Assembly: GCA_020632575.1 (NCBI GenBank)
Contig: JACKFH010000012.1
Location: forward strand, 1-64,000
Origin: Candidatus Omnitrophota bacterium
GTDB taxonomy: Bacteria > Hinthialibacterota > Hinthialibacteria > OLB16
DNA length: 64,000 nucleotides
Direction of reading: 5' to 3'
Shown here: positions 1-64,000 of the stretch, piece by piece
How positions within the stretch are numbered: position 1 is the first letter of the stretch
How the letters are laid out: each line of letters begins with the position of its first letter
The notes under the pieces: model-generated
Told to the model about the DNA's origin: nothing
Database searches by the model: none
The model's input: the letters and a program-made list of their open reading frames with translations, nothing else
Translations under genes and position numbers: made by a program

Positions 1-72
1 GCTTCCAGCCGCGATAGGGTGAGAAGTTCGTTTTGAATGGACTCGCCAAAGACCGAGTCGTGAATCCTTCAA

Positions 73-1737
73 TCATTTCTTGGCCAGCAACTTCACATGC
101 CCAACTTCCTTGGCGATTTCATAGTCCTGGCTGATCCCCCTCCGGATACGGTCGACCTCGAGCGGGTGGACCCCAGCAAAGCAGTTCTGCCAAGAATCGT
201 CGATCACCAGATACCGGCTCGCCTCCAACCTTCTCTCGAACGCAAGCGGATCGTCCTCCGTATACAGAATCTGATAGGGCCGATCCGCCAAATACCCCAC
301 AATCGGCCCCTGCCTCCCCACCGGAATCACCTCCCCCGGCTTCGTCCTCAGAAAGATCGACTCCGCGATGGGCCGATAATCCTGCCCATGCGGCAAGGCG
401 ACATGGGTGTAGGCGTGATCGGTCGGGTAAAGTTTTTTGAAGCGGGTGTTATCGAGACCAAGCAGGTCGATGGGGAAGGCGAGGAGGAAGAGGAGGAGAA
501 TGGCGACGACTAACAACGGACTCATCCAGGACCCGAAGACGTTTCTATCGAAGATATCTTTGGCGATGAGAAAAAGTACCGAAGTTCCTGAAACCATCAC
601 GAGTGGAAGCGCGATGACTAAGAATTTTGGGTCTTTGGTGGGAAGAACCAGCCACGCGACAACATAAACGATGACCCAAACGCCGAATCCTACTGACATG
701 AGACTCGGCCAGCGATCCGATTCCCGCAACCTCTTGAAGACTTGCTTGGATTTGTAGTCTGATTTCTTGAGGATCCAGATTGCGTGGAGAGCGTACCAAA
801 GAACTACAATCGGGAAGGACGCTATTCCAAGTAAGGAGAGGCAAGAATAAACGGGTCCGAGTTGACTAGCGGTTTCAGTCAAAAGACCGATTACACCCCA
901 ATCAGTTCGTGGATCGCCTCCCTGACCGGACTGGAAGGAACCCATCCTCCCAAAAGACCTCGAAACCCATTGTCCAAGGTCGCCAAACATCAATATATAA
1001 AGCGGCCATGAAAGGAAAACTAACACAAAACCAATAGCCATGGGTTTGATCAATCTCTTCTTTGGCGTGATTCGAATGATCAACGGGCATGGCAAGAAGA
1101 GGATGGCCAAGTATTTGGTGATCGTCGCGGCTCCCAGAGCGATTCCGAAGCCCCACGCTCTGAGCAATGGGGAAAGGAATCGGACGTCTTGTTGATCGAC
1201 CTTGAATTCGTTCCGCACTGGACCGTTGAAGAAAAACGCCGCCGCCATCACCCAGAACGCGCACGGGACCTCCAAATAAACCAGATGACTGTACTTCAAC
1301 CACATCGGATTGAAGGCCAGCAAGGCCGAAGCGAGCAGACCGAAGCTGGGGGCGTTCTTGGCGAACATCGCGAAGATGAGGCAGAGCGTTCCCACCGAGA
1401 AAATGGTGGTCACCCATCGGAGTCTCGAAAGAAGTTTGATGGCTTGATCCGGGTTCTGGAGACCCTCCTCGGGAACCGAGCCATGCAAGGGGAGACTCCA
1501 GAAAAAAGTCTGGAGATAGGGGTGGATGTAATAGAACCTTGGTTCCTCGCCGAGCCTCCGCATCGGGGCCCCGGTGCGGACCATCTCGCGGGCGAGATCG
1601 GCGTAGACCGCTTCGTCGTATTTGGGGACCGGGTGAAGCTCACCCACCCGCCAGCAGAGCCAGACATGGGTGGCGACCACCGCAAGGAAAAGGGCGGGGT
1701 AGAGGTAGGGGAGAAAGGGGCGCTTTTCCTGGATCAT
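73..1737 (-). CDS. Polytopic membrane glycosyltransferase, GT39/GT83 (ArnT/PMT-like) family
   Basis: 554-aa track ORF with many hydrophobic TM segments. The N-terminal DEAVYADLAREMVRTG motif resembles the conserved loop of ArnT/PMT-type lipid-phosphate-sugar-dependent transferases. Its stop overlaps the start region of the upstream paralog (1734-1737). Confidence 0.6.
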   Translation of the reverse strand: MIQEKRPFLPYLYPALFLAVVATHVWLCWRVGELHPVPKYDEAVYADLAREMVRTGAPMRRLGEEPRFYYIHPYLQTFFWSLPLHGSVPEEGLQNPDQAIKLLSRLRWVTTIFSVGTLCLIFAMFAKNAPSFGLLASALLAFNPMWLKYSHLVYLEVPCAFWVMAAAFFFNGPVRNEFKVDQQDVRFLSPLLRAWGFGIALGAATITKYLAILFLPCPLIIRITPKKRLIKPMAIGFVLVFLSWPLYILMFGDLGQWVSRSFGRMGSFQSGQGGDPRTDWGVIGLLTETASQLGPVYSCLSLLGIASFPIVVLWYALHAIWILKKSDYKSKQVFKRLRESDRWPSLMSVGFGVWVIVYVVAWLVLPTKDPKFLVIALPLVMVSGTSVLFLIAKDIFDRNVFGSWMSPLLVVAILLLFLLAFPIDLLGLDNTRFKKLYPTDHAYTHVALPHGQDYRPIAESIFLRTKPGEVIPVGRQGPIVGYLADRPYQILYTEDDPLAFERRLEASRYLVIDDSWQNCFAGVHPLEVDRIRRGISQDYEIAKEVGHVKLLAKK

Positions 1738-3317
1738 TGTTCGGCCTCGGGGGGACCGGGGTGGCGGATTACGCTATCGCTAATCCGCCCTACGAGGGAC
1801 CTGATGAGGATTGCGGTCATTGCTAGGAGTGAGAACCAAACAATTCCCGACACGATCCGCGCTCCCAATTCCCCGGATCGCCAGAGGTCGACCAAGAGCC
1901 AGTCGGGGTCTCGGTCGAATCGCCAGGTTTTCAGATGCAGGAGGGGGCCGTATCCCTCACCGGAAAGTATGAACGGGGTCTGCTCTGTCGGAGGCATCGT
2001 TCGTAAGGCTTTTTCAAGCGGCCACATGTAGTCGACCAGCACCCCGGACACTTGAATCAGCATACCCAAAACGATGGTCACTCCCAGAAGGATTTTTCCA
2101 GTCGTCCTCAACCCCTCCGAAAGATTCGAACCCAACAAAAGTGGAAGTGGAAAGAGCAGAAATGGAGTCACTTGAAACAGATGCCTCGGCCCCCAGCACC
2201 AGCCGCCCAGATTCTGCCATTTGCCGATGATCAGGACATAGGCCAGAACAATCCAGGCGAAACCGAGACAGAGGAAGCGGTCCCTCTTGAAGAAGTTGGG
2301 CCAGACCACCAGCGCGGCAATCAGCGGTGGCGAATACCAAAAGATCCCCTTGCCGGGACTGAGCAGGTAGATCCAGAGCGCGTGGAGGATCGGGATGTTG
2401 AACTGAATCCCCTCCTTCTGATCCTCATACCCGCTCGCCAGGAGGGACCCGAAGCGGAGTTGGTTCTGAATGGGAATCCAGGAGCAAACCAGCAAGAAAA
2501 CCAACGCGCCGAGTGCCATCGCCGCCGCTTTCGATTGAGCGGGTCGGCCATTCGCGAGAAAGGACCCTGTGGCGATTAAGAGGATGCCAGGCAATGCCAC
2601 CGCCGAGTCGAGGCGAGTCAGCACTGCGCAGGCCGCGGTCAAACCCACCGCGCCGGCGATGACATAGATCCCGATTCCTTGTGTTTGTTCTTTCGACATC
2701 CAAGCCAAGTAACAAGACACAAGCAAGAAAAAAGTCGCCAGCGTTTCGGTGTATGAGGGCCGCGAGTGAGGCCACGCGTAAGTCCCGACCAGATAAACAA
2801 TTGGAAGGAGCCACCAAGACTTTCCAAAGATTCCGATTCGAATGGCCCAAACCGCGAGGGTGACCACTGTTAGCCAGGTCACGATTGAATTGAACATCGA
2901 GAAGCAGATCCGCCGGACTCGATCTTGATGATCCTCCGGATAAAGACCCGGGAAGTCGGGCCCATAAGATCCCGGTCGGTACATGGGAACCGAGCTGGTG
3001 AGTCGCTCCTCCTGAAAACTCAACCAACTTGGGGGGATCCGATGACCGGCAAGGTCCGCAAGCCAAATCAAGGGGACTGATAGCAGCGGCTGAAGAGGCC
3101 CATACTGCGGATACTGTTTCCCATCCTGTCCTTCCCGGGTGAGAAACCCATCGGGTAGCGGATCGATCGCGTACCCCTGTCCCCGCGAGAGGGAGAGCGC
3201 AGTCCGGTAGTTCACCTCGCCATCGGGGGCGTGGATATGCCCGCTCGCCGTGGCGAGGAGAAGGAGCAAACTCCAGAGGGAGAGTGACCTGAACAGGGAA
3301 TCCTTCGTTTGGTTCAT
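1734..3317 (-). CDS. Second GT39/ArnT-like polytopic membrane glycosyltransferase; start uncertain, alternatives 3359 or 3458
   Basis: Track ORF 1734..3458. The internal Met at 3317 (MNQTKDSLFRSLSLWSLLLLL) gives a hydrophobic N-terminus and avoids overlap with the divergent gene at 3361. Multi-TM with periplasmic-loop motifs similar to the downstream paralog. No clear SD sequence. Confidence 0.5.
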   Translation of the reverse strand: MNQTKDSLFRSLSLWSLLLLLATASGHIHAPDGEVNYRTALSLSRGQGYAIDPLPDGFLTREGQDGKQYPQYGPLQPLLSVPLIWLADLAGHRIPPSWLSFQEERLTSSVPMYRPGSYGPDFPGLYPEDHQDRVRRICFSMFNSIVTWLTVVTLAVWAIRIGIFGKSWWLLPIVYLVGTYAWPHSRPSYTETLATFFLLVSCYLAWMSKEQTQGIGIYVIAGAVGLTAACAVLTRLDSAVALPGILLIATGSFLANGRPAQSKAAAMALGALVFLLVCSWIPIQNQLRFGSLLASGYEDQKEGIQFNIPILHALWIYLLSPGKGIFWYSPPLIAALVVWPNFFKRDRFLCLGFAWIVLAYVLIIGKWQNLGGWCWGPRHLFQVTPFLLFPLPLLLGSNLSEGLRTTGKILLGVTIVLGMLIQVSGVLVDYMWPLEKALRTMPPTEQTPFILSGEGYGPLLHLKTWRFDRDPDWLLVDLWRSGELGARIVSGIVWFSLLAMTAILIRSLVGRISDSVIRHPGPPEAEQ

Positions 3318-3360
3318 ATTAACCGGAAGAATAAACAGGAAACGAAAGGAGGTCGACATC

Positions 3361-4140
3361 GTGACTACCGCCACTCCACCTCTGCCTACGACCCCTTTCA
3401 TCCACAAGGGGGAGCTCAAACAGGTTCTCCTTGCGATCGCCGACATCAGTGGGTACACCCGCTACATGACCCAAAACCGCACCGATCTGCTCCACAGCCA
3501 GGTGCTCCTCACCGACCTGACCCAAACGATCTTGAAGGAGATCGAATTCCCCCTCCAGGTCTCCAAATTGGAGGGGGACGCGATCTTCCTATACGCCGAA
3601 CTCGATGATTCTTGGGAGGAGAAGAAGACCGACATTTCCCGGCGAATTCTCTCCTTCTTCGAGGTCTTCACCGAACGCCTGACCGAATTGGCCGAATCGA
3701 ACATGTGCCCATGCACCGCCTGCAAGAAGGTCGCGGCCCTCCGTTTGAAGGTGATCGTCCATTCCGGAGAGGCGTTGCTTCACCGGATCGGTCCATTCGA
3801 GGAGTTAAGCGGGGTGGATGTAATTACAGTCCATCGACTGCTCAAAAACTCGATGAACAGCGATGAGTATCTGCTTGTGACCGATTCCGCCCTCCCACTG
3901 CTCGATTTCCCCGATGGGAAACTCGATGTCGATTGGACGGAATGGTACGACCAACTTGGAGAAGTCCGCGGCAAAGCCTGGGTGGCCGAGGAGATGGAGG
4001 CGAAGCGTCAAGCGATCGTCGAATCGGGCAAGTACCGAACCGCCGCGGCAAGACTCCGGAACGAGTGGATGAAGGTTCGAAAGATTCTGTCGTTCAAAAC
4101 ACGCCCCTCGAAGGTGCCGCTATTCGAGCATCTGTCCTGA
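3361..4140 (+). CDS. Hypothetical protein, DUF2652-like (putative nucleotide-cyclase-like fold)
   Basis: In-frame GTG at 3361 sits 8 nt after a strong AAGGAGG (3346-3352). The N-terminal motif LLAIADISGYTRYM is the hallmark of the DUF2652 family as I recall it. The longer track ORF from 3250 would overlap the divergent GT39 gene. Confidence 0.45.
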   Translation: MTTATPPLPTTPFIHKGELKQVLLAIADISGYTRYMTQNRTDLLHSQVLLTDLTQTILKEIEFPLQVSKLEGDAIFLYAELDDSWEEKKTDISRRILSFFEVFTERLTELAESNMCPCTACKKVAALRLKVIVHSGEALLHRIGPFEELSGVDVITVHRLLKNSMNSDEYLLVTDSALPLLDFPDGKLDVDWTEWYDQLGEVRGKAWVAEEMEAKRQAIVESGKYRTAAARLRNEWMKVRKILSFKTRPSKVPLFEHLS

Positions 4141-4175
4141 ATGGGATGGCTCGGCTTACCCCAGATGATATTCTC

Positions 4176-5597
4176 TCACTCCCCAAATTCGCAGTAATAA
4201 ACCTTGTTATCGATCACCTCTCCCTCCTCGGTGTAACGCGAGAGTCCTTCGATATAGAGGAATCCGGGCAGTCTTCCCGAAATCGGATTGAACCCAGTGG
4301 GTTGTTCGAGGTGGGGTAAGAGGGTTCCTTTGTCCGGTAGGTGAGGAACGATTTCCTTGGCGGTGAAGGTTTGACCGCCATCTCGCGATTCCAGCCAAAC
4401 GATCCGATTAATCTCCGGGAAATCGCGAAGCCAAAAAGCGGGTCGCCCCCAAACTCCCGGATTCCAATTCGCCTCGGGATGCTCCTTAGGAACCAACGTG
4501 ATGAGCAGGCACAGTACATCTTCCTCCGACATGGATACCCGGCAACCCAGGAATCCCCAATCCGGCCAGTTTTCCGCTATGGCCTTCCCAAGCGGCCTCT
4601 CGACCCAACCCTCGTCCTCCTCGTAAGTCTTGAGGTAGGGGCGCATTGGGTCCGGGGTGTGTCGGACATAGACCACATAGGGTTGGTTGGTGGAATCGAC
4701 CGCGATCCCACAATGGTCGATCCCCGGCTTGGGTTGGTCGAACGCCTCGGGGTCCCGCTCTCCCTCTTCCAGAAGGTCGATCGTTTCCGTCGTCGCGGGT
4801 GTCTCGATTAGCGTCCCATCCGCTTTGGTCCAGGTCTCTCCAAAATCGTTTGATCTCATGTAGCCAATCGCCTGATGAAGGCCGCGAAGGGTTCGGCTTC
4901 CATCTCCCTGAAGGCCCATGAAGAAGCCGGTGGAAAGGTGAAGCGTTTGATGGTCGGGTCCCCAAGCCAGCGCATCGTTGTAAGCGCCGTAGAACTTGTG
5001 ACGGCCCTGCTTCTTGACCAGCATCCCCCGATACTCCCAATCTCCATCCACCGGTTTGACATAATGATCCAAGCCTTTCCAGTCCTGGTCATGACGGCCT
5101 GTCAGGTGAAGGCGATCCGAGGCGTCGCAGATCAACACCGGATACGTCGACTTTCCAAATGCCATAGGATCAGTCCATGAGGAAGCGTCATTCGGCTCGA
5201 GGCTTTTTCGGTATTGAAGGCCGGTGTGATGCCCACCAATGATGACGTGAAGAAAACCCTTTGAATCGACCGTGATCGTGGGCCGAGCGTGATTGTCTCG
5301 ACCTTCGCCCAACGTCCAGGTCTCCGACCACTCGCCGCTCTTCCGATCCAGTGTCCGGATGCGTGCGAAATAGCCCTCGGCGGTCGAGTCTTGCCAGACG
5401 ACATGGGTTTTGTCTCCAAAGGTGACAATCTTATTGCCTGGCCCTTGGGTCGCTCGTTCGGAGCCGATGTCGGATAGAAGAAATCGCCTAACGGACGCAC
5501 TGACTTCCGTGGCCATGCTCGGAGTCACGATGAGGAACAACATGGGGAGGATGCACAAACGAAAAGGGCGGGGAATTGGCGTGAGGAAAAAACTCAA
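4176..5597 (-). CDS. Secreted beta-propeller (BNR/sialidase-like) protein
   Basis: 473-aa ORF with N-terminal signal-peptide-like segment (RPFRLCILPMLFLIVTPSMA). Repeated WxDxx/GxxW-type motifs and the overall composition suggest BNR-like repeats. Family assignment is weak. Confidence 0.4.
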   Translation of the reverse strand: MSFFLTPIPRPFRLCILPMLFLIVTPSMATEVSASVRRFLLSDIGSERATQGPGNKIVTFGDKTHVVWQDSTAEGYFARIRTLDRKSGEWSETWTLGEGRDNHARPTITVDSKGFLHVIIGGHHTGLQYRKSLEPNDASSWTDPMAFGKSTYPVLICDASDRLHLTGRHDQDWKGLDHYVKPVDGDWEYRGMLVKKQGRHKFYGAYNDALAWGPDHQTLHLSTGFFMGLQGDGSRTLRGLHQAIGYMRSNDFGETWTKADGTLIETPATTETIDLLEEGERDPEAFDQPKPGIDHCGIAVDSTNQPYVVYVRHTPDPMRPYLKTYEEDEGWVERPLGKAIAENWPDWGFLGCRVSMSEEDVLCLLITLVPKEHPEANWNPGVWGRPAFWLRDFPEINRIVWLESRDGGQTFTAKEIVPHLPDKGTLLPHLEQPTGFNPISGRLPGFLYIEGLSRYTEEGEVIDNKVYYCEFGE

Positions 5598-5603
5598 TTT
5601 GGA

Positions 5604-7022
5604 TCAGGCCTCGATGATTTCTTGGATCACATGACCGTGCACATCCGTTAGCCTACGGTCAATACCGTTGTGTCGATAAGTGAGTTTCTCGTGATCGATG
5701 CCGAGTTGGTGAAGGATCGTGGCGTGAAGGTCGTAGCAATACATGGGATTTTCGACCGCCTTGTAGGACCACTCGTCGCTGGCCCCATAAGAAGTTCCGC
5801 CCTTGATCCCCCCACCCGCCACCCAAGAAGTGAAGGTGAAAGGATTGTGGTCTCGGCCCAGCGATCCTTGAGCGCAAGGCATCCTTCCGAACTCGGTGGT
5901 CCAATAAACGATGGTGTCTTCGAGCATCCCCAAGGCTTTGAGGTCTTTGATCAACGCGGCGGTCGGTTGATCCATGCTCGTTCCCATGTCGCCGTGATCT
6001 TTTTCGATGTCTTCGTGGGAATCCCAATTCCTGCGCGGATGCCCGTTGTCGGCCCCGCTCCAGATTTGAATGAATCGAACCCCCCGTTCGAGGAGGCGTC
6101 GGGCGATCAAACAATTCCTTCCGAACTCGGAGGTCACCTCATTGTCGAGGCCATACATCTTTTTGGTCGCCTCCGACTCGCCGGAAATGTCCAGCACCTC
6201 CGGTGCACTGAGTTGAAGTTTCGCCGCGAGTTCGTAGGCCTGAATCCGAGATTCCAATCGAGAGTCATCCTCGCGACCTGCTAGGTGTTCCTGATTCAAT
6301 TTGGCGAGAAGATGGAGACCGTCCGAATCCATCTCCTTCGTGACATAGGAATCCTCGGGAGGAAACAAATCGGCGATGGGGTTTTCGGCGCCCGGTCGAA
6401 TCATTGTGGCTTGATGACTCGCGGGCAAAAACCCCGAGGACCAGTTCTTGGGGCCGCCTGGGGCAAACCCTCTGGAATCGGGAAGGACCACGAAGGTGGG
6501 AAGGTTGTCGTTCAGGCTACCCAACCCATAACTGACCCAAGCTCCCATGCTGGGGAACCCGGGTAAGACAAAACCAGTGGCTTGCATGAAAGTCGCCGGC
6601 CCATGGACATTCGATTTGGAGATCATCGAATGCAGGAAAGCGATGTCATCGGCGCAACTTCCAATGTGGGGAACCAGATCGCTGATCCACTTCCCGCATT
6701 CTCCGTACTGCTTCCAACCCCAGGGCGACTTCATCACCGCACCCGGATCGCTCTGAAAGAGTTCGACTTTTTCCCCCGGATCCCAAACCTCGCCGCTGCG
6801 TTTGACGACCTCCGGTTTGTAATCAAAGGTGTCGCACTGACTGGCTCCGCCGGACATGTAGAGCTGGACAACCCGCTTGGCTTTGGCGGGATGATGGAGA
6901 CCGCCGCCGGGGAAGGGGGACGCTTGCGCCCCGTCGAGGAACCCGGATCGTCCGAGCAGATCGGCCAGCGCGATTCCTCCCAATCCACCTCCGGCGTTCC
7001 ACAAGAAATTTCGACGGTCCAT
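5604..7022 (-). CDS. DUF1501 family protein with twin-arginine (TAT) signal peptide
   Basis: Internal Met at 7022 starts MDRRNFLWNAGGGLGGIALADLL, a classic RRxFL TAT motif. The sulfatase-like DUF1501 architecture is extremely abundant in Planctomycetota and Verrucomicrobiota. Confidence 0.75.
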   Translation of the reverse strand: MDRRNFLWNAGGGLGGIALADLLGRSGFLDGAQASPFPGGGLHHPAKAKRVVQLYMSGGASQCDTFDYKPEVVKRSGEVWDPGEKVELFQSDPGAVMKSPWGWKQYGECGKWISDLVPHIGSCADDIAFLHSMISKSNVHGPATFMQATGFVLPGFPSMGAWVSYGLGSLNDNLPTFVVLPDSRGFAPGGPKNWSSGFLPASHQATMIRPGAENPIADLFPPEDSYVTKEMDSDGLHLLAKLNQEHLAGREDDSRLESRIQAYELAAKLQLSAPEVLDISGESEATKKMYGLDNEVTSEFGRNCLIARRLLERGVRFIQIWSGADNGHPRRNWDSHEDIEKDHGDMGTSMDQPTAALIKDLKALGMLEDTIVYWTTEFGRMPCAQGSLGRDHNPFTFTSWVAGGGIKGGTSYGASDEWSYKAVENPMYCYDLHATILHQLGIDHEKLTYRHNGIDRRLTDVHGHVIQEIIEA

Positions 7023-7126
7023 GGTGATTTGATGATAAACACAATTACACGAGGGAGGTAAGGAGGTCTTGAAAGATTCTCCCCAAAAATACCCGAGGAG
7101 ACTTTCGCGGACGATCTGCTTCTTAT

Positions 7127-8026
7127 TCAACTTCGAATACAGGGGCAATCCTTGGGGATAACCAAATCGATCGCATCTTCGACCAACTCGAATCGCACCT
7201 TCTCGAAACGATGCGGCTCGCCATCCAAATTAACTGGGATCGCCTCATCCGCCTCGATCTCCGTCCACGGCGATCGAAAGAATTTCACGAACTCCCCTGA
7301 ATCGCCAGGTCCGGATATCTCTTGAAGAACCTGATCGATTCGTGGAAGCGGAAAAGGGAGAATCAAAACCGTGTCAAGCAACCCATCATTCAAGAAGGCC
7401 TCTTTGGCCAGGACCTGCCCTCCACCGGTCTGGCGACCATTGCAAACCGCGCCGACAATCGCCTCGCCCTCGAATCGATCCTCCGGAGTCTGGACTCGGA
7501 TGGGATAGGGTTGAAAATTCAAGGATTTGAGAATCGCCATCAGGGTGTAAGCGCCACCCCCCAGAAAGTTTTTCAATTCAACCGGTGTCTCGTTGGTGAC
7601 TGTCGCCCCGAACCCCAGAGACGCGACATTGATGAAGGAGTGGTCCTCCGCGCGAGCCATATCGATGGTTCGAGGAGCCTGTTCGACCGAGTTTTTCAAA
7701 GCCTCCGAAACGTCTTGCGGAAGGCAACATGAGACCGCGAAGTCATTGGCGGTCCCAAGGGGGACGATTCCCAAATAGGGCCGTTTTTCTCGAGGAAGGT
7801 TCATGAGGCCATTCGCGACCTCGTTCAGAGTGCCATCCCCCCCGCAAGCCACCACCCGTTCAATGCCGAGTTCATTTGCCTCATCCACGAAACGTTGGCA
7901 GTCCCCATACTCCCAGGTGACCCGGACTAGAATTTCGAGGCCGGAGCTCCTGAGCGATTCTACCGTTTCGCGAAATCCCGGGTAGTCGGATTTCTTGCCG
8001 TTAAGGATTAAGAGTGATCGAGACAT
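7127..8026 (-). CDS. Lipid kinase, diacylglycerol kinase catalytic domain (YegS/BmrU-like)
   Basis: 299 aa. Contains the ACGGDGTLNEVANGL motif, the GDG signature of the DAGK_cat domain, and GIVPLGTANDFA. Confidence 0.7.
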   Translation of the reverse strand: MSRSLLILNGKKSDYPGFRETVESLRSSGLEILVRVTWEYGDCQRFVDEANELGIERVVACGGDGTLNEVANGLMNLPREKRPYLGIVPLGTANDFAVSCCLPQDVSEALKNSVEQAPRTIDMARAEDHSFINVASLGFGATVTNETPVELKNFLGGGAYTLMAILKSLNFQPYPIRVQTPEDRFEGEAIVGAVCNGRQTGGGQVLAKEAFLNDGLLDTVLILPFPLPRIDQVLQEISGPGDSGEFVKFFRSPWTEIEADEAIPVNLDGEPHRFEKVRFELVEDAIDLVIPKDCPCIRS

Positions 8027-8180
8027 CTACCAAGCGAAGCGCCTCTCCTGTCGATGAGTCGGCTCCTCCCCATGAACCGTGACGCGAGGGGTTCATATAA
8101 CAGGATTTGTGAAGTCTGACCATCGGAGTCGGTTTGAGCGGAACTTCCCTGGATTTCGTTCCAATCGATCGTTCACAACC

Positions 8181-8189
8181 TGTGGATAA
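8181..8189 (+). promoter_or_regulatory. Perfect DnaA box (TGTGGATAA = TTATCCACA on the other strand), followed by a 7/9 second box TTGGATAAG
   Basis: Read directly from the sequence. Lies at the edge of an AT-rich non-coding stretch (about 8200-8400). Confidence 0.4.
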
Positions 8190-8435
8190 CTTTTGGATAA
8201 GTCTCAAAGGGGCCAGAATCTTAGGTTTGGAAAAGAATTGAATCTTCATAAAACCCACATTAACTAGTTTGCGTCTTGAATCGATCCCTTTACTGAAATT
8301 GCTTCCATCTATCTCATTTTATTGGAGATATGATTCATCTGTGAAGTTGCCGCCTGATTTATCGTTTCGTAAGTTTAATAAACGGTCAAAAGGGGCGCGA
8401 GGCTTGTGGAGGCCATGGAGAGTCTGTTAATAAAC

Positions 8436-8444
8436 TGTGGATAA
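8436..8444 (+). promoter_or_regulatory. Second perfect DnaA box (TGTGGATAA), same orientation, about 255 bp from the first
   Basis: Read directly from the sequence. A weaker TGTGGAGG lies at 8405-8412. Confidence 0.4.
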
Positions 8445-8445
8445 C

Positions 8446-8745
8446 TTAGCCGCCAAAAAGCTTGTCGAGCCTCTTTCGCGCCTTATCGACTGGGTCGTCG
8501 GGAGAGGGGCCTTCCGCCAATACCTTGAGAGCGAACTGCTCACAGAAGTTGGCGCGCTCACGGTCTCGAACGATTTCGGTCTCCGGGATCCGGCACTCGT
8601 TGTGATAACGGACATCGTGGTGGACGCAGTTCATGCAACTTCTGAGGTCCATCTGACATTTGGCGCACTCATCCGCTCGGCCGGGCTGAGACTCGCCGGA
8701 CCACGCCGCGCCACATTTCCAACAATTCCCTTCAACTCTCGGCAT
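8446..8745 (-). CDS. Small Cys-rich zinc-ribbon protein (hypothetical)
   Basis: Track ORF 8446..8766. The internal Met at 8745 has a GGAG about 7 nt upstream. Multiple CxxC pairs (CWKC, CAKC, CMNC, ECRIP...FCEQF) are consistent with a zinc-ribbon fold. Confidence 0.4.
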   Translation of the reverse strand: MPRVEGNCWKCGAAWSGESQPGRADECAKCQMDLRSCMNCVHHDVRYHNECRIPETEIVRDRERANFCEQFALKVLAEGPSPDDPVDKARKRLDKLFGG

Positions 8746-8880
8746 CGTTCGACTCCACGAGGCCATTTTAGACGATCACGCGGTCGATTCAAACCTGAAG
8801 AAATCGCTATTGACAGTCCGCGCTAAAGATTTGACCATAAGCCCGGCCTCGACTAGAAGTTGTCACCAAGGGAGAATGCC

Positions 8881-11595
8881 ATGCCAATTGTCAAAACCTT
8901 GAAATACAAGATCGCGGGTGTGGTGATCGTAATGGGTGTTCTCGGTTATGCGGCGTTCTATCTCTATTCCAACTCGGTCGGAGTTTTGGTCTCCAACGCT
9001 CAAACCTGCTTGGATGCTGGGGATCTTAACTGTGCGCGGGAAAACCTGAATCGAGTTTTGGACAAGAACCCTAATCACCTAGACGCACTTTTTATGCTCG
9101 CCAAAATCGATTTTCAAACCGGAAATCATCAAACGCTTGAACCCGTCCTTCGGAAGGTTTTGGGAATTCAACCCGATCTCACCGAAGCTCGACAGATGCT
9201 GGCGACCCTCCTGTTATCCAAATGTCGATTTGATGACACCGAAAAGGAACTCGCCGACCTTCGCCAAGCCGGGGCCTTTTCATCCAAACAACAGGGGCAA
9301 CTCGCCTTGGTCAAGGCGGGACAGATGGTCTCCGCCACCCAACCGCTCACCCTGATTGACGAGGTGTCAACCAATATCGAGGGAGCTTTGAGCGGGGATG
9401 CTAATCAGCCCGACGCTCATCTCGCCAACGCCATATTGCAGATTCAAATGGGGGACGGCGCCGAGGCCTTGACCGAGGCTCAGTTGGCTCAACAGGCAAT
9501 GGGCGAAAACTTTATGACTCAATGGGCGATCGGTCGCGCTCGGTTTATTCAAGAGGATTTGGCTAACGCTCAGATCGCGTTCGAAAGGGCGGACACGCTT
9601 CGCCGGTCCGACCGAAATCTCCGCCCCCCCGGGGCGTGGGTCCGCGAATTGTTTCTCAACCAAGGGTTGGTCTTGATTGAACAAGGACGACTCGAGGAAG
9701 CGCAAAGGACTCTTGATATCGCCATCGAGAACGACCCCACAGCGGTTCGTCCCGCGCTGGCCTTGGTCAATCTCTTCTTGATCCAAGCCGGAGTCGGGTC
9801 TGGGAGCATTATCAGCCAAGAGAACTCGCAACGATTCTACAAGCGAGCTATCGACGAACTGAAACAAAAACCCGAACTTCTCCAATCCGACCCTGTCTAC
9901 CGATATCAGCTCGCGCTGATTCAAATCTACATTCGCGGATTCCAGGAAGCCATGGACATTTTGGAGGCGCTGACTCAAGAGGATCCCCCCTACCTCCAGG
10001 CATTTCAGGAACTCGGAAACCTCAAGAATAACCAAGCCAACTACCGAGGGGCCGCCGAGGCTTTCAAAGCGGTGGTTGAAAAAAATAAACAGGACCTGGT
10101 CGCCGCCTACAATTATGGCACCCTCATGGTGCGCATTCAGGAGATTGAGGAAGCCAGGGAATTCCTTCGCCAAGTGGTGGCTGGAAAACCGAGTTGGCTT
10201 CAGGCCAGACTGAATTTGGCCCTTTCCTACCGAATGTCGGGGATGTACGCCGACGCCTCCGCGGCCTATCAGAGAATCTTGGACCAATCGGCGAACAACA
10301 TGAACGCCCTGATCGGTCTCGGTTTGGTCGCCTTCACCCAGGGAGATCTGGAGACGGCTCGTGAGAATTTCGAGCGCGCGCGGGAAAATCACCCCGAACG
10401 GTCCCAGCCTTATTTTTATCTAGGTCAGGTCGAACTCGAGGTTGGGCGGACCGCCGAGGCGCAGTCCATGTTCGAGAAGTGTCTCTCCATCGAACCGGAG
10501 AATGAATTCGCCATCCTCTCCTTGGTCGAAATCCAGTTTCGAAAGGGTTCGTGGGAGCAAGCCAAGGAACCTTTAAATCTGATTCTAGAGAATCCCAACG
10601 CCCGCCTTACCGTGATTGCTCAGAACGCCCTGGCGCTGGTCAGTTTGATGACCGGAGACGAGGAGGAGGCCCAGGAATCTCTGGAAAGACTTTCCGAAAA
10701 CGCCTCCGATGTCGAACCCTATCTCAAGAGCGCGATCGAAACCAATCAGGCCCTGCTTCAACTTCGTAAAAAGGAATACGACAAGGCCATCGATCGAGCT
10801 CAACAAATTGTCAATCTGATCCCCAACGATGCGGACTCCTACTACAACCTCGGCACCTTCCAGCTCGAGGCGGGTCGCTACTCCGAGGCCCTGCTTTCGC
10901 TTCGGCGAGCCATCGAACTCGACCCGAACCATGTGGACGCTCAATTCAACCTCGCTGTCGCGCAATCGGCGCTGAATCGCTGGGACGACACATTGAGCAT
11001 CCTGTCCCGGTTGGGCAAGGTTGGCGACGCGCCACTGGAGTTGATTCAAAGTTTGGCCGACGCTTACCTCGGGGCGGACGATCCCCAGGCGGCGCTGGAT
11101 ATTCTCGAGCCCGCCATCGAGAACCGCGGCGGCAACGTTCAATTGCAGACCCTCCGAGTCAAGGCGCTAATCGGTGTTGGAAAAAGCGCCGAGGCGGCCA
11201 GGCTTTCGCAGGATTTGATTGCAACCTACCCGCAGGACGCCGATGTCCAATGCGCGCGAGGAATGGCCGCTTTCTTGTCCGGAGACGTAAAAGGCGGAGA
11301 GACCTCCATGCGACGAGCGCTGCAGATTCGAACCGAGGATCCGAACCTGAAATTGAATCTGGCGACACTCCTGATAGCGAAAGGGGATTACGACGAATTC
11401 GAGGAGGCGGAAAAGCTGCTCGATGAGGTTCAGAAGCAGAACCTTTTCCTCGAAGAGGTGGCCAACCAACGCGCCTTTCTCGCCGCTCGGCGGTCCGACT
11501 ACGAGACCGCGCGGGTCTATCTCAAAAGGAGTCTTCAGAAGAATAGCAAGCAACCTAAGATTGAGACCCTTCTCAATCAGTGGGAGGGCTTGTAA
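8881..11595 (+). CDS. Large TPR-repeat protein with N-terminal membrane anchor (pilus/secretion-associated?)
   Basis: Met at 8881 lies 6 nt after AAGGGAG. An N-terminal TM helix (IAGVVIVMGVLGYAAFYLY) is followed by many 34-residue TPR-like repeats. Sits immediately upstream of the PilB/GspE ATPase. Confidence 0.7.
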   Translation: MPIVKTLKYKIAGVVIVMGVLGYAAFYLYSNSVGVLVSNAQTCLDAGDLNCARENLNRVLDKNPNHLDALFMLAKIDFQTGNHQTLEPVLRKVLGIQPDLTEARQMLATLLLSKCRFDDTEKELADLRQAGAFSSKQQGQLALVKAGQMVSATQPLTLIDEVSTNIEGALSGDANQPDAHLANAILQIQMGDGAEALTEAQLAQQAMGENFMTQWAIGRARFIQEDLANAQIAFERADTLRRSDRNLRPPGAWVRELFLNQGLVLIEQGRLEEAQRTLDIAIENDPTAVRPALALVNLFLIQAGVGSGSIISQENSQRFYKRAIDELKQKPELLQSDPVYRYQLALIQIYIRGFQEAMDILEALTQEDPPYLQAFQELGNLKNNQANYRGAAEAFKAVVEKNKQDLVAAYNYGTLMVRIQEIEEAREFLRQVVAGKPSWLQARLNLALSYRMSGMYADASAAYQRILDQSANNMNALIGLGLVAFTQGDLETARENFERARENHPERSQPYFYLGQVELEVGRTAEAQSMFEKCLSIEPENEFAILSLVEIQFRKGSWEQAKEPLNLILENPNARLTVIAQNALALVSLMTGDEEEAQESLERLSENASDVEPYLKSAIETNQALLQLRKKEYDKAIDRAQQIVNLIPNDADSYYNLGTFQLEAGRYSEALLSLRRAIELDPNHVDAQFNLAVAQSALNRWDDTLSILSRLGKVGDAPLELIQSLADAYLGADDPQAALDILEPAIENRGGNVQLQTLRVKALIGVGKSAEAARLSQDLIATYPQDADVQCARGMAAFLSGDVKGGETSMRRALQIRTEDPNLKLNLATLLIAKGDYDEFEEAEKLLDEVQKQNLFLEEVANQRAFLAARRSDYETARVYLKRSLQKNSKQPKIETLLNQWEGL

Positions 11596-11652
11596 ACTTC
11601 TGGTAAAGAGTGATGACTGCACCCGATCTCAATTTCGACAGGACCAGACAAT

Positions 11653-13515
11653 ATGGCTGAGGATCCCAAAGAGACCCGTTCGCAGGAATTGACCGGCGAC
11701 GAGGAAGCCGCCCCTCTAAATGGGGGCAAGGGCGCCGAAAAAGACCCCCAGATCGACGATCTGATGGAAGCCGCCGGTTTCCTTAACGAAACCTCCTCCT
11801 CGGAGACGGATGAGGAAGCGGCCCAACCCTATACGGAGGACATGTCCTACGCCGAGGGGTACACGGTCGACGATCAGATTGAAATTCAGCGTAGCCTTGC
11901 CGATCGGTTGGGCATCGACTATGTCGACATCGCCGAAGTTCGTCCGACCGACGAGATTCTCAAGATCCTCCCCAAACGCACAGTCACTCGATTCAAAATA
12001 TTCCCCGTCGAAAAAACCGATTCTTCTCTCAAAGTCGCCTTCTCGGACCCATACAACGTGATGGCGATGCAGGATGTCGAACTCATTCTTGAGGGGCAGG
12101 GTCTCACTATGGAAATGTGTCTCGGAAACGAGGCCGACATCGCCAGGGCCATCGATCATTGGTACACCGCCGAGCGCAATCAGATCGCCGCGATGATCGA
12201 TCAGGTTTCCGATACGGTGGTCGTTCAAGAACAGGAAAAGAAGAAGAAGGACGCGAAGACCGCCACACAGATCACCCCGACGGCCGATGAGGATGTCAAC
12301 GCTTTAGCCGAGTCGATCGAGGATGAAGACATCGACGCCGAGGCGGCGCCGCTTGTCCGGCTGGTCAACTTGATTCTCCTCAAAGCCTTGAAGATGCGGG
12401 CGAGCGATATTCACTTCGAACCTTACCCGGATGAGTTCCGGATTCGGTTCCGAGTCGACGGTGTGTTGCACGATATCGATTCGCCTCCGCAGAAACTTCA
12501 AACCGCGATGATCACCCGCCTTAAGATCATGGCCAAACTCGACTTGGCTGAAAAACGGGTGCCGCAAGACGGTCGTATTCAAATGAGGTTGGATGGTAAG
12601 GACATCGATTTCCGTGTCTCCAGCCTTCCTGCCATTTGGGGCGAGAGCATCGTGCTCCGTATTCTCGATAAGACTGGTTTGTTGCTGGGACTCGAGCAGG
12701 TCGGCTTCATGCCGGACAACGTCGCCCTGTTCAAGAAATTGATCAAGCGCCCCAACGGCATCATTCTGATGACCGGGCCGACTGGTAGCGGTAAAACCAC
12801 CACACTCTACGCCGCCTTGAACGCCATCAATACGGTGGACACCAAGATCATCACCGTGGAGCACCCGGTTGAGTACATCATTGAAGGCATCAACCAGGTC
12901 CAAGTGGATGAACACATCGGCCTCTCGTTTGGATTGGTTCTGAGGACGATGCTTCGTCAAGCCCCGAACGTGATCCTGGTCGGTGAGATGCGCGATCTCG
13001 AAACCGCCGAAACAGGCATTCGCGCCGCGCTGACCGGTCACTTGGTCTTCAGCACCCTGCACACGAACGACGCTCCGGGCGCCACCACTCGTTTGGTTGA
13101 GATGGGAATCAAGCCCTACTTGGTCTCATCCGCGCTTCAAGCGGTGATCGCCCAGCGACTGATCCGGAAGATTTGTCCGGACTGCAAGGAAATGTACTAT
13201 CCGCCGCCGGCTCACATCGAGGAGTTCGGCATGGATCCCGAGGATTTCCGTGGCCAGCCCTTCTATCAGGGCATCGGTTGTCACGCTTGCAACTTCACCG
13301 GCTACCGTGGACGAACCGCGATTCACGAAATCATGGTGATGAGCGAAGATCTCCGAGCGCTTGTGCTCAAATCCGCTTCGGCCGAAAAGGTGAGGCGCAA
13401 GGCGCGGGAAGATGGCATGAGAACTCTTCGCGAGGATGGTTGGCAAAAAATCCTCAAGGGAGACTCGACCATGGAAGAGGTCATGCGTGTGACCGCCGAC
13501 GAGTTGGTCATGTAG
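11653..13515 (+). CDS. pilB: Type IV pilus assembly / type II secretion ATPase (PilB/GspE family)
   Basis: 620 aa. Has a GspE N-terminal domain, Walker A GPTGSGKTTT, the GspE signature region and the C-terminal tetracysteine motif (CPDC...CHAC). Confidence 0.85.
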   Translation: MAEDPKETRSQELTGDEEAAPLNGGKGAEKDPQIDDLMEAAGFLNETSSSETDEEAAQPYTEDMSYAEGYTVDDQIEIQRSLADRLGIDYVDIAEVRPTDEILKILPKRTVTRFKIFPVEKTDSSLKVAFSDPYNVMAMQDVELILEGQGLTMEMCLGNEADIARAIDHWYTAERNQIAAMIDQVSDTVVVQEQEKKKKDAKTATQITPTADEDVNALAESIEDEDIDAEAAPLVRLVNLILLKALKMRASDIHFEPYPDEFRIRFRVDGVLHDIDSPPQKLQTAMITRLKIMAKLDLAEKRVPQDGRIQMRLDGKDIDFRVSSLPAIWGESIVLRILDKTGLLLGLEQVGFMPDNVALFKKLIKRPNGIILMTGPTGSGKTTTLYAALNAINTVDTKIITVEHPVEYIIEGINQVQVDEHIGLSFGLVLRTMLRQAPNVILVGEMRDLETAETGIRAALTGHLVFSTLHTNDAPGATTRLVEMGIKPYLVSSALQAVIAQRLIRKICPDCKEMYYPPPAHIEEFGMDPEDFRGQPFYQGIGCHACNFTGYRGRTAIHEIMVMSEDLRALVLKSASAEKVRRKAREDGMRTLREDGWQKILKGDSTMEEVMRVTADELVM

Positions 13516-13531
13516 CCTGCCATTATTCGAG

Positions 13532-14527
13532 TCAGCGCAAGGTCCATATCGAAGCCGCGATTTGCGGTTTGAAGGCGTCGTGGAGGTCCGTGCGCGAAAG
13601 GCCAATCATGGGTCCCCCGCCGGGTAGATGAATCTCCCCGCCGAGAATTCCCGCGTCGATCCCGTGACGACCCAAGGGCATGGGAGCGAGACTCATCCAT
13701 TGATCGGCGGCGGGATCGTAAACCTCCACCTCATCGAAGATCCCATTCGGACGACTTGATCCCTCGCCGCCAAATACAAAGATCCTTTCCAACAGCGCGG
13801 CCGAAGCAATTCCCGCTCTGGGTGTCGGAATGTCCGCCCCCGAGGTCCACGTTTCGGTCCCGGGATCGTAAATCTCCAACTCGCTCCGCAGCATCGGGTT
13901 TCTGCCGGCGATGGCGAACACCTTCCCGTTCCAGCCCTCCACAGCAAGGTGATCGCGCGGGGTCGGCATATCCGGGAGAGTCTCCCATTCCCCCGATACC
14001 GGATCGAATACCGCGAAATCACCCACGCTTCCACCCGATCGGATGCCGCCCGCCACGTATATCTTTCCGCCCACAAACGCCCCCCTTCCTCCCCCTCTCC
14101 GTGTCGGCATCGGCGACTCCTCGGTCCATCGATTCGTTGAGGGTTGGTAGCTGAAAACGGCGTTCGTGGCGGATTGGGGCGAGGCGAAAACGAGACCCCC
14201 GATGGCGTACAGTCGGTCCTCGGCGGCCACCACAGCCACATGATCGAGATCCGCCGGGAGTGGAGCGACTGTCTCCCACTGCTTGGAGTCTGGATCGTAT
14301 CGCTCGACAGTGTCGACAACCGCTGGAGTGGAATCGATCCCCCCCACGACGTAAAGGAGATCGTTTAGAACCGCGACCCCTACCTCCTGTCTGGCAGTGG
14401 GAAGGGGTGCTTTGTCCTCCCACACTCCGACAATTTCCGCGAGTGTTTCAGAACCTGAAAAGAGAGATGAGTTGAGGATCAGGGTGAAGAGCAAGCGAAG
14501 GGGGGCGGATTGTGATCGCTTTTTCAT
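13532..14527 (-). CDS. Secreted Kelch-repeat beta-propeller protein
   Basis: Signal peptide plus repeated LYVVGG / LYAIGG / IYVAGG / VFAIAGR Kelch motifs with conserved W/Y spacing. Confidence 0.6.
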   Translation of the reverse strand: MKKRSQSAPLRLLFTLILNSSLFSGSETLAEIVGVWEDKAPLPTARQEVGVAVLNDLLYVVGGIDSTPAVVDTVERYDPDSKQWETVAPLPADLDHVAVVAAEDRLYAIGGLVFASPQSATNAVFSYQPSTNRWTEESPMPTRRGGGRGAFVGGKIYVAGGIRSGGSVGDFAVFDPVSGEWETLPDMPTPRDHLAVEGWNGKVFAIAGRNPMLRSELEIYDPGTETWTSGADIPTPRAGIASAALLERIFVFGGEGSSRPNGIFDEVEVYDPAADQWMSLAPMPLGRHGIDAGILGGEIHLPGGGPMIGLSRTDLHDAFKPQIAASIWTLR

Positions 14528-14549
14528 CGGGTCTCGAGGCCCCTTCGAA

Positions 14550-15623
14550 TTATCGATCTTGGAATTCCGAGCCTTCCAAATTCAAGTATTCGAACAGAGG
14601 ACTGTCGGTGCTCAAAATCAAATTGTCCTGTTGAGTGATGGTTTTCTTGAGGGCTTGGAGGGAGCGATAGAATTTGAAGAAATCGGGTTCCGAACCGAAT
14701 CCCTCCACCATGACCGTGGAGCCATCCTCGAGCGTCTCCTCGTACCCCTCCCAATAGATTTGAGCGGCTTTGGCGTCGGCATCCCCTCGGATCCGAAGCC
14801 GCTCCTTCTCCGCGTTCGCCAACATCGCCTTGACTGTCCGATCGGTCTCCGAACGAATGATGTTCGACTCTCGCTCTCCCTCCATCCGGTAACGGTTGGC
14901 GATTCGGTTCCGCTCCTCGATCATTCTGCGGTAAACCGATTCGGCGTTCTCCATCGGAAGGTCGGCCCGCTTGATCCGGACATCGACCACTTCGATGCCG
15001 TACTTGCGCGAGGTCAGATCGCAGCTTTCGGTCACCTTCTGCATCAACACCTCACGCCCCTCGTGGACCGGTTGGTTGTAGGTCTCGTACTCTCCTTCGC
15101 GAATTCCCATTACCTGGATCGGTTTCGTCGAGGAACGGATGATCTCGTAGTGAGACTGACGACCCAGTTCCTTCCTGAGCTCCGACCCCACCACGGCTCT
15201 CAGGCGAAGGGTGGCCTTGGCTTCATCTTGGACTCGCAAATAAAAGAGGAGCGGGTTTCGAATTCGCCAGCGAGCATAACTGTCGATGCTCAACTGATAC
15301 TTATCGACAGTGACTATATCCCGGGGTTGTTCATCGAACTCGATAATTCGCGCATCCACCTTCTCGACTGTTTGGATGAAGGGAACCCGCATATAAAGCC
15401 CCGGACCATTGCCAACACTGACCGAGGCTTCGGTCGCCGACCGAATTTCCTCGGCAATCTCCTCGAATTGATTCTGGTGGATGGGGTTGACGATGACCTT
15501 GACCGGTTTTCCGAGCTGGATAACCACCGCTTGTTCCGTCTCTCCGATGGTGAAAAAGATGAACGGCGAGAAAAGCACAAACAGGGCGATCAGGACAAGA
15601 ATCGGAATACGCAGTTGTTTCAT
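14550..15623 (-). CDS. hflC: SPFH/band-7 protein HflC
   Basis: N-terminal TM helix followed by an SPFH domain. Overlaps the hflK stop by 4 nt (15620-15623), the typical hflKC arrangement. Confidence 0.7.
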   Translation of the reverse strand: MKQLRIPILVLIALFVLFSPFIFFTIGETEQAVVIQLGKPVKVIVNPIHQNQFEEIAEEIRSATEASVSVGNGPGLYMRVPFIQTVEKVDARIIEFDEQPRDIVTVDKYQLSIDSYARWRIRNPLLFYLRVQDEAKATLRLRAVVGSELRKELGRQSHYEIIRSSTKPIQVMGIREGEYETYNQPVHEGREVLMQKVTESCDLTSRKYGIEVVDVRIKRADLPMENAESVYRRMIEERNRIANRYRMEGERESNIIRSETDRTVKAMLANAEKERLRIRGDADAKAAQIYWEGYEETLEDGSTVMVEGFGSEPDFFKFYRSLQALKKTITQQDNLILSTDSPLFEYLNLEGSEFQDR

Positions 15624-16696
15624 TGTTCCCGACCTCCCATAGCGTCCGATGGGGGATTGATGTCGGGTTTGGCCGTCCCCTCTCCGGACAGATGAAGAAG
15701 GGGAAGGATATTCGCGAGATTTTTATCGATGAGGGTGAAATCGGCCGATTCGAAAATCTCCTCCATCGTTTCGAGATAAAGCCGCTGGCGAGTCACTTCT
15801 TCCGAGCGCCGATACTCCTTGAGCAGCGCCGAGTACTTCTGGATTTCACCCTGCGCGGTCAAAATTCTTTCCTGGTAGTATCCCGAGGCTTCATTGACTA
15901 GTTTGGCCGCCTCGCCCTCCGCGCGGGGGATTTCCCCGTTTTCATATCCCCTGGCGCGGTTGATCTGTTCTTGTTTGTTTTCCTTGGCCGAGATGACATC
16001 TTTGAAAGCATCCTGCACGGCGTTCGGCGGTTGCGCCTCGACCATGTTGATCGTTTGAATCTCGACCCCGAGGCCGAACCGATTCGCGAGTTCCTGGCTG
16101 AAGATCAGGATGTCGTTTTCGATCTCGGACTTGCCCTCGGTGAGAGCGGCGTCGATTCCATAGTCCCCGATCACGCGACGCAAGGTTGCTTCTCCGATGT
16201 CTCTCAGCGCCTCCTCTTGTTCGCGAACATTGAACAGGTAATCGGCCGGAGAAATGATGCGGTACTGAATTTCCAACTCGACATGGAGAATGTTTTCATC
16301 CCCGGTCAACATCAGGGCTTCGTCCTGGATCATCGTTCTGTCTCGACCGGCTTCCGTGGATTGTGAGAAGAAGTTCTCCTGGCCATCCGACGACCGATAT
16401 CCGATTGGCAGGAAATGAATCTTTTGAATGTCCACTATGTGGACATTTTCAATTGGCCAGGGGAGTTTGAATCGAAGTCCAGGACCGGCTGTGCGAACGT
16501 GTTTGCCAAATCGGAGAACCACCCCCTGCTCGCCCGCTTCCACTTTGTAAAAAGGGTTGACCACGAAGACGAGCAGAAAGAGCAGAACGATGACGAGGAC
16601 GGCGCCGCCCGACCGGAAAAACTTTTGGAAAAGTTCCTTCCAATCGTTGGGAGTCCGGTTGAAAAGGAGAACCACGTTGTCGTCGTTATTCGGCAT
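15620..16696 (-). CDS. hflK: SPFH/band-7 protein HflK
   Basis: N-terminal TM helix, SPFH domain and C-terminal coiled-coil region. Sits upstream of hflC. Confidence 0.7.
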   Translation of the reverse strand: MPNNDDNVVLLFNRTPNDWKELFQKFFRSGGAVLVIVLLFLLVFVVNPFYKVEAGEQGVVLRFGKHVRTAGPGLRFKLPWPIENVHIVDIQKIHFLPIGYRSSDGQENFFSQSTEAGRDRTMIQDEALMLTGDENILHVELEIQYRIISPADYLFNVREQEEALRDIGEATLRRVIGDYGIDAALTEGKSEIENDILIFSQELANRFGLGVEIQTINMVEAQPPNAVQDAFKDVISAKENKQEQINRARGYENGEIPRAEGEAAKLVNEASGYYQERILTAQGEIQKYSALLKEYRRSEEVTRQRLYLETMEEIFESADFTLIDKNLANILPLLHLSGEGTAKPDINPPSDAMGGREQ

Positions 16697-16895
16697 GGTC
16701 TTCGGTCCGGGGAATCGACTCTGCTTTTCTTTTTGGAGAACTCACTTGGATGCATGATAGGACCAATGACTTTTTTTCGATAGGGCCATCTTCCGATGCA
16801 TCTTCGGATGCGCCACGTTGGTTTGTCCACCAATGGGGAGGTGGACGATTAACAGGCCCGCGGCTTAAGATGTCTCGGGCTCGGAGGCATGATCT

Positions 16896-18449
16896 TTGAT
16901 GAAATGGATTTTTATTGTTTTCCCAATTCTCTTTTCGATTCAGTGCATCGCGGAAAGTCCGGACAACGTTCGCTTGTCCACCGCAAAGGACTCCTCGCTT
17001 CCATCCATCCGTATTGGATCCCACTCCCAACTCTTCCTCGACGATTATCTCATCGAGTCGATGGAGGGGCTGACCCGCAAGGTGCAGTCTGTTCGGAAAT
17101 GTGGGGACAATCCGGTTCTCGTTCCGACTGAGCCTTGGGAGGAGCCCTATGCTATTGTCTACGGCTCGGTCATCAAGGAGGACGGGCTCTTTCGGATCTG
17201 GTATTACGGCTCCTCGGGAGTCTGTTACGCCCAAAGCGAAGACGGCATCCATTGGACCAAGCCGGAACTCGATTTAACTCAATACGAGGGCCTTCCCACC
17301 AACATCGTCATCGACCGAAACGCGCCCCAAACGGCGGCAAATCCATTCGAGTATTTCTATGAACTTTTCGGGGTCTGGAAGGACCCCATCGATCCCAATC
17401 CGAATCGTCGATACAAAATGGGAGTGCTTTGCATCCAGCGGAATTACGAGGGTCCGCGAGAAGATCCCTTTCATCATGGTCAACGACGAGGACTCGGAAT
17501 TGCCGCCAGTCCCGATGGCATCCATTGGAAGGAGGGGTTCGATTTCGCAACGGAGGCCATCTGCGACGGGGCCACTCATTTGATGTGGGATGCCCCGAAC
17601 GAGAAATGGGTGGTTTATGGCCGGACGAAGTATGTCGATGAACAGCTCTTGAAGATTTGGGATAACGAATGGGCCGATCGATACTACTGGGGCCGGTCTG
17701 TCGCGAGAGCCGAGAATGACAACTTGATCGATTGGCCGGAAAGTTTCCCAGGCGAGGCGCCCAGGGTGATGACTTCCGATGCCCAGGACCCTCCCGGGAC
17801 CGAGATCTACGGGATGAATGTCTTCCCTTATGAGGGGATCTACATCGCATTGATCCAGATGTTTTATAACCAACCCGAGGATTGCTTCTTGGATGTTCAA
17901 TTGGGCGTCAGTCGCGATGGAGTCCATTTCGAACGAGTCGCCGACCGGAGTCCCTTCATCCCGGTCGGCGGAACCGGAGAGTGGGATCGTTTCAATCAGT
18001 CGCCCGCCAACAATCCGCCGATCGAGGTTGGCGATGAATTGCGATTCTATTACGGGGGCCGATCCTACCGACACAGTCCGTACGATGGCCCCGACAATGG
18101 CGAGAAATTCGGCGCGGTCGGTTTCGGATCGATCCTTCGGGACCGGTTCGTCGCTCTCGAGGCCTCTTATGTCGGAGGAACTCTGACCACCCGGCCGCTC
18201 GTCCTAGATTCGATAGACCTCACACTGAACGCGGAATCCAAGTTTGGCGAGATCCGGGTCATGCTTTTGAATGACCAAGGCGAGACCCTCGCCGAATCCG
18301 AACCGATCTGTTCCGATGGTTTGAAGATCCCGATCCAGTGGAAAGAGAATCCCGACAGTAGGATCATCGAGAGCGGGATCCGAGTTCAGTTCAAAATCCG
18401 GAACGCGAAATTGTATTCCTTTCGACAACACCCCGATGACCTAAGGTAA
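16896..18449 (+). CDS. Secreted Asp-box (BNR) repeat protein, glycoside-hydrolase/sialidase-like
   Basis: Signal peptide, then repeated S-x-D-G-x-x-W Asp-box motifs (SEDGIHW, SPDGIHW, SRDGVHF). Confidence 0.5.
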   Translation: MMKWIFIVFPILFSIQCIAESPDNVRLSTAKDSSLPSIRIGSHSQLFLDDYLIESMEGLTRKVQSVRKCGDNPVLVPTEPWEEPYAIVYGSVIKEDGLFRIWYYGSSGVCYAQSEDGIHWTKPELDLTQYEGLPTNIVIDRNAPQTAANPFEYFYELFGVWKDPIDPNPNRRYKMGVLCIQRNYEGPREDPFHHGQRRGLGIAASPDGIHWKEGFDFATEAICDGATHLMWDAPNEKWVVYGRTKYVDEQLLKIWDNEWADRYYWGRSVARAENDNLIDWPESFPGEAPRVMTSDAQDPPGTEIYGMNVFPYEGIYIALIQMFYNQPEDCFLDVQLGVSRDGVHFERVADRSPFIPVGGTGEWDRFNQSPANNPPIEVGDELRFYYGGRSYRHSPYDGPDNGEKFGAVGFGSILRDRFVALEASYVGGTLTTRPLVLDSIDLTLNAESKFGEIRVMLLNDQGETLAESEPICSDGLKIPIQWKENPDSRIIESGIRVQFKIRNAKLYSFRQHPDDLR

Positions 18450-18530
18450 AAGTTGATTTTTGCCTTGCGATCCCAGGAAAATTTTCCAGCAAAATCCTCT
18501 TTTATCTTTTTGGTGTCTTATGCTTAATTA

Positions 18531-18560
18531 TTGACTTTCATCGTTTGCGGCGTGTATGAT
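18531..18560 (+). promoter_or_regulatory. Sigma-70-type promoter (-35 TTGACT, 18-nt spacer, -10 TATGAT) with AT-rich upstream element
   Basis: Read from the sequence. An AGGAGGG RBS at about 18577-18584 precedes the ATG at 18592. Confidence 0.45.
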
Positions 18561-18591
18561 CAAAAGAGGTGATCCCAGGAGGGAACCAATC

Positions 18592-18924
18592 ATGGCTGAG
18601 ATCGGATTAACACCCCAAAATATCGCTCCCCCCGCGCCTCCCCAATTTGAGGGGCGAACCCAACCTTTGGAGCGATCGCCCCAGACACAACCGGCGGTTG
18701 ACCAGCTCGAGATCAGCCCCGAGGCCGACCAGCGGTTAGCCGAGGTTCAGGCTTCGGACAATGCGGCCATTACATCCACCCAACTTTCCGTTGACGAATC
18801 CGAAAGGCCTCCCTCGGAGTCGCGTGGAGTTACTGATTTCCAACGCCAACAAGCCATTTCCAGTTTTCAAAATCGTGGTGGTCTGTTCGAGCCCCCACCC
18901 GAACTTTTCGACGAAAAGGCCTAG
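18592..18924 (+). CDS. Hypothetical 111-aa Pro/Gln/Glu-rich, probably disordered protein
   Basis: Internal ATG at 18592 is preceded by an SD sequence and the strong promoter above. Low-complexity composition, no recognisable domain. Confidence 0.4.
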   Translation: MAEIGLTPQNIAPPAPPQFEGRTQPLERSPQTQPAVDQLEISPEADQRLAEVQASDNAAITSTQLSVDESERPPSESRGVTDFQRQQAISSFQNRGGLFEPPPELFDEKA

Positions 18925-18971
18925 AGGCTCTTCCACTCCCAGCCTGTGGTCCCTCGACACTGTGTCCCGCA

Positions 18972-19035
18972 GTGGGAGCGGCATCCCTGCCGCGAAGCCC
19001 AGACCCGCGATTCGGGGCAGGGATGCCCCTCCCAC
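18972..19035. repeat. Palindromic intergenic repeat, family 1 (copy 1)
   Basis: 20-bp inverted arms GTGGGAGCGGCATCCCTGCC / GGCAGGGATGCCCCTCCCAC around a 24-nt core. About 90% identical to the second copy at 31964-32026. Confidence 0.7.
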
Positions 19036-19108
19036 GGTTCAGAAACAAGATTGGCCTTTTTTACTTTAGACCTCCCGCCCTCCCCACCGGTTCTCCAACA
19101 AAGAAAAT

Positions 19109-19137
19109 AGCCGCGAGAAGTCTCACTCCTCGCGGCT
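19109..19137. terminator. Bidirectional rho-independent terminator hairpin
   Basis: AGCCGCGAG-N11-CTCGCGGCT stem with T-rich runs on both strands. Lies between convergent genes 18592..18924 and flotillin. Confidence 0.55.
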
Positions 19138-19194
19138 TTCATTGTTGTTCCACTTCCACCCTGGTCCAGGGTCTTCCTTATCCCGACCTCGGGA

Positions 19195-20793
19195 CTACTT
19201 CTTAGGCCCTTCCTGCGGACTGGCGGAAGGCGGAGAGGTCTGAACCGACGGGACCCCAGTCGCTGTCGGAGGTTCCGTCGGGCGTGGCGCTGGCGTCGGA
19301 TCGGTTTTAAAACGACTCAGGATGTTGACCCCGGTCGCTGTCTCGATCTGCTCCGCGAGGGAAATCACAGCTCCCGGTAGCTGATTCACCACCCGGCTGA
19401 CTCCTCCGGTCGATCCGTTCTGACCCCCATCGATCACGGTCATCTTGTCGATGTTCACCTTGTCGATGGTCTTCACAAGCTCCCCGATAATCTCCGGAAG
19501 CATATTGAGCATGAAGATCTTCTCTCCGTCGCCATCGGCGGTCTTGTAGGTGGAGATCATCTGCTCGAGCACTTTCAGTCTCGCCTGACCCTCTTGGAGA
19601 ATCGGCGCGGCGGCCCCCTTGGCCTCCTCCTCCATCGCCTCGCGTTTGGCTCGCGCCGGTTCGATAACATCGGCCATCAGACGTTTCTGTTGAAGGATGA
19701 TTCGCTCTTCCTCCATCGCCTGCTCGTACTGGGCTTTGGCTTTCTCGCCCGCGACAGAGGCTTCTTGCTCCTTGATCACCGCATCTTTCTCTAGTTCCGC
19801 TTCTTTGATTCGGAGATCGTTCTGAGCCATGGCGATATTCTGGTCGGCCTGCGCTCGAGAGGTTTTCACCTCGCGATCCGCGTCGATCTCGGCGGTCTTG
19901 ATCTTCTGATCCGAGACCGCCTTGGCCGTGTCGGCGCGACGTTTCGCCTCGGCTTCGGCCTCCTGAGCGAGCGCGGCCTGTTCGGCCTCGGCCTGACGAG
20001 CCGAGGAGTCCGCGGAGGCTTGGGAGCGTTTGACTTCGAGTTCCGCCTCGATCTCCGCGGTCCGAATCGCTTGATCCGCTTTCGCCTTGGCCACCTGGGC
20101 GCGCTGGCGAGCCACCGCCTCGGCCTCTTGGGCGTCCGCCGCTTGTTCTGCCTCGCCCTTGCGAGCCTCGGCCAAGACCTCAGCGGTCTTCCGGCGCCCG
20201 ATGGAGTCGAGATAACCCGCCTCGTCGGAAACGTTCTGAATCTTCAGCGTGTCGAGTTGGAGTCCGAGCTGCTGGAGATCGTTGTCCGCCTCGCCGATCA
20301 GACTCTGAGCGAACTTGAGGCGATCTTCGTTGACCTCTTCCGGGGTCAGTGTCGCCAAGACGCCGCGAAGGTTGCCCTCCAATGTGTCTTTGGCGATCTT
20401 GTGCAGTTCCGATTCCGGCAAGGAAAGGAATCGTTCGACCGCGTTCCCCAACGAAGATTCATCGGATTGAATCTTCACATTGGCGATCGCGTCGACCTTC
20501 AGAGGGATGCCTCCTTTGGAGTAGGCGTTCTTCACCGAGAGCTCCAACGGAATGGTCTCCAGCGACATCCTCGCCGCCTTCTCGATGATCGGAATTCGAA
20601 AAGCTTTTCCGCCTTGGATGATGCGATAACCGACCACTTTTCCATCCGACAACTTCCTCTTTCGACCCGAGAGGATAATGACCTCGTTGGGATGACAGAT
20701 CAGGAGATACCGGCTGAGGAATATGGCAATAACGATAAACAGAACCACCGCCACAACGGCGATCGGTATAAACCAACCGAGTGGACCACCCAT
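19195..20793 (-). CDS. Flotillin-like SPFH protein (YqiK/FloT family)
   Basis: 532 aa. N-terminal TM, an SPFH domain, then a long Ala/Glu/Gln-rich coiled-coil (EA-repeat) region and a C-terminal flotillin domain. Confidence 0.75.
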   Translation of the reverse strand: MGGPLGWFIPIAVVAVVLFIVIAIFLSRYLLICHPNEVIILSGRKRKLSDGKVVGYRIIQGGKAFRIPIIEKAARMSLETIPLELSVKNAYSKGGIPLKVDAIANVKIQSDESSLGNAVERFLSLPESELHKIAKDTLEGNLRGVLATLTPEEVNEDRLKFAQSLIGEADNDLQQLGLQLDTLKIQNVSDEAGYLDSIGRRKTAEVLAEARKGEAEQAADAQEAEAVARQRAQVAKAKADQAIRTAEIEAELEVKRSQASADSSARQAEAEQAALAQEAEAEAKRRADTAKAVSDQKIKTAEIDADREVKTSRAQADQNIAMAQNDLRIKEAELEKDAVIKEQEASVAGEKAKAQYEQAMEEERIILQQKRLMADVIEPARAKREAMEEEAKGAAAPILQEGQARLKVLEQMISTYKTADGDGEKIFMLNMLPEIIGELVKTIDKVNIDKMTVIDGGQNGSTGGVSRVVNQLPGAVISLAEQIETATGVNILSRFKTDPTPAPRPTEPPTATGVPSVQTSPPSASPQEGPKK

Positions 20794-20858
20794 GATGAAA
20801 CCTCCCTTTCAAGCAATATGGACCCGCAATTTCAAACCAAACCGGTTGAGGTTTTTTA

Positions 20859-21452
20859 TTATGCGATGAAATCCTCGCCCGCGATGTGGGCGACGCCATC
20901 GACAATCCGCACGATGGTGGCGTTTTCCCCCTCGGAAAAGTTCTTCTTGGTCGCCTCTTCCGCCACCTCCGCGAGCATTTGGATCTTCCGTTCGTTGGTT
21001 GAGATGGATATCTTTCCCCGTTGTCCGACCGCCACGGGAAGTGTGATTCGTGCGTTCAGGCCGACACACTCCGAGAGGTTGCTCACCTCGCCGGACTCCG
21101 AGGTCTTCAGATAGATCATCAGTTTGTGGCAAAGAATCGCGGCGAACAGTCCCATGACGATGGCCGAAATCAGAGTCACCAGAAACGACGATCCAGTCCA
21201 AGTGAGTAGCGAGCCGGTCAGCCCAAAGAAGGCGCTGAAAAAGATCAGATTCCGGAAGCTCAGAAACTGGATGGCCGCCATCAACCCTTCGCCATGAACA
21301 TCAAAGTCAGCGTCGGTGTCCAGGTCGACATCCGTGTCGAAATCGAGTCCGCCGTCCATGTCGAAATCCAGATCCGAATCCCCCCCGAACAACATCGTGA
21401 ATAGCAGGAGGGCGCCTCCAAAAATGAGACAAGCCAGATAGATCGTGATCAT
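20859..21452 (-). CDS. NfeD-like membrane protein (YqiJ family), partner of flotillin
   Basis: N-terminal TM helix, an Asp-rich linker, further TM helices and a C-terminal OB-fold-like segment. Lies directly upstream of flotillin, the conserved nfeD-floT operon arrangement. Confidence 0.65.
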   Translation of the reverse strand: MITIYLACLIFGGALLLFTMLFGGDSDLDFDMDGGLDFDTDVDLDTDADFDVHGEGLMAAIQFLSFRNLIFFSAFFGLTGSLLTWTGSSFLVTLISAIVMGLFAAILCHKLMIYLKTSESGEVSNLSECVGLNARITLPVAVGQRGKISISTNERKIQMLAEVAEEATKKNFSEGENATIVRIVDGVAHIAGEDFIA

Positions 21453-21600
21453 GGTTTACCGACCCTCCTTTCCGAGATGGCATCCCTGGTTTCAATTCCA
21501 GAAACCGATTCTATTTGCCTCGATGTTTTTCAATCTGTGTCATTCCGAACTGATAGCAGTAGGACTGCTAATTGATACAAGGGAACGATGGTCGCTGTAC

Positions 21601-21670
21601 GTCATACCCGCGGAGGCGGGTATCCAGAGCGCGGGCCTTCCCGCTGGATTCCCGCCTTCGCGGGAATGAC
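21601..21670. repeat. Palindromic intergenic repeat, family 2 (copy A)
   Basis: 25-nt arm GTCATACCCGCGGAGGCGGGTATCC, a 20-nt unique centre, then the 25-nt inverted arm GGATTCCCGCCTTCGCGGGAATGAC. Each arm contains its own CCCGC/GCGGG mini-hairpin. Confidence 0.7.
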
Positions 21671-21751
21671 ACCAATCGAAGCACTCGTTTCGAATCGCTT
21701 TTCGCCCAACGATTCTCGGCCCTCCCGTATCGATCGTCGGAATGGCGGCGA

Positions 21752-22447
21752 TCAAATTTCCCCCTTCAATCTCTTCAACTCCTCCTCGATCGCCGTGTCC
21801 TCGGAGAGTTTCTGAAGGTCGAGTTCTTTTTGAACGTCCTGTTGAAGCATTTCCCTCTCCGCTTCGGCGATCGACTCGATGCGTGTGATTTCGTCCTCGT
21901 AATCAGCGATCCGGCTTTCTCCCGCCGCACCGCCTGAAGCCGTTTCTGTTGAAGTCTTAATCATTTCGGTGGACTTCCGAGTCGCTTCTTGGGAACGCAG
22001 GTTGGCCTCGGCGAGATGTTTCCTTCGTATGAGTTCTTCCTTCTTCCGCCGTGCCGACTGGACCTGATCCTCCAATCTGGCCAGGTCGGATCTCAGCCGA
22101 TCCGCCACCTCACGAGCGTTGACCAGTTCCTTATCGAGTGTTTCTCGGACCTTGACCGTGTGGATCTTCTTCGAAAGGATCTCACGAGTCTGATCGTCCT
22201 CCCCCTTTTTCAGAGCGGTCTTGGCGAGTTTTTCATATTCCTCAATTTGAGCCCCGGAGGTGGCGATCTGTTTTTCGATCTGTTTCACCCGAGCGACTCC
22301 ACGGACAGTCTCGCGACGGAGCTCCACAATGCTTCCCTCCATGTCGCGGATCATCTGTTTGACCATCAACTCCGGATCCTCCGCCTGATCGAGAAGGTGG
22401 TTGATGTTGGCGGAAATTAGTCTGGAAATTCTTTCGATGAGATTCAT
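21752..22447 (-). CDS. pspA: Phage shock protein A (PspA/IM30 family)
   Basis: Internal Met at 22447 (MNLIERISRLISANINHLLDQAEDPE) is the typical PspA N-terminus, with GGAGG 5 nt upstream. The rest is all-helical coiled-coil. Confidence 0.8.
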   Translation of the reverse strand: MNLIERISRLISANINHLLDQAEDPELMVKQMIRDMEGSIVELRRETVRGVARVKQIEKQIATSGAQIEEYEKLAKTALKKGEDDQTREILSKKIHTVKVRETLDKELVNAREVADRLRSDLARLEDQVQSARRKKEELIRRKHLAEANLRSQEATRKSTEMIKTSTETASGGAAGESRIADYEDEITRIESIAEAEREMLQQDVQKELDLQKLSEDTAIEEELKRLKGEI

Positions 22448-22516
22448 TTCCTTCGCCTCCCTCTTTCCGTACCCCGGCAACTCATTTGCCGGGTCGGCGC
22501 TTTTGAATCAAATGTT

Positions 22517-22533
22517 AAGCAGTCCTTATACCA
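22517..22533 (-). promoter_or_regulatory. Sigma-54 (-24/-12) promoter for pspA
   Basis: The minus strand reads TGGTATAAGGACTGCTT, matching TGGCAC-N5-TTGCW (GG and GC 10 nt apart), about 70 nt upstream of the pspA ATG. An AATTCCCAATTCTGGGAAATT palindrome at about 22591-22612 is a candidate activator-binding site. Confidence 0.5.
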
Positions 22534-22612
22534 ATCCGGCCTCACTCGATTTCTCAGTAATTGGGACAGGAATGGTGTGAATCGGTTGGTCTAAATTCCC
22601 AATTCTGGGAAA

Positions 22613-23509
22613 TTACGCCAACAATTCACCCAGATTGTATTTCTTGTAATAGTGGCGGAGCTGGTCGTAACTCAGCCCTAAATTCTTCGCCGCTTCCCGC
22701 TGGTTTCCTTTGGCGTCTTTCAGGGCGCCCAGAAGGAGAGATTGCTCGAAGGCGCGGACGCGGTCTTTGAAATTGCCGCCGAGTGGCTCCACGGTTGTGA
22801 TTTCCAGAGGAAGCTCCGCCGCGTGAATGACATTATCCTCATCCGAGACATACAGACGTTCGATCACATTCTTCAGTTGGCGAATGTTGCCGGGCCAATG
22901 GTAAGCTTGGAGCTCTTTGATCGCGGTCTCTGTGAAATGGGTGGGTTCAAGATTGGGAATCTCGATGTGAAGCAATCTGACGAAATGCTCAATCAGATGA
23001 GGGATGTCCTCCCGCCGCTTGCGAAGAGGAGGGAGCTGCAGTTCGGCGAAACAGAGTCGGTCATAAAGGTCGGGGAGAAAATCTCCCTTCGACATCATAT
23101 CTTCGAGAGGGCAATTGGTGGCCGCGATCACCCGGACATCCACCTCGAGGGTGTCACTCCCGCCCACTCGTTCGAATTTTTGATATTCAATGACTCGCAG
23201 AAGTTTCTCTTGCGCCGAGCGGGTCATATTGGCGACTTCATCCAGGAAAAGTGTGCCCCCATGCGCGAGCTCGAGTTTTCCCTTTCGTTCACGCGTGGCC
23301 CCGGTGAAGGCGCCCTTCTCGTGTCCGAACATTTCGGCGACAAAGAGTTCTTCCTGAAAAGCCGCGCAATTGACCACCACATAGGGATGATCGCACCGGT
23401 CGCTCGAGGCATGGATGAATCGGGCCATCAACTCCTTCCCGGTCCCCCTCTCCCCACGGATCAGGATTGGCCTTGGAATCTTAGCGAATTTCAGGGCCTC
23501 CTGGACCAC
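22613..23509 (-). CDS. pspF: Sigma-54-dependent transcriptional activator lacking a receiver domain (PspF-like)
   Basis: AAA+ sigma-54 interaction domain (GERGTGKE Walker A, GAFTGA-like GAFTGATRER, Walker B and arginine fingers) plus a C-terminal Fis-type HTH. The N-terminus is short, as in PspF. Confidence 0.75.
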   Translation of the reverse strand: MVQEALKFAKIPRPILIRGERGTGKELMARFIHASSDRCDHPYVVVNCAAFQEELFVAEMFGHEKGAFTGATRERKGKLELAHGGTLFLDEVANMTRSAQEKLLRVIEYQKFERVGGSDTLEVDVRVIAATNCPLEDMMSKGDFLPDLYDRLCFAELQLPPLRKRREDIPHLIEHFVRLLHIEIPNLEPTHFTETAIKELQAYHWPGNIRQLKNVIERLYVSDEDNVIHAAELPLEITTVEPLGGNFKDRVRAFEQSLLLGALKDAKGNQREAAKNLGLSYDQLRHYYKKYNLGELLA

Positions 23510-23681
23510 ATTGAGAAAAGACGGAGCGTCGCCGACGCCAGGTTGGCTGGTCTCTGAGATGTCCTCGTGAATGGGATCGCCTCCATCATGGATCGGAGTT
23601 CCAGTATCCCTCCAAATCCGTGTGATCGGATCGGGAGTTTACCACGATCATGAAAGGGATGAATAGGTAAGAATTGCCGGT

Positions 23682-24647
23682 TTAGACAGGGACCGGGGTG
23701 TCGGAGACAATCGATTGGAGGATCTGTTCAGCCTGGAGATAAGCATGAGTCCCCACACCCGATTGAGTTGCCATGATGATTCGGTGGGCCCACACAGGCA
23801 TGAGCATTTCCTGGATGTCGTCGGGGGTGACATAATCTCGCCCGTCCACCAGCGCCTTCGCTTGGACCGCCCGTTGGAGCGCGAGGGTCGCTCTGGGACT
23901 GACTCCTAGATGGATCTCGCGATTCTCGCGAGTTTTCTTGGCGAGCTGGGTGATATACCGCACCAAGCTTCCATCGACTTTGACTTTTGGCACCGCCTCC
24001 TGCCAGGAAAGGACCTCATCCAGATGAATGATCTGGGGTTTGATTACATCCCGATCGAGACCTCGATACTGGACCAGGATCTTCTCCTCCACATCGGCGG
24101 TGGGATACCCGATGGAGACCCGAATCAGGAAACGGTCGAGCTGGGAGACTGGGAGCGGGAAAGTTCCCGAGAATTCAAGCGGATTCTGGGTCGCCATGAC
24201 AAGAAATGGGGAAGGGAGGTCGTAGGTGTTTTTTTCGATGGTCACCTGCCCCGCCTCCATGGCTTCGAGGAAGGCGCTCTGAGTTTTTGGCGTGGTCCGG
24301 TTGAGCTCATCGGCGAGGAGGATATTGGTGAAAATAGGCCCTTCCTGGAAGGTGAACTCATTGGTGTTCCGGTTGAAAATTGGGGTGCCTAGGATGTCAC
24401 TCGGCATCATGTCGCTGGTGAACGAGACACGGTGGAATTTGCATTCCAGGATATTGGCCAGAGACCTCGCCATGGTGGTCTTCCCCACTCCTGGAACGTC
24501 CTCGATGAGAAGGTGCCCCCTGGAAAGCAGGGCGATTACCACCTTCTTGACCACTTCCCGCTTGCCTAGGATGACACTGTCCAGATAATCGAGAACCGCG
24601 CCGAAACGCTGATTGAGGTCTTTCAATTCCATGCTGGTTTTATTCAA
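23682..24647 (-). CDS. MoxR-family AAA+ ATPase
   Basis: Walker A GVGKTT, Walker B and the sensor regions typical of MoxR/RavA. Start is either the TTG at 24647 or the ATG at 24632. No VWA partner gene is adjacent. Confidence 0.75.
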   Translation of the reverse strand: MNKTSMELKDLNQRFGAVLDYLDSVILGKREVVKKVVIALLSRGHLLIEDVPGVGKTTMARSLANILECKFHRVSFTSDMMPSDILGTPIFNRNTNEFTFQEGPIFTNILLADELNRTTPKTQSAFLEAMEAGQVTIEKNTYDLPSPFLVMATQNPLEFSGTFPLPVSQLDRFLIRVSIGYPTADVEEKILVQYRGLDRDVIKPQIIHLDEVLSWQEAVPKVKVDGSLVRYITQLAKKTRENREIHLGVSPRATLALQRAVQAKALVDGRDYVTPDDIQEMLMPVWAHRIIMATQSGVGTHAYLQAEQILQSIVSDTPVPV

Positions 24648-24822
24648 CTTTCCACCGAAAACGTTCGCAAGTTATACAAGAAACATGGATTGCCAACAAT
24701 GGGTGGGGAATCCATCGAAGACAGCCCTTTGACCCTGGAAAAAAGAGGCCTGGATTGGTACGATTAAATGGTGTCCCGTCGTGGGACAATTTACATGAGT
24801 TATTTCCAGGAGTTAAAGAACC

Positions 24823-25143
24823 ATGATAGCGATCACTGAAGGGGCTGCGAGCGAGGCCAAAAGACTGATGGAACAGGAAAACCTGCAGGAATATGTTCTC
24901 CGTGTCGGAGTGCAAGGCGGAGGTTGTTCCGGCCTATCCTACACCCTCGGTTTCGATAACACGGTCAACGACACCGACCACATCATGGAGGATCATGGCA
25001 TCCGTCTTGTTTGCGACAACAAGAGCATGCTCTACCTTAATGGGGCCGTGTTGGATTATTCCAGCGATCTCATGGGCGGCGGGTTCAAGTTCAACAACCC
25101 CAACGCCAAAACCACCTGCGGTTGCGGAAGTTCTTTCGCCTAA
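24823..25143 (+). CDS. erpA: Iron-sulfur cluster insertion protein (HesB/IscA/ErpA family)
   Basis: 106 aa. Has the GGGCSG motif and the C-terminal CGCGSSF motif characteristic of A-type carriers. Confidence 0.75.
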   Translation: MIAITEGAASEAKRLMEQENLQEYVLRVGVQGGGCSGLSYTLGFDNTVNDTDHIMEDHGIRLVCDNKSMLYLNGAVLDYSSDLMGGGFKFNNPNAKTTCGCGSSFA

Positions 25144-25173
25144 ACGGATAACCCGCTCATCCACCAAACCAAC

Positions 25174-25209
25174 AAAAAAAGGAGGGGGATTTCTCACCCC
25201 TCCTTTTTT
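25174..25209. terminator. Bidirectional rho-independent terminator
   Basis: AAAGGAGGGGG-loop-CCCCTCCTTTTTT hairpin flanked by A-runs and T-runs, between convergent erpA and the DUF1080 gene. Confidence 0.6.
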
Positions 25210-25235
25210 CATTTAATTAGAGAGCCGTAAGTCAA

Positions 25236-25877
25236 TCAGTCCGGAAGAACCTTCACACGAATGTTCTTATAGAAAACCTTGCTATTCGGGTCGTGGGCCT
25301 GGATGGCGAAGGTCCCGCTCGAGAGATCCGTTCCTCGGGACCGATGATCCAATTCGGCCTTATCCTTCTCATCGTATTTGGCGCAGGTCTTCCCATTGAT
25401 TTGAGTTTCGATCGTCTTACCTTTGACAATGATTGTGTACTCGAACCATTCATTGTCCTTGGCCGGAGCCTCCAGGACTTTGACCGTGTCGTAGATCCCA
25501 GCAGTCTTCTGCGGATCCCCCTGGGTGTTGTTCACCTGACACTCGTATCCGTAGTTCGGCCAATCATCCTTCTGATATTTGGTGTGAATGTAGAGCCCCG
25601 AGTTCGAGCCTTTGGTGGTCATCACATCGGCTTTCAGGATGAAATTCTTGAAATTATGGTTTTCGACCGGTCCCTCGTAAAACAAATGCGCGCGAGCTCC
25701 ATTGGCGACAATTTGACCATCCTCCACCCTGAATGAATCGGGGTGGTCTTCGCTGACCTTCCACCCATCCAATGATTTACCATCGAAAAGCGAGATCCAT
25801 CCTCCATCCGAATCGCCCGCGGCGAACGCGCCGGTCACGATCATGAGGGAGAACGCTATGCAAAAGAACTTCTTCAT
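25236..25877 (-). CDS. Secreted DUF1080 (3-keto-disaccharide-hydrolase-like) protein
   Basis: Internal Met at 25877 is preceded by GGAGGA. Signal peptide, then the GWISLFDGKSLDGW motif typical of DUF1080 (the LamG-like jelly roll). Confidence 0.6.
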   Translation of the reverse strand: MKKFFCIAFSLMIVTGAFAAGDSDGGWISLFDGKSLDGWKVSEDHPDSFRVEDGQIVANGARAHLFYEGPVENHNFKNFILKADVMTTKGSNSGLYIHTKYQKDDWPNYGYECQVNNTQGDPQKTAGIYDTVKVLEAPAKDNEWFEYTIIVKGKTIETQINGKTCAKYDEKDKAELDHRSRGTDLSSGTFAIQAHDPNSKVFYKNIRVKVLPD

Positions 25878-25942
25878 GAGTGTTCCTCCATACAATAAAT
25901 TGGAACAGGATTATAAGCCCAATCGATGGATTGGGAACAGAC

Positions 25943-26122
25943 TCATGGGGCCATGTCCTCTCCCTCGCATTCTTCGCTGGACTTCTCTCGTTTCCGTTTG
26001 GCCACAGCGCGTTTGAGGAGGTACTCGATCTGGCCGTTGACGCTACGAAGTTCCTCATCCGCCCAACGGTTGATCTCTTCCCACAGATCTGGATTGATTC
26101 TCAGGAGGAATTTTTTCTTCAA
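25943..26122 (-). CDS. Unlisted small ORF: Arc/MetJ-type ribbon-helix-helix DNA-binding protein (59 aa)
   Basis: TTG start at 26122 lies 6 nt after GGAGGA. Translation: MKKKFLLRINPDLWEEINRWADEELRSVNGQIEYLLKRAVAKRKREKSSEECEGEDMAP. The RINPDLWEEI...RSVNGQIEYLL pattern matches the Arc-like domain (beta strand, then two helices). Confidence 0.5.
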   Translation of the reverse strand: MKKKFLLRINPDLWEEINRWADEELRSVNGQIEYLLKRAVAKRKREKSSEECEGEDMAP

Positions 26123-26223
26123 TGAGATTCCTCCCGATTCCGATTTTGATTCAGGTTCATTGGTTCTTTCGTTTTCTTACCTCTACCGACCAATTCAGTC
26201 GGTCTTCTTCCGGCCCCCTCCGT

Positions 26224-26293
26224 GTCATTCCTACGAAGGCAGGAATCCAGGGGGCAGGCCCCGGCCCTGGATACCCGCCTCTGCGGGTATGAC
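26224..26293. repeat. Palindromic intergenic repeat, family 2 (copy B)
   Basis: Arms GTCATTCCTACGAAGGCAGGAATCC and GGATACCCGCCTCTGCGGGTATGAC around a different 20-nt centre. Confidence 0.7.
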
Positions 26294-26377
26294 GCATTCG
26301 GTTTCCTTTTACTAATCAGCGGCCGCCTGCTGCACGCTCGGAATGACACCATTTGGAGTGGGGTAAGAGGAATGAAA

Positions 26378-27271
26378 TTACCCATACAGAGTCCCGGTAT
26401 TGATCACGGGGTGCGCCTCACGCTCTCCGCACAGGACGACCAGGAGGTTGCTGACCATCGAGGCCTTCTTCTCTTCGTCCAGTTCGACCACGCCTTCTTT
26501 TTCCAATCGTTCCAAAGCCATTTCGACCATTCCGACCGCTCCATCGACAATGGTCTTTCTGGCCGAAACGATTGCCGAGGCTTGTTGCCGTTTGAGCATG
26601 GCCTCCGCAACCTCCTGGGCGTAGGCCAAATGGGAGAGTCTCGCCTCTTCCACAATGACTCCGGCTTTCCAGAGTCTTTCGGTCAATTCTTTTTCGAGCG
26701 CCTCGGACACTTTGTCGATATCCCCTCGGAGAGAAACGGTGTCCTCGGTCTCTTCCCATGAGTCGTAGGGATAGGAACTCGCCAGGTGGCGCAACGCCGA
26801 TTCGCTTTGGGTTTGAACGTAGTACTCATAGTCGTCGACATCGAATAGCGCCGAATAGGTGTCTTTCACCCGCCAGACCACAATGAGCGCGATCTCGATT
26901 GGATTGCCCGTGTAGTCGTTCACCTTGAGTCGCTCGCCGTTGAGGTTTCTGGCCCGCAGAGAGATGTTCCACTTGGACATCAGTGGATTCACCCAATAGA
27001 AACCGTTCTTTTTCACCGACCCCTTGTAGTTTCCGAATAGCACCAGCACCCCCGCCTGATTCGGTTGCACGATCATGAAACCCACCGAGACGAAGATCGC
27101 CAGCAACAGAAGGAATATCGATCCGCCCACCATCCAGCCACCCCATGGCGCTCGGCGCTCGAGTCCCATGACCCCGTCGATGAACAAGTAGATCGACAAA
27201 AGATACATCGCAATGTTAATCGCCAACATCAACCAACCAGACAACGCCTTCCTCTCAATTTCCTGTGTCAT
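26378..27271 (-). CDS. SPFH/band-7 (stomatin-like) membrane protein
   Basis: Internal Met at 27271 has GGAGGT 8 nt upstream. Two N-terminal TM helices are followed by an SPFH domain. Confidence 0.65.
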
Positions 27272-27377
27272 GATGTCTGACCTCCGACATTTCATTAAAG
27301 TAGGTAAATGATATCACAATGATTTTACATTACAATCTCTCTTCAGAAACCTCGGCCATTCGAGTAAGCCATCAGTC

Positions 27378-27447
27378 GTCATACCCGCGCAGGCGGGAAT
27401 CCATGGGGGAGAGACCGGCTGTGGATACCCGCCTGCGCGGGTATGAC
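27378..27447. repeat. Palindromic intergenic repeat, family 2 (copy C)
   Basis: Arms GTCATACCCGCGCAGGCGGGAATCC and GGATACCCGCCTGCGCGGGTATGAC around a third, different 20-nt centre. Lies in the divergent promoter region between the SPFH gene and algI. Confidence 0.7.
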
Positions 27448-27555
27448 GGTTATGAGTGGCGGAAATGAAGGGTATGGGCGCCCATTCTTTTCTTCGCTCT
27501 TTACCTGATTGGCGAAAACCGGGAATAATCCCCCCTCTTTCATATCGATCTCATT

Positions 27556-29094
27556 ATGGTCTTCAGCTCAATTACGTTCCTTTTCCTATTCCTACCGGTC
27601 GTCCTGGTCCTCTATCATCTGCTGTTTTTGCCGGTGACCCTGGGTTGGCATTCGTCCTTTTGGCGGCGAGCGAGCAATTGTTTCCTACTTCTCGCCAGCC
27701 TTCTCTTTTATTTCTGGGGGGAGGATTACCTGGTTTGGATCATCGTCACCTCGACCCTGATCGATTATTTTTGCGGTCTCTTGATTGCAGGGGGACTGGG
27801 GGGTGGGGAGATCCACCGCCTGGATCCAAATCGAAAAAGGACGGCCCTTCAGAAATTTGGCCTTATCTTCTCGATCTGTTCCAACCTCGCCTTTCTTGGG
27901 TTCTTCAAGTACTTCAACTTTGGGATCTACAACTACAACCGCGCGATGGGCGCATTCGGTTTGGAGAGCCTCCAGTGGCTGGATGCCGCGTGGATCGCGC
28001 TTCCATTGGGAATCAGTTTCTACACCTTCCAATCGATGAGTTACACGATCGATGTCTACCGGGGCGAGGTGAAGGCGACGCGGAATCTGATCGACTTCGC
28101 CTGCTATGTGACCATGTTCCCCCAGCTCGTGGCCGGACCGATTGTCCGATACCGCGATGTCGCTCGAGAACTGGTTTCACGGAGAATCACTTCGGAGGAG
28201 TTCGCTTCCGGAGTCAGCCGTTTCATCATTGGGCTCGCCAAGAAAGTGCTGATTGCAAACACGGTGGCGGTCGGCGCGGATCAGGTCTTTGCTCTTCCCG
28301 ATAGCGAACTCACTTTCTCATTGGCCTGGTTCGGAGTGATTTGCTACACGCTCCAGATCTATTTCGATTTCTCCGGTTATTCCGACATGGCGATCGGCCT
28401 CGGTCGGATGTTCGGTTTCAATTACCTGGAGAATTTCAATTACCCCTACATTGCCCAATCCATTCAAGATTTCTGGCGGCGCTGGCACATCTCCCTTTCG
28501 ACCTGGTTCCGTGACTATCTGTACATCCCTTTGGGCGGCAGTCGGGGGTCGGGGGCTCGAACCTATTTCAACTTAGTCACGGTCTTCTTCCTCTGCGGGT
28601 TCTGGCACGGAGCAAGTTTCACCTTCATCGCGTGGGGGCTATATCACGGTTTTTTCCTGGTCATCGAGCGGGTCGGGCTCTTGCGGTTTCTATCCAGAAT
28701 GCCGAGAGGCGTTCGTCACGCCTACGCGGTCCTTGTGGTCATGGGGGGGTGGGTGCTCTTCCGATGCGCCGGAAAGTTCGCGCAGGCGATCGCTTTTTAT
28801 CAGGCCATGATCGGAATGGGGCGGGGAACCGGTGAGCAGTATGGACTCGACATCGTCATGACCGCCGATATTGCCCTCGCCATCCTCCTCGGGATCCTAT
28901 TTTCGGCGCCGGTTCTTCCTTACCTCCACCAATGGATTCGAGATCGAATCCACAGTTCGGGATCTGTCGGGAGAATTTTGGGTGAAGCGGGTTTTTCGAG
29001 TCTCCGAGTGATCGGTCTGGCAACGCTATTTGGATTGAGCGCGATGTGGCTTTCCGCAGGGACCCACAACCCGTTCATCTATTTCCGGTTCTGA
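27556..29094 (+). CDS. algI: MBOAT-family membrane O-acyltransferase (AlgI/DltB-like)
   Basis: 512 aa, polytopic. Conserved MBOAT His (FWRRWHISLSTWFRDYLY) and FWHGASF motifs. Confidence 0.8.
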   Translation: MVFSSITFLFLFLPVVLVLYHLLFLPVTLGWHSSFWRRASNCFLLLASLLFYFWGEDYLVWIIVTSTLIDYFCGLLIAGGLGGGEIHRLDPNRKRTALQKFGLIFSICSNLAFLGFFKYFNFGIYNYNRAMGAFGLESLQWLDAAWIALPLGISFYTFQSMSYTIDVYRGEVKATRNLIDFACYVTMFPQLVAGPIVRYRDVARELVSRRITSEEFASGVSRFIIGLAKKVLIANTVAVGADQVFALPDSELTFSLAWFGVICYTLQIYFDFSGYSDMAIGLGRMFGFNYLENFNYPYIAQSIQDFWRRWHISLSTWFRDYLYIPLGGSRGSGARTYFNLVTVFFLCGFWHGASFTFIAWGLYHGFFLVIERVGLLRFLSRMPRGVRHAYAVLVVMGGWVLFRCAGKFAQAIAFYQAMIGMGRGTGEQYGLDIVMTADIALAILLGILFSAPVLPYLHQWIRDRIHSSGSVGRILGEAGFSSLRVIGLATLFGLSAMWLSAGTHNPFIYFRF

Positions 29095-29104
29095 GGAAAC
29101 GAGC

Positions 29105-30283
29105 ATGGATCGAATAGCCCACCGGATCGAACGTTTCACACAATGGCTGATGATCATCGGCTTCATGGTTCTCCTATGGGCGCCCCTGTCGGATCAGGTT
29201 TTCGATTGGGGACCGAAGATCGACCTGGGCGAGAAACGGAACTTGGCGGGTTTCGCCTCCCTTGAGAATGTGTCTGTGGCCGAATTCCCCGACGCTTTCG
29301 AGAAGTACTATGACGACCAGTTCGGTTTGCGGTCGATGCTTGTGCGAGGCTACCGATTGATCACCAGCCGTCTCCTCGGCCTCTCGACTGAGAAAGTGCT
29401 CATCGGCGAAGACGGCTGGCTCTATTACTCGGGTCCGGTCATCGATGATTTCATGGGGCGGCGAGAGAGTCCCTACGATCACTTTGACCGTTGGAAGGAC
29501 AAACTGGAAACCTGGACCGACTGGTTTACCGAAAGGGACATGACCTACCTTTTCGTCGTTGCTCCCAACAAGGTCACCATCTATCCCGAACATCTCCCCG
29601 AACGGTACCGCAAGCGAGCGGGAAGGACTCGCATGGACCGTCTAAAAGAATACTTGGCGGAGAATTCCAGAGTCCCCCTGTTCGACCTGCGCGAACCCAT
29701 GCGTGAGGCCAAGGACCTCGGCTTGGTCTACCACCCCAACGATTCCCACTGGACCGACCTCGGCGCCTTCATCGCTTTCCAAGAAATCTGTCGGGAGATC
29801 TCATCCGCCACGGGCGTAAATATGGATTGCGGCTCGATAGAGGACTATCGATTCGTAAACCAGGTTCATGAGGGTGACCTAGGGGAAATGATCGGTTTCG
29901 GAAAGGCTTTTTCGGTCGATTCCCTCACCCTCGAACCGAAGACCCCCTTCCACCAAGCGCAATATATGGACCGCCCCGAAGGCGCCGATTGGCTCTGGCA
30001 TGGAATGCTTCTCAAGGAGAATCCCGAGAAGACTGGAAAACTCCTGGTCTTCCACGATTCCTTCACCCGGCATGGCCTCATCGACTTTCTCGGCGAGCAA
30101 TTCAATCGAAGCGTCTTCGTCTACCTCCGCCGACCCAGCTTCGAATCGGTTCGGTACATGGTCGAACGAGAAAAGCCGGATGTCGTCATCGAGGAAATGG
30201 CGGAGAGATTCTTGAGCCTTTGGCTTAAGGACGAGGACTTGTTCTATGAAGAGGATTCACAACCCAGAACGGAAGGGGAATAA
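29105..30283 (+). CDS. AlgJ/AlgX-like SGNH-fold O-acetyltransferase partner
   Basis: N-terminal TM anchor, then a periplasmic domain with the DSHWT motif of the AlgX/AlgJ family. Lies immediately downstream of algI, the conserved pairing. Confidence 0.6.
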   Translation: MDRIAHRIERFTQWLMIIGFMVLLWAPLSDQVFDWGPKIDLGEKRNLAGFASLENVSVAEFPDAFEKYYDDQFGLRSMLVRGYRLITSRLLGLSTEKVLIGEDGWLYYSGPVIDDFMGRRESPYDHFDRWKDKLETWTDWFTERDMTYLFVVAPNKVTIYPEHLPERYRKRAGRTRMDRLKEYLAENSRVPLFDLREPMREAKDLGLVYHPNDSHWTDLGAFIAFQEICREISSATGVNMDCGSIEDYRFVNQVHEGDLGEMIGFGKAFSVDSLTLEPKTPFHQAQYMDRPEGADWLWHGMLLKENPEKTGKLLVFHDSFTRHGLIDFLGEQFNRSVFVYLRRPSFESVRYMVEREKPDVVIEEMAERFLSLWLKDEDLFYEEDSQPRTEGE

Positions 30284-30299
30284 AGACCGGAAAAAGCCA

Positions 30300-30391
30300 T
30301 GGCGGAGGAGGGGGGATTCGAACCCCCGGTAGAGTTTTACCCCTACGACGGTTTAGCAAACCGCTGCCTTCAGCCACTCGGCCACCCCTCC
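30300..30391 (-). tRNA. tRNA-Ser (anticodon GCU), type II with long variable arm
   Basis: Reverse complement gives GGAGGGG...GGTTCGAATCCCCC...CTCCTCCGCCA. The anticodon loop TTGCTAA gives GCT. 3-bp D-stem, long variable arm, encoded CCA, 92 nt. Confidence 0.8.
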
Positions 30392-30610
30392 GCTGGGGTT
30401 TTGGAATATTCCAGCAATCCATTCCAATTGTCAATCATTTCACCAGAAACCTCCGATTCTAGCTGGATTATGGGGCCGAAAGAAAATTTCAGGGCCGGGA
30501 TTGAAAAATCTGTTTATTTTGAATAGTCTTGTTTTGGGGTTGGATGCCCTCGCCCGTCAATTTCCCCGGACTGCTCGCCGATTCATATCCATGGGTGGCG
30601 AAGGGGCATC

Positions 30611-30826
30611 ATGACACTGACTCAATTTGTGGTTGGGATTCTATTCGGGATCGTTCCTCTCCTGCTGGGGATGAAAATCAGAGACAATCCGGAATTGGTG
30701 GAGGAAATCGGCGCTTTCGGTTCATCCGGAAATTGGTCCGAATCCCATTCCAAACTACTGGCTTGGTTCCTGATCATGGTCGGGATTTTTGACCTCGTGC
30801 TCTTTTTCATCGATATGTCGGCTTAA
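30611..30826 (+). CDS. Hypothetical small membrane protein (71 aa)
   Basis: AAGGGG about 5 nt upstream of the ATG. Two predicted TM helices. No homology call possible. Confidence 0.3.
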   Translation: MTLTQFVVGILFGIVPLLLGMKIRDNPELVEEIGAFGSSGNWSESHSKLLAWFLIMVGIFDLVLFFIDMSA

Positions 30827-30887
30827 GCCCTAGACACAATCCTCCCATTCGTCCAACCATTAGACCTCGATTCTTGGAGGTCACACC

Positions 30888-31895
30888 ATGCTGTTCGTCC
30901 GCGTTACGATTCTCTGTTGCGTTCTCATTCTCTTCATTCCCCCATCAATCGGCGGCGGTTATCCAAAGATCAACCTCGCCATCGGTTACGAGGTCGACCC
31001 CGATTGGCCCGATCGCCCGGATGACATCAAGTGGCGTTACATGACCGGTGTGGCGGTGGACTCGCAGGACCGAGTCTGGACCCTTAATGCCATCGATCCA
31101 CCGGTGCAGGTCTATGACACCGAGGGGAATTTCATCAAATCCTGGGGGGAGGGGATGTTCAATAAACCCCACTTCATCCGGATCGACCCGAAGGGGTTTG
31201 TCTGGTGCGCCGATTATGGGAACCACACGGTTCGAAAATTCACTGAGGATGGCGAGCTGCTGCTGACTCTCGGCACGATGGACATGCCCGGCCGGGATGA
31301 GGACCACCTCAATCGCCCCACCGATGTGGCGGTCACCCCGGAGGGAGACATCTTTGTCACCGATGGGTATGGCAACAACCGGGTTGTCCACTATGACAAA
31401 GATGGAAATTTCATTAAGTCCTGGGGGGAATTGGGAATCGGCCCTGGAAATCTCAGCCAACCTCACAGTATCGCGGTCGACTCACGAGGACGCCTCTATG
31501 TCGGCGAACGGAACAACTGCCGCATCCAAATTTTTAATCAGGAGGGTGAATCGCTCGAGCAATGGCGCGATCTGATCAACCCCTGGGGGATTTGGATCAC
31601 GCCCAAAGATGAAATCTATGTCTGCGGGTCCTCGCCCGCGCGATGGACCGAGAAATGGAGCAATCTCGGAAACCCACCCACGAACCAACTCCTCCTGCGC
31701 CTCGATACCGAGGGGGTTGTCCAACAGATCTGGACCTTCCCGTTGGCCAAGGAGGGGGAACTCATCCCGGGAACGCTCGATTGGGCCCATGGCCTCGCGG
31801 TTGATTCCAAGGGCAACCTCTATATTGGGGACGTGGCCGACAACAGCCCGACTCACCGCGTGCAAAAGTTTGTCCGACTGGCCCCGGAAGATTGA
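30888..31895 (+). CDS. Secreted NHL-repeat beta-propeller protein
   Basis: Signal peptide, then repeated NHL-type motifs (FVWCADYGNHTVRKF, IFVTDGYGNNRVVHY, LYVGERNNCRIQIF, LYIGDVADNSPTHRVQKF). Confidence 0.65.
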   Translation: MLFVRVTILCCVLILFIPPSIGGGYPKINLAIGYEVDPDWPDRPDDIKWRYMTGVAVDSQDRVWTLNAIDPPVQVYDTEGNFIKSWGEGMFNKPHFIRIDPKGFVWCADYGNHTVRKFTEDGELLLTLGTMDMPGRDEDHLNRPTDVAVTPEGDIFVTDGYGNNRVVHYDKDGNFIKSWGELGIGPGNLSQPHSIAVDSRGRLYVGERNNCRIQIFNQEGESLEQWRDLINPWGIWITPKDEIYVCGSSPARWTEKWSNLGNPPTNQLLLRLDTEGVVQQIWTFPLAKEGELIPGTLDWAHGLAVDSKGNLYIGDVADNSPTHRVQKFVRLAPED

Positions 31896-31963
31896 TTCAG
31901 AAATGCCTACGCGATAATCACACTTTGTTTTTTTGATCCCGTTGCGGTTATCCGGTCTCGCTC

Positions 31964-32026
31964 GTGGGAGCGGCATCTTGCCGCGAATGAAAGACCCGCG
32001 ATTCGGGGCAGGGATGCCCCTCCCAC
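31964..32026. repeat. Palindromic intergenic repeat, family 1 (copy 2)
   Basis: GTGGGAGCGGCATCTTGCC...GGCAGGGATGCCCCTCCCAC. The 3' arm and core are identical to copy 1. The 5' arm carries two changes. Confidence 0.7.
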
Positions 32027-32073
32027 GGCACAAACGACACGCAAGAAATTAGACTTCAAAATTCACGAATCCT

Positions 32074-33501
32074 TCAGGCGCCCCGATCCACATCCGCCTG
32101 CACAAGATCCGGAAGGAGATCGATCTGCTCGACATCCTGGATCTCCACATCCGTGTCGATCGACAGATCCCGAAACCGACGGGTGCTGACCAGGACTCGT
32201 TTCTCCAGGGTCGAGAGCGAACGGTTGTAGGATTGAGTCGCCTTCCGAAGGTTGTGGCCGAGGTCTTCAAAGTGTTCGGCGAGACCGGCCACACGGTCAT
32301 GAAGTTCTTTCCCTAGTTTGGCGATCTCCCTTGAATTGGCCGCCACCTTCTCTTGCTGCCAGCCATAGGCCACCGCCTTGAGGAGGGCGATCAGGGTGGT
32401 GGGGCTCGCTAGGATCACCCGATTGCGCGCTCCTTCCTCGATCAACGACGCCTCAGCATGAAGGGCCGCGCTGAAGTAGACCTCCCCCGGGAGAAACAGC
32501 ACCACGAAATCGGGAGTGAATTCGAATTGTTTCCAATACTCCTTCATGGAGAGTTGACGAATATGGGAACGAACCTGTTGCGCGTGCTGGGCCAGGTAAA
32601 TATCCCGCTGTTCCGAGGAATCGGTCTCGACCGCGTTGAGGTAAGCGTCGAGCGAGACTTTTGAGTCGACAACAATCTTCTTGCCGCCCGGGAGGTTGAC
32701 AATGAGATCGGGACGGAGAACTCCGCCCTCCTCGTTTTGGGTGGAGACCTGTTCTTGGAAATCGCAGTACTCGCTCATCCCCGCGAGCTCGACAACGTTC
32801 CGTAGTTGAATTTCACCCCATTGTCCGCGCGCCTGCGGGCGACGCAAAGCGTTCACCAGTTTCGAGGTTTCCGTTCGGAGGTTTTCCTGAGTGAGGGTCA
32901 GGGACTTCAGTTGCTCGGTGATGGATCCATAGTCGTGGTTCCGGCCCTTTTCCATCTCCTCAATTTTCTTGTCAAATTTTTCAAAGGTTTCCTTAACCGG
33001 AGCGAGAAGACCGGCCACCGCCTCCTTGCGTTGATCGAGGTCGCTCTTGGCCTCTTTCTGATAGTTCTCCAGTTGCGCCTTTGCCAGCTCGAGGAAGGAG
33101 GAGTTGGATTTCTTCAACGCCTCGGCGGCTAAGTTCTCGAAGGTCTCTTTCATCTTTTGAGTCCCCTGCTCGAGGATCGCCAGTTTCTCTTCGGTGGATT
33201 TCCGCTCCTGGTCCAGAGTGGTCTCCAGCTCGGCCAGTTTTCGATCCCTTTCCGAGAGTTCCTTGCGGTTCAACTCCAAAGTCTCGGAAAGAGAATCTTT
33301 GTCCTTGTCGGTTTTCCGTAGACGGTCCTCCAATTGGAAGAGCTGGTCGGCTAGGACCGCTCGCTCGGACTCGGAGGCGGTCATCTCCTCCTGAACGGCT
33401 TTTTCGATTTTGGACTGATAGACTAAGCGTGCGGCGAAATAGGCGACACCGACCCCAAAAGCTAGGCCGATGGCGAGTGATAGGATCGCTTCCATCCCCA
33501 T
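32074..33501 (-). CDS. rmuC: DNA recombination protein RmuC
   Basis: Internal Met at 33501 has an AGAGGGGGAG SD sequence 6 nt upstream. N-terminal TM, a long coiled-coil and the conserved RmuC C-terminal nuclease-like domain. Confidence 0.8.
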   Translation of the reverse strand: MGMEAILSLAIGLAFGVGVAYFAARLVYQSKIEKAVQEEMTASESERAVLADQLFQLEDRLRKTDKDKDSLSETLELNRKELSERDRKLAELETTLDQERKSTEEKLAILEQGTQKMKETFENLAAEALKKSNSSFLELAKAQLENYQKEAKSDLDQRKEAVAGLLAPVKETFEKFDKKIEEMEKGRNHDYGSITEQLKSLTLTQENLRTETSKLVNALRRPQARGQWGEIQLRNVVELAGMSEYCDFQEQVSTQNEEGGVLRPDLIVNLPGGKKIVVDSKVSLDAYLNAVETDSSEQRDIYLAQHAQQVRSHIRQLSMKEYWKQFEFTPDFVVLFLPGEVYFSAALHAEASLIEEGARNRVILASPTTLIALLKAVAYGWQQEKVAANSREIAKLGKELHDRVAGLAEHFEDLGHNLRKATQSYNRSLSTLEKRVLVSTRRFRDLSIDTDVEIQDVEQIDLLPDLVQADVDRGA

Positions 33502-33598
33502 GATGTTCTCCCCCTCTTTTTCAATCAACTCTTCTTCGGCCCGGTGGTTCGGTCTCGGCCCTTTCCGAGACTACTCCCATTCCGCACCGATCGCTCGG

Positions 33599-34015
33599 CT
33601 AAGTGACCACCCCTATGGTCAACAAGATATTAGCATAAAGCCGTTGGTCTCCGGTGGCAACCGCCAAACAGGTGTTCGGTGAGGAGGCGGCCTCATAGAA
33701 GGCGAATCGCTCCAACCGGTCGAGTTGGGCTTGGTCTCCTAAGAGATCCTGGAATTCCTTGAAGATCGGCGCGTCTTTCCCATCCGCCGGTTGCATCACC
33801 TCCGCCGCCTCGACGTTGATAGCCGATAGAATTGCCTCGAGGACTTCGGTCACCAGAACTTTCCCCGGGGAGAGGTTCAGGTAGACCAATTCGGCGTTGT
33901 CCCCCGCCTTGGTTCCATGCGGGAAGTTGCCGTCGGCGATGAGAATTTTGGATCCGTGACCGGAACCAGCCAGAGCGGCGAGGATGTCGGGATGAATGAG
34001 TTGTCCTTTCAGCAT
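33599..34015 (-). CDS. RbsD/FucU family sugar mutarotase (D-ribose pyranase / L-fucose mutarotase)
   Basis: Internal Met at 34015 gives MLKGQLIHPDILAALAGSGHGSKILIADGNFP, the canonical RbsD/FucU N-terminus. 138 aa. Confidence 0.7.
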   Translation of the reverse strand: MLKGQLIHPDILAALAGSGHGSKILIADGNFPHGTKAGDNAELVYLNLSPGKVLVTEVLEAILSAINVEAAEVMQPADGKDAPIFKEFQDLLGDQAQLDRLERFAFYEAASSPNTCLAVATGDQRLYANILLTIGVVT

Positions 34016-34371
34016 GGCCTTTAATGTCCTCCGATACCGCGGATATGAGCGGATTTTGGGTGAAGATGCCACTCTTACGGAAACCTTCCTAGAGGGGTGT
34101 CTCAAGGGGGTTGGCTTTTCAGGCCAAGGAAAACCCGGCATACTATAGTCAAGGGAATGGCCTCCTCGCCGATCCTAGTAATAGGTTTCGTTTAGGATTG
34201 TGAGTTGGGGTCCGAAGGAGGAATGTTCTTCGGAGGAAGGCTGCGTACTTTTTTTCAATTCCCGGAGGGGAAGAGGCGAGGATTGGTCGTTTTCCCACGG
34301 TGTCACCAAGCCTGGTTCTCGCTCCCCTCATTGACGATTCAACAATCCTAGATGCCAAGGAGTATTCTGAT

Positions 34372-36876
34372 ATGAATTTGGACCGATTGACCGAACGCGC
34401 CCGACAGGTGATGCGTCGAGCCAAGGAGGAGGCCGCTCGCCTCGGCAGCAGTCACGCCTCCACTGAGCATATCCTCCTCGGCCTCATCGCCGAGAATGAT
34501 AGTGTCGCGGTCACCGCCCTACGAAATTTGGGCGTCGATCTGGCGGTGCTCAGGAAAAAAACCATCGCGCAAATCCAAAACGCGACTTACTACTTGGAAA
34601 AGGATGCCACCCAACTTTCCCCAAGCGGGAAACGGGCCATCCAGTTCGCTCATCAGGAGGCTCAAAGCCTCGGGGTGAATTTTATTGGCACCGAGCACCT
34701 CCTTCTGGGAGTTATCCGAGAAAGCGAAGGGATCGCTGCTCGGGTTCTACTCTCACAAGGTGTCGACCTGGTGAAAGCCCGCGCCGAAATCCTGCGGTTG
34801 ATGGGGATGGGTGGAGGTGGAGGCCCTGCTGGACAGGAGCCCACCGCCCAACCAGGTCCGGGTGGGAAAAAGAAATCCAAGACCCCCGCTCTCGATGCTT
34901 TCGGGACGGATCTGACAGAACTTGCACGGCTCAACAAACTCGACCCCGTCATCGGGCGAGTCGATGAGGTGGAGCGAGTCATTCAGGTTCTCTGCCGGAG
35001 AACTAAAAATAACCCGGTCCTGATTGGCGAAGCCGGCGTCGGCAAGACCGCCATCGCCGAGGGGCTGGCCCAAAAAATCGTCAACAAGCAGGTCCCGGAT
35101 CTGCTTGCCGACAAACGGTTGATCACTCTCGATCTCGCGGCACTGGTCGCAGGCACCAAATACCGTGGCCAATTCGAGGAACGTCTCAAAGCGGTCCTCG
35201 AGGAGATGCGTCGTAGCGACAATATCCTCCTTTTCGTCGATGAGCTCCACACCCTAGTGGGTGCCGGTGCGGCGGAAGGTTCGATGGACGCCTCCAACAT
35301 GCTCAAACCCGCGCTTGCGCGCGGCGAGTTGCAGTGCATCGGCGCCACGACTCTCGAGGAGTATCGAAAATACATCGAGAAGGACAGCGCCCTCGAGCGC
35401 CGTTTCCAGAACATCATTGTGGATCCACCGTCGGTCGAGCAGACGGTCGAAATTCTCAAGGGTCTTCGCGACAAGTACGAGAGCCACCACCAGGTGCATT
35501 TCACCGATGTCGCTCTCAAAGCCGCGTCTGAACTCTCGGATCGCTACATCAGCGACCGTTTTCTCCCCGACAAAGCGATCGACCTTATCGATGAGGCCGG
35601 GGCGCGCGCGCACCTGAAAGCGACCACCCGTCCGAAGGAACTCAAGGAACTGGATGACCGGATTGAACAACTCAACCAGGAAATCGAGTCCGCCACTCAA
35701 ACCGAAGAGTTCGAGAAATGCATGGACCTCAAACAGCTCCGTGACGAGCTCAAAAAAGAGGTTGAGGATAAGACGCGTGAATGGGAGGACCGCCGTTCCC
35801 GGTTGGAGAACCGGTCGAGCGTCGATGAAGAGGATATCGCATTCCTCGTTTCCAAATGGACAGGGATTCCATTGGTCCGTCTCGAGGAGAGCGAAACCGA
35901 ACGTCTCCTTAAGATGGGAGAGGAACTTCACAAGCGCATTGTCGCGCAGGAGCCCGCGATCGACACCATCACTCGCGCCATCCGTCGCTCACGAGCCGGT
36001 CTGGGCGAACGGAAACGACCCATTGGTTCGTTTATTTTCCTCGGACCCACTGGCGTCGGTAAATCGGAGTTGGCCAAGGCGCTCGCCGAGTATCTCTTCG
36101 GCGATGAGGAGGCCCTGATCAACATCGACATGTCCGAGTACATGGAAAAATTCGCGGTCTCGCGCTTGGTCGGAGCGCCTCCCGGCTACATCGGTCACGA
36201 TGAGGGCGGACAACTCACCGAAAAGGTGCGCCGTCGCCCCTACTGCGTGGTCCTGCTGGATGAAATCGAGAAGGCTCACCCGGATGTCTACAACATCCTG
36301 CTCCAGGTTCTAGAGGAAGGACGTCTGACCGACACCACCGGACGGACCGTCGACTTCTGCAACACGGTTCTCATCATGACCTCCAACCTTGGGACCGAGG
36401 ACATCACGAAGAACACCGGACTCGGGTTCGCGGCCGCCAATCAGTCCATGGATATCGAAAGCATCCGTGAGCGACTGATGAGCGAGCTCAAGAGAAGTTT
36501 CAAACCGGAATTTCTCAATCGTGTCGATGACATCGTGGTCTTCCATCCTCTTGAACGGGAACACACCCGCGAGATTCTCGATATCTTCCTCGAGGATCTC
36601 CAGACCCGGTTCCGAGGTGGCAAGACCAAACTCGAACTTACACCCGGCGCGAAAGACTTCCTGCTCGAAAAAGGGTTCGATCAGGTGTATGGCGCCCGAC
36701 CGCTGAAGCGGATTCTCCAGAAGCATCTCGAGGATCCATTGGCGGATGAGGTCCTCAAGGGCAAAATCCTGGAGGGGGCGAAGATCAAGGTCGACCTTTC
36801 GGATACTGAAACTCTGACCTTTGAGATCGAAAAGGGCGAAAAGGCGGAGAAAGAAGTCGCCGCCGAAGTCAATTGA
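34372..36876 (+). CDS. clpC: ATP-dependent Clp protease ATP-binding subunit ClpC (class III Hsp100)
   Basis: Met at 34372 is preceded by AAGGAG. Two Clp_N repeats, AAA1 (GEAGVGKT), a short UVR-like linker, AAA2 (GPTGVGKS) and the C-terminal ClpB_D2-small domain. Confidence 0.85.
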
Positions 36877-39383
36877 CGTCGCTTTTGGTTCTTCTCGAAT
36901 ATATGGGGCCGACATTCGACCAAGCGAATCAGCTAAAATCAACCAGAAGGGGAGGGGGACTTCGATCCTCCTCCCCGTTCCTTGTTTTGCTTGTCCTATC
37001 GACCGGTCTGATCGATTGCATTTCACCCTGTTTTGCCAATGTCATTGGGGATTTCCGAGTTGATGGAACCTATTCCTCCGACCCCGCGGATGTCCTCAAG
37101 GTGATTCAAACGCCGATCGGGGCCTCGCTCTCGAGTCCCTCGACTCGACTCTCTCTCTCCGAGGATTTGCGCCGGATCAGCGAGCTCGGGGTTTACGATC
37201 CGCTCGATCTCCGAGTCGAAACGGAAGGTCCGGAAACCCTCAAGACCGTGGTCTTTAAGGTTAAGGAATATCCCCTCGTCCTCGACATTCGCTATATCGG
37301 CGACACCGAATACAAGAAGAAACGGCTCGACACCGAACTGGGGTTCGAGGCCGACCAGAAGATCTTCTTCCGGCCTGGATTGATTGACCAGTTCGAAGAT
37401 AAACTCGAAACCTTTTATAACTCGAAGGGATTTTCAAACGTCTTCATCGAGGGGAGAGAAGGGGAGAACACCGACGCCGGAGTCATTCTCGAGTTTGTCA
37501 TCGAAGCCGGCAACAAACTCAAACTCCAAGAGGTAGGTTTCGAGGGGAACACCGCTTTCACCGATAAGGAATTGCGGAAGGTGGTCAAGACCAAACCGAA
37601 AACCCTGCTCCTCTTCCGAAAGAAATTCGATGAGGACCTTTTCGATCAGGACATGCAGCGGCTCAGGTACTATTACCAATCGCATGGTTTCCTCGAGGCC
37701 GATGTCGAGAAGGGAAGCCAGACCCTGGTCAAGAACGACAAACGTCTCGATGTCAACTTCGAGGTCGAGGAGGGGCCCCAATACTTGATGGGGGATGTCT
37801 ATGTCGAGGGCGCCAGCACCTTCAGCCGCTCCGAACTGATGGCGCCTCTTACCATCCAGCCACGGGATGTTCTGGATCGCCCCAAACTCATTCAGGACCT
37901 TCAGGAAGTCCGATCGATGTATTGGAATCAGGGATATGTCCTGGCTCAAATCGAACCCGAGATCGTTCCCGATCCCGACTCGAGGTTGGCCGACCTCTAC
38001 CTTCGCATCACCGAAAACCCTCGCCTCAGACTCCGCAATATCAGAATCCAGGGAGTTGGAGAGGCCGCTGACGGTTCGACCTTCGATGTGCCGCTCGAGA
38101 CCAAGGATTATGTCATCCAACGAGAGTTCACCCTCGAACCCGGAGAGGTGCTCGATTGGTCGCAGGTCGATGAAACGGAACGCAAACTAATCAACACTCA
38201 ATTCTTCGAAAGCCAACAGGCCGTCTTTCCGCCTCGGTTGAAACACGGGTTTCAACTCGAACCGGTTCTGGACACCGATGAGGCGGACCTGCTCCTGCAA
38301 CTCGAGGAGACCGACACGGGATTCATCCAATTCGGCGGCGGTTTCTCCACCGACTACGGGCCCTCTCTGAATATCGAGTTCAAAGACCGCAACGCCTTTG
38401 GTCGCGCTTGGCAGTACAGCATCGGAGCGGACATCGGAAAACGTCGCACCTCGGTCGATTTCTCCTTCTATAATCCAAGGGTCAACAACTCCCTCTATTC
38501 GACCCGATACAGTCTCTTTTACCGGGATGTCGACAGGATCGGCGGACGCCAATTCGGAGAGAAACGCATCGGCGGCTCCTTCGCGTTGGGACGTCGGCTT
38601 TCGGACACCACTTCCATCTCGTTCGGTTATGGTCTGGAGCGAGTGGAGATTCAAGACATTAAGGATGAATTCATTCTTAGAGAACCCGATGACATCAACG
38701 CTGACATCGTCGATCGACTATTCACCGAAGATCCAAACACCACTAGCAGCGTCAACACCCGTCTGACTCGGGACACTCGAGACTACGTTCTGTTTCCCAC
38801 AAAAGGCGCCTACGACGTCTTGGGCGTGGAGGTCGCGGGTCTTGGTGGCGACAACAATTTCACCAAATTCTCCGGAACATTCGACCGCTTCTTCAAACTC
38901 CGGGAAAAACTTGTCTTCGCGGTCCGGGGTCATGCGGCGTTTGCTAATCCCTTCGGCGATACTGAAGACATCCCCCTCCAAGAGCGGTATTTCCTAGGCG
39001 GCGCCAATTCAATCAGAGGTTTCCGGTCCAGCGGTGTTTCCCCTTATCGAATCGTCCGGAGCCGAGTCGAGGATATTGACGGAACCGAGATTATTGAGGA
39101 CGATGAACTCCTGATCGGAGGGGAGGCCGAGTGGTTTTCGAACCTCGAACTCAGGTATCGTTTCAGTGATGCGGTCCAGTCGGTTGTGTTCTTCGATTCC
39201 GGCAGCGTCTATGAGGAGGTCGGAGACTTCGATTTTTCCGACATTCGGGCGTCTGTTGGAACTGGATTGCGGTTGACTTTGTTCGGAAACGCTCTTATCC
39301 GGTTGGACCTCGGGTTCCCGGTGGCAATGGAAACGCAGGATGAAAAACAGAGCTTTCAATTCAACTTTGGGGCGAACTTTTAA
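36873..39383 (+). CDS. bamA: Outer membrane protein assembly factor BamA (Omp85 family); start uncertain
   Basis: Signal peptide, POTRA-like repeats and a C-terminal Omp85 beta-barrel ending in an aromatic residue (...QFNFGANF). Followed by skp and lpxD, the conserved envelope cluster. Confidence 0.8.
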   Translation: MTSLLVLLEYMGPTFDQANQLKSTRRGGGLRSSSPFLVLLVLSTGLIDCISPCFANVIGDFRVDGTYSSDPADVLKVIQTPIGASLSSPSTRLSLSEDLRRISELGVYDPLDLRVETEGPETLKTVVFKVKEYPLVLDIRYIGDTEYKKKRLDTELGFEADQKIFFRPGLIDQFEDKLETFYNSKGFSNVFIEGREGENTDAGVILEFVIEAGNKLKLQEVGFEGNTAFTDKELRKVVKTKPKTLLLFRKKFDEDLFDQDMQRLRYYYQSHGFLEADVEKGSQTLVKNDKRLDVNFEVEEGPQYLMGDVYVEGASTFSRSELMAPLTIQPRDVLDRPKLIQDLQEVRSMYWNQGYVLAQIEPEIVPDPDSRLADLYLRITENPRLRLRNIRIQGVGEAADGSTFDVPLETKDYVIQREFTLEPGEVLDWSQVDETERKLINTQFFESQQAVFPPRLKHGFQLEPVLDTDEADLLLQLEETDTGFIQFGGGFSTDYGPSLNIEFKDRNAFGRAWQYSIGADIGKRRTSVDFSFYNPRVNNSLYSTRYSLFYRDVDRIGGRQFGEKRIGGSFALGRRLSDTTSISFGYGLERVEIQDIKDEFILREPDDINADIVDRLFTEDPNTTSSVNTRLTRDTRDYVLFPTKGAYDVLGVEVAGLGGDNNFTKFSGTFDRFFKLREKLVFAVRGHAAFANPFGDTEDIPLQERYFLGGANSIRGFRSSGVSPYRIVRSRVEDIDGTEIIEDDELLIGGEAEWFSNLELRYRFSDAVQSVVFFDSGSVYEEVGDFDFSDIRASVGTGLRLTLFGNALIRLDLGFPVAMETQDEKQSFQFNFGANF

Positions 39384-39501
39384 TACCTGTTCAGCTTCCG
39401 GTCGGATTGAAAGAGTTGCATAGGGGATTTCCGAAGGGGTAGGGTGGCGTCCGCATTCACCACAAACATTTTAAGTTGCATGATTGCAAGGAGTTAGTGA
39501 A

Positions 39502-40029
39502 ATGAGAAACGAATGGCTGATCGTTATCGCCTTCATTTTAGGGATTGTGTTCACCAGCACTTTCGACAACAGCGCGACCGCTCAGCGGCAGGAGTTGTTG
39601 GCTGTGCGATTTGTGGATCTCGTTCGAGTTCGGGATGAGTTCAAAGATTACCAAACCGCCCTTTCTCAGATTAAGACGAACAAGGAGAAGGAACAGGGCG
39701 AGCTGGATGATATGGTCTCCATGTTCGACAAGAACGTGAAAAACTACGAGCTCAAAGAGGGCCTCATCACTGAGGAAGAACAGAAACTCGAACTCGAGCA
39801 ACTCAATCAAAAGTACCAAACTCTTCAGGAGACTCATCAGCAAATGAGCCGCGAGCTCGAAATGAAGAGCCGCGAAATACTGAAACCCTTGTTGGATCAG
39901 ATGAAAACCGCCATCGAACAGGAAGCGACGTCGAAGGGATACCACCTGATCTTCTGGAAAAAGGATTTGGCGTATTCGGATTCCCGTCTCGATATCACCG
40001 ACGATGTCCTCCTGATCTTGAACAAATAG
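39502..40029 (+). CDS. skp: Periplasmic chaperone Skp (OmpH)
   Basis: Met at 39502 is preceded by AAGGAG. Signal peptide and a long coiled-coil OmpH domain. Confidence 0.7.
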   Translation: MRNEWLIVIAFILGIVFTSTFDNSATAQRQELLAVRFVDLVRVRDEFKDYQTALSQIKTNKEKEQGELDDMVSMFDKNVKNYELKEGLITEEEQKLELEQLNQKYQTLQETHQQMSRELEMKSREILKPLLDQMKTAIEQEATSKGYHLIFWKKDLAYSDSRLDITDDVLLILNK

Positions 40030-40041
40030 GGGACCGAACCT

Positions 40042-41064
40042 TTGGAAAAACTTCGATTGGACGAATTGGCGAAACGGATCTCATGCGAGGTCCAGGGGGA
40101 TCCCTCGGTGATCATCGAGGGGGTCAACACCCTCGACGCCGCCAAACCCGGAGAACTCTCCTTCGTTCACAACGAGAAGTACATCAGCCAGATCAAGGAC
40201 TGTAAGGCCTCCGCGATTGTGGTTCCCTACGATCTCGAAACGGATTTCCGTCCGCTTCTCCGATCCCGCGATCCTTATGTCACTTTCGGAGAGGCCATGC
40301 GCATCTTCTTACCCAGGAGGCAGAGACCCATGCCCGGCATTCATCCCTCGGCGGTGGTGGCGGAATCGGCGCAAGTCGATCCGGAGGCTTCGGTGGGACC
40401 CTACTGTTTTATCGGAGAGGGATCCGTGATTCAGGGTGCGGCTACGCTCATGGCCGGGACCCAAGTCGGAGACGGATGTTGGATCGGCCCCTCAGTCTGG
40501 ATTTTCCCTCAGGTGGTGGTTGGCGCCCGGACTCGCGTGGGCGAGGAGACCGTGATTCACCCGGGGACCGTCCTCGGAAGCGGACTCGATCCGGACAAGG
40601 AAATCTCGGAGGACGCTCCCAAGTATTGTGTCGAGGTTGGACGCGATGTGGAAATCGGCGCCAACGTGACGGTCGAAGCCGGCTCGAAGAATCCGACACG
40701 AATCGGTCCCGGAACCAAGATCGACAACTTGGTTAGAATCGGGTCCGGCGCTCGAATCGGCGATGACTGCATCATCGTGGCGCAGGTCTCCATCGGCGCC
40801 GGCGCGGTGATCGGCAACAACGTGACATTAGCGGGGCAGGTTGGCATCGAGCCCAACCGGCAAATCGGGGACGAGGTGATGGTGGGAGCGAAAAGCCTTG
40901 TCGAGGATGAGGTCGAGGACCGCGCGGTGGTCAGTGGCATCCCTGCCATTCGCCATGATCTCGACCTGAGGCTAAAAGCCCATTTACGCAGGCTTCCCAA
41001 ACTCTTCCAACGGCTCGAATCTCTGGAACGTCAACTCGGTGAGGTTGCCTCGGGGGAGAAGTAG
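40042..41064 (+). CDS. lpxD: UDP-3-O-acylglucosamine N-acyltransferase LpxD
   Basis: LpxD N-terminal domain followed by left-handed beta-helix hexapeptide repeats and a C-terminal helix. Context is bamA-skp-lpxD. Confidence 0.85.
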
Positions 41065-41089
41065 TCCAACTGGGCAGGCTTCGAATCTC

Positions 41090-41338
41090 TTAATCCTTCG
41101 CCTGCATTTCCTTTTTGCGCAGCACTTCGGCCAGCGAAGCCACGGATTGTTTGGAGGCTTGCGCCGCCGCCTTGTTCTCTTGTTGAATCGCGTCGTAGAT
41201 CTCTTTGCGGTGAATGGAAACCGACCGTGGGGCCGAAACCCCAATCTTCACCTGGTCGCCACGGATGTCGACTAGGGTGATCTCAATGTCATCCCCAACC
41301 ATGATGACTTCGTCTTTCTTTCTCGACAGGACCAACAT
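41090..41338 (-). CDS. csrA: Carbon storage regulator CsrA
   Basis: [48 protein letters not shown] is a near-consensus CsrA N-terminus. Overlaps the fliW stop by 4 nt. Confidence 0.85.
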
Positions 41339-41340
41339 GA

Positions 41341-41832
41341 TTAGGATTCGCTTTCCTCGGTCGGTCCCGATGACGGCTCCTCGTTGGAGGCTTCCGCCTC
41401 GCGAAGGATGTAGTGACGGGTGTGATAGCGGTCGGAAAGTAGGACGATCTGTTTGCCCATTCCCTTGTCCGGGTTGATGATCAGCGGGCCCTGGAGGTTG
41501 GCGGTGATCTGCTCGGGATCGTCGCGGACCACCACGATCACCAACACCCGCGCCTTCTCGATATCGTCGAGATCGAGCGACTTGACCTCGGCGGGCTTCA
41601 CCTCCACCTTATAATCCGGCACAAAGGTCAGCGGGTCGACCACCACAAAGGAGAGATGGGGATCGTCGGCCGATTGCAGCCACAAGAAGGGCGCGTAGGC
41701 CGCCTCTTGAACCAGGACGAACTCCTTGCGGTCCCCGAATCCGAGCAACCCCTCCGGGAAATGGAGGATATCGGTCTCCGGGACGGAGAGTTCCCCGAAT
41801 CGTTCCGTTTGGATGACAAGAGTTTCAGTCAT
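41341..41832 (-). CDS. fliW: Flagellar assembly factor FliW (CsrA antagonist)
   Basis: Internal Met at 41832 gives [34 protein letters not shown], a typical FliW N-terminus. Lies immediately upstream of csrA. Confidence 0.75.
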
Positions 41833-42685
41833 GAATCCGAATCGTTCTTCCAATCTATTCGATCCCGAAAGAGGCGAAAACCCTCTTTCTCTCGATGAAA
41901 TCCTAACACATCTTGTTACAGAAAGAATCGGTCGACACCTCACCATTCTTGAGGAGGTCGATTCCTCCAACTCCCACCTAGCCCGAGAGGCCGAAAGGTT
42001 GCCCGATGGCGCGGTCTGTGTGGCCGAACTTCAGACCGCGGGCCGCGGGCGCCATGGAAGGGCTTGGACCTCGCCTCCGCGTCGCAATTTGATGTTCAGC
42101 GTAGTGTTCAAGGAATCCTCCATCCCTGGACCGATCGCCACCCTCATCGGGGCCCTGTCTACTGTCCAAGCGACTCGGGGGGTGGGGGATTGGATCGCCC
42201 TGAAATGGCCGAACGATCTGGTTTCGGAGTCTCCGGATGATGGCGCGGTTGAAAAGAAGGTGGGCGGGGTGCTCTCCGAAACCAAAACGGATCGGGCTGG
42301 AAAACCCTTTCTCATCCTCGGGATTGGGATCAATGTGAATTCCCGCCTCGAGGATTTCCCTGAAGAGATCCGCGAACGGGTCTCCACCCTAAGTTTTCTG
42401 AGCGGTCAAGTTTGGAATCGAAATTGGCTGCTTGCCGAGATCCTGAACCGAATCGAAGCCCTTTGGAAATCGTCCGAGGCCATCGGGGCCGAGTCGATCA
42501 TCGATGAGGCTCGACGCAATTGCTCGACCCTCGGCAAACAAGTGAGATTGAGAATTGGCGACCAGGTCATCGAGGGGGAGGCGGTCGACTTGGATCCGAT
42601 GGGACGCTTACTCCTCAGGGATGAAACCGGTTACGTTTATCCGGTCGAACTGGGGGAGGTCGTCCAAGCCAGGAGGATCACTTAG
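41831..42685 (+). CDS. birA: Biotin-[acetyl-CoA-carboxylase] ligase BirA (catalytic domain only, no HTH)
   Basis: The ELQTAGRGRHGRAWTSP (GRGRxGRxW) biotin-binding loop and KWPNDL motif. The most plausible ATG at 41831 overlaps the fliW ATG on the opposite strand (TCATGA). Confidence 0.7.
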   Translation: MNPNRSSNLFDPERGENPLSLDEILTHLVTERIGRHLTILEEVDSSNSHLAREAERLPDGAVCVAELQTAGRGRHGRAWTSPPRRNLMFSVVFKESSIPGPIATLIGALSTVQATRGVGDWIALKWPNDLVSESPDDGAVEKKVGGVLSETKTDRAGKPFLILGIGINVNSRLEDFPEEIRERVSTLSFLSGQVWNRNWLLAEILNRIEALWKSSEAIGAESIIDEARRNCSTLGKQVRLRIGDQVIEGEAVDLDPMGRLLLRDETGYVYPVELGEVVQARRIT

Positions 42686-43982
42686 CGAGGTTCTCGGCTT
42701 CGGTGACCTCGATCGAGGAAGGATCCAACAAAGGTTCCGAAAACTCCCGCCGAAGGCTGATCGCCCAGACCAAGAAGAGCAGGCCGACTGTCGCGAAGAA
42801 CGCCGCCCCAATGGGAATCCTGGCGCTCGACAAAAAACCCATTCGAACCGTTCCCGCACTTAGGAGAAGAATCATCGCGGGGACCCGGAAGAACTCACTT
42901 ATCAAGGCCCACCTCTTTCTCTCCAACAAGCCTCCGACCGAAAGGAGGGCCCAAAGGATCATCATTGCGGCAAGAAATTTTTCACCGAAGGGAAGCGTCT
43001 GCTCGGTGAACATCAGAGCCGAAACCAACCCCATCAGGGTCAGAAACTGAAGGAAGGTGTAGGCAGTGAGCCCCTTCCCGATGGGGATGTCGAACTTCTG
43101 GTAAGTCCGATACCGGACCGTCTTTTCAGGCGGGGTGGGTTCCACCCCCTCGGGCAGCCATGGAGGCGATTTGACCCAAACCAACACCTTCTCCTTCAAC
43201 CGTTTCGCCGACCGGGAGAGGTTGAACAGCCGAACCCAATAGTGCAGGTGCCCCCAAATCGGATTCCAACTGCGAAGCGGGGTGACAATGCCATAAGTCG
43301 GGTCCTCTTCCTCCTCCTGGAAGGTGCCGAACATCCGATCCCAAATGATAAAAACCCCGGCGTGGTTCTTGTCGATGTACTTTTCGTCTGCGCCGTGATG
43401 GACACGGTGATGCGAGGGGGTGTTCATGATCCACTCGACCGGGCCGAGTTTGCCGACCATCTGAGTGTGGACCCAAAACTGATAGAGGAGATTGATCTGG
43501 TAACAGATGACCCACATCGGCCATGGGAAACCGATGAACGCAAGCGGCAGATAAAAGGTCCAGGTGAACAGAGACTCGGTGGCGCTCTGACGCAACGCGA
43601 CAGTCAGATTCATCTCCTCGCTGGAGTGATGAACCACATGGCAGGCCCATAGAAAATTGATCGTGTGACACATCCGATGCGACCAATAGAAACAAAAGTC
43701 GACCAGGACAAAAGCCACAATCCAAGCCACCGGCGAGTTCAGCCCAATCTCGAGGAGGTGAAAGGATTCGTAACAGAGGATATACGCCCCGATCACCGCG
43801 ACCTTGGCGAAGATATCCAGGGTCCGATCGAGAATCCCCATATTGATATCGGTGATCGAATCGTTCAGCCGATAGACCTTCCTCCCTTTCCATTTGGCGT
43901 AAAGGATCTCCAGCCCGATCAACCCATAGAAGTAGGGGATGGCAAGAAGGATCAATAACGCGGCGACTTTCTCCACATCCAT
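42678..43982 (-). CDS. Fatty acid hydroxylase superfamily membrane enzyme (sterol-desaturase-like) with extra C-terminal membrane domain
   Basis: Histidine boxes HRMCH, HVVHH and HHRVHHG in an N-terminal four-TM region. The C-terminal roughly 150 aa carry additional TM helices. Confidence 0.6.
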   Translation of the reverse strand: MDVEKVAALLILLAIPYFYGLIGLEILYAKWKGRKVYRLNDSITDINMGILDRTLDIFAKVAVIGAYILCYESFHLLEIGLNSPVAWIVAFVLVDFCFYWSHRMCHTINFLWACHVVHHSSEEMNLTVALRQSATESLFTWTFYLPLAFIGFPWPMWVICYQINLLYQFWVHTQMVGKLGPVEWIMNTPSHHRVHHGADEKYIDKNHAGVFIIWDRMFGTFQEEEEDPTYGIVTPLRSWNPIWGHLHYWVRLFNLSRSAKRLKEKVLVWVKSPPWLPEGVEPTPPEKTVRYRTYQKFDIPIGKGLTAYTFLQFLTLMGLVSALMFTEQTLPFGEKFLAAMMILWALLSVGGLLERKRWALISEFFRVPAMILLLSAGTVRMGFLSSARIPIGAAFFATVGLLFLVWAISLRREFSEPLLDPSSIEVTEAENLAK

Positions 43983-44041
43983 CGGAAGGCCTCAACTCAC
44001 TGAATTGATAGCATGGATTGGGGGGAGCGGGGAGACTTTTT

Positions 44042-44344
44042 TTACATCACCACCTCAAACCCCTCGAACTCCGGGTGCCCCAGATAGGTCCCCTCCGGAG
44101 CCTTGGCTTGAGCGTGGGCCTTCCGGAACGCTTCGGATTGGGTCCAGGCTTCGAAATGAGACCGGGATTCCCAGATCGAGTGGGAGGCGTAGAGCGTATG
44201 CTCCTCGGTGGTCGGCCCCTTGAGCAGATGGAACTCCTTGAATCCGGGGACATCGTCGAGATACGACTCCCGATTTCTCCAAAGGGCTTCGAAATCCCCC
44301 TCATGCCCGAGGCCGATCCGAAAACGGTTCATCGCGATAAACAT
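44042..44344 (-). CDS. ABM-domain (antibiotic biosynthesis monooxygenase-like) protein
   Basis: 100 aa. ABM fold hallmark pattern FxxLW...S.W.S...F..W. Confidence 0.55.
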   Translation of the reverse strand: MFIAMNRFRIGLGHEGDFEALWRNRESYLDDVPGFKEFHLLKGPTTEEHTLYASHSIWESRSHFEAWTQSEAFRKAHAQAKAPEGTYLGHPEFEGFEVVM

Positions 44345-44595
44345 TTCGTTAACTCCTCCCCTTCATTGTAACCTTCCCCAAGGAGTATCGGATCTCGCCT
44401 GGATTGGGAAGGTGGGGAGGTTTTCGCCGATGAACCACGCCTTCCATTGAAAGGACGGATCGTGCCTCTCGGTCAATTCCCCTCGCCTCGGATTCCCATG
44501 GGATGGACGCGGAAGGGCGAATTCTATTCCCCTTCGATCCTAAGTGAAATTCATGTATTGATATTTCATTACAGAATGTCTACACTATTAGAGAA

Positions 44596-46026
44596 ATGTT
44601 CCCACATCGAATCGCGATCCTCCTCCTCGCTCTCGCTCTTCCCGCCCACTCCGCCACTTTGTTTGTCTCCCCCGATGGAACAGGCGCGGATGGCCTCTCC
44701 TGGAACACCGCCTTCCCCACCATCGGACAAGCCATTGTCGCCTCGACCACCGACGATGAAATCTGGATCAGGTCCGCGACCTATGTGGAAAACATCACCA
44801 TCGAGAGACCTCTGACTCTCCTTGGTGGATTTGTCGGGTCGGAAACGTTGGGACAACGAAATTCGAGGGACCCGAGTCAGCATCCCACAGTGATTGACGG
44901 GAACCGAAACGGTTCGGTGGTCAGAGCGAAGGGGCCGATCACTCTCGATGGGTTCTCCATCGTGAACGGGTTGGCGCGATTGGAGGACGGGGATCTGGGG
45001 TCTGGACTCCTCCTCTCCGATGCGACGGCGACACTCACTCGGTTGAAACTGTCCGGAAATGGAGAGTTCACTCGACGTCAAAGCAGTGGAGGAGGTGGAA
45101 TGTATGCTGAAAACTCGACTATTCGCATGACCGACTGCCTGATGACCAAGAACCTCGCCGGGGAGGGCGGGGGCGCTATGTTCACCGGTTGTGCAATCGA
45201 GGTGAGAGATTCGCTTATAGGATCGAACCGTGGTTGGATCGACGGAGCGGGACTTTACATCCGGGATGGATCGTCGGTCTTCCTTAACACGGAAATCTCC
45301 GACAATTTGGTGAATGGCGGGGATGGTGGAGGTTGTTACATCGAGTCCGGACATGCCGCCTTTCTTGGCTGTCAGTTTCTTGAAAACGTGGTCTACCATT
45401 TCTCTCCCGGGCCTCTCCCGGTTCCGTTTTTAGTCAAATTCGGTGGGGCGGTGGCCTGCTATCGGGTTGAGGAAGTTCGCTTTGTCAATTCGCTTTTCAC
45501 GGGGAATCGAGGCACGGGTGTGGGGCTCACGGCGGGCTCGGTATTGTACTCCAAGGATTCCGAACAGATTCACTTCACCCATTGCACCATCATTGCTCTC
45601 CAGTACGCCTCCTTTTCCGCACAGGACCAGCCGATCCATATCGAGAACAGCCTGGTTGTCGGCCAGGACTTAGACAGAATTCTCCAGCCAAGTCCCGTTT
45701 CTTACAGTCTCATCGAGGGTGGGCACCAGGGCGAAGGCAACATCGACGCCGATCCGTTGTTTGTCGATCCGAAGAACGGCGACTACCGACTGCGGTATGG
45801 CTCCCCCTGCATTGATGCTGGTGCAGAGACGGATCTGATGATCGACCTCGATGGGAACCCGCGCCCCGTGGATATCATCGGACTCGGGTGCGATGGACCC
45901 GACACTTTTGATATGGGGGCTTATGAGTTTCAATCGCCGCGATCGGATCTCAACGGGGACGGGTATGTGAACCACTTGGATTTGATGATCCTCCAACAGG
46001 ATTGGGGCAAGGTGTCCGGGCCTTGA
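44596..46026 (+). CDS. Secreted right-handed parallel beta-helix protein with C-terminal dockerin-like module
   Basis: Signal peptide, then GxxG/NxxG beta-helix repeats (pectate-lyase-like). The C-terminal DLNGDGYVNHLDLMIL is a dockerin/EF-hand-like Ca-binding repeat. Confidence 0.55.
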   Translation: MFPHRIAILLLALALPAHSATLFVSPDGTGADGLSWNTAFPTIGQAIVASTTDDEIWIRSATYVENITIERPLTLLGGFVGSETLGQRNSRDPSQHPTVIDGNRNGSVVRAKGPITLDGFSIVNGLARLEDGDLGSGLLLSDATATLTRLKLSGNGEFTRRQSSGGGGMYAENSTIRMTDCLMTKNLAGEGGGAMFTGCAIEVRDSLIGSNRGWIDGAGLYIRDGSSVFLNTEISDNLVNGGDGGGCYIESGHAAFLGCQFLENVVYHFSPGPLPVPFLVKFGGAVACYRVEEVRFVNSLFTGNRGTGVGLTAGSVLYSKDSEQIHFTHCTIIALQYASFSAQDQPIHIENSLVVGQDLDRILQPSPVSYSLIEGGHQGEGNIDADPLFVDPKNGDYRLRYGSPCIDAGAETDLMIDLDGNPRPVDIIGLGCDGPDTFDMGAYEFQSPRSDLNGDGYVNHLDLMILQQDWGKVSGP

Positions 46027-46138
46027 TCTTGCCCTCTTCGACCGTGTGCCGGTGGTCCAGGCGAAAGAGGAGGGAATGACACTGGTGACACGGGATGCGT
46101 TTTTGGAGGAGTATGGGGTGGCGGTGATGGGGGCGTAG
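46025..46138 (+). pseudogene. Remnant of a PIN-domain (VapC-like) toxin C-terminus
   Basis: A 37-codon frame reads DLALFDRVPVVQAKEEGMTLVTRDAFLEEYGVAVMGA. It resembles the C-terminal ...A.A..G..LVTRD..F end of VapC toxins. No N-terminal part or antitoxin is present. Confidence 0.3.
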
Positions 46139-46739
46139 TAGCAATACAATTCCCCATCACAACTTACTCAGCATAACGAATAAAATCATTATGACGACCG
46201 CGACCAAAAAAGTTCCGTAAGCAAGCGCGACTATTCTGTCACCTTTAGGGAAAACATGGGTGGTCCTGCTGACGAGGTCCCGGTATTCTTGAAACTCGGT
46301 CCATCCCTCGTGTGAGGGTGAGTCGAGGTCGAGGAACTCTCCGCTGCTTGTATCGAATGCTGACCAATTGTTTTGCTTTGCACAAATTCGCGATCGATGT
46401 GATGGGGTCTCCGCCCCCTCGAACGTGAAGCATCATCGTAGCCGTCTCGCCTGTCTCCTGGTGGTTGAACTCGATCGACCAACCATCGCCTTGAAGAACC
46501 CCCCAAGCCGGGTCGCTCCAATCCACCCCGGGTTCAGAGACTCCTTGAGACCTTTTCACGTATCTCGGCAGGCGTCACCCATTGCTGGTGGATCGTTGAA
46601 AGCATCCGACAGATCATCCGTATCGGGGGATCGCCCTGGAAATTGTCGAGAAAGATACGACATCCCAACGTAGATCTTTTCTCCTCCGGACAATGATTTG
46701 CAGTTCAGCACCAATCCTCAACTTGACCCCTTTGATCGG

Positions 46740-47185
46740 ATTTGATCGTCCAAGGAAAGAGGAGGGACTTGCTGCCTGCGCCGAGATTCCCTTCTCGGCG
46801 CAACTTTAGCAGGAATCCCTTCCTGCGAAACGGACCCTCTTCCTTAATCCTCCAATTCAAACCTCCGGCGAGCGACAGCACGAAGGGATTCGTGCGGAAG
46901 TGGGTTCGAGATGGGAATCTCGAACCAGATCCTTTGAACCGCGAATCGTCTGAGTCCGTTTCAACGGACGGCTCTCTGCGTAGCGACGGAATTGATTCCG
47001 TCGCGGACTTCGCTCGATCCCGAAGACTCCATCGCCTCCCACGCCCCGCTCACATCGGAACGGATTCCGACGTGGGATAGGAACGAGGCGGGAGCCACGT
47101 TCCAGCAACTACCAGGGTTTCAACCCTGGGCGACCGACCACACCCCAACAGGTTCCCCCGCCAAAAGTTTCCGTTTACTCTCCCA
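46740..47185. other. Hairpin-dense non-coding region (candidate structured RNA / long 5' leader) upstream of the oxidoreductase-radical SAM cluster
   Basis: Contains at least 7 perfect stem-loops. Examples: GCGCCGAGA-N6-TCTCGGCGC; GCAGGAA-tccc-TTCCTGC; GGTTCGAGAT-ggga-ATCTCGAACC; CGACGGAA-ttga-TTCCGTCG; TCGGAA-cgga-TTCCGA; CCAGGG-tttcaa-CCCTGG. No credible ORF. Confidence 0.3.
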
Positions 47186-47212
47186 TCCGTTGAATCTTTG
47201 AAGGGAAACCCT

Positions 47213-48631
47213 ATGGCACGGAGCGTCATTTTGGGGGCGGGGGTGGCTGGGCTGGCGGCTGCTTACCATTTGCAGCGTCTCGGTGAAAAAGACCCCCTTG
47301 TCCTCGAGAAAAACCCATACCCCGGCGGCCTCGCCGCCACCATGGAATGGAACGGTTGCCGAATGGACCTCGGCCCTCACCGTATCCATACGGTCTACCC
47401 GCGCGCCGATGAACTGATCACCGAAATGGTCGGCGAGGACCTGATCGTCCGCAAACGGACCAGCCAGATCTTTCTCGATGGTCAGTGGATGGATTACCCC
47501 CCACGCGCCGGGGAGATGTTCCGAAAACTCGGCCTGCTCACCGCCGCGAAGATCGGCCTTTCCGCTCTTCAGGGCAAAGTTCGCGGTCTCAAGAACAAAG
47601 TCACCGGGAATCCCCCCGAAAGTTATGGGGACTACCTCGCTGAAAGGTTCGGCCCCTATGTCCGCGAACTCATCTTCGATCCGTTCGCCCTGAAGGTCTA
47701 TCGCGAGGAGGCGGATGACCTCGATGTCATGGTGGCCAAAGTGCGCCTCGCCAGCCAGGGGATATTCTCCATGCTCAAAGAGGCGATCACCGGGAAGACG
47801 GCGTCCGCAGTCAAGAAATTTCGGTATCCCAAACAGGGCATGGGATTGATTTCCGCCCGCCTCCAACAGCATATCGAGAAAGAGGGCGGGGAAGTCCTCC
47901 TCGGCCACGAGGCGACTCGAATCCGCCACACCGGCGGGCTGGTTCGATCCGTGGAATTCGAGGATCCCAATGGCGAGAAGATGTCGGTCGAGGCCTCGCG
48001 TGTCATCACCACGATCCCGCTACCCATCCTGGTCGACCTCCTTGAACCGAAACCGAACCAGGCTGTCCGAGACGCCGCGGAGAATCTCACCTACGCGGAC
48101 TCCTTTTTGGTCTACACCCTGGTCAACCGGAAACCATTGACCCCCAACTGCTGGATGTATTTCCCGGGGGATGAAACCGTCTTCAGCCGGGTCTATGAGA
48201 TCTGCCACTTCTCCCCCGAAATGACCCCGGAGGGCCAGAGCTGCCTCTGCGCCGAAATCCCCGCTCGGCCCGCCGATCCCGTTCAGTTCACCGATGAGGA
48301 GGACCTGAAACAGCGGGTTTGGGAGGGGTTTGTCGAGACCGGGATGGCGAGAGACGCCGAATGCATCGATCAGGTTGTCCTGAAAATCCCACGCGCCTAC
48401 CCGATCTACCGCAAGGGGTATAAGGAAGATCTCGGAACCATCCTCGAACACCTATCAACCCTCGGAAACCTAATTAGCACCGGACGCCATGGCCTCTTCC
48501 ACTACAACAACAGCGATCACAGCCTGGAAATGGGCCGTTTAGCCGCCGAATACGCCCGTCAAACCCCCGAAAAAAGCGAGGGTTGGTACAGTAAACGAGA
48601 TGAGTTTGACCGATACCGAATCGTGGATTAG
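47213..48631 (+). CDS. FAD-dependent oxidoreductase (amine-oxidase / protoporphyrinogen-oxidase / phytoene-desaturase-like superfamily)
   Basis: ATG at track 47198+15, after AGGGAA. N-terminal Rossmann motif VILGAGVAGLAAAY...LEKNPYPGG. Confidence 0.7.
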   Translation: MARSVILGAGVAGLAAAYHLQRLGEKDPLVLEKNPYPGGLAATMEWNGCRMDLGPHRIHTVYPRADELITEMVGEDLIVRKRTSQIFLDGQWMDYPPRAGEMFRKLGLLTAAKIGLSALQGKVRGLKNKVTGNPPESYGDYLAERFGPYVRELIFDPFALKVYREEADDLDVMVAKVRLASQGIFSMLKEAITGKTASAVKKFRYPKQGMGLISARLQQHIEKEGGEVLLGHEATRIRHTGGLVRSVEFEDPNGEKMSVEASRVITTIPLPILVDLLEPKPNQAVRDAAENLTYADSFLVYTLVNRKPLTPNCWMYFPGDETVFSRVYEICHFSPEMTPEGQSCLCAEIPARPADPVQFTDEEDLKQRVWEGFVETGMARDAECIDQVVLKIPRAYPIYRKGYKEDLGTILEHLSTLGNLISTGRHGLFHYNNSDHSLEMGRLAAEYARQTPEKSEGWYSKRDEFDRYRIVD

Positions 48632-48706
48632 ACTAAGCCTCGACGAAGGCATCCTATCGTCCCATTTTGATTGGGTTTATTGCTGAATCGATCATTTAGA
48701 ACCACC

Positions 48707-50141
48707 ATGCGCGGAAATGAAATCAAAACAGCTTTTCTAATTGTCCCCCCACGGGAAAAATCATCCGGGAGGAGCGCTGCCAGACCCCCATCGAGGGTCT
48801 GCACACAGTCGCCCTGCGCCCGCCGATGGACCTCCTCTACATGGCGGCGGTCCTCGAACAAAACGATGTGAAGTGCACACTCATCGACTACCCCGCTCAG
48901 GACAAGGATTGGGAGGATTTGGAGGAGGATCTCAAACGCCTTCGCCCCGACCTCTTCCTGATTTCAATCACCACCCCGACTCTCGACCGCGACCTCCGCG
49001 CCGGGAAACTGGCCAAGACAATTCGCCGTGACACCTTAGTCGGAGTCAAAGGCGCCCATTTCTGGCGGGATAACCCAAGAATTCTTCTCAAATACCCGAT
49101 GCTCGATTTCGCCATGATGGGCGAATATGAGGAAACCATCGGAGAGTTCGTCACCAAACCGGATTGGAAGGAAGTTCCGGGCCTCATCTACCGCGATCAG
49201 GGCGAGGTCCATTCGACCGGCAAACGGGAACTGGTCCAGAACCTGGACGACATCCCCTATCCCGCGCGTCATCTGATCAAAAATTCAGTTTACATCCGCC
49301 CGGATACGGGGGAACTCCAAACCACCATTGTCACAAACAGGGGCTGCCCCGAGAATGCGTCTTCTGCCTTGCCCCGCGTGTGAGCGGTCGCGAGAACCGC
49401 AGACGTTCCATCCCGAACATCATCGGTGAACTGGAAAACTGTGTGAAACAACACGGCATCCGCAATTTCCTATTCCGGTCTGACACCTTCACCCTCGATC
49501 CCGACTGGGTGATTCGCCTCTGCAATGGAATCCAACGCGCGGGCCTCGACATCAAATGGTCCTGCAACAGCCGGGTCGACACTCTGAGCGGAGAGGTCCT
49601 CCGGGCCATGAAGGATGCTGGCTGTTGGATCATCTCCTTCGGCATCGAGAGCGGCTCCCAAGAGGTGCTCGACCTCATGAAGAAGGGCATCACCAAGGAT
49701 CAGGTCCGCGCCGCCCTCAACCTCTGCCGGGTGGAGGGCATTCTCTCCTCCGTCTATTTCCTGATCGGCGTCCCCTGGGAGTCGGAAGAAACCTTTCGAG
49801 AGACCCTGGATTTCGCTCGTCAGATCGATCCGGATATCGTTGAGTTCTTCTATGCCTACCCCTTCGAGGGGACCGAAATGTATGTGACCGCCGCCAATGA
49901 GGGACTGATCGAGCGCGGCGATTTCCCCATCAGCGCCTACTCCAAACCGGCGATGCCCACCAAGCACCTGTCGATGGAGCGCCTGGAGGGGATGAGAAGC
50001 GAGGCTCTCAAGGATTTTTATTTGCGTTGGCCGGTGATCTCCCGTACCATAAGAAGGGCGAGATCGCCTAAAGTTTTTCTGAATTACGCTCGATTTGGGA
50101 TGGCGCAACTGACGGATCTGGTCACCACCCAAAGGAATTAA
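48707..50141 (+). pseudogene. B12-binding radical SAM enzyme, paralog 1, disrupted by two -1 frameshifts in poly-C tracts
   Basis: The N-terminus MRGNEIKTAFLIVPP (48707) continues in another frame as PTGKIIREERCQ...PPMDL after a C6 run (48745-48750; C7 expected). A second shift at a C4 run (49347-49350; C5 expected) splits TNRGCP | RECVFCLAP, the CxxxCxxC radical SAM motif. With both fixed, the product aligns end-to-end with paralogs 2 and 3. Confidence 0.6.
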
Positions 50142-50143
50142 AG

Positions 50144-51601
50144 TTGAAAATGAAAAGGCACAAAATCCTCCTGCTCAATCCCCCGGGGCAACACCGATAC
50201 ATCCGGGATTACTACTGCAGCCATATCTCGAAGGCGAACTATATCTGGCACCCCTACGATCTTTTTGTTCAAAGCGGGATTCTGGGCGAACAACACGATC
50301 TCGTCGCCTTCGACGCCAACATCGACAACACGACCCCCGAGCGCACGGCCCAGTACTTGAGCACGCTCGATTTCGACACCGTTTTGATGCTTTCCGGAGC
50401 CGTCTCCTGGAAGAGCGATCTCGGATTCGCCAAAAAGTATCTACAGGACAAGACGCTCATCGTCTCCGGCGACATCACCATCGCGAATGGGCGTGACTTG
50501 ATGGACCGGTATCCTTTCATCGACGCCACCCTCCAAGATTTCACCCAACCCGGAGTCCACCAATTCTTGGAGCAACTCGATGAAAATGGCGGCGGCCCCC
50601 TAAAAGGGAACACTCCCATCCAAGGCATCACCTATCGCAATTCCGACGGCGAATTCGTCGACGGGCCCGTTTATCCGGCCTACGGTCATTTCACACATCC
50701 CGCTCCGAAATACGAACTTTTCCCTTGGAAGAAATACCGGGTCCCCCATGCTCGCAAGGTTCCGTTCGCCTCGATGCTCACCGACTTCGGGTGCCCCTAT
50801 CACTGTAACTTTTGCATCACTGGAACATTTGGTTACCGCATGCGAGACCTCGATAATGTCGAGATGGAACTGAACTATCTGAAGACTCTTGGCATCGAGG
50901 ACATCTGGTTCAAGGATGTCGTCTTTGGAGTCAACAAACGGCACTATTACGGTCTCCTTGAACTCCTCAAGAAACCCGAACACAAGTTCCGCTGGGCGAC
51001 TCTCTCCCGTGTCGATGTGGTCACCGACGACATCTTGGTGAAGATGGCCGAGGCGGGTTGCCACACCATCCAATTCGGAGTCGAGAGCAGCGACCCCGAC
51101 ATCTTGGAGTCGATCGAAAAGGGAATCAGCCCCGAACGTGTCAAAGAGGTCTTTAATCTCTGCCGCAAACTCGGCATTCGGACCTTGGCGCATTTCATTA
51201 TCGGCCTGCCCGGAGAGACCATGGAGACCGCGAAGCGAACCATCGACTTCGCCCTCGACATCGACCCCGATTTCGCCTCCTTCAATGTGGCCTCGCCCCG
51301 AGTGGGGACGCCCTTACGGGATGAGGCCATCGAAAAAGGCTATATTTCGGACGAATTGACAGAACTCGATAACTCCATCACCTTTCCCACGATGGATTTG
51401 GGGACATTGTCCAAGGAGGATGTGTGGAGGTTGAGGAGCGAGGCGGTTCGCCGTTTCTATCTTCGTCCCTCTTACCTCTACCGCAGGCTCACCGGAGTTC
51501 GATCGTTCCGTGAGTTGACCAATTCGATTTTCGAAGGAACCAACTTGGTGGTGAATTCTCTGAATCCGAAACCCGACCCGGCGGAGATGGTTGAGGTTTG
51601 A
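50144..51601 (+). CDS. B12-binding domain radical SAM enzyme (class B), paralog 2
   Basis: N-terminal cobalamin-binding-like Rossmann domain (KILLLNPP...), then a radical SAM core with FGCPYHCNFC and an Elp3-type TIM barrel. 485 aa. Starts 3 nt after paralog 1. Confidence 0.75.
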   Translation: MKMKRHKILLLNPPGQHRYIRDYYCSHISKANYIWHPYDLFVQSGILGEQHDLVAFDANIDNTTPERTAQYLSTLDFDTVLMLSGAVSWKSDLGFAKKYLQDKTLIVSGDITIANGRDLMDRYPFIDATLQDFTQPGVHQFLEQLDENGGGPLKGNTPIQGITYRNSDGEFVDGPVYPAYGHFTHPAPKYELFPWKKYRVPHARKVPFASMLTDFGCPYHCNFCITGTFGYRMRDLDNVEMELNYLKTLGIEDIWFKDVVFGVNKRHYYGLLELLKKPEHKFRWATLSRVDVVTDDILVKMAEAGCHTIQFGVESSDPDILESIEKGISPERVKEVFNLCRKLGIRTLAHFIIGLPGETMETAKRTIDFALDIDPDFASFNVASPRVGTPLRDEAIEKGYISDELTELDNSITFPTMDLGTLSKEDVWRLRSEAVRRFYLRPSYLYRRLTGVRSFRELTNSIFEGTNLVVNSLNPKPDPAEMVEV

Positions 51602-51642
51602 TTGCCTCCATCGCCGTCTTGAACAACATCTCGAGGAATAGA

Positions 51643-53007
51643 ATGAACTGGAATTTTTGTCGTCATTATCGCTGTGTCTTAACCTGTCTTCTGCTGGCGC
51701 TTGTTGTCGGCTGCGGAAAGCCTTCGCCGGATGAGCTTCTGCAAGAAGGCATCGAACTCATGCGTCAACAAAACTTCGTCTCCGCGCGCCATCGGTTCCA
51801 AGAAATCGCCGACAACTATCCGGACTACGATCTTATTTCGACCGTCAAGTTGAATATCGCGGACTGTTACGCTCTCGATGGCCAGCTCGGCAAAGCGCGA
51901 ACCGGGTACGAGGAGGTGGCCGAGACTTACAAGGGTCAGTTTACCGCTCAGCTGGCCGAGGTCAGACTCGGAGACATGGCCAAACAAGAGGAGCGTTACG
52001 ATGACGCCGAGAGCCGATACCGTTCGGTCATCGCGGAATGCACCAATCCTCGTCTGCTTATGGACACTCGCCAAAACTTGGCCGATCTTTATGTGGTCAC
52101 AGAGCAGCTTCCCAAGGCGGTCGACGCTCTAAAGGAGATGGTGGACGCTTCCCCGGATTTTCCGAACAAACTCCGGACGACTCAAACCCTCGCGAATTTT
52201 CTCATCGCGAAAGGTTCGCCCGAACAAGCCTGGACCGCCATGCTTTCGATTCCCGAGGCGACCGGATTCGAGAGAGCGAAGGACGCCTATTATCTTTCGA
52301 TCCGTCAGACCGGCATCGCCACCAAGAAGTATGACAAGGCTTCTCAGTATTTTGACGATCTCCTTAAGAGCGCCACTGATGACGATGGAAAGGCGTTGGC
52401 GCTTTATAACAAAGCGTTGATTGCCACCGCCACGACTATCAGTCGGGCGACCGGGGTTCAAATGCTTGAGGATCTCGCCAAGGAATACCCGAAAACCCGT
52501 TGGGGACGTTGGGCGGAGGTTGACGCGGCCAAGACCATTATTACCGCCAGCGACGAGTTCGATAACCCGATGGATCTTGCGGGACAACTCCTTCGCGACG
52601 CCGAGGACAATTACGATGACATCATCGCTGACACCACGGTCGAATGGTTCGAGCCCGCCAAATCCGCCAATGCGCGCTTCCAAAAAGGGGTGATTCAGGT
52701 GATGCGGGGACAGCTCCTGGAGGATATCGATGACTTGAAATCCGCCAGCCAAACCTACGCAGAGATCATCGACCGATTTCAGACCATGCCCCAGATCGCC
52801 CAACAGGCCAACGCTTACCTCCAACAGATGGCCGCGATGGTCGATATGGCCGAGGCCAGCGGTGAGGAGTTTTGGGAACAACTTCGAATGATCCGCGCGG
52901 GCGTGGACCCCTTCGCCCAGAGCGCCACCGCCGAGGCCATTCTTCCGGGGGCGACCGAGGAAATCGCCGCCGAATCGATGCCGGCCACCGGGGAGTCGAA
53001 GGAGTAA
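51643..53007 (+). CDS. TPR-like repeat lipoprotein
   Basis: Lipoprotein signal with lipobox LLALVVGC (Met at 51643). Helical TPR-like repeats throughout. Sits between radical SAM paralogs 2 and 3. Confidence 0.55.
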   Translation: MNWNFCRHYRCVLTCLLLALVVGCGKPSPDELLQEGIELMRQQNFVSARHRFQEIADNYPDYDLISTVKLNIADCYALDGQLGKARTGYEEVAETYKGQFTAQLAEVRLGDMAKQEERYDDAESRYRSVIAECTNPRLLMDTRQNLADLYVVTEQLPKAVDALKEMVDASPDFPNKLRTTQTLANFLIAKGSPEQAWTAMLSIPEATGFERAKDAYYLSIRQTGIATKKYDKASQYFDDLLKSATDDDGKALALYNKALIATATTISRATGVQMLEDLAKEYPKTRWGRWAEVDAAKTIITASDEFDNPMDLAGQLLRDAEDNYDDIIADTTVEWFEPAKSANARFQKGVIQVMRGQLLEDIDDLKSASQTYAEIIDRFQTMPQIAQQANAYLQQMAAMVDMAEASGEEFWEQLRMIRAGVDPFAQSATAEAILPGATEEIAAESMPATGESKE

Positions 53008-53031
53008 GGGTTTCTCGAAGAATCAACCGCC

Positions 53032-54546
53032 ATGATGAAAGAAGTCGAAATCCTCCTGATTCAACCGCCTACCGGCTCGTACCGGCGCGATGACCGTTGT
53101 CAATCGCGGGTGGAGGATCAGACCATCCAAGTCAGTTTCCCCCCCATGGACCTTGCTCATCACGCGGCGGTGCTCGAGGAGGCCGGTTTCCAATGCGCGG
53201 TTCGAGACTATTCCACGGCGGGTGTCGGCGTTCGGACCGCGCTGGATGAGATTCGAGCGATGGCGCCGAGGTTGGTGTTCTTTTCCTCGACTCAGCCGAC
53301 CGAGCGAGATGATTTGGCTTTCTCGAAAAAGATCAAAGAGATATCCACCGAAACTAAGATAGTTCTCAGAGGGGAATCGGTCACTTTCCGGGACTCCCAG
53401 ATTCTGGAAGCGAATCCCCAAGTCGATTTCATCCTTCGTGGAGAATCCGAGGAGACTCTCCTCGATCTGTGTCACTCTCTTTTTCGAGATTCGGAAAAGG
53501 GAGTCGACGAGATTGCGGGCGTTTCTTTTCGGTCGGACCGTGAGATCGTCCGCACCGCGGACCGCCCGTTCATTAAAAACCTGAACAATCTCCCTTGGCC
53601 CGCGCGCCATCTTCTCGATCAATCGCTCTATCGGAGCCCCGAGACCGGGAATGTGTTGACGACTCTCTACACCGCGAGAGGCTGCCCCTACCCCTGCATT
53701 TTTTGTCCCGCCCCGATTGCTTCCGGTCGACCCGTTCGAATGAGAGATGTCCCCGATCTGATTCGTGAGATCCAGCACTGCGTTTCGGAGTACGGGATCT
53801 CCGAGTTTCTTTTTCACGGGGACACCTTCACCTACAAGAAGGCTTGGGTGCTGGAACTTTGCGACGCCATCCAAAAGGCCGGACTCAAAGTCCGCTGGGG
53901 GTGCAATAGCCGAGTCGACACGATCGACGAAGAGATGCTCTCCGCCATGAAAAAGGCGGGCTGTTGGGTGATTGGGTACGGAGTCGAAAGCGGCCACACC
54001 GAGACTCTGGACAAGATCCGCAAATATGTGGAAAGGGATAAGATCGTCAGCGCCTTTCAAATGACTCGTAAGGCGGGCATACGTTCCCATGCTTTCTTTG
54101 TCTTCGGATTTCCCTGGGAGAATTGGGAGCATCTCGAGGAGGACCGGAAACTAGCCTTGGAAATCGACCCGGACTTCTTCGACCTCAACATCGCCTATCC
54201 GCTCCCTGGCACCGACCTCGAAAAGATGGTCCAGGATCAAGGTCTCTACGATTCCAACCTGGTCGACCAAGGCGGTTATGCCGTCCCGGCCACTCGAACC
54301 GAGCACCTGAGCGCTGAGGAACTCGACGCTTGGAGGAAGAAGACCCTTCTCGCGCTGTATTTAAGACCGCGCTATATCCTCCGGACCCTCTTGCTCGCGG
54401 GATCGCCAAAGAAAACCTGGAATTATTTCAAGGCGGGAACCACTCGGTTTTTCCAACTCATTCGACCCCGGGAACATGCGGTTCCCGTGCGCAACCGTCC
54501 GGAACCCACTCCTCCGACTCCGAAACCGTCGGTCGAAAGTGTCTGA
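53032..54546 (+). CDS. B12-binding domain radical SAM enzyme (class B), paralog 3
   Basis: ILLIQPP N-terminus and an ARGCPYPCIFC cluster. Aligns along its whole length with paralogs 1 and 2. 504 aa. Confidence 0.75.
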   Translation: MMKEVEILLIQPPTGSYRRDDRCQSRVEDQTIQVSFPPMDLAHHAAVLEEAGFQCAVRDYSTAGVGVRTALDEIRAMAPRLVFFSSTQPTERDDLAFSKKIKEISTETKIVLRGESVTFRDSQILEANPQVDFILRGESEETLLDLCHSLFRDSEKGVDEIAGVSFRSDREIVRTADRPFIKNLNNLPWPARHLLDQSLYRSPETGNVLTTLYTARGCPYPCIFCPAPIASGRPVRMRDVPDLIREIQHCVSEYGISEFLFHGDTFTYKKAWVLELCDAIQKAGLKVRWGCNSRVDTIDEEMLSAMKKAGCWVIGYGVESGHTETLDKIRKYVERDKIVSAFQMTRKAGIRSHAFFVFGFPWENWEHLEEDRKLALEIDPDFFDLNIAYPLPGTDLEKMVQDQGLYDSNLVDQGGYAVPATRTEHLSAEELDAWRKKTLLALYLRPRYILRTLLLAGSPKKTWNYFKAGTTRFFQLIRPREHAVPVRNRPEPTPPTPKPSVESV

Positions 54547-54567
54547 CTTTTCATTCCTAAACGGATT

Positions 54568-55086
54568 TCAAGTTTCCAATTCGTAAACACCCGGTAAGTG
54601 GCGATACGCTTCGTTCAGGTCCATTCCGTACCCCACCACCCAGTTTTCTCCGATTTCAAAACCAACATAGTTCGGGAACAAACCAGTCCGTTGACGCGCT
54701 CCCTCTTTCACCAGAAGGAATACCCATTCTAAATTCGTGGGCTTCTGGTCCAAGAGAAACCGTTTGATCGCATTCGCGGTGTGCCCTTGGTCCAGGATTT
54801 CGTCGACCACCAGGATATCTCGCCCCTTCACATTGAGGGATCGGAAATGTTCGACACGCGATTGGGAGGACGCTTCCGTTCCCTCGATATAGGTGGCGAC
54901 TCGGATGAAATCGATTTCGTGAGGGATCGAAAGCGATCTCGAAAGGTCGGACAAGAAATGGACGGAGCCTTTCAAGACACCGAGAAGCAGGGGGTTCCTT
55001 CCCCGAAACTCTTTATCGATGGATTCGGACAGTGTCGCGATTCGATTCCGAATCTGTTCCTCGGACAAAATCGGTTTAAGAGTCAC
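54568..55086 (-). CDS. hpt: Hypoxanthine(-guanine) phosphoribosyltransferase
   Basis: PRTase motif ILVVDEILDQGHT and a typical Hpt length if started at the GTG at 55086 (VTLKPILSEEQIRNRI...). The track ORF extends further to 55218 without support. Confidence 0.65.
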   Translation of the reverse strand: MTLKPILSEEQIRNRIATLSESIDKEFRGRNPLLLGVLKGSVHFLSDLSRSLSIPHEIDFIRVATYIEGTEASSQSRVEHFRSLNVKGRDILVVDEILDQGHTANAIKRFLLDQKPTNLEWVFLLVKEGARQRTGLFPNYVGFEIGENWVVGYGMDLNEAYRHLPGVYELET

Positions 55087-55088
55087 AG

Positions 55089-55595
55089 TCAGCCAACCAC
55101 AGAGAAGGCGGGGTCCAGATCTGGGAATTGAATCATGCACCGGTATCCCAGACTTTGGGCCGCCTCGGGTTGGGGCATTCCATGTTCCGCGCAATCCCAG
55201 TGAAATCCGCCGTCCCAAAGCAGCATTTCATCGCCTTGCTCATTGACAGCGAAAATTTGAACGGTTCCACGGAAATCGCTGCATCCGCTCGTTGTGTTCG
55301 AGAGTTGGATCTTGTCCAGTTTGACTCCACGATTTTCGAGGGAATCCCGATTCTCGACCATCCTCTCAAGGGCATAAGTCAGAGTGCGTAGGAATTTACT
55401 GATGGGGCCTGAGCCCGAAAGGTGAGAGGCCCCCGTTTCCACGAGATGTTTGCGCGCGTCCAGCCAGTTACTGAATCCATCCATCTCTTCACGGATGCGC
55501 TGCAACTCCTGGCCAAGGCCGAGGGTGAGGAGTCCTTGGGTTTTGAGTGTGTCGAGATGAGTTCGAAAGGTTTCTCCAGTGATTCGTTCCACCAT
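55089..55595 (-). CDS. Hypothetical protein (168 aa), no recognisable domain
   Basis: Coding-like composition. Lies immediately upstream of hpt and divergent from pilC. Confidence 0.4.
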   Translation of the reverse strand: MVERITGETFRTHLDTLKTQGLLTLGLGQELQRIREEMDGFSNWLDARKHLVETGASHLSGSGPISKFLRTLTYALERMVENRDSLENRGVKLDKIQLSNTTSGCSDFRGTVQIFAVNEQGDEMLLWDGGFHWDCAEHGMPQPEAAQSLGYRCMIQFPDLDPAFSVVG

Positions 55596-55884
55596 GTGAA
55601 AATCGCTTCCTCCTATCTATGTGAGGGTTGAATCTATTATTTTCTAGTATCCGCAATTATTCTCCTGTGAAAAGGGGTTTGGTCGCTGGTGGGGGCCGCG
55701 GTCAAGTAAAGCGATGGGTCTGCGTCATAAAGGGATCTTCTATTTGACGGAACCGTGTCCACGGGCTAAACTTTTTTAAATGGGTTGTCCCGTCTGGTTG
55801 GATTGCCATAGGAGATCGCCCCGGTTTCAGCCGATTTCATTCGGTCTCGGGTCAAATCTAAAAAGCGAGGATTGCTAGAAGCCG

Positions 55885-57126
55885 ATGCCTGCATTTAGCT
55901 ATCGCGCGATGGATCGCGCTGGAAAAGAGATCAAGGGTCAGATCGAGGCCTCGACCGAAGAAGTCGTCATTGATCGACTGAGAGGGATGGGGTATTTCCC
56001 GACCGAGGTCAAGAAAGCCAAAGACAATCTCGGCGAGGTCAGCCTCGAAGAACTTCCAGGCATTAAACAATTCATGAAGGTCCTGACCCGGGGAAAGGTT
56101 CCCCTCAAGTCCCTCATGCCCTTCACCCGGCAGCTGGCGGTGCTGGTCGGCGCTGGATTGCCGCTTTTGAGGTCCCTTCGAATTCTTTCCGAACAGACCG
56201 AATCGGCCAACCTGAAAGAGGCGCTTATCGGAATTTCGGAGGAAATCGAGTCAGGCAACACGCTTTCCGAGGGGATGGCCAAATACCCCCGAGTCTTCGA
56301 CCGATTGTTTGTGAATATGATTCGAGCCGGCGAGATCGGCGGCGCTTTGGAGCAGGTACTCGAGCGATTGGCGATCTTTGCGGAAAAATCGGCGGCCATC
56401 CGTTCCAAAGTGAAATCTGCGATGTTTTACCCGGTGTTTGCGGGTCTGATCGCGGGCAGCCTGCTCATCGGTATCATGGGTTGGGTCGTCCCGAACTTCG
56501 TCGGCGTTTATGAGGAACTCGGCGCCGAACTCCCCGGTATGACGCAACTCCTGATCGACATCAGCGACACGATTACCCAGCGATACTGGGCTGTAATCAT
56601 GATTTTCGCCTTTTTCATCATCATCTGGAAAACCATGCGGCGGTACGATTGGGGGCTTTACGCCACCGATTCTTTTAAGCTGCGTCTGCCGATTTTTGGA
56701 AAAATCCTTCAAAAGGCCGCCATCGCCAAGTGGGCCCGCACCTTTGCGACCCTTCTCGAGGCGGGTGTGCCAATCCTCCAAACGCTCAGCATCGTCAAGG
56801 ACACCAGCGGTAACGAGGTGGTGGCTCGAGCGGTGCTCGAGGTTCATAACTCGATTAAAGAGGGTGAGACCATTTCAGACCCTCTCAAGAAGTACGCGAT
56901 TTTCCCGCCGCTTGTGACTCACATGGTTGCGGTCGGAGAGGAGACCGGTTCGATCGACACCATGTTGGTCAAGGTGGCGGAGTTCTATGAGCGTGAGGTG
57001 GACGATGCGGTCGATGGACTCTCCAAACTGATCGAGCCTCTGCTCATTGTGGTCCTTGGCGGTATCATCGGCTTCATCGTTATCGCCCTCTACCTGCCGG
57101 TGTTTAACCTGGTGAACGAGATCTGA
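55885..57126 (+). CDS. pilC: Type IV pilus / type II secretion platform protein (PilC/GspF family)
   Basis: 413 aa with the two-repeat T2SSF architecture (three TM helices) and conserved cytoplasmic GspF domains. Confidence 0.8.
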   Translation: MPAFSYRAMDRAGKEIKGQIEASTEEVVIDRLRGMGYFPTEVKKAKDNLGEVSLEELPGIKQFMKVLTRGKVPLKSLMPFTRQLAVLVGAGLPLLRSLRILSEQTESANLKEALIGISEEIESGNTLSEGMAKYPRVFDRLFVNMIRAGEIGGALEQVLERLAIFAEKSAAIRSKVKSAMFYPVFAGLIAGSLLIGIMGWVVPNFVGVYEELGAELPGMTQLLIDISDTITQRYWAVIMIFAFFIIIWKTMRRYDWGLYATDSFKLRLPIFGKILQKAAIAKWARTFATLLEAGVPILQTLSIVKDTSGNEVVARAVLEVHNSIKEGETISDPLKKYAIFPPLVTHMVAVGEETGSIDTMLVKVAEFYEREVDDAVDGLSKLIEPLLIVVLGGIIGFIVIALYLPVFNLVNEI

Positions 57127-57156
57127 TCGGCAGAGATCCGAGCGATAAATCGACTG

Positions 57157-57198
57157 AAAAAGGCCCTTCCCGCCTTAGCGGAAAGGGCCTTTTGTTTG
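57157..57198. terminator. Bidirectional rho-independent terminator
   Basis: AAGGCCCTTCC-CGCCTTAGCG-GGAAAGGGCCTT hairpin with flanking A-runs and T-runs, between convergent pilC and the 57215..58192 gene. Confidence 0.6.
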
Positions 57199-57214
57199 GA
57201 TTGCGTCCCCTCGT

Positions 57215-58192
57215 TCACTCTCCGGCGATATTCAGATAAGCCTGGAACCCCTTCTCCGGCATGGAATCGTCTCGCTCTTCGGTGGAATATATAAAAACCC
57301 CGTTCCGATATCGGAACTCTTCCCCTTTCTTGATCTCCACCGCGCTAGCCTCTCCACCCGTGTAAGCCTTGCGGCCAAAGGGATTGGCAAGTAGGACTCC
57401 ATAGTCCCTTGCATGGAACCAGGACGGTTTAAAATTGCCTGGATTCGGGATCAGCGTCATCCCGACGCTGTTTCCATCGATAGTTCCCGAGTAATCGCAC
57501 CACTTGGCGATCTTGCCCCAAACCTCGTCCTGATTCCTTCGACCTTCGCTGTCCAGGATGAGACCGCCCTCCTTCACATTCATCGGGGTGGCGACCCGGA
57601 AGGCGAAACCCATTTCCTCCTGATCTCCAAAAACGAAACTCCCCTTATCCGAGGAGAAAACCGAGTCCTGAACAAGGAGATACCCCAGCGGCGCGCTGTC
57701 TCCGGGGATCGCATGGATCCCGTAAGACACCGTTTCGCGGCAGACCTCGGACCCGTCCTCACCCAGATAGACATTCTCCACCGAGAACGAGCCATGACCT
57801 GATTCCCCCACCGGCTCTTGGACAAATCTCTCCTGGCGAACCCTCGCCTTCAGTCTCCAGAAATCCTGGCCGCTGATATCGCCGAATGCGAGCCAGATTC
57901 CAGGGTGATAGGTCGCATGGTCCGTCCGATCGACACCTTCGATCGGCGGATGATTTCGTGTTGCCTGAATTCCCGAGGGCGTTTTTACATCGCAAAAGTA
58001 GGGTCTCGGGATTTCCGTATCGACATAGACATACCGGGCGAAGGGTTGGCCGCCGATCTCGATCGAGATTTCACCCTCCCCTTGGTGAAAGGTGACCTCC
58101 GGCGAGTCCGCCCGCGCAAAGAGAAAAGGTTGATTGAGAAACAATAGGATGGGTAAAAGCAGAATTCGTGTGGAGTTTGAGACGCCTGACAT
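57215..58192 (-). CDS. Secreted hypothetical protein (325 aa)
   Basis: The true start at 58192 is preceded by GGAGGTGG 6 nt upstream and encodes a signal peptide (MSGVSNSTRILLLPILLFLNQPFLFA). The upstream part of the 614-aa track ORF is a wrong-frame extension overlapping the next gene. Confidence 0.5.
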   Translation of the reverse strand: MSGVSNSTRILLLPILLFLNQPFLFARADSPEVTFHQGEGEISIEIGGQPFARYVYVDTEIPRPYFCDVKTPSGIQATRNHPPIEGVDRTDHATYHPGIWLAFGDISGQDFWRLKARVRQERFVQEPVGESGHGSFSVENVYLGEDGSEVCRETVSYGIHAIPGDSAPLGYLLVQDSVFSSDKGSFVFGDQEEMGFAFRVATPMNVKEGGLILDSEGRRNQDEVWGKIAKWCDYSGTIDGNSVGMTLIPNPGNFKPSWFHARDYGVLLANPFGRKAYTGGEASAVEIKKGEEFRYRNGVFIYSTEERDDSMPEKGFQAYLNIAGE

Positions 58193-58355
58193 TCCACCAC
58201 CTCCAAAGGGAATTGAAAAAGCAAATCGATTCGGTTCGATGATACCCGACAGAGGATCTCTGTCGATATAGCGGGGAGGGTGCAAAGAAAAACGGGGCGA
58301 ACTCTTGCGAGTCCGCCCCGTTGGGTCTTTATTCTGCGCCGCTTTTGAACCCCGA

Positions 58356-59402
58356 TCAATCGAGGATCCGGCGATAAGTGACAATCCTTTCGGCTGGGCC
58401 GGGTGATGTGGCCAGCGGATTGATGGTGGACTGGTTTTCGATCCGCAAATTAACCACTTCATCGATCTCGCTATCCGGGTTCCCCTCCTCAGCCCGGTAG
58501 ACCGCTCTGACCGGGATCTGACGGTTCCGAATGTTGTCGCGATCGAGATTGGAACGGTCGATCTTGAAGTTCCAATGGAGATCGTCGGCTTTGCCGAGCG
58601 AGTCTTGCTCGGGGGAGTTGTACACTTCCATCTTGAGGTGATTCCACATGGAGGTCCCCCACGAGGATTCCGACTCCCATGTATCCCATTCGCCGTTATC
58701 GTTGAGGCCCAGGAAATTCCACTGGGTCGGGTCCTGTTTGAAATCCTTGGGCAGGTTGTCGTTGCTCCAAACCAACCGAGCGGTGAAACTGACATCCGCC
58801 ACTCCAGAGGCCACACGGCGCATATCGATCGTCGAGGGGTTAGCCTCGAACTCGATACCGAGCAACTGCGCGACCGGTCGGACATTGGCGATCGGCACCC
58901 TGCGGCCCTCCTCGAGTGGATCATTCTCGCCTCCACCCTGAGAGCCGGAGTCATCGTCATCGTCCCCGTTTTCATCCTGACCGCCACCGTTCGTGGGGGG
59001 CGCTCCGGGGGCAACCGTGATTGGCGTGGGGTTCGCCTCGAAAGCGCCATCGCACACACTGCCTAACGACAGAGCGCCAACAATTCCGCCTTCCCCATCG
59101 CAACTGAAGTCGGTCAGCGAGACACCGGTGTTCAGGTCGACAATGATTCCATCGGCGAGATAAACCGGGTCCGGTCCCAAATCGAATACGCGAGGTTCAT
59201 TCTCGCAAGGGACTTGAAAGACCACCTTCTCCACCTTGCCGTTCGCGCCCACAGTCACCGTAATGGTTCCCGTGTCGCCGGCGGGCGTCTCGAAATGGCC
59301 CGTTTTCTCGCCTTCGCCTCTGCAATCGAATTGCGCCCATCCCTGTTTCAAGGGGACAAGCGTGGCGGCGATGATGAAAAATGTCGCTAAAATCCTCTTC
59401 AT
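58356..59402 (-). CDS. Secreted acidic hypothetical protein
   Basis: Met at 59402 (MKRILATFFIIAATLVPLKQGWA signal peptide) is preceded by AAGGGGA. Contains a Gly/Asp-rich low-complexity linker. No domain call. Confidence 0.45.
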   Translation of the reverse strand: MKRILATFFIIAATLVPLKQGWAQFDCRGEGEKTGHFETPAGDTGTITVTVGANGKVEKVVFQVPCENEPRVFDLGPDPVYLADGIIVDLNTGVSLTDFSCDGEGGIVGALSLGSVCDGAFEANPTPITVAPGAPPTNGGGQDENGDDDDDSGSQGGGENDPLEEGRRVPIANVRPVAQLLGIEFEANPSTIDMRRVASGVADVSFTARLVWSNDNLPKDFKQDPTQWNFLGLNDNGEWDTWESESSWGTSMWNHLKMEVYNSPEQDSLGKADDLHWNFKIDRSNLDRDNIRNRQIPVRAVYRAEEGNPDSEIDEVVNLRIENQSTINPLATSPGPAERIVTYRRILD

Positions 59403-59679
59403 TTTCTTTTCCCCTTCAGCCAGTTCCACACCTGGCAAGTTTATCGTTTCGGCTATGAGAACGTCAACTTGAAACGTCCCAGCCAGAAACTCAACCTCAC
59501 TTTGTATTAAAGCAATATTCATGCCTACCATGAAAAGTCATTAAGATCAACTATTCACCCCATATTTGCCAAATCTGGGGGGGTATCCCCCGCGAAATAC
59601 CACTCTGGGTGCGAGATAAATCTCTCACTGAGCCGTTCCTGTCTCAGTCCAGGATCGTTTTGAATCGTTGTGTACCTAG

Positions 59680-60708
59680 TCATAACTTGGTGGCGAATTC
59701 CTCCACAGTCCCTTTTGAGGGAACTCGAACTTGGTACGATTCACCTCCCGATCTCACTTCGAGCGCCACATACTCGTAATTCATCTCTCCCTCGGGGTTC
59801 GCGATCCGACCGATATCCGTGTTCCCGGACTCTCCATTGTCCAGGTTCCAGTGGATTTGGTAGATCGCCTCGATCGATTCTGTCCCCTTCAACGTGGCGA
59901 AGGTCTCCGGTCCCGGGCCTTTTCGTGGGCCGTTGTTCGCCACCGCCACAGTCGGTTCGAGGGTCCGAATGAGGACCGGGTTGTTACTGTGGTCCAATCC
60001 ATGATGATCGACCTGGTAAACATCAATCTTTCCCACCAAATTGCAGGGGCAAACCAATTCGTTCTCGAGGTTCCAAGTGAGATCCGCCGCGTCCAGAAAA
60101 TCGAACGGCCCGTATTGAAAGAGCAGGGTCGTGCTGTTGGCGTTTTGCGAGGTGTCGGTGGCTTTCGGAATGAATCCGGAACAGAGAGGGTTCTCGGGAC
60201 AGCCCGCGGGCGACTCAACGAACTTCTGCGCCGCCCCCAAGCATCGAACCGAGAATTCGGGACCGTCCGAAGCCTGTATGAGGGGCAGGGAATCGCCCGC
60301 TTTCAGGACAATCCGATGGTCCCCCACCGCCTCTCGATAGCGATTCAGGCCCTTCTCCCAGACAGGATGCAAATCATTCGGGTACCCGGGATCGTAAATC
60401 TGGCCAATGGGAACCCGCTCCAAGAGGTCGGCGGTTCCCCCATAGTGATCGAGGTCGAAATGGGTGACTACCAAATGGTCGATTCGATCCTTTCCCGCCT
60501 CGTTTTTGAGGACCTGGACAATGTGGTCTGCGTCACGGGCTCCAGGGAACCCGGTGTCGACAAGAATTGTTTCCCCGGCCGGGGTCACCACAAGAGTCGC
60601 CCCGCCCCCCTCGACATCGACCCAGAAAATCTTCATGCCGCCTTGCCCAAGCGCCATGGAGGCGGGCCAGAGCAAGATCAAACACAATATCCATCGGGGA
60701 TGGTTCAT
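59680..60708 (-). CDS. Secreted MBL-fold metallo-hydrolase
   Basis: Signal peptide (MNHPRWILCLILLWPASMA). VVTHFDLDHYGG is the HxHxDH metallo-beta-lactamase motif. Confidence 0.65.
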   Translation of the reverse strand: MNHPRWILCLILLWPASMALGQGGMKIFWVDVEGGGATLVVTPAGETILVDTGFPGARDADHIVQVLKNEAGKDRIDHLVVTHFDLDHYGGTADLLERVPIGQIYDPGYPNDLHPVWEKGLNRYREAVGDHRIVLKAGDSLPLIQASDGPEFSVRCLGAAQKFVESPAGCPENPLCSGFIPKATDTSQNANSTTLLFQYGPFDFLDAADLTWNLENELVCPCNLVGKIDVYQVDHHGLDHSNNPVLIRTLEPTVAVANNGPRKGPGPETFATLKGTESIEAIYQIHWNLDNGESGNTDIGRIANPEGEMNYEYVALEVRSGGESYQVRVPSKGTVEEFATKL

Positions 60709-60860
60709 ATTGAGAAGCACTCCTTCGGTTCTTGAGAGGGACCGCAGTATGACCGAGGTTGACCGCCCGCGTAAGGCGGGTGTTTTCTTGTTTTTCACCC
60801 GCATCTCCTGAATAATCGGCGGACATCGCCTAAACATTCCAAACACCCCAAAGAGATCTC

Positions 60861-62009
60861 ATGAACGAACCAAAAAAAATCCCTTTCAACCGCGCTTGCT
60901 TTCAGGGCAAGGAACTTGTTTATATCGCCAACGCCATCGAGAACGCCCACATCTCCGGCGATGGCAAGTTCACCCGAATGTGCAACCAACTCTTGGAAAG
61001 CGAGCTCGACGTTCCGAAAGCTCTACTGACCACCAGCTGCACGCACGCTCTCGAAATGTCCGCCCTTCTCCTCGACCTCCAGCCGGGGGACGAGGTCATT
61101 CTGCCGAGTTTCACCTTCGTCTCGACCGTCAATGCCTTCGTCCTTCGTGGCGCCAAACCGATCTTCATCGATATCCGACCCGACACGCTGAACCTCGACG
61201 AAACCCAACTGGAATCCCTGATCACCGATCGGACGAAAGCGATCGTTCCAGTTCACTACGCCGGAGTCGGCTGCGAGATGGACGCCATCATGGAGATCGC
61301 GAATCGCCGGGGCATCGCGGTCGTCGAGGACAACGCCCATGGTCTCTTCGCAAAATACAAGGGGAATTATCTGGGAACCTTCGGCGGGCTCGCGACTCAG
61401 AGTTTCCACGAAACGAAGAATTTCACTTGCGGCGAGGGCGGCGCGCTTCTCATTAATGACCCGGCTTACATCGAGGCCGCCGAGATCATCCGCGAGAAGG
61501 GAACCAACCGCAGCCAGTTCTTCCGTGGCCAGGTCGACAAATACACTTGGGTCAAACAAGGTTCCAGCTACCTCCCCTCGGAACTTCTCGCCGCTTTCCT
61601 TTATGCCCAACTCGAATTCCGTGACCGCATCCAGGAAACCCGCCAGAGGATTTGGGAAACCTATTATGAAAGCCTTTCTCCCTGGGCGGAGAAACAAGGA
61701 GTCCAACTCCCCACAGTGCCCGAATACTGTGAACAGGCCTACCACATGTTTTACCTGATCCTCCCCTCGCTCGAAGCCCGACAGAGACTGATCAAGTATC
61801 TCGACGATCTCAGCATCAACGCTGTCTTTCACTATGTTCCGCTGCACCTCTCGGGAATGGGTCGCTTACTTGGTGGAGAACCCGGTCAGTGCCCGGTCAC
61901 CGAGGACTTGAGCGAACGGCTCTTGAGGCTGCCGTTCTATTATGAGTTGACTCAGGCGGATCAGGAGTTCGTGGTGGAGGCGTTGGAGAGGTTCGATGGG
62001 TGGGGGTGA
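60861..62009 (+). CDS. DegT/DnrJ/EryC1/StrS-family PLP-dependent sugar aminotransferase (WecE/ArnB-like)
   Basis: Motifs SFHETKNFTCGEGGAL (PLP-binding Lys region) and the N-terminal CTHALE. 382 aa. Confidence 0.75.
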   Translation: MNEPKKIPFNRACFQGKELVYIANAIENAHISGDGKFTRMCNQLLESELDVPKALLTTSCTHALEMSALLLDLQPGDEVILPSFTFVSTVNAFVLRGAKPIFIDIRPDTLNLDETQLESLITDRTKAIVPVHYAGVGCEMDAIMEIANRRGIAVVEDNAHGLFAKYKGNYLGTFGGLATQSFHETKNFTCGEGGALLINDPAYIEAAEIIREKGTNRSQFFRGQVDKYTWVKQGSSYLPSELLAAFLYAQLEFRDRIQETRQRIWETYYESLSPWAEKQGVQLPTVPEYCEQAYHMFYLILPSLEARQRLIKYLDDLSINAVFHYVPLHLSGMGRLLGGEPGQCPVTEDLSERLLRLPFYYELTQADQEFVVEALERFDGWG

Positions 62010-62037
62010 GGGAAACTACAAACGGAACAGAGACGCG

Positions 62038-62232
62038 TCAGCCTTTCTGGGATGAAGTGAGAGTGTCTTTATTGATATCGCCCTCCGTGATTTGGGGCAA
62101 ATCCTTTGCCCATTCGGGTCTGTTTTCGTCGAGAAAGCGTAGAATTTCTTCGTGCGTCATTCCTGATAATTTATTCGAAAGTTCTCGTTTGGCCCGAAGA
62201 ACCTCGTTCATCGTATCGCTATTCCAAGTCAC
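62038..62232 (-). CDS. Small protein (64 aa) translationally coupled downstream of the PIN-domain gene; possible cognate antitoxin or partner
   Basis: Its ATG overlaps the PIN gene stop (ATGA at 62229-62232). Charged and helical. No family call. Confidence 0.4.
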   Translation of the reverse strand: MTWNSDTMNEVLRAKRELSNKLSGMTHEEILRFLDENRPEWAKDLPQITEGDINKDTLTSSQKG

Positions 62233-62699
62233 GACCTTAAAACCTCCAGCGGGCTGCCGATCTTTAGTCTATTCGGATACCCAAGTTTACCATTAACTTC
62301 GGAGAATCGCGAGGATTTGTTTTCATTGGCAAGATGACGAAAGTTCCAGGACAAGAGGAATTCCACATCCAGTATCGTGGCCGCAGCCACATGAAAGCAA
62401 TCGACCGAATGATTCTCGGATAAGACACCATGGGTTATATAGGCCCGTCCAAGTTCAAACGCTTCATCCGTCATTTCAAAGACGTATGGATTGATTGAGG
62501 CGATTAGATCGTGCATGCGGGAGGCCTTAAGCAAAGGGGCAAGGTCGATTTCTTGAACAACTAGGTTCGATATGACCGCTCTCGATTCGAATTGATGGAT
62601 TAAATCGAACAATTCAAGTGTCAGGTCCCGAAAATCGGGAGAATCGTCGGCCAACGCGAAATTCCAAATGGAGGTATCGAGGAAAAGGCTCTGTATCAT
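62229..62699 (-). CDS. PIN-domain (VapC-like) ribonuclease
   Basis: The LFLDTSIW N-terminal acidic motif, a mid-protein Glu (VVQEID) and the DCFHVAAATILDVEFLLSWNFRHL C-terminal motif fit the PIN fold. Confidence 0.6.
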   Translation of the reverse strand: MIQSLFLDTSIWNFALADDSPDFRDLTLELFDLIHQFESRAVISNLVVQEIDLAPLLKASRMHDLIASINPYVFEMTDEAFELGRAYITHGVLSENHSVDCFHVAAATILDVEFLLSWNFRHLANENKSSRFSEVNGKLGYPNRLKIGSPLEVLRS

Positions 62700-62711
62700 C
62701 TAAACAATTCT

Positions 62712-62942
62712 TCACGGCACCTGAAAGTACGGCTTCCCATCCTTGTCATACAACACGATCGATCCCGCTCCATCCGGGGTGATCGTCAGCTCCACCTTCG
62801 CATTCCCATCCGAGTCCAAAAGGCGAAAAGCCGGGTTGCCCTCCTCATCGGTGTGGAACACCCCGCGTAGAGAACCCTCGTTGTCCTTGAGAAGGAACAC
62901 ATCCCCCGTGGTGGGAAACTTGTATGGTTTGGACATGGCCAA
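62712..62942 (-). CDS. Hypothetical small protein (76 aa)
   Basis: GAGGGG about 8 nt upstream. Gly/Asp-rich beta-like composition. No homology call. Confidence 0.35.
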   Translation of the reverse strand: MAMSKPYKFPTTGDVFLLKDNEGSLRGVFHTDEEGNPAFRLLDSDGNAKVELTITPDGAGSIVLYDKDGKPYFQVP

Positions 62943-62981
62943 AACCCCTCGAGCCGTGTAATTGCAATCTCAACGAAACCG

Positions 62982-64000
62982 TCAACCCAAATGTTTCCGC
63001 AAACGCTCCACCGCTTCCTCGACATCCGCGCGGTGGCCGAAAGAACTGAAGCGGACAAATCCCTCTCCGCCGGGTCCGAAGCCCGCGCCCGGCGTCGTTA
63101 CCACAAAAGCCTGGGTCAGGATCTCCTCAAAGGCTTCCCATGACCCTTTCCCCTTCATCCTCGCCCAGCAATAAGGGGAATTCTCACCACCATAAACCTC
63201 GAGGCCAATTTCGGTCAGGGCCTTTTTGATGATCCCGGCGTTCGTCTTGTAGTATTGGATCATCTCCTGAACCTCCCGGTAACCCTCCTCGGAAAGACAG
63301 GCTAACCCGCCCTTTTGGACAATGTTCGAGGCCCCATTAAAGAGTGTTGTCACAATTCGGTTCCAATCCTTGCTCACCGGGGTCCCGTCCTCGAATTGAA
63401 GTTCCTGAGGGACGACGGTCCACCCGAGGCGGACTCCTGTAAAGCCCGCCATCTTCGAAAAGGAGTTGATCTCCAATGCCACCTCGCGGGCGCCCTCGAT
63501 TTCGAAGATGCTGCGAGGCAGGTCCGGGTCCTCGATGTAGGCGCTATACGCCGCGTCGAAAATGAGGATCGACTGATTCTTCTTCGCGAACTCGACCAGT
63601 TCCTTCAACTGCTCTTTAGTCGAAACCGCCCCCGTTGGGTTGTTCGGCGAACAAAAATAGATGAGATCCGTTCGTTTTAGGTTAGCGAGGTCCGGGAAGA
63701 AATCGTTCGAGGCGTCGCAACGCATGTATTCAATCCCATCGAACTGCCCCGCCTCCTCGTTGTAGCCGCCTGTCTGACCGAGGATCACGCTCCCATCGAC
63801 ATAAACAGGATAAGAGGGATCCTGGACCGCGACAGTCGCCTCCTTCCCGAACAAGACTTGGAGACGACCGGTGTCGCATTTGGCGCCATCGGAGACATAA
63901 ACCTCCTCAGGTTTCACAATTCCACCATAGAGCACTTCGGCGATCTTCTCGCGGAGGTCCGCCATCCCCTGTTCGGCGCCATAGCCGGAGTAACCTTCCA
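62982..64000 (-). CDS. dapL: LL-diaminopimelate aminotransferase (DapL)-like class I aminotransferase, 5' end beyond window
   Basis: CSPNNPTG and SFSKMAGFTGVRLGW (PLP Lys) motifs. The frame stays open past the ATG at 63965 (...GYSGYGAEQG MADLREKIA...) to the window edge. Confidence 0.6.
   Translation of the reverse strand, partial: EGYSGYGAEQGMADLREKIAEVLYGGIVKPEEVYVSDGAKCDTGRLQVLFGKEATVAVQDPSYPVYVDGSVILGQTGGYNEEAGQFDGIEYMRCDASNDFFPDLANLKRTDLIYFCSPNNPTGAVSTKEQLKELVEFAKKNQSILIFDAAYSAYIEDPDLPRSIFEIEGAREVALEINSFSKMAGFTGVRLGWTVVPQELQFEDGTPVSKDWNRIVTTLFNGASNIVQKGGLACLSEEGYREVQEMIQYYKTNAGIIKKALTEIGLEVYGGENSPYCWARMKGKGSWEAFEEILTQAFVVTTPGAGFGPGGEGFVRFSSFGHRADVEEAVERLRKHLG

Follow-up and report, generated by a model that had tools for sequence, protein, structure and literature searches.

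The NTS/SRM hairpin motif is the single-stranded DNA (ssDNA) recognition site of the Ssn-family nucleases, GIY-YIG enzymes of about 95 amino acids, and its consensus, CGTCATTCCCGCGMAVGCGGGAATCYRG, contains the Neisseria dRS3 repeat (Chenal et al. 2025, Nat Commun, PMC11893778). Ssn binds the motif as ssDNA and cuts a few nucleotides upstream of it, only on the strand that reads NTS forward; cleavage and binding are reported to depend on a GTC that precedes the palindrome and a C that follows it, and SsnA activity is abolished when the palindrome is altered with the hairpin kept (PMC11893778). Under the published rule, a sequence belongs to NTS if it has no more than one mismatch to the consensus or fits the degenerate SRM pattern (PMC11893778). 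Two other described systems have a comparable layout. NIMEs are dRS3-RS-dRS3 units with an RS of 19–214 bp, typically ~50–150 bp in Neisseria, and have been described as Neisseria-specific. REPINs and BIMEs consist of two inverted hairpin repeats around a less conserved spacer, are dispersed between genes and are presumed to depend on a single-copy enzyme that recognizes ssDNA hairpins.

Here we describe three 70-bp palindromes (E1, E2 and E3) in a 64-kb stretch of a Candidatus Omnitrophota metagenome-assembled genome (the window, meaning the whole stretch analysed). They are real but ordinary selfish or domesticated repeats, a new case of a known kind in this host. All three are unstranded and intergenic, and each is built from two inverted arms around a centre of exactly 20 nt; the coordinates, the six arms and the centre length given in the initial annotation proved exact. 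E1 (21601–21670) lies 82 nt downstream of the pspA stop codon. Its left arm (21601–21625, + strand) is of the ATACCC..GGGTAT type (A..T), its centre spans 21626–21645, and its right arm (21646–21670, − strand) is of the ATTCCC..GGGAAT type (T..A), a strict dRS3 that agrees with the NTS consensus at 27 of 28 positions. E2 (26224–26293) is the E1 unit in the opposite orientation, 85 nt downstream of the stop codon of an SPFH gene (26378–27295), and comprises a degenerate ATTCCT..AGGAAT left arm (26224–26248, + strand), a centre (26249–26268) and an ATACCC..GGGTAT right arm (26269–26293, − strand). E3 (27378–27447) is situated between the SPFH gene and an MBOAT gene, which are divergent, and lies clear of both promoter-like sites; its left arm (27378–27402, + strand) carries an A/A mismatch here and is canonical ATTCCC in a sister strain, and is followed by the centre (27403–27422) and an ATACCC..GGGTAT right arm (27423–27447, − strand). 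Each element pairs one ATTCCC..GGGAAT-type arm with one ATACCC..GGGTAT-type arm.

Decayed half-arms accompany two of the elements. One, GTCATTCCGAA (21539–21549, + strand), is separated by 51 nt from the outer side of E1's A..T arm and belongs to the stretch, at least 135 bp long, in which E1 and E2 are homologous; its mirror counterpart, GTCATTCCGAG (26337–26347, − strand), is found outside the A..T arm of E2. A possible third, GCCATTCCGAC (21736–21746, − strand), for which the evidence is weak, lies on the opposite side of E1 at a distance of 65 nt, immediately ahead of the pspA stop codon. No direct repeats of the kind left by target-site duplication flank E1, E2 or E3. A related variant arm pair is present 3.9 kb beyond the window.

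The arm pattern GTCATWCCCGCNNAGGCGGGWATCC matches five of the six arms exactly and the arm at 26224 with three mismatches, the number of matches expected by chance from shuffled sequence being zero. We derived a covariance model from 110 arms found in other organisms; run on the window with filters off, it recovered only these six arms, at 38–48 bits, with the next-best match at 12.5 bits, which bears out the earlier claim that the 64 kb hold no further copy. Rfam contains no family matching the three elements. As ssDNA, four of the six arms fold singly into an 8-bp stem with a 4-nt loop (−8.6 to −9.3 kcal/mol). The initial annotation had assigned a mini-hairpin to every arm, which holds for these four; the stems of the other two are weakened by single-nucleotide polymorphisms (SNPs) private to the window strain.

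The arms are copies of the NTS/SRM hairpin motif, known from Neisseria and many other bacteria. They share with it the same ~28-nt motif, the 8-bp GC-rich hairpin and the 5′ (C)GTC and 3′ C that give it orientation, GTC upstream and C directly downstream being present in all six. Mismatches to CGTCATTCCCGCGMAVGCGGGAATCYRG number 3, 1, 4, 4, 2 and 3 per arm, so that the one-mismatch rule admits the right arm of E1 and, in the sister strain, the left arm of E3; three of the six arms match the SRM pattern, and the other three depart from it at loop positions only. Across the 110 foreign arms, pairing holds in 98.5% of cells, and compensatory double changes occur at seven of the eight stem pairs, a level reached in none of 500 shuffles. 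Half of the arms here differ from the described motif in being the compensatory ATACCC..GGGTAT variant, a candidate Ssn target. The host, too, is different.

The resemblance to NIMEs is one of architecture only. As in NIMEs, inverted dRS3-type repeats surround a non-conserved 'RS', with 24 bp between the dRS3 cores here, a spacing inside the published RS range, and NIME-type units flank genes whose alleles recombine. However, the units described here are isolated and form no long arrays, their centres are much shorter, the host is not a Neisseria, and strict dRS3 (ATTCCC-N8-GGGAAT) occurs in just one of the six arms.

Once the elements are oriented by arm type, their centres, previously regarded as entirely different, are 55–75% identical: the E1 centre and the reverse complement of the E2 centre share 15 of 20 positions, E2 and E3 share 13 of 20, and E1 and the reverse complement of E3 share 11 of 20 (summed identity after polarity orientation, P = 0.00025, permutation test). 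Homology between E1 and E2 continues past the element on one side for ~70 nt and contains an exact GTGTCATTCCGA. The two are inverted copies of a unit, at least 135 bp long, and enclose a 4.5-kb psp block between them. The shared centres and the shared flank together show that the elements are diverged copies of one unit, and the centres are accordingly less odd for a REP-like family than they had seemed. A search of the window and adjacent sequence found no other match to any centre at up to four mismatches. Divergence has been about fourfold slower in the arms than in the centres, with 14 of 150 positions differing versus 21 of 60 (Fisher P = 2 × 10⁻⁵). Within the window, the exchange of ATTCCC/GGGAAT for ATACCC/GGGTAT is compensatory, as is a C-G to T-A change in E2. 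In the sister strain, which is 99.3% identical, all three elements occupy the same sites.

Of the three SNPs that fall within elements, two each disrupt a stem pair of the window strain, in the left arms of E2 and E3, which hints at relaxed constraint. It is conceivable, if rather unlikely, that the elements are decaying relics, NTS-derived sequences in a lineage without an active Ssn and harmless intergenic leftovers of a past invasion. Such an origin would fit these strain-specific SNPs, the decayed half-arms adjoining E1 and E2, the low copy density (six arms, that is three doublets, in ~75 kb of species sequence) and the failure to find ssnA in that same sequence. It accords poorly with the slower divergence of the arms and with the frequency of compensatory arm changes, which together indicate constraint over most of the history of the elements; moreover, all six stems are intact in the sister strain.

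The positions of E1 and E2, 82–85 nt past stop codons and on the transcribed strand, and their folding as RNA at −56.1 and −49.0 kcal/mol, respectively, raise the alternative that they act as 3′ untranslated-region hairpins of pspA and the SPFH gene, blocking 3′ exonucleases or ending transcription, and owe their retention to it. We consider such a role improbable. A U/T tract follows none of the three elements and none was flagged as terminator-like, so the intrinsic-terminator assignment was rejected; E3 in addition sits between divergent genes and their promoters. Short doublets in other genomes are found equally between divergent (8) and convergent (8) genes, with 23 between tandem genes. 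The conserved non-palindromic GTC and C flanks and the conservation of sequence across phyla would be superfluous for an RNA hairpin, and in the published work SsnA fails to bind the motif as RNA (PMC11893778).

The paired arrangement is prevalent and crosses phyla. The same arms are present in hundreds of unrelated contigs from many phyla. The refuting condition named in the initial annotation, uniqueness to this locus, is thereby decided in favour of a dispersed family. Among the matches listed, the arm pattern is abundant in viral contigs, the paired form is plentiful in metagenomes, and the A..T variant occurs in genome contigs of more than ten major bacterial lineages, including Cloacimonadota, Elusimicrobiota, Chloroflexota, Nitrospirota, Planctomycetota, Campylobacterota, Desulfobacterota, Chlorobiota and Pseudomonadota. 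In genome loci taken for carrying an A..T arm, convergence is seen in 68 of the 94 pairs of neighbouring arms. Centre length in 120 metagenome doublets peaks at 17–21 nt, and the centres of these doublets are unrelated between contigs, with some recurring. Intergenic dispersal, clustering around some genes and spread across phyla are likewise features of the described NTS/SRM repeats; tight convergent doublets set the present elements apart, an arrangement that is not discussed in the main text of PMC11893778. We also considered whether the pairing of unlike arms is special, the partner of an A..T arm being T..A in 58 cases versus A..T in 2, in loci that had however been chosen for an A..T arm. 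The idea was dropped: A..T arms make up ~4% of all arms in an unbiased metagenome sample, and mixed doublets are what random pairing gives.

This distribution bears on three further explanations. All three copies fall within 6 kb around the psp and SPFH genes (P ~0.024 for three random points inside 5.85 of 64 kb), as might be expected of local regulatory palindromes serving as sites for a PspF-like activator or another SPFH/Psp regulator. That reading is refuted by the occurrence of identical arms in unrelated contexts across many phyla and must be regarded as extremely unlikely: no Band_7/PspA family recurs near the arms, and E1 and E2 are downstream rather than upstream of the genes they adjoin. 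Matches to sigma-54 promoters near psp do not exceed chance. The recombinase- or prophage-linked role already published for dRS3 could in principle apply to these arms, which are abundant in viral contigs, but is quite improbable here. The window encodes no recombinase or prophage, and all-against-all clustering of the open reading frames (ORFs) at 119 genome loci revealed no recurrent mobility, recombinase or Band_7/PspA gene near the doublets; such a role could at most be secondary for this motif. A MITE was rejected as well, since the inverted arms come with neither flanking direct repeats nor a transposase near the dispersed copies.

What does accompany such arms elsewhere is a nuclease gene. 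Single-domain GIY-YIG ORFs (95–103 amino acids, PF01541) lie directly between inverted arms at six loci, and others lie in three further loci, so that the association is seen in nine other loci in total. Other contigs thus carry Ssn genes with these arms on their flanks, as described Ssn genes are bracketed by inverted copies of the motif. A profile search returned at least 7,999 homologues of the Ssn family at E ≤ 10⁻¹⁰, with no Omnitrophota-named entry among the 120 listed. Searches by tblastn for ssnA, a cd10448-type single-domain GIY-YIG gene, detected no homologue in the 64 kb of the window or in the ~11 kb that adjoin it in this species, and the window contains no ssnA, RAYT or transposase gene.

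These observations also bear on mobilization by a RAYT (an IS200-like Y1 transposase), as for REP/BIME elements, to which the initial annotation had linked the arms. Inverted doublets with a variable spacer do resemble REPINs in their two inverted hairpin repeats, less conserved spacer, intergenic dispersal and presumed dependence on a single-copy enzyme recognizing ssDNA hairpins, and a sister strain has a Y1_Tnp gene. That gene, however, belongs to a 643-bp strain-specific IS200-like insertion with different end hairpins of its own and no NTS arms nearby. The motif is unrelated to that of REPs, the arms bear no 5′ GTAG-type signature, Pfam finds no Y1_Tnp (PF01797) among 46 window ORFs scanned, no RAYT is linked to the arms, and the gene between such arms elsewhere is a GIY-YIG nuclease, not an HUH Y1 transposase. 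Mobilization by a RAYT is thereby largely refuted, and we hold it to be very improbable. From the original REP/MITE-like proposal there survives the outline, a dispersed family in which the arms are conserved as a protein recognition site and the centre is free; the RAYT, terminator and local-regulator readings are not supported.

We consider it probable, on balance, that the two arms of each element are NTS/SRM hairpin motifs, paired convergently and serving as putative Ssn sites. With its arms inverted, such a doublet would present one correctly oriented hairpin on either strand whenever that strand became single-stranded, as may happen at replication forks or during DNA uptake or transfer, and Ssn would be predicted to cut at the element's outer border. 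Recognition of both sequence and structure would hold the arms constant, and the 20-nt centre would drift because it serves only as a spacer or loop. One doublet would have been duplicated within this Omnitrophota lineage to yield the three copies, the doublet rather than the single arm presumably being the unit copied, and the copies would sit where insertions are tolerated, with no specific role in psp or SPFH regulation. Under the same explanation, a cognate Ssn would be encoded in this genome and the arms would be cleaved in vivo. Several observations count against it: the negative search for an Ssn homologue and the total of three doublets in the ~75 kb covered, the stem-breaking SNPs, and the published loss of SsnA activity on an altered palindrome, which bears on the ATACCC..GGGTAT arms. 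Ssn cuts only the forward strand of its motif, and therefore a convergent doublet should not be excisable from one strand by Ssn alone.

A more tentative proposal, which we think doubtful, takes the doublet itself to be the functional and replicating unit of the Ssn system, a REPIN-like module that offers a cleavable hairpin on either exposed strand and has its predicted cut sites at both outer borders. E1 and E2 around the psp block, and E2 and E3 around the SPFH gene, might then mark gene cassettes for Ssn-dependent control of recombination or transfer, in phyla distant from Neisseria.

For annotation, the palindromes should not be labelled as psp/SPFH regulators, terminators or RAYT-type REPs. 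Their identification places the recently characterized Ssn/NTS motif system in Candidatus Omnitrophota. Public data show that, in environmental bacteria, the motif most commonly takes the form of a tight convergent doublet around a free spacer of 17–21 nt, and models of how Ssn repeats spread or act must account for these convergent doublets.

The three elements E1 (21601–21670), E2 (26224–26293) and E3 (27378–27447) lie exactly where the initial annotation had placed them. A search of the window with GTCATWCCCGCNNAGGCGGGWATCC, allowing up to three mismatches, returned six arms that form three convergent pairs (hereafter referred to as doublets), each around a 20-nt centre. Five of the six arms match exactly and the remaining one (26224–26248) carries three mismatches; the pattern had no match in 100 shuffles. 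Folded as single-stranded DNA, E1 and E3 give long hairpins (−32.9 kcal/mol, z = −7.6, and −37.5 kcal/mol, z = −11.6, respectively), E2 folds more weakly (−18.2 kcal/mol), and four arms on their own form an 8-bp stem capped by a 4-nt loop (−8.6 to −9.3 kcal/mol). The palindromes are a genuine feature, rightly noticed at the outset.

E1 is located between a hypothetical gene (20859–21452), which follows an SPFH gene (19195–20793), and pspA (21752–22480). Next come a pspF-like sigma-54 activator (22613–23509), a MoxR ATPase (23682–24647), a 3-keto-disaccharide hydrolase (25236–25895) and a small RHH (CopG-like) gene (25943–26122); E2 separates the latter from a second SPFH gene (26378–27295). 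All of these genes are on the minus strand. E3 is flanked by divergent genes, with MBOAT (27556–29094) and an AlgX-like gene (29105–30283) on the plus strand beyond it. E1 and E2 are 82–85 nt from the preceding stop codons. A role at the RNA level may exist as a by-product, E1 and E2 folding at −56 and −49 kcal/mol as RNA, but a U tract is absent, E3 sits between divergent genes, and the doublets of other genomes do not shun divergent intergenic regions. Two further inverted repeats were observed: a palindrome at 18972–19035, with a small ORF on one side and the first SPFH gene's 3′ end on the other (25-nt arms GTGGGAGCGGCATCCCTGCCGCGAA and TTCGGGGCAGGGATGCCCCTCCCAC, 92% complementary, 14 nt apart), presumably the 'Family 1' of the initial annotation, and a long imperfect repeat at 46782–46922 (45-nt arms with 80% complementarity, separated by 51 nt).

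The arm is the Neisseria Transformation Sequence (NTS) CGTCATTCCCGCGMAVGCGGGAATCYRG, which includes the classical dRS3 repeat ATTCCC-N8-GGGAAT and has been generalised to 'Ssn-related motifs' (SRM) present in many bacteria (Chenal et al. 2025, PMC11893778). SsnA, a 94-aa GIY-YIG protein, binds the motif solely as ssDNA and solely on the forward-reading strand, and cleaves a few nucleotides upstream of it; cutting requires GTC, the three bases ahead of the palindrome, and binding requires the C behind it (Chenal et al. 2025, PMC11893778). The six window arms have 3, 1, 4, 4, 2 and 3 mismatches to the NTS consensus, half of which reflect the compensatory swap of ATTCCC/GGGAAT (T..A arm) to ATACCC/GGGTAT (A..T arm), and all six keep GTC and the trailing C. 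In an alignment of 110 arms of other organisms, pairing is seen in 98.5% of stem cells, and seven of the eight stem pairs show double compensatory changes, pairing and covariation values reached by 0 of 500 shuffles. A covariance model built from these foreign arms and run with its filters disabled picks out precisely the six window arms (38–48 bits); the next score in the window is at most 12.5 bits, in agreement with the earlier statement that no other copy occurs in the 64 kb. Rfam holds no family for the arms. The architecture of the doublets resembles that of NIMEs and of REPINs.

The arm pattern is present in at least 120 stretches of viral contigs, and its rarer A..T variant in at least 119 stretches of species-representative genomes, the matches listed coming from Cloacimonadota, Elusimicrobiota, Chloroflexota, Nitrospirota, Planctomycetota, Campylobacterota, Desulfobacterota, Chlorobiota, Legionella, Coxiellaceae, Bradyrhizobium and others. 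Of 94 pairs of neighbouring arms at the genome loci among the matches listed, 68 are convergent. A metagenome scan for convergent pairs with 8–30-nt centres yielded at least 120 doublet loci; among the matches listed, centre lengths peak at 17–21 nt (19 nt, 18; 21 nt, 14; 17 nt, 9; 20 nt, 7) and centre sequences are unrelated across contigs, with some recurring. The window architecture is thus the common form of the motif rather than a peculiarity of this locus; the reading of the elements as local regulators fails the tests. A designed asymmetry of mixed arm types was also rejected: A..T arms are just infrequent (about 4% of the arms in an unbiased metagenome sample, among the matches listed), so that chance alone predicts mixed pairs.

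Each window element combines one T..A and one A..T arm and hence has a polarity, E1 being inverted relative to E2 and E3. When oriented by polarity, the centres, initially described as entirely different, share 15, 13 and 11 of 20 positions (permutation p = 0.00025 for the sum). Homology between E1 and E2 runs about 70 nt past the A..T arm and contains an exact GTGTCATTCCGA, which looks like a decayed third arm; the 4.5-kb psp block is bracketed by these two copies, an inverted repeat at least 135 bp long. Arms differ at 14 of 150 positions versus 21 of 60 for the centres (p = 2e-5), indicating that arms are constrained whereas centres drift. Centre identity, flank homology and this difference in divergence make E1, E2 and E3 old copies of one unit. 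In one Coxiellaceae MAG, six contigs carry the same entire doublet, centre included, which shows that copying of a doublet as one piece can occur; here, too, the doublet is probably what is copied. Tandem arrays at two further loci, L142 (6264–6490; 20–21-nt centre, 8-nt linker ACCGATTT) and L161 (5133–5821; three copies, identical 44-nt centre), show the doublet amplified locally as a unit. About 3.9 kb past the right end of the window, same-species contig L365 (17027–17339) carries an inverted second NTS-like variant, GTCATTCCGACGATAGGAGGAATCTGA and GTCATTCCGACAACAGGAGGAATCTGA, enclosing 253 nt that include a GTAG-prefixed hairpin, GTAGCCACGGGATTGATCCCGTGGC, reminiscent of REP; the 5′ half of this variant matches decayed half-arms beside E1 and E2.

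The source of the window is a Candidatus Omnitrophota MAG species, and the sister assembly GCA_020632615.1 (99.3% identity over 18.6 kb, gapless) has all three elements at identical sites. The elements contain three SNPs, and at two of these the window strain has a disrupted stem pair; the sister strain has a fully paired E2 left arm, with a compensatory T-A pair, and the canonical ATTCCC in the E3 left arm. The strongest rival explanation, that the doublets are the relic of a lost system, draws on these pair-breaking SNPs, on the low copy density and on the decayed half-arms, but a relic fits poorly with arms that diverge fourfold slower than centres and with compensatory changes. The 125 differences between window 9195–27751 and the sister-strain stretch L121 are strongly clustered (13329–14198, 17003–17183, 22084–22343, 23111–23431 and 25949–26308) and resemble a series of recombination tracts; one cluster stops 15 nt past E2, a single case, too little to tie tract ends to doublets. 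The small RHH gene starts with an ATG in the sister-strain annotation; in the window strain a SNP at 26126 makes this codon ATC, leaving a TTG located six bases downstream as the likely start.

ORFs of 95–103 aa with PF01541 (GIY-YIG) as sole domain lie directly between inverted arms at five viral loci and in one gammaproteobacterial MAG, and further single-domain PF01541 ORFs occur at 3 of 120 metagenome doublet loci among the matches listed. In the phage-like viral contig L068 (7786–8164), a compact arm–ssn–arm unit of about 380 bp lies between the phage portal and terminase genes, much like a free-standing homing-endonuclease gene. By profile, the arm-flanked proteins have at least 7999 homologues at E ≤ 1e-10. 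Viral contigs L044 (359–681) and L038 (11722–12038) carry inverted arm pairs around other small ORFs, not GIY-YIG. No recurrent gene was found beside dispersed doublets at the genome loci among the matches listed, consistent with an enzyme that acts in trans. The initial proposal of a RAYT-maintained family fails the tests; Ssn homologues, RAYT and transposases are absent from the window and about 11 kb of additional same-species sequence. A second sister strain, GCA_020430105.1, has a 643-bp IS200-like insertion (L366 11409–12051) at window 62259–62268, a 10-bp stretch that aligns to both its sides, and a contig of another assembly stops at the same point. The insertion encodes a 145-aa Y1_Tnp, has its own end hairpins (CCACGG..CCGTGG and CCACGTG..CACGTGG) and is unrelated to the NTS arms.

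In the best reading, each arm would be a hairpin retained for its recognition by Ssn; with two convergent arms, either strand would carry one cleavable site, and the centre between them would serve as a spacer. Since cleavage by Ssn is limited to the motif's forward strand, Ssn cannot cut a convergent doublet out of one strand. The source genome presumably encodes a cognate Ssn, which may cleave the arms in vivo. A known and recently explained repeat family, NTS/SRM, is now placed in a new phylum, Candidatus Omnitrophota.

Follow-up and report, generated by a model that had tools for sequence, protein, structure and literature searches.

A conserved five-gene cluster encoding a UDP-galactopyranose mutase-like flavoprotein, three radical SAM paralogs and a TPR lipoprotein, with a possible role in tailoring sugars for the bacterial envelope

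Five co-directional genes were found on the + strand of the window, the whole 64-kb stretch of DNA that was analysed. The first (47213-48631) encodes a 472-aa FAD-dependent flavoprotein of the PRK07208 type, resembling UDP-galactopyranose mutase (UGM), with the Pfam domains Amino_oxidase (92 bits) and NAD_binding_8. It is followed by radical SAM 1 (rSAM1; 48707-50141), which has a B12-binding-like and a radical SAM domain, and by radical SAM 2 (rSAM2; 483-485 aa, 86.7 bits to Pfam Radical_SAM), which extends from 50144 or 50150, the latter being the start of the NCBI product, to 51601. The fourth gene (51643-53007, with the longest ORF beginning at 51598) encodes an all-helical, exported TPR lipoprotein with a 454-aa precursor, recognised by its lipobox and Pfam TPR matches, and the fifth (53032-54546) encodes the 504-aa radical SAM 3 (rSAM3; Pfam B12-binding 46.8 bits, Radical_SAM 82.8 bits). 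The intergenic gaps are, in gene order, 75, 2-8, 41 and 24 nt, confirming the compact arrangement described in an earlier note on this DNA. That note placed the organism in the Planctomycetota, but it groups with Hinthialibacterota/'Omnitrophica' genomes instead.

The same gene order was found in at least ten loci of related genomes and in four loci of a distant clade, indicating that the arrangement did not arise by chance. This five-gene cluster from an uncultivated bacterium is real and conserved. The full order was retained where the flavoproteins were 66-85% identical (L003-L006, L052, L082, L085, L090 and L092) and also where they were 39-41% identical (L087, L088, L093 and L094). Upstream of the cluster in L087 and L088 is a GT2 gene, and downstream of it is Lnt (333 bits versus a cut-off of 133). 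In the nearest relatives, the neighbourhood survey thus showed orthologs that were clustered rather than scattered, in line with the earlier note.

The cluster looks like two joined modules, mutase-rSAM1-rSAM2 and lipoprotein-rSAM3. In Ca. Hinthialibacter antarcticus (L171), in L083 and in about 20 other genome loci, the lipoprotein-rSAM3 pair occurred apart from the remaining three genes, with an SDF transporter and a GcpE_C protein on its flanks; rSAM3 orthologs were solitary in Sumerlaeota, with no lipoprotein gene as a neighbour. The other module, which in other lineages is headed by a polyprenyl-phosphate-type GT2, occurred without lipoprotein-rSAM3 in L089, L095, L096 and L108. These separate occurrences speak against a single sugar pathway and would fit two unrelated units lying side by side, namely a mutase-rSAM1-rSAM2 sugar pathway and an older, possibly housekeeping lipoprotein-rSAM3 pair, with no common product. 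We consider this explanation unlikely, because the same tight order is kept in two clades whose flavoproteins are so divergent, rSAM2-lipoprotein-rSAM3 intermediates exist (L027, L033 and L036), and an invariant Cys loop occurs at the N terminus of all three radical SAM proteins.

Although rSAM1 had been taken as one intact ORF, three-frame translation showed that it spans three frames in the window (48707 to about 48748, then to about 49352, then to 50141). Relative to the intact 478-aa ortholog on the sister contig L002, it carries two 1-nt deletions, one near 48748 and one near 49352, which appear in the alignment of L002 with the window as CCCTCCC>CCCCCC and GAAAAATGC>GAGAATGC. The second deletion, which was also seen in the comparison with L170, falls within the CxxxCxxC motif (CPEKCVFC in L002). 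The sister assembly is 98.6% identical and carries the whole gene, with 25 synonymous and 2 non-synonymous differences between the two copies. Only a 253-aa rSAM1 fragment is annotated in the NCBI source record, and Pfam assigned B12-binding to one fragment and Radical_SAM to the other. Given this disruption of rSAM1 in the assembly, the strain may lack a complete pathway.

B12-like-domain radical SAM enzymes form a large class whose members are mostly uncharacterised, and very few of them (HpnJ, Cds, AprD4 and GenK) are known to act on sugars. In the cluster, rSAM1 and rSAM3 are 39% identical, and rSAM2 is 27-28% identical to either; by sequence comparison, the three proteins are ancient paralogs. 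Their earlier description as full-length paralogs thus holds for the paralogy, but the relationship is old and rSAM1 is broken in the window. A Rossmann-like N-domain and a radical SAM core were recognised in all three, consistent with the class-B-like architecture previously ascribed to them, and the corresponding Pfam models (PF02310 and PF04055) matched the rSAM1 fragments and rSAM3. The CxxxCxxC motif was 100% conserved in all three orthogroups, with the window's rSAM1 copy split by the frameshift. The cobalamin-binding-like domain claimed for each enzyme was matched in rSAM1 and rSAM3, but Pfam gave no significant B12-binding match in rSAM2, the most divergent paralog, whose orthogroup is conserved at 42-76% identity and which aligned to HpnJ across residues 33-450. 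Even where it occurs, a B12-binding match is not proof of cobalamin use, since AprD4, the closest structure, binds no cobalamin despite having the same N-domain (PMC12931638).

The AF2 model of rSAM3 (pLDDT 87.6) showed a five-stranded Rossmann-like N-domain, and its best fold match was AprD4 (PDB 6fd2; E 5e-32, TM 0.75/0.83, 23-24% identity), which likewise ranked first among PDB entries by sequence (2.6e-51). The second-closest structure was MgmA. Invariant cysteines in rSAM3 are C23, C218/C222/C225, C250, C277 and C311.

Among curated families, HpnJ (TIGR03471) scored highest for each paralog, with 55.7 and 146.9 bits for the rSAM1 fragments, 158.9 for rSAM2 and 205.6 for rSAM3, all below the cut-off of 577.6 bits. 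Membership was rejected at these scores, and Pfam detected no hopanoid genes (shc, hpnH, hpnI or hpnK) among the ~45 proteins of the 64-kb window. We likewise rejected BchE (TIGR02026; at best 180.4 bits, for rSAM3, versus 481.35, with no bch genes in the window), the AprD4 family (NF033070; 102.8-161.6 bits versus 500, although the fold similarity is high) and the ladderane-type lipid B12 radical SAM family (TIGR04072; 78-100 bits versus 360), and the match to the HpnR model was far below its cut-off. The three enzymes therefore stand outside these well-characterised subgroups, as the earlier note had supposed. A RiPP radical SAM maturase was also rejected (TIGR03975; 85.7 bits versus 281.85). 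The cluster has no SPASM, RRE or leader-peptide features; its 2-75 nt gaps leave no room for a precursor peptide and the small upstream ORFs are not conserved, bearing out the previous observation that no precursor-peptide ORF lies nearby.

The flavoprotein had been described as HemY/phytoene-desaturase-like. Its best PDB matches were instead eukaryote-type UGMs (1e-20), whereas protoporphyrinogen oxidase (PPO) and CrtI gave 1e-11 and 6e-5, respectively. It belongs to the unnamed PRK07208 group (NCBIfam PRK07208.1-4, 291.6 bits versus a cut-off of 389), and the curated bacterial UGM family was rejected (TIGR00031; 17 bits versus 303.75). In the subfamily alignment A2, residues H56, Y95, R178, W314, Y316, R326, Y396, R425 and N433 were invariant, Y431 was Y or H, and S437 was nearly invariant; in this order, they correspond to H63, Y104, R182, W315, Y317, R327, Y419, R447, N457, Y453 and S461 of Aspergillus fumigatus UGM (PDB 3ute). 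In that enzyme, H63, R447 and S461 contact FAD, R182, Y317, R327, Y419 and Y453 contact the diphosphate, Y104 contacts uracil and N457 the sugar (PMC3624792 Table 3). The flavoprotein thus retains the His of the histidine loop, the Arg and Tyr residues that bind the diphosphate, the Tyr that stacks on uracil, and the residues of a UGM that contact FAD. In contrast to eukaryote-type UGMs, its histidine loop reads G-P-H rather than G-G-H, the galactopyranose contact N207 is replaced by Val, and the overall similarity is low over an alignment that takes in most of the protein.

In the wider family of the flavoprotein, we surveyed 74 flavoprotein-anchored metagenome loci. A short GT2 lay within 5 kb in 25 of the 74, B12-type radical SAM genes were present in 27, a Methyltransf_23 gene in 27 and a glycan-type gene (GT2, GT4, PMT_2 GT-C, Wzx-like flippase or NDP-sugar dehydratase) in 31. 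The GT2 proteins were closest to AglJ, ArnC, dolichyl-phosphate hexose transferase and PpgS, and distant flavoprotein homologs bear a Pfam GLF domain and form fusions with GT2 domains. Because homologs of GT2, GT-C, flippase and Lnt were absent from the 64-kb window, the case for lipid-linked sugars depends on the relatives.

On the earlier note's reading, the locus would combine a desaturase- or oxidase-type flavoenzyme with three class B radical SAM enzymes that methylate or C-C couple their substrate, either a tetrapyrrole, a polyketide or a hydrocarbon lipid such as a hopanoid, an ether lipid or a ladderane-like compound. The Amino_oxidase fold is indeed common to HemY and CrtI, the HpnJ, BchE, HpnR and ladderane-type models match weakly, and the opposite strand carries a fatty-acid hydroxylase/AGMO-like gene 3 kb upstream. 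However, that gene is not syntenic in relatives, squalene-hopene cyclase, bch, ether-lipid and PKS genes were not found in the window, and the PPO, CrtI and HpnE models scored 46-51 bits versus cut-offs of 98-283 (HemY, 50.8 versus 97.85; CrtI, 46.1 versus 238.1). The conserved residues are UGM contacts instead, and the wider family of the flavoprotein lies among glycan genes, making a sugar or glycoconjugate a likelier substrate than any of these scaffolds; we regard the earlier reading as improbable.

The lipobox of the TPR protein (LVVG-C, followed by GKPSPDELL) is kept in all relatives, and the Cys with an xxxxP[DE] motif occurs in every family member, including those of the distant clade. 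In the AF2 model (pLDDT 82.7), a TPR superhelix spans residues 29-420, and the fold matches were generic TPR proteins only. BamD (TIGR03302; 40.2 bits versus 81.4) and YbgF-CpoB (TIGR02795; 59.8 versus 90.1) were rejected, and the protein is about twice as long as either. Only 5 representatives were found at E<=1e-30 among 1.84e9 proteins. The link to the envelope suggested previously is plausible.

It is also rather improbable that at least one of the radical SAM enzymes modifies this lipoprotein, or lipoproteins generally, before export, as MgmA does MCR: the lipoprotein gene is always immediately upstream of rSAM3, a conserved motif directly follows the lipobox Cys, Lnt lies downstream in L087 and L088 and the second-best structural match modifies a protein, but the RiPP-type features are missing, the mutase would have no obvious role, the Sumerlaeota rSAM3 orthologs lack a lipoprotein neighbour and the post-lipobox motif may just represent the first TPR helix.

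No characterised equivalent of the cluster was found. The nearest parallels are the HpnI/HpnK/HpnJ branch of hopanoid cyclitol-ether synthesis and the archaeal calditol synthase Cds, in which a B12-domain radical SAM enzyme contracts the ring of a sugar head group made by a glycosyltransferase (PMC13459092, PMC9204698). The cluster shares the HpnJ-like enzyme type, but has three paralogs rather than one, scores 147-206 bits to HpnJ, adds a UGM-like flavoprotein and a lipoprotein, and has neither a deacetylase nor hopanoid genes in the window. AprD4, the radical SAM 1,2-diol dehydratase of apramycin synthesis, acts on an aminosugar ring and shares the rSAM3 fold including the N-domain; in contrast to AprD4, the cluster has no AprD3-type reductase partner and does not lie in an aminoglycoside context. 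From established knowledge of these systems and from genomic context only, the relatives also resemble three-component periplasmic glycosylation systems (ArnC/ArnT, GtrA/B/V, and Ppm1/Pmt with Lnt), with an ArnC/AglJ/PpgS-like GT2 before the cluster, Lnt after it, and PMT_2 GT-C enzymes and flippases near flavoprotein homologs, whereas such genes are absent from this window. Radical SAM and mutase steps do not occur in those systems.

Setting out from the observed gene order, conservation, domains, residues and contexts, we infer a substrate class, reactions and a role for the lipoprotein. Our tentative preference, with somewhat less than even confidence, is a pathway in the cytoplasm in which a sugar linked to a nucleotide or a polyprenyl group is modified for use in an envelope glycoconjugate. 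The UGM matches and kept contact residues, the glycan genes around flavoprotein homologs, the conserved gene order, the nearest curated family (HpnJ) and nearest structure (AprD4), both of which act on sugar or aminosugar rings (PMC13459092, PMC9204698), the lack of predicted TM segments in the flavoprotein and radical SAM enzymes, and the conserved lipoprotein argue for this pathway. The sub-cut-off scores of all family matches, the lack of conservation at N207, the absence of GT2, GT-C, flippase and Lnt homologs from the window, the disrupted rSAM1 and the resemblance to the protein-modifying MgmA argue against it. By analogy with UGM, reduced FAD of the flavoprotein would attack the anomeric carbon of a sugar linked through a diphosphate, either to a nucleotide or possibly to a polyprenyl group, and change its ring form. 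Each HpnJ/AprD4-like enzyme would then use a 5'-deoxyadenosyl radical to take hydrogen off a sugar carbon. The sugar could thereby lose oxygen, undergo ring contraction or, provided that the enzyme binds cobalamin, be C-methylated. The product would be exported, with the co-encoded TPR lipoprotein as a periplasmic scaffold or acceptor. A more specific version, which we consider doubtful, is that a flavin mutase and three successive radical SAM steps yield an undescribed ring-contracted, carbocyclic, deoxy or C-branched furanose derivative, with a dedicated lipoprotein presenting this product on the cell envelope of Hinthialibacterota and other uncultivated lineages.

This case warns that an amine-oxidase fold combined with B12-radical SAM enzymes need not mean lipid or pigment chemistry. 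If the sugar-tailoring pathway is correct, a conserved operon of three radical SAM enzymes and a UGM-like mutase would establish, in candidate phyla, a new branch of glycan chemistry; the same would hold for the wider module of GT2, mutase and radical SAM enzymes found at dozens of metagenomic loci. Under the more specific and doubtful version above, that widespread module would represent a general way, so far unrecognised, of making lipid-linked sugars tailored by radical chemistry. The cluster would also supply concrete candidates for in vitro work.

Open reading frame listing, translation and Pfam searches confirmed the coordinates and gene content that the earlier note had assigned to the cluster, a block of five genes on the forward strand. 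A putative mutase, a 472-aa flavoprotein resembling UDP-galactopyranose mutase (UGM), is encoded at 47213-48631 (Pfam Amino_oxidase/NAD_binding_8). It is followed by the genes of three paralogous radical SAM proteins and a TPR lipoprotein: the rSAM1 region at 48707-50141 (B12-binding and Radical_SAM), rSAM2 at 50144/50150-51601 (Radical_SAM alone), the lipoprotein at 51643-53007 (longest ORF from 51598; TPR repeats) and rSAM3 at 53032-54546 (B12-binding and Radical_SAM). The intergenic gaps are 75, 2-8, 41 and 24 nt, base composition is not unusual, and none of the enzymes has transmembrane segments.

Conservation was surveyed with rSAM3 as the anchor in species-representative genomes and the flavoprotein as the anchor in metagenomes; loci fetched for comparison carry L-numbers. 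The full order mutase-rSAM1-rSAM2-lipoprotein-rSAM3 was found in L003-L006, L052, L082, L085/86, L090 and L092, with flavoprotein identities of 66-85%, so that the orthologs are clustered in the nearest relatives, and again in a distant clade (L087, L088, L093 and L094; 39-41%). A short GT2 gene directly precedes the cluster in L087 and L088, where Lnt, scoring above its equivalog cut-off, follows downstream. GT2-mutase-rSAM1-rSAM2 without the lipoprotein and rSAM3 was present in L089, L095, L096 and L108, whereas L099, L100 and L166 have only mutase-rSAM1. Lipoprotein-rSAM3 without the mutase module was seen at about 20 loci, one of them in Ca. Hinthialibacter antarcticus, usually with an SDF transporter on one side and a small GcpE_C protein on the other; rSAM2-lipoprotein-rSAM3 occurred in L027, L033 and L036, and a solitary rSAM3 in Sumerlaeota. 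Four gene-order patterns across relatives therefore indicate that the cluster is two modules joined, mutase-rSAM1-rSAM2 and lipoprotein-rSAM3, and that the join is either old or has recurred, since it is seen in two divergent lineages. The two modules could also have separate functions, a reading of these gene orders that we consider unlikely.

The closest genomes, at 66-85% protein identity, carry the labels Omnitrophota/Omnitrophica and Candidatus Hinthialibacteria OLB16, and Hinthialibacter now has a phylum of its own. Contrary to the earlier assumption, the window does not come from Planctomycetota. In Ca. Hinthialibacter antarcticus and relatives (L171, 7355-12198; L083, 7107-12111), the SDF-family transporter and GcpE_C gene flank lipoprotein-rSAM3. 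The GcpE_C protein (219-233 aa; IspG C-terminal-like Fe-S), a possible electron donor, is absent from the window. At the distant locus L089 (345-7007), GT2-mutase-rSAM1-rSAM2 adjoins tolB, three pal/ompA genes, a YbgF-like TPR protein and another B12-type radical SAM gene (536 aa).

The earlier note had described the flavoenzyme as HemY/phytoene-desaturase-like. The protoporphyrinogen oxidase, CrtI, CrtD and HpnE models gave only 46-51 bits, and the best curated model was the unnamed PRK07208 group (292 bits, below the cut-off of 389). Eukaryote-type UGMs were the best matches among solved structures (1e-20); those to protoporphyrinogen oxidase (1e-11) and carotenoid desaturases (1e-5 to 1e-6) were weaker. 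In A. fumigatus UGM, H63, R447 and S461 contact FAD, R182, Y317, R327, Y419 and Y453 the diphosphate, Y104 the uracil and N457 the sugar (PMC3624792, Table 3). HMMER alignments placed H56, R425 and S437, then R178, Y316, R326, Y396 and Y431, and finally Y95 and N433 at the equivalent positions, and all ten residues were invariant or nearly so among 15 aligned subfamily members, down to 35% identity. The galactose contact N207, in contrast, has not been retained. Distant homologs have the Pfam GLF domain, fused in a subset to a GT2 glycosyltransferase domain. From the structure matches, the kept contacts and these homologs, the flavoprotein is best described as a UGM-like enzyme predicted to bind a diphosphate-linked sugar, and is not a HemY/CrtI-type oxidase.

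Neighbors within 5 kb of the flavoprotein gene were counted at 74 metagenome loci. At least one glycan-type gene was found at 31 of these, at least one B12-type radical SAM gene at 27, a Methyltransf_23 gene likewise at 27, and a short GT2 at 25. Recurrent neighbors include, as representatives, GT2, GT4, a PMT_2 GT-C enzyme, a Wzx-like flippase and an NDP-sugar dehydratase; tblastn found no match to these partners or to Lnt in the 64-kb window. The neighboring GT2 was closest to AglJ, ArnC, dolichyl-phosphate hexose transferase and PpgS, with scores below their cut-offs. These four are polyprenyl-phosphate sugar synthases. At L118 (11361-11720), and also at L119, L124 and L136, a small PterinBD-DUF4346 protein is encoded directly after the mutase-like gene of the flavoprotein homolog, with a B12-type radical SAM gene on its other side.

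rSAM1 and rSAM3 share 39% identity, and rSAM2 shares 27-28% with either. The three are old paralogs, each with its own orthogroup in other genomes (48-73%, 42-76% and 40-83% identity for rSAM1, rSAM2 and rSAM3, respectively). HpnJ was the top NCBIfam family for all three, at 147-206 bits against a curated cut-off of 577.6 bits, and scores with the BchE, AprD4, PhpK, ladderane-type, HpnR and RiPP methylase models were also far below cut-offs. By these profile scores, the three proteins fall outside every named family and well-characterized subgroup. The solved structure that a profile of rSAM3 orthologs matched best was AprD4 (2.6e-51), with MCR glutamine methylase, OxsB and TokK next; the AlphaFold model of rSAM3 (pLDDT 87.6) superposed best on AprD4 (TM 0.75/0.83), then on MgmA, TsrM and OxsB. 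HpnJ has been proposed to contract the glucosamine ring of the hopanoid head group, and calditol synthase Cds to perform the same contraction on glucose (PMC13459092, PMC9204698). AprD4 carries out diol dehydration on an aminosugar and binds no cobalamin despite its Rossmann-like domain (PMC12931638), so that the B12-like domain does not by itself imply that rSAM1-3 depend on cobalamin.

Apart from those of CxxxCxxC, two cysteines are 100% conserved throughout the three orthogroups: one is part of an N-terminal loop (RCQ/YCS), the other of an AGC motif. rSAM1 and rSAM3 have three more in common. The loop cysteine (rSAM1 C25, rSAM2 C25 and rSAM3 C23; window ~48779, ~50216 and ~53098) precedes the Rossmann-like domain, lies in YRRDDRCQ in rSAM3, and is conserved in 115 sequences from the three orthogroups.

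All three radical SAM paralogs are present as genes, as the earlier note stated, but rSAM1 is not full-length in the window. It is split over three frames (the N-terminal 14 codons, the B12-like domain and the radical SAM core), and the source record, a 140,176-bp contig from a MAG labelled Candidatus Omnitrophica bacterium that carries MCB9768928-33, annotates only a 253-aa fragment. Compared with the intact 478-aa gene of a 98.6% identical relative (L002, GCA_020430065.1), the window is one base short in CCCTCCC (~48748) and in GAAAAATGC (~49352), the latter within the cluster-binding motif CPEKCVFC. Because 25 of the 27 codon differences from L002 are synonymous, rSAM1 was under purifying selection until very recently. 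The sister MAG L170 (GCA_020632615.1) is 99.1% identical to the window over 14.8 kb with only two indels, one of which is the same 49352 deletion. An independent disruption in L170 was rejected, its 299-aa product ending at the contig end with no frameshift, as was programmed frameshifting, because the orthologs are single ORFs. rSAM1 holds two of only three indels between the window and the 98.6-99.1% identical sister assemblies, and sister contigs also break in or beside it. The deletions may be consensus errors at a place where strains vary, or a newly arisen inactivation.

The lipoprotein embedded in the cluster was substantiated by a signal peptide ending LVVG-C, with the lipobox cysteine followed by xxxxP(D/E)xx(L/F) in every family member, distant clade included. 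Its model (pLDDT 82.7) is an unbroken TPR superhelix over residues 29-420; the fold search returned only generic TPR superhelices, such as OGT, LGN and Ctr9, and scores with the BamD and YbgF models were below cut-offs. Among 1.84 billion representatives, only five true homologs were found at E<=1e-30, other matches being generic TPR. The family is narrow, evolves fast and is tied to the cluster.

No riboswitch or other known RNA was found upstream of the cluster. Rfam at the gathering threshold identified only a tRNA in the whole window, a permissive RNA scan of 45900-47300, upstream of the cluster, gave nothing credible, and promoter and terminator scans found no more sites than in shuffled sequence. 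In agreement with the earlier note, no leader or precursor peptide was identified near the cluster: the upstream ORFs (46245-47080) lack conservation in relatives. A 1.2-kb stretch that has no conserved ORFs holds a group of short hairpins with GGGAAT/ATTCCC-type loops (46770-46980), some 250-450 nt before the flavoprotein gene begins. The group includes a 45-nt inverted repeat (46782-46826/46878-46922), and the RNA fold has an energy of -89 kcal/mol (z = -5.9). This motif has no Rfam match and does not recur ahead of the cluster in relatives.

The surroundings comprise a BamA-Skp-LpxD block, BirA, an AGMO-like hydroxylase, a beta-helix protein, HPRT, T2SS components and a DegT aminotransferase. 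A ClpB-like ATPase, BamA (Omp85 and POTRA), Skp/OmpH and LpxD lie in series at 34300-41064 (forward strand); this outer-membrane biogenesis block fits a diderm envelope. At 27556-30283 (forward), the gene of an MBOAT acyltransferase precedes that of an AlgX-like SGNH protein, a polysaccharide O-acetylation-type pair, and a DegT/DnrJ/EryC1-type sugar aminotransferase is encoded at 60861-62009 (forward), 6 kb downstream of the cluster; the latter is also in L170 and is not near the cluster in L085. The lipid-related fatty-acid hydroxylase with an alkylglycerol monooxygenase (AGMO) C-terminal domain at 42678-43982 (reverse) was excluded from the cluster on the grounds of its opposite orientation and its lack of synteny in relatives.

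We tentatively favor a cytoplasmic sugar-tailoring pathway, in which a diphosphate- or polyprenyl-linked sugar bound for the envelope would be the substrate of the UGM-like mutase and of three HpnJ/AprD4-like radical enzymes, with the lipoprotein as a putative periplasmic partner. A protein or lipoprotein modification system would accommodate the invariant lipoprotein-rSAM3 pairing, Lnt as a neighbor and the similarity to MgmA, but it leaves the mutase without a role and RiPP-type features are absent, making it improbable. Modification of a lipid, tetrapyrrole or polyketide, the scheme first put forward, is equally doubtful because of the UGM signature, the glycan gene context of the flavoprotein family and the lack of any substrate-pathway genes in the window.

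A literature search on this gene combination found no relevant paper. The component superfamilies and radical SAM sugar tailoring are already known; what is new is the combination of three paralogs with a UGM-like mutase and a dedicated lipoprotein. A product that proved to be a new carbocyclic or branched sugar would raise its significance, and so would the broad GT2-mutase-radical SAM module turning out to be a general pathway.

Follow-up and report, generated by a model that had tools for sequence, protein, structure and literature searches.

Two single-base deletions private to one record split a conserved B12-binding radical SAM gene in a Candidatus Omnitrophota contig: local assembly error or very recent pseudogene

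The window, namely the whole 64,000-nt stretch of DNA that was analyzed, belongs to a 140,176-nt NCBI MAG contig labelled Candidatus Omnitrophica/Omnitrophota. It was found that positions 48707..50141 (+) of the window hold a single gene spread over three reading frames, and that two 1-nt additions to this region give a 478-aa B12-binding radical SAM protein (hereafter rSAM1). Both deletions are private to one record. Every related genome is intact at this gene, which leaves two explanations, a commonplace assembly error and a pseudogene that arose very recently in this strain only, and not a phase-variation switch. We lean, with restrained confidence, towards a local assembly or consensus error confined to this MAG contig, the 478-aa rSAM1 of the organism being intact.

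Organization of the split gene and its operon

The starting frame of the gene opens with an ATG at 48707 and ends at a stop at 48869–48871. In a second frame, one base back, homology runs from 48751, reading TGKIIREERCQ...TNRGCPE, and this frame meets a stop at 49381–49383. A third frame, one further base back, continues the homology from 49356, beginning with CVFCLAP..., to the native stop at 50139–50141. The parts of the gene are as follows:

48707..48751 (+): rSAM1 codons 1–15, MRGNEIKTAFLIVPP, in the starting frame; P0124 and P0125, two intact conspecific proteins, begin identically
48743..48754 (+): frameshift site 1, GTCCCCCCACGG, with a C6 run at 48745–48750 and a lone A at 48751, from alignment to L023, L046, L002, L045 and L047
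48751..49355 (+): rSAM1 residues 16–216 and two bases of Lys217, one frame back; B12-binding domain (PF02310) and linker
49347..49358 (+): frameshift site 2, CCCCGAGAATGC, within the CX3CX2C cluster motif, with a C4 run at 49347–49350; one A of a Lys codon is absent
49356..50141 (+): rSAM1 residues 218–478, two frames back from the start; remaining radical SAM core (PF04055) and C-terminal part

After repair, rSAM1 contains no in-frame stops. The repaired 478-aa protein aligned end to end with the paralog encoded at 53032..54546 (39% over 470 aa, E 1e-121) and showed 27% identity to the paralog encoded at 50150..51601. It had 1,777 database protein matches, the best of which were single ORFs of 474–478 aa with 90% and 74% identity. 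Since the alignments with paralogs and orthologs are far beyond chance, the split is judged to be genuinely present in the sequence and not a chance pattern. The original prediction had described a split gene with these C6 and C4 runs that becomes full-length, resembling paralog 3, when one base is restored at each place; this much of it agrees with the alignments.

The B12-binding domain PF02310 was detected at residues 39–148 of the repaired protein (48.5 bits vs. a cut-off of 32.1) and the radical SAM domain PF04055 with 90.5 bits. The CX3CX2C motif, which reads GCPEKCVFC in all relatives, is severed in the window by frameshift site 2, and the deposited sequence keeps two of the three cluster cysteines in any one frame. 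HpnJ (TIGR03471) was the best profile match, covering residues 43–451, with a score of 217.7 bits vs. the NCBIfam equivalog cut-off of 577.6 bits. BchE (TIGR02026) scored 144 bits vs. an equivalog cut-off of 481 bits, and no hopanoid genes were seen within the window. Because the matches to HpnJ, BchE and AprD4 lie far below the family cut-offs, rSAM1 is not to be filed under any of these names. Judged from its sequence, it is a class-B (B12-binding) radical SAM enzyme, and no substrate is assigned to it here. The other genes of the operon are intact:

47213..48631 (+): FAD-dependent amine-oxidase-like oxidoreductase, MCB9768928.1; the upstream operon gene
50150..51601 (+): paralog 2 (rSAM2), class-B-like radical SAM protein, MCB9768931.1; its start lies 8 nt past the stop of the broken gene
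51643..53007 (+): TPR protein; a 454-aa gene is called at this place in L003, L022 and L024
53032..54546 (+): paralog 3 (rSAM3), B12-binding radical SAM protein, MCB9768933.1; contains a C7 run at 53139–53145

In all, the block 47213–54546 comprises a PRK07208-like FAD amine-oxidase/phytoene-desaturase-like protein, three class-B-type radical SAM paralogs and a TPR protein. The five-gene block also shows a sub-threshold likeness to HpnJ and to the TIGR04072 "lipid biosynthesis B12-binding/radical SAM" family.

Identification of the missing bases

Conspecific contigs (96–99% nucleotide identity) were found through exact-protein look-ups of the neighbouring genes. They came from the NCBI MAGs L002 (GCA_020430065), L023 (GCA_020430205), L022/L036 (GCA_020632615), L024/L037 (GCA_020430105), L025 (GCA_020430165) and L047 (GCA_020430075) and from the ENA assemblies L045 and L046. 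The species is also present in assemblies of the runs SRR12358675 and SRR12358676 and of the samples SAMN083892xx. Site 1 is covered by L002, L023, L045, L046 and L047 and site 2 by L002, L022, L023, L024 and L025 (eight contigs overall). All five contigs covering site 1 and all five covering site 2 are in frame, as are five remoter relatives, L001 and L004–L007.

At site 2, the nearest haplotype (L024) reads CCCCGAGAAATGC, and the window reads CCCCGAGAATGC. The CCCC is kept in 5/5 conspecifics, which have CCCCGA[A/G]AAATGC: the sequence is CCCCGAAAAATGC in L002, L022, L023 and L025 and GAGAAATGC in L024, the local haplotype of the window, vs. GAGAATGC in the window itself. By this alignment, the lost base is an A of the A3 run of the Lys codon, now AA at 49354–49355. 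The original prediction had placed one C deletion in each of the two C tracts. For site 2 this is wrong, the CCCC being retained in every conspecific, and restoring a C there gives CPRECVFC (GCPRECVFC), whereas every ortholog has CPEKCVFC.

At site 1, the nearest haplotypes read GTCCCCCCAACGGGA vs. GTCCCCCCACGGGA in the window. The intact conspecifics carry GTCCCCCCAACGG, GTACCCCCAACGG or GTCCCTCCCACGG at this site, and two haplotype families can be distinguished, GTCCCTCCCACGGGC (L002, L045, L047) and GT[C/A]CCCCCAACGGGA (L023, L046). The window has the flanking alleles of the L023/L046 family and one A fewer. As these alleles are shared, the loss of one A from CCAACG at 48751 is the simplest change and the most likely one on the aligned haplotypes; the predicted C deletion, which would require an ancestor with C7, is unlikely. 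Intact L023, L046 and L001 have a C6 or C5 run here (GTCCCCCCAACG, GTACCCCCAACG, GTACCCCCCACG), and since both L023 and L001 carry C6, a run of this length can stand in an open frame.

Neither the C6 nor the C4 tract differs in length between the window and intact relatives. The description that suits both events best, as far as the alignments go, is a single-A loss, from an A2 run at site 1 and from an A3 run at site 2. The account of two poly-C slips dissolves once relatives of the same haplotype are aligned.

Conservation and selection

All rSAM1 orthologs were found to be single ORFs of 474–478 aa. The amino acid identity was 92–93% for OFTM149 (L004), 90% for the Logan contig L001 and 72–73% for L005–L007, including Hinthialibacteria OLB16. 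The five-gene order FAD oxidoreductase–rSAM1–rSAM2–TPR–rSAM3 is kept in the remoter relatives, down to 66–75% identity, with the L001 contig showing only the first three operon genes because it ends in rSAM2. A comparison of orthologs for conserved frameshifts, proposed in the original prediction as a sign of a genuine pseudogene, revealed none: five of five conspecifics per site and five remoter relatives are intact.

Between the repaired window gene and that of L002 there are 28 differing sites, of which N4I, mapping to the L002 side, is the one that is not synonymous. In a set of six conspecific sequences, the changes private to the window are the two deletions and three clustered synonymous substitutions at 49401, 49406 and 49418. 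The dN/dS values of rSAM1 were 0.015 vs. L002, 0.007 vs. L023, 0.058 vs. L001 and 0.023 vs. L004, equal to or below those of the intact flanking genes. Thus, no relaxed selection or further decay was found (dN/dS 0.007–0.015 with private substitutions synonymous), and the pattern of substitutions indicates strong purifying selection on rSAM1 that has lasted to the present.

The two other radical SAM paralogs are 27–39% identical to rSAM1. Being ancient at this level of identity and co-retained, they are not redundant copies. The predicted recent inactivation of a redundant paralog keeps a substantial probability as regards a recent inactivation and is weakened as regards redundancy, because of the 27–39% identity, the conserved five-gene order and dN/dS values (0.007–0.06) like those of the neighbours.

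Deposited proteins and privacy of the deletions

The genes neighbouring rSAM1 match MCB9768928.1, MCB9768931.1, MCB9768933.1 and MCB9768940.1 exactly. The broken gene itself was deposited as two proteins:

48841..49383 (+): MCB9768929.1, 180 aa, "cobalamin B12-binding domain-containing protein"; exact match
49380..50141 (+): MCB9768930.1, 253 aa, "radical SAM protein", with a GTG start

MCB9768929.1, with its frameshift-specific tail, forms a singleton cluster among ~15 billion proteins, and none of the other fragment variants of the broken rSAM1 that were looked up in this collection is on record. A search with the 180-aa fragment returned only the window's own protein, and one with the 94-aa frameshift-specific fragment returned no candidates; the word index used is insensitive to short queries. 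Scanning JGI metagenome contigs for both sites, with or without the deletion, gave 0 matches. No independent assembly carrying either lesion was found, nor were there literature matches to the assembly accessions.

These records deserve a data-quality flag, as they present one conserved 478-aa enzyme as MCB9768929.1 and MCB9768930.1, two proteins that look unrelated and from which wrong domain architectures can spread into databases. A further entry, MCB9782472.1 (299 aa, not flagged as partial), is an N-terminally truncated call of rSAM1 in L022 (GCA_020632615.1, JACKFG010000007.1). It was considered as a second frameshifted copy and rejected, since the 141-kb contig ends 20 nt upstream of the call. 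It is another database entry that misrepresents the rSAM1 enzyme.

Search for further frameshifts

A codon-usage frame scan of the window revealed no other unexplained same-strand frame switch. The switches at 19.2–21.5 kb (Band7 and an upstream ORF), 41.1–41.8 kb (csrA/fliW), 43.7–44.3 kb (FA hydroxylase and ABM), 54.6–55.5 kb (PRTase and an unknown gene) and 57.2–59.5 kb (DUF6807 and an unknown gene) were examined as candidates and rejected, as each corresponds to separate genes. Approximately 27 kb of the window could be aligned to conspecific contigs, and no other frame-breaking indel was found there. The indels present in this comparison were an in-frame one of 18 nt, non-coding 1-base indels at 31976 and 47090 (poorly aligned contig edges) and a shared A3/A4 difference. 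The window contains 58 homopolymers of at least 6 nt, 16 of at least 7 nt and 17 C runs of at least 6 nt, and none of them causes a frameshift; about 55 other genes of the window are clean. The frame scan and the ~27-kb alignment agree with the predicted lack of other frameshifted genes, and the 58 in-frame homopolymers with the view that the assembly is not globally error-prone. With the window otherwise free of frameshifts, a platform-wide homopolymer problem is ruled out, and any error must be local.

Strain mosaic around the lesions

The window and L002 show 0 differences over 48069–48716 and 48757–49178, 5 SNPs in 48717–48756 and 22 in 49179–49481. Patches with ~9% divergence from L022 were found at 49236–49619 and 50179–50716, and haplotype sharing changes every 100–300 nt among all assemblies. 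Each of the two gaps lies 1–2 nt from a conspecific SNP, with a position-wise chance of 0.15 and 0.22; this proximity statistic is post hoc and moderately strong (joint ~0.03). Site 2 is located in the most SNP-dense 100 nt of rSAM1 (top 2.8%). The 141-kb contig of L022 (GCA_020632615) ends at window position 49223, and L024, L025, L002, L045–L047 and the 897-nt contig of P0128 all start or end within or beside rSAM1.

The whole region 48717–50716, which includes rSAM1 and the first third of rSAM2, consists of mosaic patches of 100–500 nt with 8–9% divergence in genomes that are otherwise ~99% identical. The mosaic differences in rSAM1 are nearly all synonymous. Such a mosaic is due either to strong purifying selection acting on a lineage that often recombines with a diverged one or to a chimeric strain consensus in all of the MAGs compared here.

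Between the stop of rSAM1 and the start of rSAM2, the 7–8-nt spacer (50144–50149) contains A4 in the window, L024 and L025 vs. A3 in L022 and L023, and this polymorphism is linked to the downstream haplotype. The additional A at 50147 was considered as a third private A-indel, which was rejected as it is common to L024 and L025. Its presence in several assemblies makes it a real polymorphism.

Other strain-variable features of the window

A 12.9-kb segment, 19038–31991, is bounded by an exact 37-nt direct repeat at 19001–19037 and 31992–32028; at lower identity the repeat extends to ~65 nt, and it is partly palindromic. In the conspecific L026, this segment is missing and one copy of the repeat stands at the junction. 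The segment contains genes for SPFH/Band7, PspA, a sigma-54 activator, MoxR, MBOAT and an AlgX-like acetyltransferase and an NHL protein, together with tRNA-Ser(gct) at 30300–30391, and no integrase. This arrangement suggests a repeat-mediated deletion/insertion polymorphism or else a collapsed assembly of L026.

Directly upstream of the operon, a region of ~0.9 kb (46150–47050) has no ORF of at least 120 aa and a low coding score. It is absent from all conspecific contigs, which diverge from the window at 46141 (L026), 47049 (L023, with an IS200-like Y1 transposase instead) and 47136 (L002). The region contains a 45-nt imperfect inverted repeat (46782–46826 / 46878–46922), and an Rfam search of it gave no match at the gathering threshold. 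This region is a strain-variable junction. In addition, an 18-nt in-frame indel vs. L026 was noted at 44620, in the leucine-rich signal-peptide region of a beta-helix/dockerin-like protein (44596..46026).

Origin of the deletions

A platform-wide homopolymer error (454, Ion Torrent, nanopore or similar), by which C6/C7 and C4/C5 tracts would have been shortened, is improbable. Both gaps do fall within or next to low-complexity runs (CCCCCCA at site 1; GAAAAA or GAGAAA in relatives at site 2), but C4 is the same in all intact conspecifics, C6 occurs in intact L023 and L001, and the affected runs are merely A2 and A3. Nor does any run of at least 6 nt (58) or at least 7 nt (16, including the C7 of paralog 3) shift a frame, and the ~27 kb compared with conspecific contigs are likewise free of another such indel. 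Of the predicted homopolymer error, an error as such remains the somewhat more probable reading, and the homopolymer form is weakened because the lost bases lie in A2/A3 runs. Slipped-strand phase variation, in which the poly-C tracts would serve as a contingency on/off switch, had been predicted as another option and is very improbable. In its favour are the C6 at site 1 and the location of the gene in a strain-variable locus. However, tract length is equal in the ON relatives and the OFF copy (C6 in L023 and L001; C4 in all) with the missing bases mapping to A runs, site 2 is outside any C tract, and two separate shifts would both have to revert. Unusually long homopolymers (typically 7–8 nt or more) are expected of a contingency locus, and all 16 runs of at least 7 nt are elsewhere, the C6 being one of 17 C runs of at least 6 nt in the window. 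Phase variation is rejected because the tracts match those of intact relatives in length and are short and ordinary. Still less weight, close to none, can be given to recoding at both sites by programmed −1 ribosomal frameshifting or transcriptional slippage. Site 1 is formally a slippery heptamer (C CCC CCA), and a −1 slip there would lead to the orthologous ...VPPTGK..., but site 2 (CCC GAG AAT GCG) has neither an X XXY YYZ heptamer nor a long A/T run, and its failure destroys the cluster motif whatever happens at site 1. Recoding is rejected because site 2 is non-slippery and no relative has either shift, so that the signal is not conserved in orthologs.

A local assembly error would have the following course. 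rSAM1 lies in a strain-heterogeneity hotspot, and the contig would have been carried through it where other assemblies break. Two spots beside strain SNPs would have ended one base (A) short in the contig, and one enzyme would thereby have been annotated as a 180-aa "B12-binding protein" and a 253-aa "radical SAM protein". We infer that the deletions are absent from the cells. This explanation is favoured by the open frames in 5/5 conspecifics per site and in five remoter relatives, by the singleton status of MCB9768929.1 among ~15 billion proteins, by the otherwise almost entirely synonymous change of rSAM1 vs. conspecifics (dN/dS 0.007–0.015) and by the SNPs adjoining the gaps at a locus where other assemblies fragment. 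Local assembly errors that corrupt gene sequences have been documented in uncurated short-read MAGs, and 13 such errors were reported in one curated 1.13-Mb genome (PMC7111523). Against an error it can be said that the remaining window is clean, so the error would be strictly local, and that two lesions in one gene are the classic signature of a real pseudogene. Pure de Bruijn assemblers output only k-mers present in reads; for two deletions without read support to arise, coverage would have to be very low or a consensus, polishing or gap-filling step would have to be involved.

The alternative, less probable but still substantial, is a genuine pseudogene, very recent and private to the strain, or a consensus that joins two null alleles present at low frequency in the population. 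One A would have been lost at CCAACG and one at GAGAAATGC, with two paralogs and the remainder of the operon persisting. Two independent lesions in one gene, when ~55 other genes and 58 homopolymers of at least 6 nt are clean and ~27 kb show no other frame-breaking indel vs. conspecific contigs, are in keeping with a gene that decays once it has been hit. The population is highly polymorphic or recombining at this locus, and the A3/A4 indel at 50147 is real. Against a pseudogene are the intact copies in 5/5 conspecifics at each site and in five remoter relatives and the absence of any nonsynonymous change or further lesion in the window lineage (dN/dS 0.007–0.015). A second indel arising before any neutral substitution would have a chance of ~10%, as estimated from typical indel-to-substitution ratios. 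Moreover, the paralogs are not redundant (27–39% identical, all three retained in order at 66–75% identity), and both gaps lie right beside strain SNPs, a placement not expected of random mutation. If the lesions were real, site 2 would sever CX3CX2C and no fragment would keep the three cysteines, so that no [4Fe-4S] cluster would be bound and the enzyme would be null. A conserved radical SAM operon would then have undergone an unremarkable loss of function private to one strain. That the deletions are real and one strain in a heavily recombining Omnitrophota/Hinthialibacter-like population has just lost the first of its three class-B radical SAM enzymes is rather unlikely; in that case, the SNP-dense mosaic would reflect diversifying pressure on the operon pathway, and the operon may act in lipid or envelope modification.

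Comparison with known systems

Phase-variable contingency genes, e.g., in Neisseria, Haemophilus and Campylobacter, carry homopolymeric poly-G/C tracts. rSAM1 is like them in having a frameshift that adjoins a poly-C run within the first 50 nt of the ORF. Unlike them, it has a tract of 6 nt with no length polymorphism in five conspecifics per site, and its second shift lies outside a C tract.

The repaired protein has in common with HpnJ, BchE and AprD4 (PDB 6fd2) an N-terminal B12-binding domain and a radical SAM core with CX3CX2C. It differs from HpnJ and BchE in scores far under their cut-offs and in being encoded in a conserved five-gene block.

With ordinary bacterial frameshift pseudogenes rSAM1 shares more than one lesion per gene, intact neighbours and full-length orthologs. 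The differences are that rSAM1 shows no relaxed selection, that its lesions are unshared and that its paralogs are distant (27–39%) and not close copies.

The local assembly errors of MAGs were described by Chen, Anantharaman, Shaiber, Eren and Banfield (2020, Genome Res, PMC7111523). That class of errors is defined by the absence of perfect read support (PMC7111523), whereas the rSAM1 lesions are judged from assemblies. The likeness is that a small lesion is limited to one assembly and lies in a strain-variable region, of the kind in which assemblers stop or choose among variants (PMC7111523); for rSAM1, the outcome is two deposited proteins for one enzyme.
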